A stretch of 37,588 nt of DNA from an uncultured beta proteobacterium (GCA_903868285.1 CAIPUP010000256.1:1-37588), one strand, 5' to 3'; shown: positions 1-37,588, numbered from the stretch's first letter. Numbers and translations: made by a program. Notes: generated by a model not told the origin, from the sequence alone.

Positions 1-231
1 ATGGCGGGTTTGGCCTGTGCCTGGCACTTCCGGCATCAGGCCAGGCGGCATTGGCGCGTCGCGTTACTGGCGGTGCTGTGGCCCTTGATGAGCGTTTTGG
101 TGCTGTGGACCGCAGCGGCAATGGCAGCCATGGGTATGGATTGCATTACCCTGGCGATTGGTCTGGGCGGTATTGCGGTTGGGGTCGTGCCGCTGATGCT
201 GTTCCGTGGGCGGCGTTTGCCGCATGACTGA
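1..231 (+). CDS. small hydrophobic protein with two predicted TM helices; possibly the 3' end of an ORF that begins upstream of the window
   Basis: The frame is open from base 1 to the TGA at 229-231. It has two long hydrophobic stretches (LLAVLWPLMSVLVLWTAAAMAAM and LAIGLGGIAVGVVPLMLF). No family recognised. Confidence 0.3.
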   Translation: MAGLACAWHFRHQARRHWRVALLAVLWPLMSVLVLWTAAAMAAMGMDCITLAIGLGGIAVGVVPLMLFRGRRLPHD

Positions 232-240
232 GTTGTTTCG

Positions 241-936
241 TTAGGCCATCCAGCGATCATGAATCTGCTGCCAGCGACCATCGCTGCGCAGTTTCGCCAG
301 CGCCGGGTTCAGGCGCGCCAGCAAATCCGGATGACGGCCCTTGGCCATGGCCAAGGCCACCGGCAGCGGCACGTAGCTCGCGCTGGGCAGGGTGAATTGC
401 CCAGGGAACAGGCGTTTGGCGATGGCGCAGCCGGCATGAAAGTTCAGTGCTGCCAGATCGGCCCGGCCATCAGCCAGCATGGCAAACGCGTTCTCATAGC
501 TATCGCCATCGATCAGATGCAATGCGGGATGCTGACGCGCGAGGTACGACCACATCGGACCCTTGCGCGGACTGACCACGGTCTTGCCATAAAAATCTTC
601 CAGCGCATTGCTGTGTGCGCTATCGCTGCGGGTGAAGATCGCCGCGCCGGTGGTGATCAGCAAATCGGAGAAATCCATGGTCGGCAGACGCTCCGGCGTC
701 ACGCCCTTGAACGCCAGTGCATCCACCGCGCCCGACATCAGCGACGGCTCGGTCTCGGCCAGCGGCATGGTGATAAAGGTGTGGGCGATGCCGGCTTCGC
801 TGCACATCGCTGCCACCAGTTCCACCAGCATGCCGGCGGGCTCGCCATCGCGCAGCAGACCAAACGGTTCGAACGGCACATCGAAGCCGATACGCAGGCT
901 TGGGGATGCGGTGGATGAAAACCCGGGCTGTGTCAT
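241..936 (-). CDS. substrate-binding domain protein (SBP_bac_3 / polar amino-acid binding-protein fold) without an obvious signal peptide
   Basis: 231 aa. A strong SD (AAGGAG) sits upstream of the ATG at 934-936. The overall pattern resembles family-3 solute-binding proteins (RIGFDVPFEPF..., ...DALAFKGVTPER..., ...GRADLAALN...). The N-terminus MTQPGFSSTASPS is not hydrophobic. Confidence 0.6.
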   Translation of the reverse strand: MTQPGFSSTASPSLRIGFDVPFEPFGLLRDGEPAGMLVELVAAMCSEAGIAHTFITMPLAETEPSLMSGAVDALAFKGVTPERLPTMDFSDLLITTGAAIFTRSDSAHSNALEDFYGKTVVSPRKGPMWSYLARQHPALHLIDGDSYENAFAMLADGRADLAALNFHAGCAIAKRLFPGQFTLPSASYVPLPVALAMAKGRHPDLLARLNPALAKLRSDGRWQQIHDRWMA

Positions 937-1057
937 GCGATCTCCTTGGGGGCGAGGGTCGAAGCGAGGTATCGATGCATTATCCTAGGCGGCTGTCCGA
1001 GGGCGCTGACCTATTTTCACGCAGCATCGTTTATTCATTTTCAGGAAAGTTCATCGT

Positions 1058-1627
1058 ATGAGCACTGCATCCCGACCGTTTCATATTCTTGGCATCTGCG
1101 GCAGTCTGCGTCGTCAATCGTTCAATCTGATGGCGCTCAAGGCCGCCGGCGAGCTGATGCCCGAGGGCATGCAGCTCAGCATCGCCAGCATTCGCGATAT
1201 TCCGATGTTTGACGGCGAGCCGCAGGACACACCAGCCAGCGTGAAGCAGTTGCATGCGCAGATGATGGCGGCCGATGGCGTGCTGTTCGCCAGCCCGGAA
1301 TACAACTGGACCATGAGTGGCGCGCTGAAAAACGCCATCGACTGGCTGTCGCGTTGCGAGCCACAACCGTTTGCCGGCAAGGCGGTGGCTATCCTCTCGG
1401 CCACCACCGGTCCGCTGGGGGGCGCGCGCAGCCAGAACGACTTGCGCAAGGTGATGGTGGCGATGGAGGCCTATACCTTTAATCGTCCGGAAGTGTTTAT
1501 CGGCAATGCCCAGGGCAAGTTCGATGCCGAGGGCAAACTCACCGACGAGGCGACGCGCAAGATCCTCACGCAACAGCAGGCGGGCTTTCACAAGCTGCTA
1601 CACACCCTGCGTCAGGGTGCCGCCTAA
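1058..1627 (+). CDS. NAD(P)H-dependent FMN reductase (flavodoxin-like, SsuE/ChrR/YieF type)
   Basis: HILGICGSLRRQSFN N-terminal motif and SPEYNWTMSGALKNAIDWLS motif of the FMN_red family. SD AGGAAA lies upstream of the ATG. Confidence 0.85.
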   Translation: MSTASRPFHILGICGSLRRQSFNLMALKAAGELMPEGMQLSIASIRDIPMFDGEPQDTPASVKQLHAQMMAADGVLFASPEYNWTMSGALKNAIDWLSRCEPQPFAGKAVAILSATTGPLGGARSQNDLRKVMVAMEAYTFNRPEVFIGNAQGKFDAEGKLTDEATRKILTQQQAGFHKLLHTLRQGAA

Positions 1628-1656
1628 AAAGGCAATAAAAACAATAGGTTAAGGGA
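1626..1656 (+). promoter_or_regulatory. degenerate copy D of the AT-rich element (AAAAAGGCAATAAAAACAATAGGTTAAGGGA); the core AACAATAGGTTA has one mismatch to the IHF consensus
   Basis: It fills the 31-nt convergent spacer between the FMN reductase and amidohydrolase stops. 12/16 core positions match copy C. Confidence 0.2.
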
Positions 1657-1658
1657 TT

Positions 1659-2633
1659 CTATAGACGGAGCAGGCGCTCCGCGTTGGCATGCGCAATCTT
1701 GGCGCGGTCGCCATCGCTGATCGACACCTTGTGCAGGAATTCGGTCGCGGTGCGGTTGGCTTCATAAGGCCAGTCGGCCGCGAACAGAATTTTGTCTACG
1801 CCCATGGCCATCATGGTGCAAACCAGCGCCGGCTCGTACCAGTTGCCGCTGGTGGTGACCCAGAGGTTGTCGCGGATGTATTCCAGCGGTGTCTTCTTGA
1901 GCCCGCGCCGCGCGGCGGCACGATAGGTGTGGTCGTTCAGGCGATGCATGGCAAACGGCAGGCACTCGCCCAGATGGCCGAGGATGATTTTGGTGTTGGG
2001 GTAGGCATCCAGCAGGCCGGAGAACATGATGCGCAGGAAGTGGATGCTGGTGTCCACACCAAAGCCCCAGCCGGCACGGGCGAACTCTTCATAGCCGGTG
2101 AAGTAGGCCTTCATGGCGTCGGGCGGTGGCAGGGTCGGATGCAGATAGATCGGTACATCCAGCGCTTCGGCGCGCTCGAAAATCGGCCAGTAACGCTTTT
2201 CGTCGAGAAAGCTGCCACGGGTATGACCGTGAATCATGGTGCCGCAAAAGCCCAGCTTGCGAACACAGCGCTCCAGTTCATCGGCGGCAATTTCCGGCGC
2301 GTCGGTCGGCAACGCAGCAAAGCCGGCATAGCGCGTAGGGTGCTGCTGCACCAGGGCATGCAGCCGGTCGTTGGCGTCGATGGACATCGGCACCGCAACG
2401 TCGGCCTCGAAGGCCTGCGGGCCGGGTGAGCCAAAGGACAGCACCTGCATGCTGATACCGGCGGCATCCATATAGGCCAGGCGCTCGTCGCCAATGTTCA
2501 TGTTCTGGGAATAGATGTCATGCCCGAGCTGCTCGCTGCGCGAGCTGAGATAGAAGTTGCGGTACTCGTTCGCCCCGACCTTGTCGTGGTACATCGGGGT
2601 GATGAAGTGCTCTTCGATGGCGATGGTGCGCAT
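1659..2633 (-). CDS. amidohydrolase_2 family protein (ACMSD/LigW/gamma-resorcylate decarboxylase-like metal-dependent hydrolase or decarboxylase)
   Basis: The N-terminus MRTIAIEEHF is the family E-E-H metal site. ILGHLGE and FAADWPYE motifs are present. I chose the start at the second Met (2633) to match the usual family N-terminus; the track start at 2648 is possible. Confidence 0.85.
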   Translation of the reverse strand: MRTIAIEEHFITPMYHDKVGANEYRNFYLSSRSEQLGHDIYSQNMNIGDERLAYMDAAGISMQVLSFGSPGPQAFEADVAVPMSIDANDRLHALVQQHPTRYAGFAALPTDAPEIAADELERCVRKLGFCGTMIHGHTRGSFLDEKRYWPIFERAEALDVPIYLHPTLPPPDAMKAYFTGYEEFARAGWGFGVDTSIHFLRIMFSGLLDAYPNTKIILGHLGECLPFAMHRLNDHTYRAAARRGLKKTPLEYIRDNLWVTTSGNWYEPALVCTMMAMGVDKILFAADWPYEANRTATEFLHKVSISDGDRAKIAHANAERLLRL

Positions 2634-2675
2634 GGATAGACCCTGCATTGCGTGGACGGGTGCGACAAAAAAATT

Positions 2676-3809
2676 TCAGGCGGCTGCCTTGCGGTCTTCT
2701 GCCGCGTGCATGGTCTCGCCAATGGCCTTGTTAACGCGGGGCATGACTTCGGTGGCCATCAGCTCCAGCGAGCGTCGCGCCAGTCTGGCATCGACCCAGT
2801 CCATGCCGGCATACACCAGCTCGCCGAAATTGCCGGCCGTCTTGCGCAGCGCGAGAATCTTTTCGACCACCTGATCGACCGTGCCATAAATCACCAGATC
2901 GTCCATCACCCGCTCCAGGGTAATGGCGGCATCGTCTTCTTCCGGTTGCCGCTTGAAGATCACCTGACGCTTGCCCAGGAACATCTTGGTGCGCAGCTGG
3001 CTCCAGTAAAAACGATACGGACTGTCGGCGCGATCGATGGCGTAGTGACGCGCGGTCTCGGCATCGTCGGCAACAAAAATGGTGCGCGCCACACGCCAGT
3101 CCGCGGGGTTGGCGACTTGCCCCACCTGTTGCTTGCCTTCGCTGTAATTGGCCCAGTGGCTGGGCAGCCATTCGGCGCGCAGGAAGTTGGCCGACAGCGG
3201 ATGGAAGTCGCGCCGACCCATGGCGATCACGCCCTTGGAAAAGGGTGCGACCACCGTACCGACGATTTCCGGATAGGGCTGCTGATAAGGCTTTTGCATG
3301 ATGCCCTTGCCGATCTCCGGCACGGCGGTGTTGCGGGTGGTGACTTTGAAACGGTTGTCCGGCAGGTCGATGTCATAGGGCACATCGCGCTTCCAGATTT
3401 CCAGAATCACATCGATGGCCTCGGCGAACATCTTGGTCTTGTCTTCATGCAGGATGCCCAGCGACTCCGCATCCGAACTGAGCGATCCGGGACTGATGCC
3501 AAAGATGAAGCGGCCCTTGGCCAGGTGATCGAACATCGCCGCCTGGGCTGCGATCACCGTCGGATGCATATGTGACAGATTGGTTGTGCCGCTGGCCAGC
3601 TTGACGCGCTTGGTGGCATGAATCAGGGTTGCCAGAAAAATCATGCTGTTGGTGACGTTCTCGGCCTTGTCGGTAAGGTGTTCGCCGACAAACGCATCAT
3701 GAAAGCCAAGCTGATCGGCCAGGATGATGGCCTCGCGGTCTTCGTCCAGCGTCTGGGCCGGATGACGATGCAACGGATGCAGGGGCATGGTGAAGTAACC
3801 AAGACGCAT
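2676..3809 (-). CDS. LLM-class (luciferase-like) flavin-dependent oxidoreductase/monooxygenase
   Basis: The typical LLM N-terminus MRLGYFTMPLHP is preceded by AAGGA. About 377 aa with TIM-barrel LLM-like sequence throughout. The 41-aa N-terminal extension in the track ORF (to 3932) lacks an RBS and any homology-like character. Confidence 0.85.
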   Translation of the reverse strand: MRLGYFTMPLHPLHRHPAQTLDEDREAIILADQLGFHDAFVGEHLTDKAENVTNSMIFLATLIHATKRVKLASGTTNLSHMHPTVIAAQAAMFDHLAKGRFIFGISPGSLSSDAESLGILHEDKTKMFAEAIDVILEIWKRDVPYDIDLPDNRFKVTTRNTAVPEIGKGIMQKPYQQPYPEIVGTVVAPFSKGVIAMGRRDFHPLSANFLRAEWLPSHWANYSEGKQQVGQVANPADWRVARTIFVADDAETARHYAIDRADSPYRFYWSQLRTKMFLGKRQVIFKRQPEEDDAAITLERVMDDLVIYGTVDQVVEKILALRKTAGNFGELVYAGMDWVDARLARRSLELMATEVMPRVNKAIGETMHAAEDRKAAA

Positions 3810-3922
3810 GGCGAATCCTTTCTGGCGGGCTTTTGCGAGGGCGTTCCCTCTTCCGGTGAGCGGGCAGTTTACCGTGTCAAACTGCTGCCTTTGCCAGGTT
3901 GGGCCAGATCGGGGAGAAAAGC

Positions 3923-5539
3923 ATGGAAGCATTGTTGCGATTTACATCCTGGGCTGCATCGCTGCTGTTGGCAGTGTTGTGTTGGGCGCTGGCGGTGAGT
4001 CAGGGGTCGCTGTTACTGCAAGGCTTTGCAGTTTTGTTTGGGCTGATGTTCCTGGTGGGCTGCGCCGATGTGATGCAGTCCCATCACGCCATCCTGCGCA
4101 ACTACCCGCTGATCGGTCATTGCCGTTTTTTGCTGGAATACATCCGGCCGGAGATACGCCAGTATTTTCTGGAAGACGATGAAGCCAAGCTGCCGTTCTC
4201 GCGCAATCAGCGTGCCTTGGTGTATGCGCGTGCCAAGGGGCAGAACGACAAGCGTGGCTTCGGCACCATCAAGGCGGTCTACGACAAGGACAGCGAGTGG
4301 CTGAGCCAATCCATGGCACCACGCCATGCCAGTCCCGAGAGTTTTCGCGTCAGCATCGGCGGCCCGCAGTGTCGTGTGCCGTATTCGGCCTCGGTGTTCA
4401 ACATCTCGGCCATGAGTTTCGGTTCGCTCTCGGCCAATGCCATCCGCGCCCTAAATCGTGGCGCCAAGCTCGGTGGCTTTGCGCACGACACCGGTGAGGG
4501 CTCCTTGTCGCCTTATCACCGTGAATTCGGTGGCGACATCATCTGGGAGCTGGGTTCGGGCTACTTTGGTTGCCGCACCCCGCATGGACAGTTCTCGCCG
4601 GAGAACTTCGCCCGTCAGGCCGCCGACCCGCAGGTCAAGATGATCGAAATCAAAGTCTCGCAGGGCGCCAAGCCCGGACATGGCGGCGTGCTGCCAGCGG
4701 CCAAGGTGTCGGCCGAGATCGCCCTCACGCGCGATGTGCCGATGGGCCAGGACTGTGTCTCGCCGGCCGGTCACCCCGAGTTTTCCACGCCCTTGCAACT
4801 GATGGATTTCATCCGTCGCCTGCGTGAACTCAGTCATGGCAAGCCAGTGGGCTTCAAGCTCTGTATCGGTCAGCCCTGGGAATTCTTTGGCGTGGCCAAG
4901 GCCATGTTGCAAACCGGTATCTATCCCGATTTCATCGTGGTCGATGGCAGCGAAGGCGGTACCGGTGCTGCGCCGGTGGAGTTCACCGACCATGTCGGCA
5001 TGCCGCTGCGCGAAGGACTGCGCCTGGTGCACAACACGCTCACCGGCATCGGCCTGCGTCAGCACATCCGACTCGGCGCCTCGGGCAAGATCATCTCGGC
5101 CTTCGACATCGTGCGCGCCATGGCACTGGGCGCCGACTGGTGCAATTCGGCGCGCGGCTTCATGTTTGCCCTGGGCTGCATTCAGTCGCGCTCCTGCCAT
5201 ACCGACTTCTGCCCGACCGGCGTTGCCACGCAGGACAAGCTGCGTCAGCGCGCCCTGGTGGTGCCGGACAAAGCGCAACGGGTGCAGCAGTTCCACCGCA
5301 ACACGGTGGAGTCGCTGGCCGAGTTGATCGGTGCTGCCGGCCTGACCCACCCGGGGCAGGTGCGCCCGGAGCTATTGATGATGCGCGACGCCACCGGCCA
5401 GGCGGTACCGATGTCGCGCCAGCTGCCGACGCTGGCCGAAGGCGTGTTGCTGAACGACGTGGGCAATAGCGACCAATGGCCCGAACCGTTTCGTAGTTAT
5501 TGGCAGCGTAGCCGGGTGGAGGCGTTCGGGTTGGCTTGA
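3923..5539 (+). CDS. FMN-binding glutamate synthase family protein (GltB FMN-domain homologue, membrane anchored)
   Basis: Motifs ISAMSFGSLS, KVSQGAKPGHGGVLP, VVDGSEGGTGAAP and ALGADWCNSARGFMFALGC. Two hydrophobic N-terminal helices. ATG at 3923 with GGGGAG upstream; the track start at 3899 is a TTG. Confidence 0.85.
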   Translation: MEALLRFTSWAASLLLAVLCWALAVSQGSLLLQGFAVLFGLMFLVGCADVMQSHHAILRNYPLIGHCRFLLEYIRPEIRQYFLEDDEAKLPFSRNQRALVYARAKGQNDKRGFGTIKAVYDKDSEWLSQSMAPRHASPESFRVSIGGPQCRVPYSASVFNISAMSFGSLSANAIRALNRGAKLGGFAHDTGEGSLSPYHREFGGDIIWELGSGYFGCRTPHGQFSPENFARQAADPQVKMIEIKVSQGAKPGHGGVLPAAKVSAEIALTRDVPMGQDCVSPAGHPEFSTPLQLMDFIRRLRELSHGKPVGFKLCIGQPWEFFGVAKAMLQTGIYPDFIVVDGSEGGTGAAPVEFTDHVGMPLREGLRLVHNTLTGIGLRQHIRLGASGKIISAFDIVRAMALGADWCNSARGFMFALGCIQSRSCHTDFCPTGVATQDKLRQRALVVPDKAQRVQQFHRNTVESLAELIGAAGLTHPGQVRPELLMMRDATGQAVPMSRQLPTLAEGVLLNDVGNSDQWPEPFRSYWQRSRVEAFGLA

Positions 5540-5604
5540 TTGAATCGCCCAAGCCTGTGGTTTCTCCAGTGTGGGCGATAATTACTTTTTTGAGGAGCGT
5601 CGCT

Positions 5605-5808
5605 ATGCGCATGACTGCTGTGCTGACCCCGGCCGAGGAGGGTGGTTACGTTGCCCTGAACCCGGAGACAGGCACCACGACGCAGGGGGATACCCTGCAG
5701 GAGGCACTGAGCAATCTCAAAGAGGCCACCAGTCTGTATCTGTCGGAATTCCCTGTTCAGGTCAATTCGCATCCGGTTGTGACCAGCTTCGACGTGGCGC
5801 ATGCCTAA
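5605..5808 (+). CDS. hicB: type II antitoxin, short HicB family (UPF0150-like, no DNA-binding domain)
   Basis: 67 aa, MRMTAVLTPAEEGGYVALNPETGTTTQGDTLQEALSNLKEATSLYL, which is the typical short HicB fold sequence. GAGGAG RBS at 5592-5597. The stop overlaps the hicA start by 8 nt. Confidence 0.8.
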   Translation: MRMTAVLTPAEEGGYVALNPETGTTTQGDTLQEALSNLKEATSLYLSEFPVQVNSHPVVTSFDVAHA

Positions 5809-6016
5809 GTTTCCGGGGCTGTCGGGCGCGGATGTTGTGCGTGCCTTGCGACGGCTCGGCTTTGTCCAAATTCGTCAATCGGGCAGTCACATATTGATGC
5901 GCAGGGCCGAGCGGGGTTGCGTGGTGCCCAATCATCGTGAGCTCAAGCTTGGAACGGTCAACGGCATCCTAAGGCAAGCAGGTGTCTCGCCTGATGAATT
6001 TGCCAGCGTGCTATGA
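5801..6016 (+). CDS. hicA: type II toxin HicA (mRNA interferase, YcfA-like)
   Basis: 71 aa, with GADVVRALRRLGF..RQSGSHILM containing the conserved G-S-H. Genetically coupled to hicB (ATG inside the hicB 3' end). Confidence 0.85.
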   Translation: MPKFPGLSGADVVRALRRLGFVQIRQSGSHILMRRAERGCVVPNHRELKLGTVNGILRQAGVSPDEFASVL

Positions 6017-6105
6017 GACGTGCAATGTCAGTGGCGCTGTTGTTATGGCTTGGTCCAGGGTGAGTTGAAGCCCGTGCGTCATTGCAGCAAATGATCGGAG
6101 TTCAC

Positions 6106-6591
6106 ATGTTCGACATGAGTCTGCCGTGGTGGGAGTTTGTGCTGCGTGGTGCGGTGGTCTATTTGTTTCTGATGGTGATGCTGCGCTTTACCGGCAAGCG
6201 CCAGACCGGACAGCTGGCACCGTTCGATCTCATTCTGTTGCTGATCCTCAGCAATGCCTTGCAGAACGCCATGAACGGCGGCGATAACAGCCTGGTCGGC
6301 GGCCTGATTTCGGCCCTCACCCTGATTGGCCTGAACTACGCCGTGGGTTGGTTGGTGTTCAACAGCAAATGGGTCGAGGCGCTCGTAGAGGGAAAGCCTA
6401 AGTTATTGATTCATAACGGAATTGTGAACGAGCAGGCGATACGCAGCGAACTGCTTACGCATCACGAGCTGTCGGCGGCCCTGCGCGCTGCCGGTTGCGC
6501 CGACATCGATCATGTGCGCAGCGCCACGCTCGAGAACAACGGTCAGATCACGGTGTCGCTGCGCCCGGTGCCGGCGCGCGAGCCAAGCTAG
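6106..6591 (+). CDS. DUF421 (YetF-like) membrane protein
   Basis: N-terminal TM helices, the GKRQTGQLAPFDLILLLILSNA motif and a C-terminal soluble domain typical of DUF421. ATG at 6106 with GGAG upstream. Confidence 0.8.
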   Translation: MFDMSLPWWEFVLRGAVVYLFLMVMLRFTGKRQTGQLAPFDLILLLILSNALQNAMNGGDNSLVGGLISALTLIGLNYAVGWLVFNSKWVEALVEGKPKLLIHNGIVNEQAIRSELLTHHELSAALRAAGCADIDHVRSATLENNGQITVSLRPVPAREPS

Positions 6592-7415
6592 CCCTGCATC
6601 GGCAGCGCCGCGAACGGTGCTGCTGATGCGATGAACGACGGATTCAGCACATCGGCCTTGCCATAGCGCAGTGGCGAGCCGTAGACATCGAAGACATGGC
6701 CACCGGCGCCTTCGAGCACCGCTTGCGCGGCAGCGGTATCCCATTCGCAGGTCGGCGCCAGACGCGGATAGATGTCGGCGTTGCCCTCGGCCACGCGACA
6801 GAATTTCAGTGAACTGCCGGCCTGCACCAGATCGGTGTTGGAAAAGCGCGCAATGAATTCACGCGTTTCCGCATTCAGATGGCTCTTGCTGGCGACCACC
6901 CGTACCGTGTCGCGTTGCGGATGCTTGAGCGAAACATGCAGCGCGCGGATGCCGCTGGGGCGCTTGCGAAAAGCGCCGAAATGCCGGCCGCCCCAGTACA
7001 TTTCGTCGAGCGCCGGTGCATACACCACACCGAATTGCGGCGTACCGGCGCAGATCAGGGCGATGTTCACAGTGAACTCGCCATTGAAGGCCAGAAACTC
7101 CTTGGTGCCATCCAGCGGATCGATGAGCCAGAAGCAGCCATCACTCTCGCGGTAGTGGCCGGGCTCATCCTCCTCGGACACGACCGGAATATGCGGTGTC
7201 AGCCATTGCAAGCCCTCGCAGATCATGTCGTGCGCCGCCAGATCGGCCAGGGTCAGCGGGCTGTCATCGGCTTTGTTGTCCAGTTGGGCCGATCGACCGC
7301 CATCGCCGTCATGACGCGCGCCGTCATAGATCTCCAGGATGGCATCGCCAGCGCGTACCGCCAGTTCCATCAGGCGTGGCTGCAAATTCTGCAAATCGTG
7401 TTTGGTCAGGCTCAT
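6588..7415 (-). CDS. cysQ: 3'(2'),5'-bisphosphate nucleotidase (PAP phosphatase)
   Basis: Inositol-monophosphatase family motifs VSEED and WLIDPLDGTKEF, with the CysQ-like C-terminus. The start overlaps the cysNC stop (ATGA). Confidence 0.85.
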   Translation of the reverse strand: MSLTKHDLQNLQPRLMELAVRAGDAILEIYDGARHDGDGGRSAQLDNKADDSPLTLADLAAHDMICEGLQWLTPHIPVVSEEDEPGHYRESDGCFWLIDPLDGTKEFLAFNGEFTVNIALICAGTPQFGVVYAPALDEMYWGGRHFGAFRKRPSGIRALHVSLKHPQRDTVRVVASKSHLNAETREFIARFSNTDLVQAGSSLKFCRVAEGNADIYPRLAPTCEWDTAAAQAVLEGAGGHVFDVYGSPLRYGKADVLNPSFIASAAPFAALPMQG

Positions 7416-9250
7416 GCGGGTTTCCTTTCCTGTGCAATCAGGGCAGCGATCATTTCTGCTGCCTCCGGTGCCGAGGTTTCAGTGGTGTTAATGCGGAGTT
7501 CAGGCTGCAGCGGTGCTTCATACGGACTGTCGATACCGGTGAAATTCTTGATCACACCCGAGCGCACCTTGGCATACAGACCTTTCGGATCGCGTTGTTC
7601 GCACACTGCAATTGGCGTGTCGACGAACACTTCCAGGAAATCGCCAGCGGGCAACAGGCCACGCGCAAGGTCGCGGTCGGCGCGATAGGGCGAGATCAGT
7701 GAGACCAGAACGATCAGTCCGGCATCGGTCATGAGTCGTGCGATCTCGGCCACGCGGCGGATGTTCTCGACCCGGTCGGCTTCGGTGAAGCCAAGGTCGC
7801 GGTTGATGCCATGTCGCAGGTTGTCGCCGTCGAGCACATAGGTGTGGCGGCCGGCCGCATGCAAACGTTTTTCCAGCAGATTGGCAATGGTCGATTTGCC
7901 CGAGCCCGACAGGCCGGTGAACCAGACGCAGCGTGCCTGTTGTTGTTTTTGCTGCTGGCGAGCCTCGCGATCGACATCCAGGCTGTGCCAGTGAATATTG
8001 CTGGAGCGGCGCAGGGCGAAGTGAATCATGCCGGCGGCCACGGTTTCCTTGCTCAGCCGGTCCACCAGGATCAATCCGCCGAGGGTGCGGTTGCGCGCAT
8101 AAGATTCGAAGGGCAGGGCGCGGTTGACGCTCAGGTTGACCACGGCGATGGTGTTGCGTGATACCGAGCGCGCCGACAGATGCGCACCGGAGTTGATGTC
8201 GAGCTCGTACTTGATCGAGGTGATGGTGGCGTTGGCGCGCTGATGATGTAGCTTCAGCTCATAGCTGCGTCCCGCAACCAGTGGCTTTTCCGACAGCCAC
8301 AGCAGGCGCACTTCAAACTGATCAGCGCACTCCACCGGCGTATCGATGCTGGTGATGACATCGCCACGGCTGATGTCGACCTCTTCGGCCAGGGTCAGCG
8401 TGACCGATTGACCGCATTCGGCATGGGGCAGATCACCGTCCATGCTGACAATGCGCTGCACATGCGCGGTGGCACCCGAAGGCAGCACTCGCACGGCATC
8501 GCCCGGAGCAATGCTGCCGGCCGCGATGCGTCCGCAATAGCCGCGAAAATCCAGGTTCGGCCGATTGACCCATTGCACCGGCATGCGGAAATCGGCGCTT
8601 TGTTCATTGTCGATGTGCACCGCTTCCAGGCAACCGAGCAGGCTTGGCCCTTGATACCAGGGCGCGGCGCTGCTACTGCTGATGAGGTTGTCGCCGTTGA
8701 GTGCCGACAGCGGAATGAAGCTGATGCTGGTGAAATCCAGATCATGGGCGAAGGCACGATAGTCGCGCTCGATATCGGCAAAGCGCTGCTCGCTCCAGTC
8801 CACCAGATCCATCTTGTTGATGGCAATCACCACATGCCGGATACCCAGCATGTGCACGATGCGGCTGTGGCGGCGGGTCTGGGTCAGCACGCCCTTGCGG
8901 GCATCAATCAGGATCACTGCCAGTTCGGCGCCTGAGGCACCAGTGGCCATATTGCAGGTGTACTGCTCATGGCCGGGCGTATCGGCAACGATGAACTTGC
9001 GCCTGGCGGTACGGAAAAAACGATAGGACACATCGATAGTGATGCCCTGTTCGCGTTCCGCTTGCAAGCCGTCCAGCAGCAGGGCGTAGTCCAGCCCCTC
9101 GCCTTGGGTGCCATGGGCGCGTGAATCCTTGTGCAGGGTGGCGATATGGTCCTCCGGCAGCGAGCCGGTATCCCACAGCAGACGACCGATCAGGGTCGAC
9201 TTGCCGTCATCCACGCTGCCGCAGGTAATGAAGCGCAGCAAATCATTCAT
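7412..9250 (-). CDS. cysNC: bifunctional sulfate adenylyltransferase subunit 1 / adenylylsulfate kinase
   Basis: N-terminal GTPase motifs GSVDDGKSTLIGRLL, DTPGHEQY and NKMD. The C-terminal APS-kinase domain has the P-loop FTGLSGSGKSTIA. Confidence 0.93.
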   Translation of the reverse strand: MNDLLRFITCGSVDDGKSTLIGRLLWDTGSLPEDHIATLHKDSRAHGTQGEGLDYALLLDGLQAEREQGITIDVSYRFFRTARRKFIVADTPGHEQYTCNMATGASGAELAVILIDARKGVLTQTRRHSRIVHMLGIRHVVIAINKMDLVDWSEQRFADIERDYRAFAHDLDFTSISFIPLSALNGDNLISSSSAAPWYQGPSLLGCLEAVHIDNEQSADFRMPVQWVNRPNLDFRGYCGRIAAGSIAPGDAVRVLPSGATAHVQRIVSMDGDLPHAECGQSVTLTLAEEVDISRGDVITSIDTPVECADQFEVRLLWLSEKPLVAGRSYELKLHHQRANATITSIKYELDINSGAHLSARSVSRNTIAVVNLSVNRALPFESYARNRTLGGLILVDRLSKETVAAGMIHFALRRSSNIHWHSLDVDREARQQQKQQQARCVWFTGLSGSGKSTIANLLEKRLHAAGRHTYVLDGDNLRHGINRDLGFTEADRVENIRRVAEIARLMTDAGLIVLVSLISPYRADRDLARGLLPAGDFLEVFVDTPIAVCEQRDPKGLYAKVRSGVIKNFTGIDSPYEAPLQPELRINTTETSAPEAAEMIAALIAQERKPA

Positions 9251-9307
9251 GCGCTTGTCCCTGCAAGCGATGGTACGGAGGGTGTTGCGTAGTACCGGCG
9301 TGACACA

Positions 9308-10207
9308 TCAGAAATACCCCTCCTGCTTTTTGCGTTCCATCGAGCCCGCGCCATCGTGATCAATGGCGCGGCCCTGGCGCTCGGACTGGCGCGAGCTGAG
9401 TGTTTCGTTGACGATTTCTTCCAGCGTCGTGGCCGTGCTGTCGATGGCACCCGAGAGCGGATAGCAGCCCAGGGTGCGAAAGCGGATCAGCCTCTGCTGC
9501 GGCACTTCGCCCGGGTTGAGACGCATGCGGTCGTCGTCGACCATGATCCAGGCGCCATTGCGTTGCACCACCGGACGCTCCTTGGCGAAATACAAAGGCA
9601 CGATGTCGAGTTGTTCCTGGGCGATGTATTGCCAGACATCGGCCTCGGTCCAGTTCGAGAGCGGAAACACCCGCATCGAATCACCCTCCTGCAGTTGCAG
9701 GTTGGGTAGCGACCATAGCTCCGGGCGCTGCGCTTTCGGGTCCCAGCGATGGCCAGCGGCACGCATGGAGTAAATGCGTTCCTTGGCGCGCGACTTTTCT
9801 TCATCGCGGCGCGCACCACCAAAGGCGGCGGTGAAGCCGTGTTGATCCAGTGCCTGTTTCAGGGCCTGGGTTTTCATGACATCGGTGTAATACGAGGAAC
9901 CATGATCGAAGGGGTTGATGCCCTCGGCCTGACCTTGCGGGTTGGTGTAGACGATCAGATCGAGCTCGGCTTCGCGCGCCACACGGTCGCGAAAGGCGAT
10001 CATTTCCCGAAACTTCCAGGTGGTATCGATATGCATCACCGAAAACGGCAGTCGCGCCGGATAGAAAGCCTTGCGCGCCAGATGCAGCAGTACCGTGCTG
10101 TCCTTGCCGATGGAATACAGCATCACCGGACGGGCACATTCGGCCACTGTTTCGCGAAAGATCTGGATGCTCTCGGCTTCCAGCTTTTGCAGCTGACTAA
10201 GACTCAT
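9308..10207 (-). CDS. cysD: sulfate adenylyltransferase subunit 2
   Basis: [15 protein letters not shown]-terminus and [14 protein letters not shown] (SxGKDS PP-loop), with full-length CysD-like sequence. I chose the ATG at 10207; the track uses the GTG at 10216. Confidence 0.93.
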
Positions 10208-10254
10208 GGCAGGCACTCATGCGGCATTGCGTTGTGTGTGTTGGTTGATGACGT

Positions 10255-11073
10255 TCAAGCGCTGATGCCCAGCCACTGCGAGAACAGTGCAATGCGTGCC
10301 TCGTCGTCGGGTTTGGACTGCTTTTTGAGCGAGGTCTGCATGGCACTTACCGCTGCGCAACCGTTCTGCGCCAGGATGTGGTTGAAGATCTCCAGCTGCT
10401 GCGGGCCGATGAAGTCTTCATAAACAATGGTGTCGTGGCAGTAGCGATCGGTATTGGCGGTCATGTAGCTGTCGTACTCGGCCAGCACCTGCAGATAGCG
10501 GCAGATCTGCGTGAATTGCACTTCCACCTTGGCAATCGGCTTGTCGCCGGATTGCCAGGCTTTGGTCAGATCGGCCTTGGCAAACGAAAACGCCTGGCTG
10601 ACCTTGTTGCGGCGGGTGATCTTGTAGACCTGGTCAAAGCCCAGATCAAAAAATTCCACGCCCTGTTTTTTCAGCTTGGCATGCTGATAGGCGTGGATTT
10701 TGACCGAGAACACGCCATTGGCCGAAGTGGTTTTGCGAAACAGAAAGTCCAGGTACTCATCCAGATTGATATCGCGCTCATCGATCTTGTTGAGCTTGGC
10801 CCAGCTGTTGATGTACTTGAGTGAAAAGTATTCATCCGGGATGCCGAACTGCCCGGTGTTGTCCAGCGCATCGCAAAGAAAGGACGAACCCGAACGCTCG
10901 GTGGAGAGGAAGGCTATCTTGCGCGTGGGCATGCCGACCTGGTCGGGGCGCTCTGACAGGCGCTGATACAGACGTTCGCGCCGTTCGGCAAAGGTCACCA
11001 GTTCGGCCTGCTCGGCGGATTGCTGCTGCGTGGGGAGGGTTTCCATCTTCATCGGTGCCGCCTTTGCTGACAT
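10255..11073 (-). CDS. Stf0-family (PAPS-dependent) sulfotransferase, acceptor unknown
   Basis: A 5'-phosphosulfate-binding loop-like FLSTERSGSSFL, followed by DEYF. A 3'-phosphate-binding region TRRNKVSQAFSFAKADLTKAW resembles the Stf0 R-x-D-x-V-x-QA-x-SF-x-x-A-x-x-T-x-x-W pattern. The start is uncertain: ATG at 11073 or 11052, or the track TTG at 11088. Confidence 0.72.
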   Translation of the reverse strand: MSAKAAPMKMETLPTQQQSAEQAELVTFAERRERLYQRLSERPDQVGMPTRKIAFLSTERSGSSFLCDALDNTGQFGIPDEYFSLKYINSWAKLNKIDERDINLDEYLDFLFRKTTSANGVFSVKIHAYQHAKLKKQGVEFFDLGFDQVYKITRRNKVSQAFSFAKADLTKAWQSGDKPIAKVEVQFTQICRYLQVLAEYDSYMTANTDRYCHDTIVYEDFIGPQQLEIFNHILAQNGCAAVSAMQTSLKKQSKPDDEARIALFSQWLGISA

Positions 11074-11087
11074 GTTCGAATGTTGCA

Positions 11088-11120
11088 AACTTCGGTTGTG
11101 AACTTCGGTTGCGAACTTAG
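11088..11120. repeat. tandem direct repeat of a 13-bp unit: AACTTCGGTTGTG, AACTTCGGTTGCG, then a partial AACTTAG
   Basis: Read directly. It lies immediately upstream of (or touching) the sulfotransferase start region. Confidence 0.6.
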
Positions 11121-11263
11121 TTTATTGCGTTCGACCTGTTCTCAGCAATTGCTATGCCAAGGAATTTGGGCGGCTTTTCTGCCTTTGAGCGGCAACAACT
11201 TGCACGGCAGGCGTTGTTTGCGCGGTTTGTCTTGCCGCGGCTGTTCAACGGGTGCTGGTCGGG

Positions 11264-11279
11264 CGGCAAAGCTTTGCCG
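11264..11279. promoter_or_regulatory. perfect 16-bp palindrome CGGCAAAGCTTTGCCG; candidate dimeric-regulator operator
   Basis: Read directly. It sits in the divergent intergenic region, 66 nt upstream of the Aas-like ATG (11345). Confidence 0.35.
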
Positions 11280-11335
11280 CTGGCATGCGGTAATCTGCGC
11301 CGCGCAAGTTCGCGAGCCAGGCCAGTGCAACGCAA

Positions 11336-11343
11336 GGGGGGGG
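11336..11343 (+). repeat. G8 homopolymer forming the SD-like AAGGGGGGGG immediately 5' of the Aas-like start codon
   Basis: Read directly: ...gcaa gggggggg c atg. Confidence 0.6.
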
Positions 11344-11344
11344 C

Positions 11345-12976
11345 ATGCAAGGTTTATGGAAGCGTCTGAGAATGAGATCGCCTCGCCCGGTCGCTTCGCC
11401 GCCCCGGCCGGGCGGGCCCACTCGTTCGGCTACCTTGTATTCCGCGCTGTGCGATGCGATGGCGCGGCAAGGGCGTGGCTACCGAGTACTCGAAGATATG
11501 CGTCGGGTGGAGTATCGCTATCAGGACCTGCTAAAGATGGTGCTGATGCTGACCCGACTGGTGGAGCGTGCCGCACCACTGTCGGAAGCAGGTTCCTCAA
11601 TCGGCCTGCTGTTGCCAAATGTGGCACCGACTGTGGCGCTGATTTTTGGGCTGTCTGCCCGTGGGCGTACCCCTGCCATGCTCAATTACACCGCTGGTGC
11701 GGATGCGTTGATTGCCGCCTGCCGCATGGCCCAACTGCAGACTGTGATCAGTTCGCGGACGTTTGAAGAACAGGCGCAACTGGGTGAGCGCATCAAGGCC
11801 TTGCGCGAGGCTGGCTCGGTACGCGTGCTCTACCTGGAAGATCTTCGCGCGGCGATTGGTGTTGTCGACAAGCTGTGGTTGATGGCCTGGGCCCTGTGGC
11901 GTCCGCGCCAGTTCGAGCTGGCCGATGCCGCCGATAGTGAACGGCCCGCAGTGTTGCTGTTTACCTCCGGTTCGGAGGACAAACCCAAGGGTGTGGTGTT
12001 GCCGCATCGCGCGCTGCTGGCCAATCTGGCGCAGATTCATGCCGTGATTGAACTTGGTGCGCAGGACAAGATACTGAGTGCGCTACCAGTGTTCCATTGC
12101 TTTGGATTGACCGCGGGGGCGTTGTTGCCACTCTTGGGTGGCACGCGATTGTTTCTCTACACGTCGCCCTTGCACTACCGGGTTATCCCCGAGCTGGCTT
12201 ACGAACGTGCTTGCACGGTGCTGTTTGGTACCAGTACTTTTCTTGGACACTATGCACGCCATGCCCAGCCGCACGAGTTTTGCCATTTACGCTATGTCAT
12301 TGCTGGCGCAGAACGATTGAATGAAGGTGTGCGGCAACTTTGGCAGGAAAAATTCGGTTTGCAAATTTTCGAAGGCTATGGCGCGACCGAGACCGCGCCG
12401 GTGTTGAGTGTGAACACGCCAGCGGCGCATCGCACGGGCTCAGTGGGCCGCTTTCTGCCCTTAATTGAATGGCGTCTCAGTGCGATTGAAGGGATTTCGC
12501 GCGGTGGCCGATTGCATGTACGTGGCCCCAATGTCATGAGCGGTTACCTCCGACACGACCGTCCGGGTGATGTGCATCCGGTGTCTTCGAGTGAAGGCGA
12601 TGGCTGGTACGACACCGGGGATATCGCCGAAGTGGATGCCGATGGCTTTGTTTTTCTGCTCGGCCGCGTGAAGCGCTTCGCCAAGGTGGCGGGTGAGATG
12701 GTGAGCCTGGAAATGGTGGAGCTGTTGGCGCAAGCCTGTTCCCCTGCAGCCAGTCATGCTGCCTCGATGCGGGCGGATGCTGCCCGAGGTGAGTTGTTGG
12801 TGTTGTTCTCCACCGATGCCAGCCTGAGCAGGGAGGCGTTGCAACGCAAGGCGCGGGAGCTTGGCTACGCCGAGCTGGTGGTGCCCCGCAAGTTGGTGGT
12901 GCTCGAGAGCTTGCCGCTACTGGGCAGCGGCAAGCTTGACTATGTGACGCTGCGGGGGATGGCGGAGGAAGTGTGA
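11345..12976 (+). CDS. AMP-binding enzyme most similar to the acyl-ACP synthetase domain of Aas (stand-alone, no acyltransferase domain)
   Basis: LLFTSGSEDKPKGVVLPHRALLAN, PVFHCFGLT, SPLHYRVIPELAYERACTVLFGTSTFLGHYAR and RYVIAGAERL closely track my memory of the E. coli Aas C-terminal domain. The AMP-binding superfamily assignment is certain; the Aas-type assignment is less so. Confidence 0.8.
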   Translation: MQGLWKRLRMRSPRPVASPPRPGGPTRSATLYSALCDAMARQGRGYRVLEDMRRVEYRYQDLLKMVLMLTRLVERAAPLSEAGSSIGLLLPNVAPTVALIFGLSARGRTPAMLNYTAGADALIAACRMAQLQTVISSRTFEEQAQLGERIKALREAGSVRVLYLEDLRAAIGVVDKLWLMAWALWRPRQFELADAADSERPAVLLFTSGSEDKPKGVVLPHRALLANLAQIHAVIELGAQDKILSALPVFHCFGLTAGALLPLLGGTRLFLYTSPLHYRVIPELAYERACTVLFGTSTFLGHYARHAQPHEFCHLRYVIAGAERLNEGVRQLWQEKFGLQIFEGYGATETAPVLSVNTPAAHRTGSVGRFLPLIEWRLSAIEGISRGGRLHVRGPNVMSGYLRHDRPGDVHPVSSSEGDGWYDTGDIAEVDADGFVFLLGRVKRFAKVAGEMVSLEMVELLAQACSPAASHAASMRADAARGELLVLFSTDASLSREALQRKARELGYAELVVPRKLVVLESLPLLGSGKLDYVTLRGMAEEV

Positions 12977-12984
12977 ATCTGTCT

Positions 12985-13014
12985 GGAAAAAATTCAAATA
13001 AATCAACAGGTTAT
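12985..13014 (+). promoter_or_regulatory. AT-rich repeat element copy C in opposite orientation (GGAAAAAATTCAAATAAATCAACAGGTTAT); the core AATCAACAGGTTA fits WATCAANNNNTTR
   Basis: Located in the spacer between the Aas-like gene stop and the acyl-CoA ligase gene. Confidence 0.35.
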
Positions 13015-13122
13015 GCTTCTTCTTGGCTGGTGCCTCGGGCCGCGGGTTATGACCGGGCCACAATGGGTGCGCACACTTCCACGGCATAATCCCGCTTCCG
13101 TCTCATCGCAGGTGCAGCCGTT

Positions 13123-14703
13123 ATGCGTATGGAAGCCATTCTTGCCGGTCATGCTCGTCGCCGGCCCCGTCATGAAGCCATGGTGCATGGCGATCGCCGC
13201 ATGTCCTATGGCGATTTGCAGGCCTCGGTGCGGTATTGCGCTGCGCATCTGTATGCCTTGGGGGTGAAACCGGGCGACCGGGTGTTGCTGTATCTGCCCA
13301 ATGGCTTCGAGTTCATCCAGGTGCTGTATGCCGCCTTCAGTCTGGGGGCGGCGGTGGTGCCGGTGAATACCCGGCTCACCGGACGCGAAGTGGCGCATAT
13401 CTGCGCCGATTCGCAGCCGTCGGTGGTGGCCTATGGCGCCGAAGCGCGTGCGGTGATCGAGCAGGCCGCGGCCGGCAGTGATTGCATCCGTCTGGTGCTG
13501 GGTGAGCCGCAGGCGGGTGCACAGGTCCGTGAGCTTGCGCTGGCACCGATGCTCGCGGCCGGCCCGCAGGATGCCGCCACGCGCGCGGCGCTTGGCGATC
13601 ATCCCTATCGCCTGCCGGATATTCCGCATGAGCGCGACGAGTGCGTGATCCTCTACACCTCGGGCACCACCGGCAAGGCCAAGGGTGCGGTCAATACGCA
13701 TTCCAATATGTTGATGCAAAGCGTCTATATGCATGGCATCGAGTGGGGCATGCATCGTGACGACCGTTTCATGGTCACCACGCCGATCGCGCATCGTGCT
13801 GGTTTTGCCCGCCTGCTCAACGCCATGGGGCTGGGCGGAACGCTGGTGATCATGGATCGCTTCGACGCCACCATGGCGGTAGATGTGATCGAGCGTGAAC
13901 GCATTTCCGTCACCGGTCTGCCGCCAACGGTGATCCGCATGATGCTGCCGCAGATCCGTGACAACCCGGCCCGTCTTGCCACGCTGCGGGTGGTGGCGGT
14001 GTCGACCGAATCGTTTCCGGTGCCGCTGAAAAAAGAAGTCATGGCGCTGCTGCCGCAGGTGCGCTTTCATTCCTTTCTTGGTTCGTCCGAAGCGATTGTG
14101 TCGGAGCTCACGCCCGAGGAGCAGATCACCCATCCGTCATCGGTGGGGCATCCGCTGCCGGGAGTGGAGGTGCGTATCGAGGACGAGCAGGGCAACGAGG
14201 TTGCCGATGGCGAAGCCGGCGAGTTGTGCGTGCGTGCCGGTCCGCCCGGTGCCGATGCGGTGATGAAGTGCTATTTCAATAACCCGCAAGCCACCGCAGC
14301 CGCCTTTGCCGGCGGCTGGTACCACACCGGCGATATGGCGCGGCGCGATGCCGACGGCTATCTGTATGTGGTGGATCGCAAGAAGGACATGGTGTTGTCG
14401 GGCGGCTTCAACATCTATTCCAAGGAAGTCGAGGACGTGTTGCGCACCCATCCGGCCGTGGCCGATGCGGCGGTGATCGGTGTGCCCGATGCCATGTACG
14501 GCGAAGCGGTGGCGGCTTTTGTCGAACTGCGTGCCGACATGACGCTGGATGCACAGACGCTGATCGAGTTCACCCGGACCGATCTGGCCGGCTACAAGAA
14601 GCCCAAGCATGTCTGGTTCATGCCCTTACCGCGTAATTCCATCGGCAAGGTGACCAAGAACGATCTGCGTGACGAAGCCAAAAAGCGCATGGAGGCCGCG
14701 TGA
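13123..14703 (+). CDS. acyl-CoA synthetase / AMP-dependent ligase (class I adenylate-forming)
   Basis: ILYTSGTTGKAKGA AMP motif, YHTGDMARRDADGYLYVVDRKKD, and the C-terminal GKVTKNDLR lysine motif. Confidence 0.88.
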   Translation: MRMEAILAGHARRRPRHEAMVHGDRRMSYGDLQASVRYCAAHLYALGVKPGDRVLLYLPNGFEFIQVLYAAFSLGAAVVPVNTRLTGREVAHICADSQPSVVAYGAEARAVIEQAAAGSDCIRLVLGEPQAGAQVRELALAPMLAAGPQDAATRAALGDHPYRLPDIPHERDECVILYTSGTTGKAKGAVNTHSNMLMQSVYMHGIEWGMHRDDRFMVTTPIAHRAGFARLLNAMGLGGTLVIMDRFDATMAVDVIERERISVTGLPPTVIRMMLPQIRDNPARLATLRVVAVSTESFPVPLKKEVMALLPQVRFHSFLGSSEAIVSELTPEEQITHPSSVGHPLPGVEVRIEDEQGNEVADGEAGELCVRAGPPGADAVMKCYFNNPQATAAAFAGGWYHTGDMARRDADGYLYVVDRKKDMVLSGGFNIYSKEVEDVLRTHPAVADAAVIGVPDAMYGEAVAAFVELRADMTLDAQTLIEFTRTDLAGYKKPKHVWFMPLPRNSIGKVTKNDLRDEAKKRMEAA

Positions 14704-15842
14704 AGTTTTCCTATTTTCATCTGATGCCCTATACCGACCTGGCGATGGAGGATTACACCGGCGCCAACGCACCAGGCTGGCCCTTTACCAATCGCGATCA
14801 GGACCCGCACAAGGTGCAGCAGATGTATCGCACCTATGTTGATGACATGGTGCATGCCGAGAGTTGCGGCTTTGACTGGGTCGGTTGCAACGAACATCAC
14901 TACACGCCCTACGGCATGATGGCCAATCCCAACATCATTGGCGGTGCCTTGGCCTATCGCACCTCGCGTGCGCGTATCGCGATGATCGGCAACATCATTC
15001 CGATCAACAATCCAGTGCGGGTGGCGGAGGAATACGCCATGCTCGATTGCATGAGCGGTGGCCGCCTGATGGCCGGTTTCATGCGCGGCATTCCGCATGA
15101 GTACATTGCCTACAACCTGCCGCCGTCGGAGTCGTGGGAACGCCAGCGCGAGGCGATTGCGCTGATCAAGAAATGCTGGACCGAACCCGAGCCGTTTGGC
15201 TGGGAAGGCAAACACTTCCAGTTCAAGCAGATCGCCATCTGGCCCAAGCCGTTTCAGAAGCCGCATCCGCCGTTTCTGGTCTCGGCCAGCAACCCGGATT
15301 CGGCCCGCTTTGCCGGCGAGGTGGGCGCAACCATGGGCATGGTGCTGATCTCCGACCTGGACAGCACGCGCGAGTGCATTGAAATCTATCGTGAATCGGC
15401 GCGCCAGCATGGCTGGGAACCCAAGCCCGAGAACGTGCTGATCGGCATGCATTGCCTGATCGCCGACAGCGATGAAGAGGCGCGGCGCTGGATGGCCAGC
15501 GGACGCGAGTATTTCAACAAGCTGCTGATGAGCCCGCAGCGCGAGGCCATGGGCATGGTGATCCGCGAGACGCGCTATTTTCAGGACGACGCCAGTCGCG
15601 ACCGCTGGCGCAATCGATTGGCCAGTCGTGGCGAGGCCACGCTGGAGCAGGCGATTGATCGCGGCACGATCATCTGTGGCAGTCCCGAAACAGTGGTGGC
15701 GCAAATCAAGCGGGTGCATGCCGCACTGGGTCATGGCGTGTTCAATTTCACGGTCAAGGTCGGCAATGTGCCGGATGCGGTGATTCGTCATGGCATGGAG
15801 CTGTTCCGGGACCGGGTATTGCCGCATGTGAGGGACCTGTAA
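14700..15842 (+). CDS. LLM-class flavin-dependent oxidoreductase/monooxygenase
   Basis: The GTG start overlaps the upstream stop (GTGA), with GGAGG RBS at 14691-14695. The N-terminus (M)KFSYFHLMPY and the length of 380 aa are typical of the luciferase-like family. Confidence 0.88.
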   Translation: MKFSYFHLMPYTDLAMEDYTGANAPGWPFTNRDQDPHKVQQMYRTYVDDMVHAESCGFDWVGCNEHHYTPYGMMANPNIIGGALAYRTSRARIAMIGNIIPINNPVRVAEEYAMLDCMSGGRLMAGFMRGIPHEYIAYNLPPSESWERQREAIALIKKCWTEPEPFGWEGKHFQFKQIAIWPKPFQKPHPPFLVSASNPDSARFAGEVGATMGMVLISDLDSTRECIEIYRESARQHGWEPKPENVLIGMHCLIADSDEEARRWMASGREYFNKLLMSPQREAMGMVIRETRYFQDDASRDRWRNRLASRGEATLEQAIDRGTIICGSPETVVAQIKRVHAALGHGVFNFTVKVGNVPDAVIRHGMELFRDRVLPHVRDL

Positions 15843-16648
15843 TGAGCAAGCCAGTCATGGAAAACACGCAGCCCGCACACGAGGTGCGCAGCATTGATGT
15901 TGAGCAAGGCAGTCTGGATGTGCTGGTGGGTGGCAGCGGTTCGCCGGTGCTGTATCTGCATCCGGCGGGTGGCATACGCTGGACGGCAGTGCATGTAGCA
16001 CTGGCGCGCGCACACACGGTGTATGCGCCGGTGGCGCCCGGCTTCGATGGCCGTGCGCTGCATCCGGCTGCCAGCAGCGTGCAGACTCTGGCTGCGCTGT
16101 ATGGCCGCTTGTGCGATCAGCTGATCGGCGCGCCGTGCGATGTCATCGGCCACTCGTTCGGGGGCTGGGTGGCGGCATGGCTGGCGGTGCAGCGTCCGGA
16201 TTGCGTCGAGCAGCTGGTGCTATCGGCTGCGGCCGGTTTTCGGCCGGCTGATGCCCCGGCCATGCCGGCTACGCCCGAGGCCTTTGCGCGCGCGCTGTAT
16301 CGCCATCCGGAACATCTGACTGACACACCGAAATTGCCCGACACGGATGCCGCCAATCGGGCGCAATACCTGAAATACAACGGCGGAATGACACGCGATG
16401 AGGCATTGATTGCACGGTTGCCCGAGATCGATCGCCTGACCATGATCGTGCATGGCACGCATGACGGCATCATTCCCGACAGCAGTTCGCAGCAGTTACG
16501 GCGTTGGATACGGCGTTCTTATCTGATGTACCTGTGGGATGCCGGGCACGGCCTGGAAGTGGATCAGCCCGAGCGCATGAGCGAATTGTTGCTGAGCTTT
16601 TTTGCGCGCTCGGAGGCCTTCATGGTGAACTGGGGTAAGGCTACTTAG
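15842..16648 (+). CDS. alpha/beta-fold hydrolase
   Basis: GHSFGG nucleophile elbow (G-x-S-x-G). A late Asp (HGTHDGIIP) and His (DAGHGLEVDQPE) fit the catalytic triad. The start overlaps the upstream stop (TAATG). Confidence 0.85.
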   Translation: MSKPVMENTQPAHEVRSIDVEQGSLDVLVGGSGSPVLYLHPAGGIRWTAVHVALARAHTVYAPVAPGFDGRALHPAASSVQTLAALYGRLCDQLIGAPCDVIGHSFGGWVAAWLAVQRPDCVEQLVLSAAAGFRPADAPAMPATPEAFARALYRHPEHLTDTPKLPDTDAANRAQYLKYNGGMTRDEALIARLPEIDRLTMIVHGTHDGIIPDSSSQQLRRWIRRSYLMYLWDAGHGLEVDQPERMSELLLSFFARSEAFMVNWGKAT

Positions 16649-17826
16649 TTGCTCCAGAGCGGTGGCTCTTGCATCAGGCCCACCTGCTCGCGCAACTCCA
16701 GGATGCGGTCCTGCCAGTAGCGCTGGGTGTTGAACCAGGGGAATGCGGCCGGGAAGGCCGGGTCGTGCCAGCGACGCGCGATCCAGGCCGAGTAGTGCAA
16801 CAGACGCAGCGTGCGCAGCGCTTCGATCAGATGCAGCTGGCGCGGATCGAAGTCGCAGAAATCCTCGTAACCGGCCAGTACATCCGACATGGCATCGATG
16901 GCGGCCCGTCGCTCCCCCGGCAGCAGCATCCAGAGATCTTGAATGGCCGGCCCCATGCGACTGTCATCGAAGTCGACAAAATGCGGGCCACCGCGACGCG
17001 GATTGTCAAAATCCTTGGCGCTGCCATGCATTTCGGTCCACAGCACATTGCCGCTATGGCAGTCGCCATGAAGCCGGATATTCTTGACCGCGCCGGCGCG
17101 ATCCCAGGCGCGCCGAACGCCGTCCAGTGCCAGCGACACCACGCTCAACCAGGCCTGGCGCAGATCATCCGGAATGAATTGATTGGCCAGCAACCAGTCG
17201 CGCGGCTCTTCACCAAAGCTGTTGATGTCGAGAGTCGGTCGTTCGCGATAGGGTTTCAGTGCCCCCACCGCATGGATGCGGCCGATAAAACGCCCGATCC
17301 ATTCCAGCGTTTCGCGGCTCTCCAGTTCTGGTGTGCGACCACCGCGACGCGGGAATACCGCGAAACGAAAGTCCTGATACGTATGCAGGGTGTGGCCGTG
17401 GATTTGTAACGCCGGCACCACTGGAATTTCGCGTTCCGCCAACTCGGCCACGAAGGCGTGCTCTTCCAGAATCGCAGCATCGCTCCAGCGTTGCGGGCGA
17501 TAGAACTTGGTGACCACAGAGTCCGGTGTTTGCTCGCCGGGCAGCGCATCGAGATAGATCTGATAGACCCGGTTCTCATAGCTGTTGAGCGACAGCATGC
17601 GGCCATCACCATGCAGACCGATGGTGGCCATGGCGTCGAGCACCGTGTCCGGTGTCAGGCCGGCATAGGGCGCTGGCGTGCCATCCGGCCCCTGACCGTT
17701 ATGACGTGCGTCGCTATGCGATGGTGAGGGCGCGGGTTCGGGCAGGGCGACGTTGCCGTTGACGTCGTCTTCATCGGCATAGTCGTCGTCGTCAGCGTCG
17801 GGGTGGAGCGGGCGTGGTGGGTTCAA
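16645..17826 (-). CDS. srkA: stress-response Ser/Thr protein kinase SrkA (YihE/RdoA family) with an acidic/Pro-rich N-terminal extension
   Basis: LNSYENRVYQ, KFYRPQRWS, catalytic loop RLHGDCHSGNVLW, FVDFDDSRMGPAIQDLWML, and DPAFPAAFPWF. Confidence 0.85.
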   Translation of the reverse strand: MNPPRPLHPDADDDDYADEDDVNGNVALPEPAPSPSHSDARHNGQGPDGTPAPYAGLTPDTVLDAMATIGLHGDGRMLSLNSYENRVYQIYLDALPGEQTPDSVVTKFYRPQRWSDAAILEEHAFVAELAEREIPVVPALQIHGHTLHTYQDFRFAVFPRRGGRTPELESRETLEWIGRFIGRIHAVGALKPYRERPTLDINSFGEEPRDWLLANQFIPDDLRQAWLSVVSLALDGVRRAWDRAGAVKNIRLHGDCHSGNVLWTEMHGSAKDFDNPRRGGPHFVDFDDSRMGPAIQDLWMLLPGERRAAIDAMSDVLAGYEDFCDFDPRQLHLIEALRTLRLLHYSAWIARRWHDPAFPAAFPWFNTQRYWQDRILELREQVGLMQEPPLWSN

Positions 17827-17849
17827 TATGGACGATCGGCAGCGGGTTG

Positions 17850-18263
17850 TTATTGCGTACTGTCGTCAGGGATGAATTTCAGCGCCACACCATTGTTGCA
17901 ATAGCGCAGTCCCGTCGGCTGCGGACCATCTTTGAACACATGGCCATGGTGACCGCCGCAGCGCGCACAGTGATATTCGGTGCGTGGCATCAGCAATTTG
18001 TGATCGGTGCTGGTTTCGAACGCGCCGGGCAGGGTGGTAAAGAACGACGGCCAACCGGTACCGGAATTGAATTTCATCTCGGATTTGAACAAGGGCGTGT
18101 CGCAGCCGGCACAGACATAGGTGCCAGAACGCTTTTCTTCGTTCAACGGACTGGTGCCAGCGTATTCGGTGCCTTCATGTCGCAGCACCTGATAGGCCTC
18201 GGGGTCGAGACGCTTGCGCCACTCGTCGTCGGGAAGTTCCTGCTTTTTGCTGTTATCGGTCAT
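17850..18263 (-). CDS. msrB: peptide-methionine (R)-S-oxide reductase
   Basis: Two CxxC zinc pairs (CAGCDTPLF and CARCGGHHGHVF) and the catalytic RYCNNG motif. 137 aa. Confidence 0.93.
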   Translation of the reverse strand: MTDNSKKQELPDDEWRKRLDPEAYQVLRHEGTEYAGTSPLNEEKRSGTYVCAGCDTPLFKSEMKFNSGTGWPSFFTTLPGAFETSTDHKLLMPRTEYHCARCGGHHGHVFKDGPQPTGLRYCNNGVALKFIPDDSTQ

Positions 18264-18398
18264 GATTTCTCTCGAATTAGTAATGTTGATGACATTATGA
18301 ACTGTGATTGATCGTGACTGAACTGAGTTGCCTCATTTTGCGATGAATTCTTGGCGTTTCTACTCTGGAGAGAGCAGGCCGGATGATAAGATTCGCGC

Positions 18399-19721
18399 AT
18401 GATTGCTCTCGATGAAACGCATGACCCCAGCTTGCGTAGCTGGGTAGACGCCGCCAACGAACCGGATGCGGATTTTCCGATACAGAACCTGCCCTTCGGC
18501 ATGTTTCGTCGTCGCGGTAAAGATGAAGCGATACCGGGTGTTGCGATTGGCGATCGCATCATCGACCTGCCTCTGCTGGCCTCGCGCGGATTGTTGCAGG
18601 GCAAGGCGGCCAAGGCGGTACAGGCATTTCGCAATGGGCCGCTCAACAACCTTATGGCCCTGGGGCGCGAGTACTGGGTAGCGCTGCGATTCGATCTGTC
18701 GCGCTTGTTGCGCGAAGGCGCGTCGCGTCAAGGTGACACCGCTGCCGGTCTGGTGTTGATGAGCGATGCCGAGATGTTATTGCCGGCACAGATTGGTGAT
18801 TTCACCGATTTCTATTCTTCGATTCATCACGCTACCAATGCCGGCAGCCTGTTTCGCCCCGATAACCCATTGCTGCCGAACTACCGCTGGGTGCCGATTG
18901 CCTATCACGGTCGTTCGTCTTCGGTGAAGGTCAGTGGCACGCCGTTGCGCCGGCCTCTCGGCCAGTCGATGCCAAAAGTTGCTGGAAAAGACAGCGCCGC
19001 CCCGATCTACGGCCCGACCAAGCGTCTGGATATTGAGCTCGAGCTGGGTTGCTATATCGGCCCGGGCAATGCCCTGGGTGAGCCGATTGCGTTGGCCGAT
19101 GCCGAAGCGCACCTGTTTGGCTTGTCACTGCTGAACGACTGGTCCGCGCGCGACATCCAGGCCTGGGAATATCAACCGCTGGGGCCGTTCCTGGGCAAAA
19201 ACTTTCTGACCAGTGTTTCGCCATGGGTGGTCACCATGGAGGCCCTGGCGCCGTTTCGTATTCAGTCTGCCCGGCCGGCTGCCGATGCGCTGCCCGACTA
19301 CCTGAGGGACAGTGCCGATCAACAACAAGGTGGTCTGGACATCACGCTCGAGGTGCTGTTGCAAAGCGCCAGCATGCGTGAGCAGGGCATGGCGCCGCAC
19401 CGTATCGCTCGCGCACCGTTCGCCAGCCAGTACTGGACAGTGTTTCAGCTGATTACCCATCACACCAGCAATGGCTGCAACCTGCAGCCGGGCGACCTGC
19501 TCGGCACCGGCACCATTTCCGGTCCGGCACCCGGTGAGCAGGGTTGCTTGCTGGAGATGAGCGTCGGTGGCAGCAAGCCCTTTGCTCTGCCCTCGGGTGA
19601 GAGTCGCACCTTCCTGGAGGACGGCGATGAGGTGACGCTGCGCGCCTTCTGCCAGCGTGCTGGTGCCACGCGCATCGGCTTCGGCGAGTGCGTCGGCCGG
19701 GTGGAGCCAGCCCGCAGCTGA
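18399..19721 (+). CDS. fahA: fumarylacetoacetase
   Basis: N-terminal SWV...FPIQNLPFGMF, DFTDFYSS and GDLLGTGTISGP. The 440-aa length is typical of FAH. Confidence 0.92.
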   Translation: MIALDETHDPSLRSWVDAANEPDADFPIQNLPFGMFRRRGKDEAIPGVAIGDRIIDLPLLASRGLLQGKAAKAVQAFRNGPLNNLMALGREYWVALRFDLSRLLREGASRQGDTAAGLVLMSDAEMLLPAQIGDFTDFYSSIHHATNAGSLFRPDNPLLPNYRWVPIAYHGRSSSVKVSGTPLRRPLGQSMPKVAGKDSAAPIYGPTKRLDIELELGCYIGPGNALGEPIALADAEAHLFGLSLLNDWSARDIQAWEYQPLGPFLGKNFLTSVSPWVVTMEALAPFRIQSARPAADALPDYLRDSADQQQGGLDITLEVLLQSASMREQGMAPHRIARAPFASQYWTVFQLITHHTSNGCNLQPGDLLGTGTISGPAPGEQGCLLEMSVGGSKPFALPSGESRTFLEDGDEVTLRAFCQRAGATRIGFGECVGRVEPARS

Positions 19722-19799
19722 TCAGCCCCAGATTCTCTGTGACGGTCGATGCAATGTCGACCATCGCGCCGGTTTCTTGATTCCTGAGGAGGAGACATC

Positions 19800-20918
19800 A
19801 TGAGCCATCGCAGCAAGCCGCCTTTTCGTGCCGATCATGTCGGAAGTTTTTTGCGACCGCCCGCGTTGCTGGCGGCGCGAGAGCGTTTTGGCCGTGGCGA
19901 GATCGATGCCATCGCGCTGCGACAGATCGAGGACGATGCCATACGCGAGGTGGTCCGCTTTCAGCAGGATCTGGGCCTGGAAGCGATTACCGATGGTGAG
20001 TTCCGCCGGACCTATTTCCATGTCGATTTCCTCGAGCAGCTCGAGGGCGTGGAGATGAAGGGGGGAATCCAGGTGCGCTTTCGCAGTGCCACCGGCAAGA
20101 ATATCGACATGGCACCGCCGCTATTGGTGGTGAACGGCAAGGTGCGACATGTTCGTCCGATTCAGGTCGGTGATTTCAATTTCCTGAAATCGGTCGTGAC
20201 ACGTGGCACTCCGAAGGTGGCGATTCCGTCACCGACGATGCTGCATTTCCGTGGCGGGCGTGCCGGTATCAGTCTGGAGGCTTATCCCGACCTGGAGCAG
20301 TTCTATGTCGATGTTGCGGCAGCCTACCGGCGTGAGCTGCAACTGCTGGGTGATGCCGGATGTCGCTATGTGCAGCTTGATGACACCAATCTGGCTTACC
20401 TGTGTGATGAGACCATGCGTGCCGGTGCCCGCAGCCGAGGCGATGATCCCGATGCCCTGCCGCGCTTGTATGCAAGGCTGATCAACGATGCCATCCGAGA
20501 CCGGCCGGCTGGCATGACCGTTTGTATCCATCTTTGCCGGGGCAATTTCATGAGCGCCTGGGCGGCGCAGGGAAGCTATGAGCCGGTGGCCGAGGCCCTG
20601 TTTCGCGATCTTGAGGTGGATGGTTATTTTCTTGAATACGACGATGCGCGTTCCGGAGATTTCTCGCCGTTGCGTTTCGTGCCGCCTGACAAAACGGTGG
20701 TGCTGGGCATCGTTTCGTCCAAGATCGGTACGCTGGAGTCTGCGCAGGACATACGCCAGCGCGTGCATGAGGCGGCACGTTTTGTTCCCCTGGAGCAGCT
20801 TTGCCTTTCGCCGCAATGTGGCTTCTCCAGCACTGTGCACGGCAATGACATTGCCGTGGAATCCCAGGCGGCGAAATTGCGGCTGGTGATGGATGTGGCG
20901 CGCGAGATCTGGGGCTGA
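19800..20918 (+). CDS. cobalamin-independent methionine synthase II family protein (MetE C-terminal-domain homologue; true substrate unknown)
   Basis: 372 aa, with FRADHVGSFLRP N-terminus, IHLCRGN and LSPQCGFSS zinc-ligand-like motifs, and a strong SD (GAGGAGGAG). Confidence 0.85.
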   Translation: MSHRSKPPFRADHVGSFLRPPALLAARERFGRGEIDAIALRQIEDDAIREVVRFQQDLGLEAITDGEFRRTYFHVDFLEQLEGVEMKGGIQVRFRSATGKNIDMAPPLLVVNGKVRHVRPIQVGDFNFLKSVVTRGTPKVAIPSPTMLHFRGGRAGISLEAYPDLEQFYVDVAAAYRRELQLLGDAGCRYVQLDDTNLAYLCDETMRAGARSRGDDPDALPRLYARLINDAIRDRPAGMTVCIHLCRGNFMSAWAAQGSYEPVAEALFRDLEVDGYFLEYDDARSGDFSPLRFVPPDKTVVLGIVSSKIGTLESAQDIRQRVHEAARFVPLEQLCLSPQCGFSSTVHGNDIAVESQAAKLRLVMDVAREIWG

Positions 20919-20927
20919 TCGGGGCAC

Positions 20928-20936
20928 TGCTAGAAT
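20928..20936 (+). promoter_or_regulatory. candidate extended -10 (TGcTAGAAT) for the binding-protein / acyl-CoA ligase unit
   Basis: It lies 10 nt after the MetE-like stop and about 100 nt upstream of the ATG at 21041. There is no good -35. Confidence 0.22.
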
Positions 20937-21002
20937 CGATACGACTGCCCAAGGCGGTCGCTGTTCCGGCAGGAAGTGCGGCTGGTTGCCGCGAAAAGGG
21001 AA

Positions 21003-21020
21003 ACTGCATCGCAATGCAGT
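21003..21020 (+). promoter_or_regulatory. perfect 7-bp stem / 4-nt loop hairpin (ACTGCAT-CGCA-ATGCAGT) in the 5' leader of the binding-protein gene
   Basis: Read directly. It ends 6 nt before the GAGGAGG SD. Confidence 0.3.
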
Positions 21021-21040
21021 CAAAACGAGGAGGAACGAGG

Positions 21041-22231
21041 ATGAGGATCCATTATTGGAAGAAGCTGGCGCTGTTGGCCGGACTGTCGTTGCTGGCGGCT
21101 AATGCCGCAGCGCAGACGATCAAGATCGGTCTGGTGAATTCGACCTCTGGCGTGTTCGCCACGCTGGGGGATCAAATCGACAAGTCGGTCAAGCTGTACA
21201 TGAAAGAGAACGCGGCCAAGCTACCGCCGGGTGTGAAGGTGGAATTGATTGTTCGCGATGATGGCGGTCCGAACCCGGACAACGCCAAGCGTCTGACGCA
21301 GGAGTTGATCGTTCGTGACCGGGTTCAGTTCCTGACCGGTTATATCTGGACGCCCAATACGATGGCCGTGGCGCCGCTGTTGACCGAGTCCAAGACGCCG
21401 CTGGTGATCATGAATGCCGCTGCTTCGGTCATCACTACGACTTCGCCTTACCTGGTGCGTGCGTCGCTGACGCTTTGGCAGAGCGGGCATGAGATCGGAC
21501 GCTGGGCGGCCAAAAAATACAAGCGCGCTTACACCATGGTGACCGATTTCGCGCCGGGTCATGATGCCGAAGCGGCGTTCATCAAGGGATTTACCGACGG
21601 CGGCGGGCAGATTGTCGGCAGTGTTCGCATGCCGATCAAAAGCCCGGATTTCGTGTCTTTCATGCAGCGTGCCAAAGACATGAAGCCAGAGGTCATCTTC
21701 AACATGGTGACGGCTGGGGCCCCCTCTACCGCCATCATGAAGGCTTATGGTGACCTGGGGCTGCGTCAGGCGGGCATTCCTTTCATCGGTACCGGTGATG
21801 CGGTGACCGAGGAAGAACTGGTCAATATGGGTGATGTGCCGTTGGGTTATATCTCGGCCTGGAATTACTCCAACGCCGGTGACCGTCCTGCCAACAAGGC
21901 TTATCTTGCGGCCTGGGAGCGTGATTACGGCAAGAACGTACCGCCTGGTTTCATTGCGGTGGGTGCCTGGGATGCCATGGACATGATCTATACCGCCATT
22001 CGGGAACAGGCGGGCAAGGTCGACCCCGACCAGACCATGAAGGTGCTGTCGAATTACAAGAATCCGAACAGCCCGCGTGGTCCGATTGCCATCGATCCGA
22101 CCACGCGTGACATCGTGCAGAACATCTATATCCGCGAAGTGAAAAAAGTCGCCGGACGCAATATGAATGTGGAGTTCGAGACGATTCCGAACGTCAAGGA
22201 TCCGTGGAAGGAACTCAATAAGAAGAAGTAG
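21041..22231 (+). CDS. periplasmic ABC-transporter substrate-binding protein, LivJ/Peripla_BP_6 type (branched-chain amino acid or organic acid family)
   Basis: Signal peptide MRIHYWKKLALLAGLSLLAANAAAQ followed by TIKIGLV..SG, a typical family start. AGGAGGA RBS. No permease or ATPase genes are adjacent. Confidence 0.88.
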   Translation: MRIHYWKKLALLAGLSLLAANAAAQTIKIGLVNSTSGVFATLGDQIDKSVKLYMKENAAKLPPGVKVELIVRDDGGPNPDNAKRLTQELIVRDRVQFLTGYIWTPNTMAVAPLLTESKTPLVIMNAAASVITTTSPYLVRASLTLWQSGHEIGRWAAKKYKRAYTMVTDFAPGHDAEAAFIKGFTDGGGQIVGSVRMPIKSPDFVSFMQRAKDMKPEVIFNMVTAGAPSTAIMKAYGDLGLRQAGIPFIGTGDAVTEEELVNMGDVPLGYISAWNYSNAGDRPANKAYLAAWERDYGKNVPPGFIAVGAWDAMDMIYTAIREQAGKVDPDQTMKVLSNYKNPNSPRGPIAIDPTTRDIVQNIYIREVKKVAGRNMNVEFETIPNVKDPWKELNKKK

Positions 22232-22237
22232 TGCGCG

Positions 22238-23794
22238 ATGTCCAGCAGTGATCTGCTGAACGACACCGCGCACCGCTACCCGCAGCGTGCGGCGCTGGTG
22301 AGCGGTGCGCTTCGGCTCAGTTATTCCGAGCTGCACGCATGTGTGACGCGCTGTGCCGCCGGCCTGTTGCAACAGTTGTCAGAACGCGGGCTGGGGCCAG
22401 GCGCACGCATCGGTATCCTGATGCGCAATCGCTGGGAGTATGTGGTGGCGATGTTTGCCATTGCTCGCGCCGGTTGCGTGGCGGTGCATCTGCCGGCGCG
22501 CTTCGCCCAGGGTGAACTGGACTACGCCCTGCAGAAAATTCCGCTGCAGATGCTCTTGCTCGATGCGGGATTGCCCTTGCAGGCGCCGGGCCAGCCTGGT
22601 GTGGTGTGCGTCCCGGCTGATTTGGGTGCTGAAGCGGACGCTGCCTTTTCCGCTTTGCTGTCCTGCAAGGCCAAGCTGCCGCAGATGCCGCCTGTGCAGG
22701 CCGATACACCGGGCGCCATCATGTTCACCAGCGGCACCACCGGTCGGCCCAAGGGGGCGATTCAACCGGTGGATGGTCGCGATCTGTCGCTGCGTATCGC
22801 ACAGTCGGATTTTCAGCTCCACCAGCGCGACGTGCTGGTGGTGGCCTCGCCGCTGTATCACGCGGCCGGTCTGTACACCTGGTATCAATGCGGTGTGCTG
22901 GCCGGTGCCTGTGCGGTGTTGATGCCGGCCTGGGATCCGGCGCAGTTCATGCGCGATTGCGCCAGGCTGGGCATCAGCGCGGCGTTTGCCGTGCCGACGC
23001 AATTGATGCAGTTGCTACGCCATGCCGAGTTCGACCCGGCGAAGCTGGTCAGTTTGCGACTGGTGGTGTTCGGTGGCGCACCTTGCGAGCCGCAGCAGAT
23101 CGAGGCCCTGGAAGCGGCCTTGCCGCAGGTGCGCTTCGTGCAGAACTACGGTCAGACCGAGACCGGACCCTTGTTCAGCCAGGATCACGCCGACCGGCTG
23201 CAAAACCGCGATGCCATTGGTCGACCGAATGCGCTGGCCGAGATCCGCCTCATGGCTGAGCCCGGACGCGAGGCAGCGGTGGGCGAGGTGGGCGAGCTGG
23301 TGACGCGTGGCGCGCATCTGATGCTGGGCTACTTCGATGATCCCGCGCCGACAGCGGAGTTCTTTCGCTATGGCGATGGCTGGGGCGCCACCGGCGATCT
23401 GGCAGTACGCGATGCGCAGGGTTACATCACCCTGGCCGGACGTTCGCGCGACATCATCATTGCCGGCGCGGTGAACATCTATCCGGCCGAGATCGAACGC
23501 ATCGTGCGCAGCCATCCGGCGGTGGAGGATTGCGCTGCTTTCGGCGTCAAGGACGGGCTCTGGGGCGAGTTGCCGGTCGTGGCGGTGGTCCGTCGTGGCG
23601 TAGCGCCGGGCGGGTTGATGCAGGCAAAGCAGCTTGCGGCAGAAATCTCTGCTCTGTTCGAAGGCGATGAGATTGGTCGTCACAAGCGTCCGCGCGCGGT
23701 ACATGTGGTCGAGTCACTGCCCTATACGCCCGCCGGCAAGTTGCTGCGTGGCGCATTGCGAGAACGTTTTCCGGTGCTGCCGGGCGCGGAGTAA
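22238..23794 (+). CDS. acyl-CoA synthetase / AMP-dependent ligase
   Basis: IMFTSGTTGRPKGA, YGQTETG, GDLAVRDAQGYITLAGRSRD, and a C-terminal PYTPAGKLLR motif. It starts 6 nt after the binding-protein stop. Confidence 0.87.
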   Translation: MSSSDLLNDTAHRYPQRAALVSGALRLSYSELHACVTRCAAGLLQQLSERGLGPGARIGILMRNRWEYVVAMFAIARAGCVAVHLPARFAQGELDYALQKIPLQMLLLDAGLPLQAPGQPGVVCVPADLGAEADAAFSALLSCKAKLPQMPPVQADTPGAIMFTSGTTGRPKGAIQPVDGRDLSLRIAQSDFQLHQRDVLVVASPLYHAAGLYTWYQCGVLAGACAVLMPAWDPAQFMRDCARLGISAAFAVPTQLMQLLRHAEFDPAKLVSLRLVVFGGAPCEPQQIEALEAALPQVRFVQNYGQTETGPLFSQDHADRLQNRDAIGRPNALAEIRLMAEPGREAAVGEVGELVTRGAHLMLGYFDDPAPTAEFFRYGDGWGATGDLAVRDAQGYITLAGRSRDIIIAGAVNIYPAEIERIVRSHPAVEDCAAFGVKDGLWGELPVVAVVRRGVAPGGLMQAKQLAAEISALFEGDEIGRHKRPRAVHVVESLPYTPAGKLLRGALRERFPVLPGAE

Positions 23795-23868
23795 TATCAG
23801 CCGCTCGATGTTCTCTTGCTGTTTTCTTGCTGTTGTCACTATCTCAACCATCACCGAGGGGGACCGCC

Positions 23869-24336
23869 ATGCAGGTCAAGGACATACTCAAGGTCAAAGG
23901 CAATGCGCTGTTCACGGTGAATCCGGATACGCCCTTGTCCGAAGCGGTGATCACCATGTCGGATCACGACATTGGTTCCGTGGTGGTGCTGGAGCAGGGG
24001 CGCTTCGCCGGCATGCTGACTTTTCGCGAAATCATCAACGTGCTGGCCAAGCGGCAAAAGGAACATCGCATCGGCCCGACGCCGCCGATCGCCTCGATCA
24101 AGGTGGGTGAGGCGATGGAGCGCAAGCCCTTCATCGCTGGTCCGGAGATGGAAGTCGACGATCTGCGCGGACATATGCTGGCCAGTCATTCGCGCTATGT
24201 GCCGGTGATGCAGGACAGTGATCTGCTGGGCGTGATCTCGTTTCATGATGTGGCCAAGACTGTGCTCGAAGCGCATAGCTTCGAGAACAAGATGCTCAAG
24301 GCCTATATCAAGGACTGGCCGACGGCCGAGGCCTGA
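23869..24336 (+). CDS. CBS-domain pair protein
   Basis: 155 aa with two CBS repeats (VKDIL...IGSVVVLE...GMLTFREI and VGEAM...RYVPVMQDSDLLGVISFHDV). GAGGGGG RBS. Confidence 0.85.
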   Translation: MQVKDILKVKGNALFTVNPDTPLSEAVITMSDHDIGSVVVLEQGRFAGMLTFREIINVLAKRQKEHRIGPTPPIASIKVGEAMERKPFIAGPEMEVDDLRGHMLASHSRYVPVMQDSDLLGVISFHDVAKTVLEAHSFENKMLKAYIKDWPTAEA

Positions 24337-24438
24337 TCGCGGCGTTGGCCGCGGGGCAGGTCCAACAGACCTGCGTGCTACACTTCGCGGCCTTCAAAAG
24401 CGCGCCTCCAGGCGTTTCGCCGCGCTCTTGAGTTCATT

Positions 24439-24468
24439 ATAAGTTATTGATTTAAAACAACTTTTTCC
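24439..24468 (-). promoter_or_regulatory. AT-rich repeat element copy A. The reverse complement GGAAAAAGTTGTTTTAAATCAATAACTTAT contains AATCAATAACTTA, an exact match to the IHF consensus WATCAANNNNTTR, with an upstream A-tract.
   Basis: Read directly from the sequence. It lies 40-70 nt upstream of aroC and shares 23/30 positions with copy B and 22/30 with copy C. Confidence 0.4.
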
Positions 24469-24508
24469 ATCTGTTGCGATCTGGCGGCCGATGGTAACGG
24501 GGTGCAGC

Positions 24509-25609
24509 GTGTCGGGCAATACCTTCGGCCATCTGTTTTGCGTCACCTCTTTTGGTGAGAGTCACGGTCCGGCGCTGGGTGGCGTCATCGATGGCTGCCC
24601 GCCGGGTATGGCCCTGTCCGAGGCCGATATCCAGGTCGAGCTGGACCGGCGCAAGCCTGGCACCTCGCGTCATGTGACGCAGCGCCAGGAGTCCGATCGC
24701 ATCGAACTGCTGTCCGGGCTGTTCGAGGGTCGCACTACCGGCACCGCGATAGGCTTTGTCATTCGCAACGAGGATCAGCGCTCGCGCGACTACGGCAATC
24801 TGGCCAACAGTTTTCGTCCCGGTCATGCCGACTACACCTACTGGCAGAAGTACGGCATCCGCGACTACCGCGGCGGCGGGCGCTCTTCGGCGCGCGAGAC
24901 CACGGTACGGGTGGCCGCGGGTGCGATTGCCAAGAAGTGGCTGCGCGAGCAGTACGGCATCGAGGTGCGTGGTTATCTGTCGCAACTCGGGCCGCAGGTA
25001 CTGGCGCTGAAGGACTGGGCTGCGGTGCACAGCAATCCGTTTTTCTGTGCCGATCCGCAGGCGGTGGCCGGTCTGGAGGACTTCATGGATGCGCTGCGTC
25101 GTGATGGCGATTCGGTCGGCGCGCGCGTGACGGTGCATGCCAGTGGCGTGCCGGTGGGCTGGGGCGAGCCGGTGTATGGCCGGCTGGATGCCGACATCGC
25201 CAGCGCCATGATGGGCATCAATGCCGTCAAGGGTGTCGAGATCGGTGACGGTTTTGCCAGCATCGCCCAGCGCGGTAGCGAGCATGGCGACGAAATGACG
25301 CCGCAGGGCTTTGTCAGCAACCACGCTGGTGGCGTGCTCGGTGGCATCTCCACCGGGCAGGAGCTGCGGGTGAGCATCGCGCTCAAGCCGACCTCGTCCA
25401 TACGCGTGCCGCGACGCTCCATCGATGTCGACGGCAATCCGACCGAAGTCGTGACCACCGGCCGGCATGACCCCTGTGTCGGCATTCGTGCCACGCCCAT
25501 CGCCGAGGCCATGCTGGCTTGCGTGCTGATGGACCATGCGCTGCGTCATCGGGCGCAATGCGCCGATGTACGCACGGCGACGCCGCGCCTGGGTATGGCT
25601 GCGTCCTAG
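24509..25609 (+). CDS. aroC: chorismate synthase
   Basis: (V)[32 protein letters not shown] is the canonical AroC N-terminus. I chose the GTG at 24509 by homology; the track start is the ATG at 24491. Confidence 0.93.
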
Positions 25610-25670
25610 TGGCTGCGTCGTAGTGCCATTGTTGCGCCTGGCGCCGCGCGGTCTCTGAGTCGCACAGTTC

Positions 25671-26828
25671 ATGTCAGGCGCTGTCCCCACCACCACGCTG
25701 TCGGCCTTTTATCTGGCCTATTTCGCCTATGTCGGGGCCTATTCCCCTTACTTCGGGCTGTATCTGCAATCGATCGGTCATGATGCCGCGGCCATTGGCC
25801 TTTTGCTGTCGGCCCAGCAGGTGATGCGTATCGTCGCCCCCAACCTGTGGGCGGCGATTGCCGATCGCACCGGGCGACGGGCGCACTGGATACGCCTGGC
25901 GCTGGCGGGCGGGCTGGTGTGCATGGGCGGGCTGTTTCTCACCAGTGCGTTCTGGCCGCTGTTCGTGTTCCTGGCCTTGATCGGCTTCTTCACCAATGCC
26001 GCGCTGCCGCTGTTCGAGACACTGACCTTTGCCCATCTCAAGGACGATCTGGGTCGATACGGCCGCATCCGCCTATGGGGCTCGATCGGCTTCGTGCTGG
26101 CGGTGATGGGCGTGGGCGCCTTGCTCGATCTGCTGTCGATCGAGGCCTTGCTGTGGATTTCCATGCTGCCGCTGGCCGGGGCATTGCTGGTGTCGCTGGC
26201 GGTGCCCGATGCCATCGTCAACCGGCAGGCACAGGCGGCGCTGCCGATCTGGCCGGTGCTGCGTCAGCCGGCGGTCATGGCGCTGTTTGGTGCCTGCTTC
26301 CTCAATTGCATGGCGCATGGACCGCTCTACAACTTCTATTCCATTCACCTCACCGACCATGGCTACGGCAAGACCGCAGTCGGGGTGTTGTGGTCGATTG
26401 GCGTGGTGGCGGAGATTCTGCTGTTTCTGGTGATGCCGCGACTGCTCAAGCGCTGGCATGCCAGCCAGATTTTTGCCGCCAGCTTTGCCTTCGGCACGCT
26501 GCGCTTTGTGCTGATCGGCTGGGGCGCCGACCAGGTGTGGCTGATGGTGCTGGCGCAGCTGATGCACGCCGCCACGTTTGGCGCTTACCATGCGGCGGCG
26601 CTGGGCATGGTCAACACCTGGTTTCCGGATTCCATGCGCTCGCGCGGTCAGGCGCTGTACATGAGCCTGTCGTTTGGCGCAGGCGGCATGATCGGTGGCA
26701 TCGGCAGCGGCTTTCTGTGGCAATCGGTCGGGCCGGGCTGGACGCTCACCGGCTCTTCGCTGGTCTGTCTGCTCGGGCTGGTGTTGGCCTTGCGTTCAGG
26801 CTCGGCGCCTGCGCGGGAGCAGACTTGA
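25671..26828 (+). CDS. MFS transporter (HcaT / MFS_1_like type)
   Basis: 385 aa and about 12 hydrophobic segments, with an N-terminus LSAFYLAYFAYVGAYSPYFGLYL typical of the PPP/HcaT-like subfamily. Confidence 0.85.
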   Translation: MSGAVPTTTLSAFYLAYFAYVGAYSPYFGLYLQSIGHDAAAIGLLLSAQQVMRIVAPNLWAAIADRTGRRAHWIRLALAGGLVCMGGLFLTSAFWPLFVFLALIGFFTNAALPLFETLTFAHLKDDLGRYGRIRLWGSIGFVLAVMGVGALLDLLSIEALLWISMLPLAGALLVSLAVPDAIVNRQAQAALPIWPVLRQPAVMALFGACFLNCMAHGPLYNFYSIHLTDHGYGKTAVGVLWSIGVVAEILLFLVMPRLLKRWHASQIFAASFAFGTLRFVLIGWGADQVWLMVLAQLMHAATFGAYHAAALGMVNTWFPDSMRSRGQALYMSLSFGAGGMIGGIGSGFLWQSVGPGWTLTGSSLVCLLGLVLALRSGSAPAREQT

Positions 26829-26944
26829 ACAATGCAGCTTGAACTTTCCATTGCGTGCCCGCACCTATAGGGCGGTATAAATTGCTCGTAGATTGCTCGT
26901 TGAGCGCGAACGAGACCAGGATCAATAACGAGGGAGTTGCAGTC

Positions 26945-27793
26945 ATGCGGCCTAGCGTCGAGAACATTGGCAAAACAGTCCGGCAGCACTGGTTGCTGAT
27001 CGGGCCTGCGATGTTGCTGGCACTGAGCGCCTGCCAGACGGTGCAGACCACACAATCGGGTGTGGTCGGTGTTCAGCGTCAGCAGGCCATGCTGGTGTCC
27101 GCCGAGCAGGTCAACCAGGACGCGCAAAAAGCCTATCGACAGGTACTGGGTGAGGCGCAGAAAAAGAAAACCCTGAACGCCGATGCCGCGGTGCTGGCCC
27201 GGGTGCGTGCCATTGCCGCGCGCCTCACGCCAGCGACGGTGGCGTTTCGCAGCGATGCCCCGGGCTGGAAGTGGGAGACCAATGTCATTACTGCCAAGGA
27301 CGTCAACGCCTGGTGCATGCCTGGCGGCAAGATCGCGGTCTACACCGGCCTGATCGAGCGCCTGAATGTCACCGACGACGAGCTGGCCGCAGTGATGGGC
27401 CACGAGATCGCGCATGCGCTGCGTGAACACGGACGCGAACGCATGTCCGATTCGGTCGGTCAGTCGGTGGCGGCGACGGTGGTCGGCATTGCCCTGGGTC
27501 TGGGTTCGCTGGGGCAGGATCTGACCAGCAAGGTGCTGGATGTGACCTTCAGTTTGCCCAACTCACGCACGCATGAAACCGAGGCCGATCGCATTGGCGT
27601 GGAACTGGCAGCGCGTGCTGGCTTCGATCCGCGTGCGGCGGTGACGCTGTGGCAGAAGATGTCGCGCGTCAGTGGCGGTCAGCCACCGCAGTTTTTGTCG
27701 ACCCACCCCTCGCATGAGACGCGCATCCGCGATCTCGAAAACGCCTCGCAGCAGGTGCTGCCGCTGTACGAGGCCGCCAAGGCCAAGCTGTAG
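26945..27793 (+). CDS. M48-family zinc metallopeptidase lipoprotein (LoiP/YggG-like)
   Basis: Lipobox LLALSAC, HEIAHAL zinc motif with a downstream glutamate (THETEADRIG), and LSTHPS near the C-terminus. GAGGGAG RBS upstream of the ATG at 26945. Confidence 0.88.
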   Translation: MRPSVENIGKTVRQHWLLIGPAMLLALSACQTVQTTQSGVVGVQRQQAMLVSAEQVNQDAQKAYRQVLGEAQKKKTLNADAAVLARVRAIAARLTPATVAFRSDAPGWKWETNVITAKDVNAWCMPGGKIAVYTGLIERLNVTDDELAAVMGHEIAHALREHGRERMSDSVGQSVAATVVGIALGLGSLGQDLTSKVLDVTFSLPNSRTHETEADRIGVELAARAGFDPRAAVTLWQKMSRVSGGQPPQFLSTHPSHETRIRDLENASQQVLPLYEAAKAKL

Positions 27794-28055
27794 GCTTCCC
27801 AGGTGCCCAAAGCGCCCCAGGCAGCTGCCGTGCCGTCACCCCTGCCGCAGCTGCTTGCCTCGGCCCTATCAGGGATGCTGTAGGGGGCTGGTGTAAAATC
27901 TTCAGGTTTCGGGGCCTGAAAAGGCTTGTACCTGCGTCTTTGGCACCCTGTTGCCGCAGGGCGTCGATCGCAGGTATTCAATTCGCATCCCAAATTCAAA
28001 TCTGGAAAGCGCCATCATGTCCGCCACCATCGCAAGCCCGACTGAGAATTCGGTC

Positions 28056-29465
28056 ATGCATCAGCAGACCCTGTACGACAAGCTCTGGAATCAGCATGTT
28101 GTGCATGTCGAAGACGACGGCACCACGGTGCTCTACATCGACCGTCAGTTGCTGCATGAAGTGACCACGCCGCAGGCGTTCGAGGGGCTCAAGCTGTCCG
28201 GGCGCAAGGTGTGGCGTCTGTCCGCCAACGTGGCCACGGTGGATCACAGCATTCCGACCACGCCGCCGTCCGAGGGCATCGCCGATCCCATCGCCCGGCT
28301 GCAGGTGGAAACGCTGGACAAGAACGTGCGCGAGTGGGGCATCAAGCAGTATTTCGAGTGGGGTGATCCGCGCCAGGGCATCGTGCATGTGATCAGCCCG
28401 GAGCAGGGCTCCACGCTGCCGGGCATGACCCTGGTGTGTGGCGATTCGCACACCAGCACCCATGGCGCGCTTGGTGCGCTGGCGTTTGGCATCGGCACCT
28501 CGGAAGTGGAACACGCCCTGGCAACCCAGACGCTGCTGGCACGCAAGATGAAGAACATGCTGGTGCAGGTCGATGGTGTGCTGCCCGCAGGTATCACCGC
28601 CAAGGATCTGGTGCTGGCCATCATTGGTCGCATCGGTACCGCCGGTGGAACCGGCTATGCCATTGAATACGCCGGCAGTGCGATCCGCGCGCTGTCGATG
28701 GAAGGGCGCATGACCCTGTGCAACATGACCATCGAAGCCGGCGCTCGCACCGGCATGGTGGCCGTGGATGAGCAGACGCTGAATTACATCAAGGGCCGGC
28801 CGTTTGCACCCAAGGGTGAAATGTGGGACCAGGCGGTGGCCTACTGGAAGACCCTGGTGAGCGATCCGGGTGCCAAGTTCGACCGCGTGGTGCAGATGAA
28901 CGCCGCCGACATCAAGCCGCAGGTCACCTGGGGCACCTCGCCGGAGATGGTGCTGAGCATCGAGGACCGTGTGCCCGATCCGGACAAGGAAAAGGATTCC
29001 ACCCGGCGCGAGGGCATGGAGCGTGCGCTGAAATACATGGGGCTGCAGCCCAACACGCCGATCACTGACATCCGGGTCGACAAGGTGTTCATTGGTTCCT
29101 GCACCAACTCGCGCATCGAAGATATGCGTGCGGCAGCGGCCGTGGTGCGCGGGCGCAAGAAGGCGGCCAACGTCAAGGTGGCGATGGTGGTGCCGGGCTC
29201 CGGTCTGGTCAAGGCGCAGGCCGAGCGCGAAGGCTTGCACAAGATTTTTCTCGAGGCCGGTTTCGAATGGCGTGAGCCGGGTTGCTCGATGTGTCTGGGC
29301 ATGAATCCGGATCGCCTCGAGGTCGGTGAGCGGTCGGCCTCGACCTCCAATCGCAACTTCGAAGGTCGGCAGGGAACGGGCGGTCGCACCCACCTGGTCA
29401 GCCCGGCCATGGCGGCAGCCGCTGGCATTGCCGGCCATTTCGTCGACATTCGTCACTGGAAGTAG
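28056..29465 (+). CDS. leuC: 3-isopropylmalate dehydratase large subunit
   Basis: (M)[16 protein letters not shown]-terminus, plus [19 protein letters not shown] and GCSMCLGMN Fe-S ligand motifs. In-frame ATGs also exist at 28017 and 27951. Confidence 0.95.
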
Positions 29466-29473
29466 GAGCGGTC

Positions 29474-30127
29474 ATGGAAAAATTCACTTTGCATACCGGT
29501 GTCGCGGCGCCGATGGATCGCGCCAATGTGGACACCGATGCCATCATCCCCAAGCAGTTTCTGAAGTCGATCCGGCGTACCGGCTTCGGCCCTTATCTGT
29601 TCGATGCCTGGCGCTACCTCGACGAAGGCCAGCCGGAGATGGATTGCACCAACCGGCCGCGCAATCCCGATTTCATTCTCAATCAGCCGCGCTATCGCGA
29701 TGCCTCGGTGCTGGTGGCGAGGAAGAATTTCGGCTGCGGTTCCTCGCGTGAACATGCACCCTGGGCGCTGCTCGAGGGCGGTTTCCGGGTGGTGATTGCG
29801 CCGTCCTACGGCGATATCTTTTTCAATAATTCGTTCAAGAGCGGCCTGTTGCCTATCGTGCTGGCCGAGGCCGAGGTGGATCGCCTGCTGCACGACATTC
29901 AGGCTTTCCCCGGATTTCGGCTCACCATCGATCTGGAAAGGCAGCTGGTGATCTGGCCCGACCAGAGCAAGTCGCTGCCGTTCGAGGTCGATGCCTTTCG
30001 CAAGTACTGCCTGATGAACGGGCTGGACGATATCGGCCTGACCATGCGCCATGCCGACAAGATTCGTGATTTCGAACAGGCACGACGGCTGTCGCAGCCG
30101 TGGTTGTTTCCACTTGAATTGAATTGA
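29474..30127 (+). CDS. leuD: 3-isopropylmalate dehydratase small subunit
   Basis: [15 protein letters not shown] motif. 217 aa, immediately downstream of leuC. Confidence 0.95.
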
Positions 30128-30147
30128 TCTGCTGAACCGAGGATTGC

Positions 30148-31203
30148 ATGAAGATTGCTGTACTGCCGGGAGACGGGATCGGCGCCGAAATCGTGGTCGA
30201 GGCCATCAAGGTACTCCAGGCCCTCGATCTGAAGCTGGAGCTGGAGCAGGCGCCCGTCGGCGGTACCGCCTATGCGCAAACTGGTGATCCGCTGCCGCCG
30301 CAGACGCTGGCGCTGGCCAAGGCGGCCGATGCCATCCTGTTTGGCGCGGTGGGTGATCCGCGCTACGACAACATCGAGCGCGCCAAGCGTCCGGAGCAGG
30401 CCATCCTCGGCCTGCGCAAGGCGCTGGGTCTGTTTGCCAATCTGCGTCCGGCGACGGTGCATCCGGAGCTGGCCGATGCCTCGACCATACGCGCCGATGT
30501 GGTGGCCGGGCTGGACATCCTGATCGTGCGCGAGCTCACCGGTGACATCTACTTCGGTCAGCCGCGTGGCATGCGCACCAACGCTGCGGGCGATCGCGAA
30601 GGCTTTGACACCATGCATTACAGCGAGCCGGAGATCCGCCGCATCGCCCATGCCGGCTTCAAGGCTGCCATGAAGCGTGGCCGCAAGCTGTGCTCGGTGG
30701 ACAAGGCCAATGTGCTGGAGACCTCGCAGCTGTGGCGCGAGGTGGTCAGTTCGATGGCCAGCGAATACCCCGAGGTCGCGCTCAGCCACATGTATGTCGA
30801 CAACGCCGCCATGCAGCTGATCCGCAATCCCAAGCAGTTCGATGTCATCGTGACCGGCAACCTGTTCGGCGACATTCTCTCGGACGAGGCCTCGATGCTG
30901 ACCGGCTCGATCGGCATGCTGCCCTCGGCTTCGCTGGATGTGAATGGCAAGGGACTGTATGAGCCGATCCATGGCAGCGCGCCGGACATCACCGGCAAGG
31001 GCATCGCCAATCCGCTGGCCACCATTCTGTCGGCGGCGATGATGCTGCGCTACTCGCTCAACGACGAAGCCTCGGCAGCGCGGATCGAAGCTGCGGTGAG
31101 CAAGGTGCTGCGCGCCGGGCTGCGTACCGCCGATATCGCGCGCGCCGGCGAGCGCAGCATCAGCACCGCCGAGATGGGTGCTGCGGTGGTCGCCGCGCTG
31201 TAG
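30148..31203 (+). CDS. leuB: 3-isopropylmalate dehydrogenase
   Basis: [16 protein letters not shown]-terminus and the [26 protein letters not shown] signature. Confidence 0.95.
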
Positions 31204-31216
31204 CCGAGAAAATATC

Positions 31217-31243
31217 GTAAGTTATTGATTTTAAAGGACTTTT
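31217..31243 (-). promoter_or_regulatory. AT-rich repeat element copy B (GTAAGTTATTGATTTTAAAGGACTTTT), with the same IHF-consensus 13-mer on the minus strand
   Basis: It fills the leuB-asd spacer and abuts the asd ATG. Its AAAGGA also serves as the likely asd SD. Confidence 0.4.
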
Positions 31244-32380
31244 ATGAAGGTCGGTTTGGTAGGCTGGCGCGGAATGGTGGGCTCGGTGCTGATGCAGCGG
31301 ATGCAGGCCGAGCAGGACTTTGCGCTGATCGATCCGGTGTTCTTCTCCACCTCGCAGGCGGGGTCGCCCGGGCCGGTGATCGATCCGGCCGCCAGCCCGC
31401 GACGTGCGCCGCAAGCCTTGCAGGACGCGATGAACATCGATGCCCTGTCGGGGATGGACTGCATCATTTCCTGCCAGGGCGGCGACTACACCAATGCCGT
31501 CCACCCCCGGCTGCGCGCTGCCGGCTGGCGCGGTCACTGGATCGATGCCGCCAGCGCACTGCGCATGAAGGACGACGCGGTGATCATTCTCGATCCGGTC
31601 AACATGGACATGATCCGCAGCGCCAAGGCGGCTGGCGGGCGTGACTGGATCGGCGGCAATTGCACCGTCAGTCTGATGCTGATCGCGATGCACGGTCTGT
31701 TCAAGGCCGGGCTGGTGGAGTGGATGACCGCCATGACCTATCAGGCGGCCTCCGGTGCCGGGGCCGAAAACATGCGCGAGCTGGTGGCGCAGATGGGTGC
31801 CACGCATGCTGCGGTCAAGCCACTGCTGGATGATCCGGCTTCGGCCATTCTCGAGCTCGACCGCGCGGTGTCCGACACCCTGCGCAGCAGCAGCTTCCCG
31901 ACCCGTCACTTTGGCGTGCCGCTGGCGGGCAGCGTCATTCCGTGGATCGACAAGGACATGGGCAATGGCCAGAGCCGCGAGGAGTGGAAGGGCGGCGCCG
32001 AGGGCAACAAGATTCTCGGCCGCGCCGCCAACCCGATCGGCATCGACGGCATCTGCGTGCGCGTGGGTGCCATGCGCTGCCATAGCCAGGCGCTGACGGT
32101 GAAGCTCACGCGTGATGTGCCCGAAGCAGAGCTCAATGCCCTGATCGCCAATGCCAACCCGTGGGTGAAGCTGGTGCCAAACGAGCGTGAGGCCACGCTG
32201 CAGCAGCTCAGTCCGGCGCAGGTGACTGGCACGCTGTCGGTGCCGATCGGTCGGGTGCGGCGGCTGGACCTCGGTGGCGCCAGCGGTCCGATGATGACCG
32301 CCTTCACCGTGGGTGATCAATTGCTGTGGGGTGCGGCCGAGCCGTTGCGGCGCATGCTGCGCATCCTGCTGGAGGCGTAG
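31244..32380 (+). CDS. asd: aspartate-semialdehyde dehydrogenase
   Basis: MKVGLVGWRGMVGSVLMQRM N-terminus and the active-site GGNCTVSLM. Confidence 0.95.
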   Translation: MKVGLVGWRGMVGSVLMQRMQAEQDFALIDPVFFSTSQAGSPGPVIDPAASPRRAPQALQDAMNIDALSGMDCIISCQGGDYTNAVHPRLRAAGWRGHWIDAASALRMKDDAVIILDPVNMDMIRSAKAAGGRDWIGGNCTVSLMLIAMHGLFKAGLVEWMTAMTYQAASGAGAENMRELVAQMGATHAAVKPLLDDPASAILELDRAVSDTLRSSSFPTRHFGVPLAGSVIPWIDKDMGNGQSREEWKGGAEGNKILGRAANPIGIDGICVRVGAMRCHSQALTVKLTRDVPEAELNALIANANPWVKLVPNEREATLQQLSPAQVTGTLSVPIGRVRRLDLGGASGPMMTAFTVGDQLLWGAAEPLRRMLRILLEA

Positions 32381-32481
32381 TTCGTTTGGCTCTGGTGGGG
32401 GGGCGTTAAAAGCCCTGCTGAAAAGCCGAAAAGTCGAATTAAAATAGTCACTTAACTGCGTTTCCATGACCTTGTTTCAGC

Positions 32482-32510
32482 TTGCCAGTGACCAGTCATG
32501 GTGTTATTTT
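32482..32510 (+). promoter_or_regulatory. candidate sigma70 promoter for fimV: -35 TTGCCA, 17-bp spacer, extended -10 TGtTATTTT
   Basis: Hexamer match and spacing read from the sequence. About 100 nt upstream of the proposed TTG start. Confidence 0.3.
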
Positions 32511-32617
32511 GGGCCTTTGGTTGTTCATCGATCCTGCTGCATCGTCAGCCCCGGCACCTTGCGGTGTCTTTGGGTTTGTGGATCTTCTTCAATTCAATCC
32601 AGCTTAAGGAACGCCGC

Positions 32618-35218
32618 TTGGGCAAGTCTGCCGTCAGAGCCCTGATCGTCTTCATGCTGTGCGCGCTGCTGCCGCTGGGCTCCTGGGCGGCCGGCCTGGG
32701 ACGCCTGTCGGTGTTGTCTTCGCTGGGCCAGCCGCTACGCGCAGAAATCGAGGTGGTATCGCAGCCGGGTGAAGACCTTGACGGTCTGAGCGCAAAACTG
32801 GCACCGATCGAGGCCTATCGGGTTGCCAAGATCGAATTCGCTGACGCTTTGCTGGCGGTGACGGCCAGCGTGCAGCGCCGTGGCAATGCCCTGGTGGTGC
32901 TGTTGTCTTCGATCCAGCCGATGAATGATCCTTTCATCGATGTACTGGTGGAGTTGAACTGGGCCAGCGGTCGTCTGGTGCGTGAATACACCTTCCTGCT
33001 GGACCCGCCGGAATATCGCGGGCCGGCCCAGGCCGCTATGCCGGCGGTGGTCGAGCCGGCCCGTACCGAACCACTGGTGCTGGTTGCACCCGCGACTGCG
33101 CCCGCGACCGCACCCGCGACTGCACCTGCCGCCGCCCCTGCCAGCGCGCCATCGTCAGCCGCGGTCATGGTGCCACCACCCGGCACCGGTCAGTCGCTGC
33201 CCGCTGCCAGAGCCTCAGCGGCGGCCTCAGCGGCGGCCCCGGCCTTGCCCGCGCGTGCGGCGTCCCCGACGGGACGTGCGGCGTCAGCCGCTGCACCGAC
33301 TGCTGCAGCAACAACCATGGCGCCGACTGCGGCGGCAGCCGCGCAGGTGGAGTCAACCCAGGGCACGCACCTGGTCAAGCCGGGTGACACCTTGGGGCGT
33401 GTGGCGCAGCAATACGCCATCGAGGGCGTTTCGCTGGAGCAGATGCTGATCAGCTTGCAGCGCGGCAATCCGCAGGCCTTTGAGGAGCAGAACATCAACC
33501 GTCTGCGCACAGGGCAGATTCTGCAACTGCCTGATCGTGCCGCAGCCTCAGCCATAGAGCCAGCGCAAGCCCGGCAGCAGGTGGCGGCACAGGCGCTGGC
33601 GTTCCGTGAGTTTCGCGGCAGTCTGGCGCAGGCGGTAGCCGCTGCGCCCGCGCGTACCGAAGCCACCCGCCAGGCCAGTGGCCGCGTCGCAGCGCCGCAA
33701 GCCGAGCAGCCTGCTGCGCCGCCTGCGCGCAGTGACCAGTTGCGCTTGTCCAGCAGCAATGACCGTGACAGCAAAGCTGGCAAGGACGCCAAGGCTGGTA
33801 AGGACGTCAAGGATGCCAAGGACGGCAAAGCCGGCAAGGGCGTAGCCGCTGCCGAAGCCTCGGCCAGCAAGGACGATGAAGTGGCGCGCCAGAAAATGGC
33901 CAAGGAGTTGCAGGAGCGGATCGCGCTGCTTGAACGTAATCTGGATGACATCGCCAAGCTGGAAGCGCTCAAACGTCAGGCGGCTGGCGCAGCCACCGAT
34001 GCGCCAGCCGCTGCGTCCGGCAATAACAGCGCTGCGGGCGGCAATACTGTTAATCCGGCTCCGGATGCCGCGACGGCACCGACCGCCGCCGCTGTGACGG
34101 CGCCAGTCGCAGCGCCGCCGGCGGCGGCTCCCGCCGACGAAGCGTTCTCGATCGAAGCGATGCTCGATAGCGCGATGCAGTTCGTTGATGAAGCGCTGCG
34201 CGGAATCGACGCGGCGTACGACGCCGTGCTTGCGCTGTGGACGTCCCTGACGGACAGCCAGGATGTTCTCGCGGAATTACTGCAGCTGCTGTCGGAGGAT
34301 CCATTGCTGGCACTGGCGGTGCTGTTATGCCCGTTATTGTTGTTGTTCTTGCTGGTGTCGTTGTTGCGCCGCCGGCGCGCCTTGGCACAGCCGGCACAGG
34401 AAAGCGCTGACGCAATAGCGTTGGACACGATGGCGTTGGACACAGCGGGGTTGAACACAAAGGCGCCGGCGACGGGTTTTGCGATGGTCGAACCGAGCAT
34501 CAATGATGATCGGCCAGCCGATAGCAAGCTGCTGACACCAGCTAATGCAGCGCCGTCTGGCCCGGACAAACCTGCGGTCGGTGGCGTTGAGTTGGACTTT
34601 GATCTCGATTTCGATACCGATCCGAAGCCATCGGTGTCGGCCGAGCAAGCTTGGGATGGCAGCACAGACACAACGCCGCTCACGCCAGGGGCGGTGCAGC
34701 CTGCGCTGGATGCCGAGGTGCTGCCGTTGGAGCTTGCGCCGCCTGCCGGGCCTGCAGCGCCGGCGACCATGTTGGATTTCGAGGTCGAAGCGGGTGAATC
34801 GTCGCCGCTGGAGACCACGCTCTCTGCCGCAGCCAGCTATCAGGACACCGTGCTCGACTTCGATCTGACCGAGGATGCGGCTGCCCCGACACCAGCGGCG
34901 TCGGCCACCATCCCGAACGTCGCCAGCAGCGAGCGCCCCGCGATCAATTTCGAAGGTATCAGCCTTGAACTTGACCCTCCGTTGGCTGCAGCCAGTGCCG
35001 ATTCCTCAGCGCCGACGCTACCCAAGACCGAGGTGGTTTCGACCGATAGCGCCCCCGAAGCGGTTTGGCAGGAAGTGGAAATCAAGCTCGATCTGGCCAA
35101 GGCTTATCTAGAAATGACGGATCGTGAGGGTGCGCGGGAATTGCTCAAGGAAGCCATCGCCGAGGGCGACGCTGCGCAGCAGCAGCGTGCCAAGACCATG
35201 CTCGACAGTCTGGCTTGA
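32618..35218 (+). CDS. fimV: FimV/HubP-family polar-organiser protein (LysM domain, low-complexity linker, TM helix, C-terminal FimV TPR-like motif)
   Basis: - Signal-like N-terminus ...ALIVFMLCALLPLGSWA followed by GLGRLSVLSSLGQPLRAEIEV.
- LysM domain: HLVKPGDTLGRVAQQY...GQILQLP.
- TM segment: LLALAVLLCPLLLLFLLVSLLRRRR.
- C-terminus: EIKLDLAKAYLEMTDREGARELLKEAI.
- Proposed start is the TTG at 32618 with AAGGA 7 nt upstream; the track start at 32498 adds a non-signal-like leader. Confidence 0.85.
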   Translation: MGKSAVRALIVFMLCALLPLGSWAAGLGRLSVLSSLGQPLRAEIEVVSQPGEDLDGLSAKLAPIEAYRVAKIEFADALLAVTASVQRRGNALVVLLSSIQPMNDPFIDVLVELNWASGRLVREYTFLLDPPEYRGPAQAAMPAVVEPARTEPLVLVAPATAPATAPATAPAAAPASAPSSAAVMVPPPGTGQSLPAARASAAASAAAPALPARAASPTGRAASAAAPTAAATTMAPTAAAAAQVESTQGTHLVKPGDTLGRVAQQYAIEGVSLEQMLISLQRGNPQAFEEQNINRLRTGQILQLPDRAAASAIEPAQARQQVAAQALAFREFRGSLAQAVAAAPARTEATRQASGRVAAPQAEQPAAPPARSDQLRLSSSNDRDSKAGKDAKAGKDVKDAKDGKAGKGVAAAEASASKDDEVARQKMAKELQERIALLERNLDDIAKLEALKRQAAGAATDAPAAASGNNSAAGGNTVNPAPDAATAPTAAAVTAPVAAPPAAAPADEAFSIEAMLDSAMQFVDEALRGIDAAYDAVLALWTSLTDSQDVLAELLQLLSEDPLLALAVLLCPLLLLFLLVSLLRRRRALAQPAQESADAIALDTMALDTAGLNTKAPATGFAMVEPSINDDRPADSKLLTPANAAPSGPDKPAVGGVELDFDLDFDTDPKPSVSAEQAWDGSTDTTPLTPGAVQPALDAEVLPLELAPPAGPAAPATMLDFEVEAGESSPLETTLSAAASYQDTVLDFDLTEDAAAPTPAASATIPNVASSERPAINFEGISLELDPPLAAASADSSAPTLPKTEVVSTDSAPEAVWQEVEIKLDLAKAYLEMTDREGARELLKEAIAEGDAAQQQRAKTMLDSLA
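33092..33151 (+). repeat. in-frame 12-bp tandem repeat (5 units) encoding ATAP-ATAP-ATAP-AAAP-ASAP inside fimV
   Basis: Units GCGACTGCGCCC, GCGACCGCACCC, GCGACTGCACCT, GCCGCCGCCCCT and GCCAGCGCGCCA. Confidence 0.7.
33773..33841 (+). repeat. in-frame imperfect repeat encoding KAGKDAKAGKDVKDAKDGKAGKG inside fimV
   Basis: Repeated AAG GAC / GGY AAR codon blocks, read directly. Confidence 0.6.
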
Positions 35219-35294
35219 GCATCTTGTTGCAGTACGCGCTGGTCGCACTAATGCTCGCCTTCCTCATGGCCTGGTTCGGCGCATCGTTGAACGT

Positions 35295-36143
35295 ATGACA
35301 GCCAGTCGTATCGCCCTGGGATTGAGTTACAACGGCCGTGACTTTGCTGGCTGGCAGTCGCAACCCGATGGCAATACCGTGCAGGACACATTGGAACGGG
35401 CCTTGGCGGTGATTGCCAACGCACCCGTGCGGGTGGCAGCCGCGGGCCGCACCGATGCCGGGGTGCATGCCTTGTCACAAGTCGTGCATTTCGATACCGA
35501 GGCAGAGCGCGACGCGCAGGCCTGGGTGCGTGGCAGCAATGCCAATCTGCCTGCAAGCATTGCTGTGCAATGGGCCCGGCGCGTACCAGCCGATTTCCAT
35601 GCGCGATTTTCGGCGCAGTCGCGCTCCTATCGCTATGTGTTGCATGACCATCCGGTACGACCATCCATTCACGATGGACTGGTGGGCTGGTTTCATCAGC
35701 CCCTCGATGTGCCAGCGATGCAGTTTGCCGCGCAGGCCTTGATGGGCGAGCATGATTTCAGCGCCTTTCGCGCCGCCGAATGCCAGGCCCGTACGCCGGT
35801 ACGGGTGCTGGAGTCGCTGACGGTTCAGCGTCACGCCGGGCATGTGGTGTTCGGCCTGACGGCCAATGCCTTTTTGCATCACATGGTGCGAAACATTGTT
35901 GGCTGTCTGGTGTACGTGGGTTGCGGTCGGCAGCCGCCACAATGGCTGGCCGAAGTGCTGGCCTCGCGTCAGCGTCGTGTGGCAGCGCCGACTTTTTCCG
36001 CCAGTGGCTTGTATTTGTCTGCGGTGCGCTACGACCCGCAGTTGCAACTTCCCGCCGGTTGCGCCCTGACGTTGCCGGCGCTGCCGGTGCTGCCGGAAAT
36101 GGCAGAACATCCCGATTCGATTTCTCCGCAGGACCCGCGCTGA
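35295..36143 (+). CDS. truA: tRNA pseudouridine(38-40) synthase
   Basis: RIALGLSYNGRDFAGWQ N-terminus and AAAGRTDAGVHA catalytic-Asp motif. The start at 35295 removes a 57-aa extension that overlaps fimV. Confidence 0.92.
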   Translation: MTASRIALGLSYNGRDFAGWQSQPDGNTVQDTLERALAVIANAPVRVAAAGRTDAGVHALSQVVHFDTEAERDAQAWVRGSNANLPASIAVQWARRVPADFHARFSAQSRSYRYVLHDHPVRPSIHDGLVGWFHQPLDVPAMQFAAQALMGEHDFSAFRAAECQARTPVRVLESLTVQRHAGHVVFGLTANAFLHHMVRNIVGCLVYVGCGRQPPQWLAEVLASRQRRVAAPTFSASGLYLSAVRYDPQLQLPAGCALTLPALPVLPEMAEHPDSISPQDPR

Positions 36144-36859
36144 TGAACATCCCGATGACTGCAGGTACAACCACGCTTGCGAAGGTTCGGACCCGAATCA
36201 AGGTCTGTGGCTTGACCCGCATCGCCGATGCTGAAGCGGCGGTGATGCACGGCGCCGATGCCCTGGGCTTGATTTTCTGGAAACCCAGCCCGCGCTACAT
36301 CGATCCGCTGGCGGCGCAGCCGCTGGTCAGTTGCGCCGGCCCCTTTGTCGCCACGGTAGGTGTGTTCGTCAACCCGACGCGCGATGAAGTGCTGCGCGCC
36401 ATCGAGCAGGCCGGAATCTCGACGCTGCAATTCCATGGCGAAGAAGACCCCGACTTTTGCGCTGGCTTTCAGCGTCCCTGGATCAAGGCCTTCAAAGTCG
36501 GCCAGCCAGTCAGCCAGGTTTTGCCACGCAAGTCGGCGTCTGTCCCAGGGGGCGAACAGGGGGATTTGCTAGAATCCACCCTTTCGTATCAAGCGGCTTC
36601 GGCGTGGCTATTCGATGCCTTTGATGCCCGTCTCGTGGGTGGCACCGGCGAGGCGTTCGACTGGAATCTGGTACCAAAGAACCTTGCCCGGCCGCTGGTA
36701 TTGTCTGGCGGCTTGAATGTCTCGAATGTCGGTGATGCCGTTCGTCGCCTGCGTCCCTATGCCGTCGATGTCTCCAGTGGCGTGGAGCTGGACAAAGGCA
36801 TCAAGGACGCCGGCCGGATTGCCGCTTTCATCCATGGAGTACGTGATGCAGATCAGTGA
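36143..36859 (+). CDS. trpF: phosphoribosylanthranilate isomerase
   Basis: [29 protein letters not shown] and AVDVSSGVE motifs. The ATG overlaps the truA stop (TGATG). The upstream 121 codons of the track ORF are out-of-context overlap with truA. Confidence 0.9.
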
Positions 36860-37588
36860 CCTTCCCCGCGATTTACCGGATGCCCGGGGCCATTTTGGCC
36901 CGTATGGCGGCGTGTTCGTTTCCGAAACGCTGGTGCATGCGCTGGATGAACTGCGTTTGGCCTACGAGAAATACCGCAAGGATCCGGAATTCATCCGCGA
37001 GTTCGAATACGAGCTCAAGCACTATGTCGGTCGTCCCAGCCCGGTCTATCACGCCAAGCATTGGTCCGATCATCTGGGCGGGGCGCAGATCTATCTCAAG
37101 CGTGAGGATCTGAACCACACTGGCGCACACAAGATCAACAACACCATCGGTCAGGCCATGCTGGCCCGACGCATGGGCAAAAAACGCGTGATTGCTGAAA
37201 CCGGCGCCGGTCAGCATGGCGTTGCCACTGCCACCATCGCTGCTCGCTATGGCATGGAATGCGTGGTCTACATGGGCTCCGAGGACGTCAAGCGTCAGGC
37301 TGCCAACGTCTATCGCATGAAGCTGCTGGGCGCGACCGTGGTGCCGGTCGAGTCGGGTTCCAAGACGCTCAAGGATGCGCTCAACGAAGCCATGCGCGAC
37401 TGGGTCACCAACGTCGAGAGCACGTTCTACATCATCGGCACCGTGGCCGGTCCGCATCCTTACCCAATGATGGTGCGTGATTTCAATTCGGTCGTCGGCA
37501 AGGAGTGTCTGGTGCAGATGCCGGAGATGACCGGTCGCCAGCCGGATGCGGTGATCGCCTGTGTCGGCGGCGGATCGAACGCCATCGG
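36846..37588 (+). CDS. trpB: tryptophan synthase beta chain, 5' partial (continues past the window end)
   Basis: My own translation from the ATG at 36846 gives [36 protein letters not shown]...[16 protein letters not shown] (PLP lysine)...[12 protein letters not shown]...[11 protein letters not shown]. There is no stop before the window end, so it is absent from the ORF track. It overlaps the trpF 3' end by 14 nt. Confidence 0.93.

What the first reader, a model, noticed from the sequence alone, without database searches (positions are those of the whole stretch)
6588..11073. Self-contained sulfation operon: Stf0-type sulfotransferase + cysD + cysNC + cysQ, acceptor unknown
- **Seen:** four co-directional minus-strand genes are separated by 38 nt, 57 nt and an ATGA overlap.
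- **Seen:** the first gene has PAPS-binding-like motifs of the Stf0 sulfotransferase family (FLSTERSGSSFL and RRNKVSQAFSFAKADLTKAW).
- **Established:** CysD/CysN make APS, and the fused CysC domain (intact P-loop GLSGSGKST) converts it to PAPS, the universal sulfotransferase donor. CysQ hydrolyses PAP, the inhibitory by-product of sulfotransferases.
- **Inference:** the unit therefore encodes donor synthesis, transfer and by-product removal, like nodPQ/nodH, raxPQ/raxST or the mycobacterial cysDNC/stf0 logic, rather than plain sulfate assimilation.
- No glycosyltransferase, peptide precursor or exporter is in the operon, so the sulfated product is unknown. To my knowledge Stf0-like enzymes in proteobacteria are essentially uncharacterised.
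Basis: partly seen in the sequence, partly recalled or inferred. Interest (0 to 1): 0.72.

Follow-up and report, generated by a model that had tools for sequence, protein, structure and literature searches.

The report
Sulfation operon tied to flagellin modification
A four-gene unit that makes the sulfate donor PAPS, transfers the sulfate and clears the by-product is real, and relatives place it in flagellin-modification gene islands under the same promoter type as flagellin, which predicts a sulfated flagellar filament that I found no report of in bacteria.

Summary
Four co-directional minus-strand genes encode an Stf0-family sulfotransferase (10255-11052), CysD, a fused CysN-CysC and CysQ, all with intact motifs and under purifying selection (dN/dS 0.05-0.08). 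The sulfotransferase has the Stf0 fold and PAPS-binding residues but is not a trehalose-2-sulfotransferase ortholog. Its subfamily is rare: one 50%-identity cluster among 1.84 billion representatives.

New here is a candidate acceptor. In related freshwater Comamonadaceae the orthologous module, or the sulfotransferase alone, lies inside flagellin glycosylation islands (IspD-SDR, LicD-like, GT41, tandem flagellins). Its nearest CysNC relatives and a 33%-identical sulfotransferase cousin sit in flagellar or flagellin-glycosylation-type clusters too.

A sigma-54 -24/-12 element precedes the sulfotransferase in every arrangement, including the window (11144-11159). In four flagellin-island loci its only other matches are upstream of flagellin genes.

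Best reading: a flagellar-regulon sulfation module that modifies a flagellin-linked glycan or ribitol-phosphate, relocated in this genome.

Not tested: the product itself, and whether a second cysDN/cysH set exists.

The parts
11264..11279 (.). Perfect palindrome CGGCAAAGCTTTGCCG, 105 nt upstream of the -24 element. Candidate enhancer (activator-binding) site.
   Evidence: Conserved in all type A relatives although the flanking DNA has diverged. A near-identical palindrome, CGGCAAATTTGCCG, lies upstream of a flagellin sigma-54 promoter in L001 and L002. CGGCAA is the most enriched 6-mer upstream of these promoters: 25 observed against 3.4 expected. The function is inferred. The site could instead serve the divergent AMP-binding gene.
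11144..11159 (-). Sigma-54 type -24/-12 promoter element, TGGCATAGCAATTGCT, 92 nt from the -12 end (107 nt from its first base) to the sulfotransferase start codon.
   Evidence: The only match to TGGCAYN5TTGCW in the 37.6 kb window; chance expectation 0.23. An equivalent element is present upstream of the sulfotransferase in all three locus arrangements. In L001, L002, L003 and L020 the only other matches precede flagellin genes. In silico only.
11082..11120 (-). Three tandem 13-nt copies (AAGTTCGCAACCG / AAGTTCACAACCG / AAGTTTGCAACAT) in the predicted leader.
   Evidence: family D3. There is a single copy in the close relatives L016 and L004. Function unknown.
10255..11052 (-).
   Evidence: PF09037 at 50.1 bits against a cutoff of 22. 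AlphaFold pLDDT 85.6 and best PDB hit 1TEX Stf0, E 2e-10. Invariant R53-S54-G55-S56, E74, K150 and S156. dN/dS 0.084.
9308..10207 (-). CysD, the small subunit of ATP sulfurylase (299 aa from ATG 10207; a GTG at 10216 is the alternative start).
   Evidence: NF009214 at 516 bits and PF01507. dN/dS 0.045.
7412..9250 (-). CysN-CysC fusion: the GTPase subunit of ATP sulfurylase plus APS kinase. This makes PAPS.
   Evidence: NF004035 at 963 bits, full length; PF00009 plus PF01583. The GTPase motifs (GSVDDGKST, DTPGH, NKMD) and kinase motifs (GLSGSGKST, LDGDN, ISPY, KGLYAK) can be read directly.
6588..7415 (-). CysQ, a 3'(2'),5'-bisphosphate nucleotidase that removes PAP. Its start overlaps the cysNC stop (ATGA).
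   Evidence: TIGR01331 at 266.7 bits against a cutoff of 228.8. DPLDGT and WDTAA motifs are present.

Best explanation
This is one transcription unit, driven by a sigma-54 promoter, that supplies and uses activated sulfate in the cytoplasm.

How it works:
1. CysD and the CysN domain make APS.
2. The fused CysC domain phosphorylates APS to PAPS.
3. The Stf0-family enzyme transfers the sulfuryl group to a hydroxyl group of its acceptor.
4. CysQ hydrolyses the inhibitory by-product PAP.

The most likely acceptor is a modification carried by flagellin: a glycan or a ribitol-phosphate group, or its nucleotide-activated precursor. Sulfation would take place before flagellin is exported. The operon would then be part of the late flagellar regulon, switched on together with the flagellin genes. 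A dedicated PAPS supply and PAP removal make sense for this, because a filament needs thousands of modified subunits.

In this genome the whole unit, promoter included, sits away from the flagellin island, next to unrelated metabolic genes.

What is shown and what is inferred:
- Shown: gene identities, intact motifs, fold, conserved linkage, purifying selection, and the genomic and promoter association with flagellin genes in relatives.
- Inferred: transcription from the sigma-54 element, the PAPS flux, and the identity of the acceptor.
For: Gene identities and integrity. Purifying selection, dN/dS 0.05-0.11.

Context of the sulfotransferase orthologs (67-74% identity):
- In L001, L002 and L020 the same four genes are followed by a convergent IspD-SDR gene, a LicD-like gene, 3-4 tandem flagellins, flaG and fliD.
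- In L003 the sulfotransferase alone sits between a GT41 glycosyltransferase and IspD-SDR, LicD-like and flagellin genes.

Deeper relatives:
- The best-scoring relative outside the subfamily (P0136, 33% identity, E 1.5e-38) is divergent from two flagellins and followed by GT41 and sugar-modifying genes, in a flgK-flgL-fliS-fliD-flaG cluster.
- P0137 (35% identity) is beside GT41-like, DegT and PglD-like genes.

CysNC relatives: at 78% identity the pair is next to four flagellins, and at 73% it is next to a viosamine-island-like sugar cluster. In both cases it is paired with a different protein that carries canonical PAPS motifs (LGFxKCGTT, RNQxxRTWS). This looks like non-orthologous replacement.

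Promoter:
- A TGGC-N7-TTGC sigma-54 element lies upstream of the sulfotransferase in all three arrangements, although the surrounding DNA cannot be aligned.
- In about 75 kb of L001, L002, L003 and L020, all 14 matches precede either the sulfotransferase or a flagellin gene; chance is about 0.07 per 20 kb.
- The window-type promoter region shares CGGCAA(A) motifs and a palindrome with flagellin promoters.

CysNC's next relatives below 78% identity come from scattered phyla, not from Comamonadaceae housekeeping genes.
Against: - The window has no flagellin, IspD-SDR, LicD, GT41 or any other flagellar gene within 26 kb on one side and 6.5 kb on the other. For this genome the link rests on orthology and the promoter only.
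- After relocation the module could have been put to another use.
- The sigma-54 element and the enhancer are consensus matches without transcript data.
- The CGGCAA enrichment uses coding-rich background and partly paralogous promoters. It is absent from the type B and C sulfotransferase promoters.
- More distant Stf0-family members occur in polysaccharide and NRPS clusters, so the family does not fix the acceptor.
- No sulfated bacterial flagellin glycan made from PAPS was found in the literature, so there is no chemical precedent.
- Dual use of CysDNC for assimilation cannot be excluded.
Confidence: 0.58

Rival explanations
1. This is ordinary, or dual-purpose, sulfate assimilation. It would be the genome's only cysDN set, supplying APS or PAPS for cysteine synthesis, and the linked sulfotransferase would be a minor passenger.
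For: CysD and CysNC are full-length, canonical enzymes. Fused CysNC is the sole assimilatory enzyme in some proteobacteria such as Pseudomonas and Xanthomonas (my own knowledge). No second copy could be searched for, because only the window is available.
Against: No cysH, cysIJ or sulfate transporter genes are in the window. The promoter is sigma-54 type and, in relatives, is shared only with flagellin genes. The genes are tightly linked to a sulfotransferase and to cysQ in all loci. The CysNC clade is confined to this module and its flagellin-island relatives, and the next hits come from unrelated phyla. Burkholderiales assimilate through APS reductase, so APS kinase and CysQ are not needed for assimilation (my own knowledge; not tested here).
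Confidence: 0.12
2. In this lineage the module sulfates a small molecule or lipid made by the divergently transcribed neighbours: two AMP-binding enzymes, a luciferase-like monooxygenase and an alpha/beta hydrolase.
For: The sulfotransferase shares a roughly 290-nt intergenic region with the first AMP-binding gene, and this arrangement is kept in all type A loci. A distant Stf0-family member sits in an NRPS cluster.
Against: The adjacency is seen only among near-identical relatives (sulfotransferase 94-96% identical), so it carries little weight. It is absent from types B and C. In L004 a toxin-antitoxin pair is inserted between the two AMP-binding genes. The further genes in the row (fumarylacetoacetase-like, MetE-like, periplasmic binding protein) look catabolic rather than biosynthetic. 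The sigma-54 promoter is the same type as in the flagellin-island loci.
Confidence: 0.12
3. The module sulfates a cell-surface polysaccharide (LPS, capsule or exopolysaccharide), as the rhizobial LpsS and KpsS enzymes do.
For: One source labels the closest homolog 'LPS sulfotransferase NodH'. A 33%-identical family member sits between the wzm-type and wzt-type ABC transporter genes of a glycan cluster that holds a second sulfotransferase.
Against: No polysaccharide assembly or export genes lie next to the module in any ortholog locus. The glycosyltransferases seen (GT41, GT4) are inside flagellin islands. The source label is a generic COG name, not a test.
Confidence: 0.1
4. The enzyme sulfates the flagellin polypeptide directly (O-sulfation of Ser, Thr or Tyr) rather than a glycan or polyol.
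For: Type B loci contain no classical glycosyltransferase between the module and the flagellins. Tyrosylprotein sulfotransferase is the next structural match after Stf0, E 5.5e-5.
Against: The nearest structural and sequence relative acts on a sugar. The sulfotransferase travels with IspD-SDR plus LicD-like genes or with GT41 in every island, which suggests a carbohydrate or polyol acceptor.
Confidence: 0.08

Closest known systems
Mycobacterial Stf0 with the CysD-CysNC sulfate-activating complex and CysQ (sulfolipid-1 pathway)
   Same: Same sulfotransferase fold and Pfam family. Arg-type PAPS loop, 3'-phosphate serine and aligned glutamate are shared. Same supply logic: CysD plus fused CysNC plus CysQ.
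   Different: Only about 21% identical. It scores 32 bits against the 400-bit cutoff of the trehalose-2-sulfotransferase equivalog model. There are no sulfolipid genes (pks2, papA, mmpL8). In mycobacteria the genes are not one operon with the sulfotransferase. Here the context and promoter point to flagellin.
Rhizobial nodPQ / nodH (Nod-factor sulfation)
   Same: A dedicated CysD and CysN-CysC type pair is linked to a sulfotransferase and placed under pathway-specific rather than cys-regulon control.
   Different: NodH belongs to Sulfotransfer_3, PF13469 (PMC11625862). There are no nod genes here. A cysQ gene is included. The promoter is sigma-54, not a NodD/nod-box promoter.
Xanthomonas raxP/raxQ with raxST (tyrosine sulfation of RaxX)
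   Same: PAPS synthesis genes are functionally coupled to a sulfotransferase that modifies a secreted protein-type product.
   Different: RaxST is a tyrosylprotein-type sulfotransferase. A peptide precursor and a type I exporter are part of that system, and neither is present here.
Flagellin glycosylation islands (Pseudomonas aeruginosa and P. syringae viosamine island, Campylobacter, Caulobacter FlmG)
   Same: In relatives the sulfotransferase, or the whole module, is embedded next to flagellin genes together with sugar-nucleotide synthesis and transferase genes. Modification is expected in the cytoplasm before export.
   Different: None of the described islands I found includes PAPS synthesis or a sulfotransferase. 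In the window the module is physically separated from any flagellin gene.
Sulfur-containing filament glycans: Clostridioides difficile type B flagellin (sulfonated peptidylamido-glycan, PMC5207245) and the sulfated N-glycans of haloarchaeal archaellins
   Same: They show that negatively charged sulfur groups on motility filaments exist in nature.
   Different: C. difficile carries a sulfonate on a peptidylamido group, reported without a PAPS sulfotransferase module (my understanding). The archaeal case is N-glycosylation of a non-homologous filament.

Membership tests
Stf0 sulphotransferase family (Pfam PF09037) | Profile match above Pfam's gathering score | tested here: met
   50.1 bits against a cutoff of 22, residues 56-184. 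The L020 ortholog scores 55 bits over nearly the whole profile.
Stf0 sulphotransferase family (Pfam PF09037) | Stf0-type fold | tested here: met
   AlphaFold model with pLDDT 85.6 and pTM 0.82. The top four Foldseek PDB hits are 1TEX chains: E 2e-10 to 9e-9, TM 0.57-0.67.
Stf0 sulphotransferase family (Pfam PF09037) | Arg-containing 5'-phosphosulfate loop (RSGS), a serine on the 3'-phosphate helix, and a glutamate base | tested here: met
   TERSGSS aligns with SQRSGST, VSQAFS with VSQAVS, and PDEYF with PQEFF of 1TEX. R53, S54, G55, S56, E74, K150 and S156 are invariant in 15 sequences. Arg in place of Lys is described for Stf0 in PMC11625862. That the aligned Glu is the catalytic base is my recollection, not tested here.
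Trehalose 2-sulfotransferase (true Stf0 ortholog, NCBIfam NF047724) | Equivalog model score at or above the curated cutoff | tested here: not met
   32.2 bits against a cutoff of 400, and only residues 145-202 match. It is not filed as Stf0.
Trehalose 2-sulfotransferase (true Stf0 ortholog, NCBIfam NF047724) | Trehalose as acceptor, and linkage to sulfolipid genes | not testable with these tools
   No sulfolipid genes are present in any locus.
Dedicated PAPS-supply/sulfation operon (nodPQ-nodH type logic) | cysD, a cysN-cysC fusion and a sulfotransferase co-directional and tightly spaced | tested here: met
   Gaps of 47 (or 38) nt and 57 nt, and a 4-nt overlap. The order is conserved in all ortholog loci.
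Dedicated PAPS-supply/sulfation operon (nodPQ-nodH type logic) | A separate housekeeping cysDN/cysH set for assimilation | not testable with these tools
Dedicated PAPS-supply/sulfation operon (nodPQ-nodH type logic) | Pathway-specific rather than cys-regulon control | tested here: inconclusive
   A conserved sigma-54 element lies upstream. This is a sequence prediction only, with no expression data.
Flagellin glycosylation/modification island component | Physical linkage to flagellin genes | tested here: not met
   Not met in the window: no flagellar gene in 37.6 kb. Met in the orthologs and relatives L001, L002, L003, L020, L021, L026 and L027. The module is therefore not filed as an island member in this genome, only as working like one.
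Flagellin glycosylation/modification island component | Co-regulation with flagellin genes | tested here: inconclusive
   It has the same sigma-54 promoter class as the flagellins and, in four loci, that class is found nowhere else. The CGGCAA motifs are shared. There are no transcript data.
Flagellin glycosylation/modification island component | The modification is actually found on flagellin | not testable with these tools
   This needs mass spectrometry or 35S labelling of purified filaments.

The most novel reading that the evidence does not exclude
Freshwater Comamonadaceae and some other flagellates decorate their flagellin with a PAPS-derived sulfate ester, on a glycan or on a ribitol-phosphate group. 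This would be a class of flagellar post-translational modification that I found no report of in bacteria. It would be supported by a dedicated sigma-54-controlled PAPS supply and PAP clearance operon that belongs to the late flagellar regulon. The window carries a relocated but still flagellar-regulated copy of that module.
Probability: 0.45. Interest if true: 0.75.

Novelty: new variant of a known kind. Interest (0 to 1): 0.64.

Why it matters
Flagellin glycosylation affects filament assembly, motility, phage adsorption and immune recognition. The known modifications are sugars, nonulosonic acids, phospho-linked groups and methylation. A sulfate ester would add strong fixed negative charge to the most exposed and abundant surface polymer of the cell, with likely effects on phage and grazer recognition in lakes.

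The loci give a concrete, testable gene set: sulfotransferase, CysD, CysNC and CysQ, together with IspD-SDR, LicD-like or GT41 genes.

It would also give the first functional context I know of for the proteobacterial branch of the Stf0 family. And it would be an example of a biosynthetic supply operon wired into the flagellar hierarchy. If the flagellin link fails, the finding remains a clean but ordinary nodPQH-like sulfation operon with an unknown acceptor.

Tried and rejected
- Looked in the window for flagellin, IspD-SDR, LicD-like, GT41, ychF, aminotransferase and DUF4337 homologs by tblastn: none.
- Annotated every other window gene: core metabolism only.
- Metagenome scan with the family alignment: only four short extra loci.
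- Searched for IS elements or flanking direct or inverted repeats that could explain relocation: nothing convincing.
- Rfam scan of 5000-12000 for a leader RNA or riboswitch: only sub-threshold noise.
- Generic sigma-70 promoter and terminator scan: uninformative, with counts near shuffle expectation.
- Tried to obtain the Caulobacter FlbD ftr consensus to compare with the CGGCAA palindrome. The primary paper is not held and the review gives no sequence, so no claim of FlbD-type sites is made.
- Considered that the 309-aa and 302-aa unannotated proteins in L021 and L022 might be Stf0-like: no similarity to the family HMM. Only the 299/308-aa pair shows PAPS motifs.
- P0138 (39% identical) lies on a contig too short to be informative.
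- Literature searches for sulfotransferases in flagellin islands found only unrelated mentions.

Full report

Yes. The minus strand between 6588 and 11088 carries four consecutive ORFs.

- The first matches the Stf0 sulphotransferase family, PF09037, at 50.1 bits against a gathering score of 22.
- The second is CysD: NF009214 at 516 bits.
- The third is a full-length CysN-CysC fusion: NF004035 at 963 bits, residues 2-608, with PF00009 and PF01583.
- The fourth is CysQ: TIGR01331 at 266.7 bits against a cutoff of 228.8.

So are these, read directly:
- the CysN GTPase motifs (GSVDDGKST, DTPGH, NKMD);
- the APS-kinase motifs (GLSGSGKST, LDGDN, ISPY, KGLYAK);
- the CysD PP-loop (SIGKDS);
- the CysQ metal-site motifs (DPLDGT, WDTAA).

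There are two small corrections. All homologs, and an independent gene call on a near-identical contig, start the sulfotransferase at MKME. That is position 11052, giving 265 aa. CysD is called from ATG 10207, giving 299 aa, so the first gap is 47 nt rather than 38. The 57-nt gap and the ATGA overlap are as stated.

**2. The sulfotransferase**

An AlphaFold model built on a 15-sequence alignment is confident: mean pLDDT 85.6, pTM 0.82. Its best matches among solved structures are the four chains of Mycobacterium smegmatis Stf0 (1TEX): E 2e-10 to 9e-9, TM about 0.6, 21% identity. Tyrosylprotein, olefin-synthase and heparan 3-O-sulfotransferases follow.

By sequence, TERSGSS aligns with the SQRSGST loop of Stf0, VSQAFS with VSQAVS, and PDEYF with PQEFF. 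The corresponding residues R53, S54, G55, S56, E74, K150 and S156 are invariant even when 27-29% identical relatives are included. A review notes that Stf0 uses arginine instead of the usual lysine in this loop (PMC11625862).

The protein is nevertheless not an Stf0 ortholog. The NCBIfam equivalog model for trehalose 2-sulfotransferase gives 32 bits against a cutoff of 400.

The subfamily is rare.
- A word-indexed search of 5.8 billion proteins found about ten clusters at 65-95% identity and nothing else above 40%.
- An exhaustive HMMER pass over 1.84 billion representatives found 1752 relatives at E <= 1e-3.
- In that pass, the protein's own subfamily collapses to one full-length 50%-identity cluster.

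**3. Where the module occurs**

Genome, metagenome and exact-protein look-ups gave 15 loci with close orthologs. A tblastn panel sorted 14 of them; L024 has the same gene order as the window. They fall into three arrangements.

- **Type A** (the window, L004-L006, L016, L024; sulfotransferase 94-96% identical). The module is divergent from an AMP-binding gene.
- **Type B** (L001, L002, L008-L010, L017-L019, L020; 67-74% identical). The order is ychF, a class V aminotransferase, DUF4337, the sulfotransferase, cysD, cysNC, cysQ. Wherever the contig continues, there follow a convergent IspD-SDR fusion, a 547-aa protein with a LicD domain, three or four tandem flagellin genes, flaG and fliD.
- **Type C** (L003; 67% identical). 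The sulfotransferase stands alone, without cysDNC or cysQ within 10 kb. It lies between a TPR-GT41 glycosyltransferase and the same IspD-SDR, LicD-like and flagellin genes. GT4 enzymes, a UXS-like epimerase and flgL/flgK are nearby.

The organisms named are freshwater Comamonadaceae MAGs.

The window itself has none of these flagellar or glycan genes. Its other genes are core metabolism plus a HicAB pair.

**4. Independent lines linking the module to flagellin**

(a) *CysNC relatives.* CysNC's relatives at 96-100% and 78-83% identity are the same module. Below that, hits fall to 64-73% identity and come from scattered phyla, which is not what a vertically inherited Comamonadaceae housekeeping gene would show.
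- The 78% relative (L021) lies beside flaG and four flagellins.
- The 73% relatives (L022, L023) lie beside a viosamine-island-like cluster with DegT, PglD-like, KAS III, Rieske and TylF genes.
- These loci lack an Stf0-family gene. They encode a different protein pair, 45% identical to each other, with textbook PAPS motifs: LGFxKCGTT and RNQxxRTWS. The Sulfotransfer_1 hit is weak, E 0.007.
- This looks like non-orthologous replacement of the transferase with the donor supply retained.

(b) *Deeper sulfotransferase relatives.* The best-scoring relative outside the subfamily (P0136, 33% identity, E 1.5e-38) is divergent from two 494-aa flagellins. It is followed by GT41, an acetyltransferase and methyltransferases, within a flgK-flgL-fliT-fliS-fliD-flaG cluster. 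Another relative (P0137, 35%) is next to GT41-like, DegT and PglD-like genes.

More distant members (32-39%) occur in an ABC-transporter glycan cluster and next to an NRPS. The wider family is therefore versatile.

(c) *Promoter.*
- A near-consensus sigma-54 -24/-12 element, TGGCATAGCAATTGCT, lies at 11159-11144. Its -12 end is 92 nt from the start codon.
- It is the only match in the window; chance expectation is 0.23.
- Type B loci carry TGGCGTAAAG(T/C/A)TTGCT, and L003 carries TGGCATCCTTATTGCT, at the same relative position. The rest of the upstream DNA cannot be aligned.
- In L001, L002, L003 and L020 (about 75 kb) the pattern occurs 14 times. Four matches are upstream of the sulfotransferase and ten are 105-125 nt upstream of flagellin genes. 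There are none anywhere else, against about 0.07 expected per 20 kb.

(d) *Upstream motifs.*
- An unbiased 6-mer count in the 150 nt upstream of these sites ranks CGGCAA (25 observed, 3.4 expected) and GGCAAA first.
- The window has a perfect palindrome, CGGCAAAGCTTTGCCG, at 11264-11279. It is conserved in type A relatives although the flanking DNA has diverged.
- L001 and L002 have CGGCAAATTTGCCG upstream of a flagellin promoter.
- This last point is weaker. The background is mostly coding DNA, the flagellin promoters are paralogous, and the type B and C sulfotransferase promoters lack the motif.

**5. Is the relocated copy functional?**

Window against L005 gives dN/dS of 0.084 (sulfotransferase), 0.045 (cysD) and 0.052 (cysNC). 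Against type B the values are 0.07-0.11. No IS element, flanking repeat or known RNA element marks the module's borders.

**6. Mechanism proposed**

Inferred steps are marked.

1. A sigma-54 holoenzyme, activated by an enhancer-binding protein of the flagellar hierarchy, transcribes the four genes together with the flagellin genes (inferred from section 4c-d).
2. CysD and CysN form APS, CysC forms PAPS, the sulfotransferase transfers sulfate, and CysQ removes PAP (established biochemistry of these families; the motifs are intact here).
3. The acceptor is a flagellin-borne glycan or ribitol-phosphate, or its activated precursor. It would be modified in the cytoplasm, where PAPS is available and flagellin is modified before export (inferred from context).

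Type B islands contain only a CDP-ribitol-synthase-type fusion and a LicD-type transferase besides the module. A sulfated ribitol-phosphate is therefore a concrete possibility.

The stoichiometric demand of a filament would explain why supply and by-product removal are co-transcribed (inference).

**7. Rivals**

- Plain or dual assimilation cannot be excluded without the rest of the genome. It fits poorly with the promoter, the linkage, the phylogenetic pattern and the missing reduction genes.
- A link to the neighbouring AMP-ligase cluster rests only on adjacency among near-identical genomes.
- Polysaccharide sulfation has no contextual support in the ortholog loci.
- Direct sulfation of the flagellin polypeptide is a sub-variant of the main proposal.

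**8. Comparison with what is known, and novelty**

It belongs to the Stf0 Pfam family but fails the ortholog test.

Full-text searches found no flagellin glycosylation island described with a sulfotransferase or PAPS genes, and no PAPS-derived sulfate on a bacterial flagellin. The nearest cases are the sulfonated peptidylamido-glycan of C. difficile type B flagellin (PMC5207245) and the sulfated archaellin N-glycans.

I rate it a new variant of a known kind. The gene-level finding is solid, the flagellin link is well supported for relatives, and it is moderately supported for this genome.

Noticed in passing
L001 14135-17111; L003 10901-13883 and 733-9870; L020 4618-7609: Flagellin islands of the relatives encode an IspD-SDR fusion (the CDP-ribitol synthase type) and a 547-aa protein with a C-terminal LicD domain, directly downstream of the flagellins. 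L003 adds a UXS-like epimerase, GT41, GT4s, DUF5672 and a sub-threshold RXYLT1_C hit (19.7 bits). The set recalls the ISPD / FKTN-FKRP / RXYLT1 / UXS1 ribitol-phosphate pathway of dystroglycan and predicts a ribitol-phosphate flagellin modification.
   Followed up: partly
L021 11607-12533; L022 7753-8652: Two unannotated proteins, 45% identical to each other, carry canonical PAPS-binding motifs (LGFxKCGTT, RNQxxRTWS). They sit next to cysD-cysNC, with no cysQ, in flagellin or viosamine-like sugar clusters. This is an apparently undescribed sulfotransferase family standing in for the Stf0-like enzyme.
   Followed up: partly
window 11082-11120: There are three tandem 13-nt repeats in the predicted leader of the sulfotransferase gene. 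The close relatives L016 and L004 have only one copy, so the element is polymorphic. Function unknown.
   Followed up: partly
window 5536-6016: A HicB-like (DUF7387, weak) and HicA toxin-antitoxin pair lies beside the YetF-family gene that converges on cysQ with a 4-nt overlap. In L004 a RelB/YafQ pair is inserted between the two AMP-binding genes.
   Followed up: no
L021 5212-7194: A 660-aa M12/reprolysin-like metalloprotease with a weak RTX-repeat hit lies between the tandem flagellins and cysD. It may be a flagellum-associated protease.
   Followed up: no
window 11345-23794: A row of plus-strand genes: two AMP-binding enzymes, a luciferase-like monooxygenase, an alpha/beta hydrolase, fumarylacetoacetase-like, MetE-like, a periplasmic binding protein and a third AMP-binding enzyme. 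An APH-family kinase and MsrB are on the opposite strand. This is probably a catabolic cluster of unknown substrate.
   Followed up: no
window 20840-20856: A second CGGCAA-N5-TTGCCG palindrome (CGGCAATGACATTGCCG) lies inside the MetE-like gene. It is probably chance.
   Followed up: no
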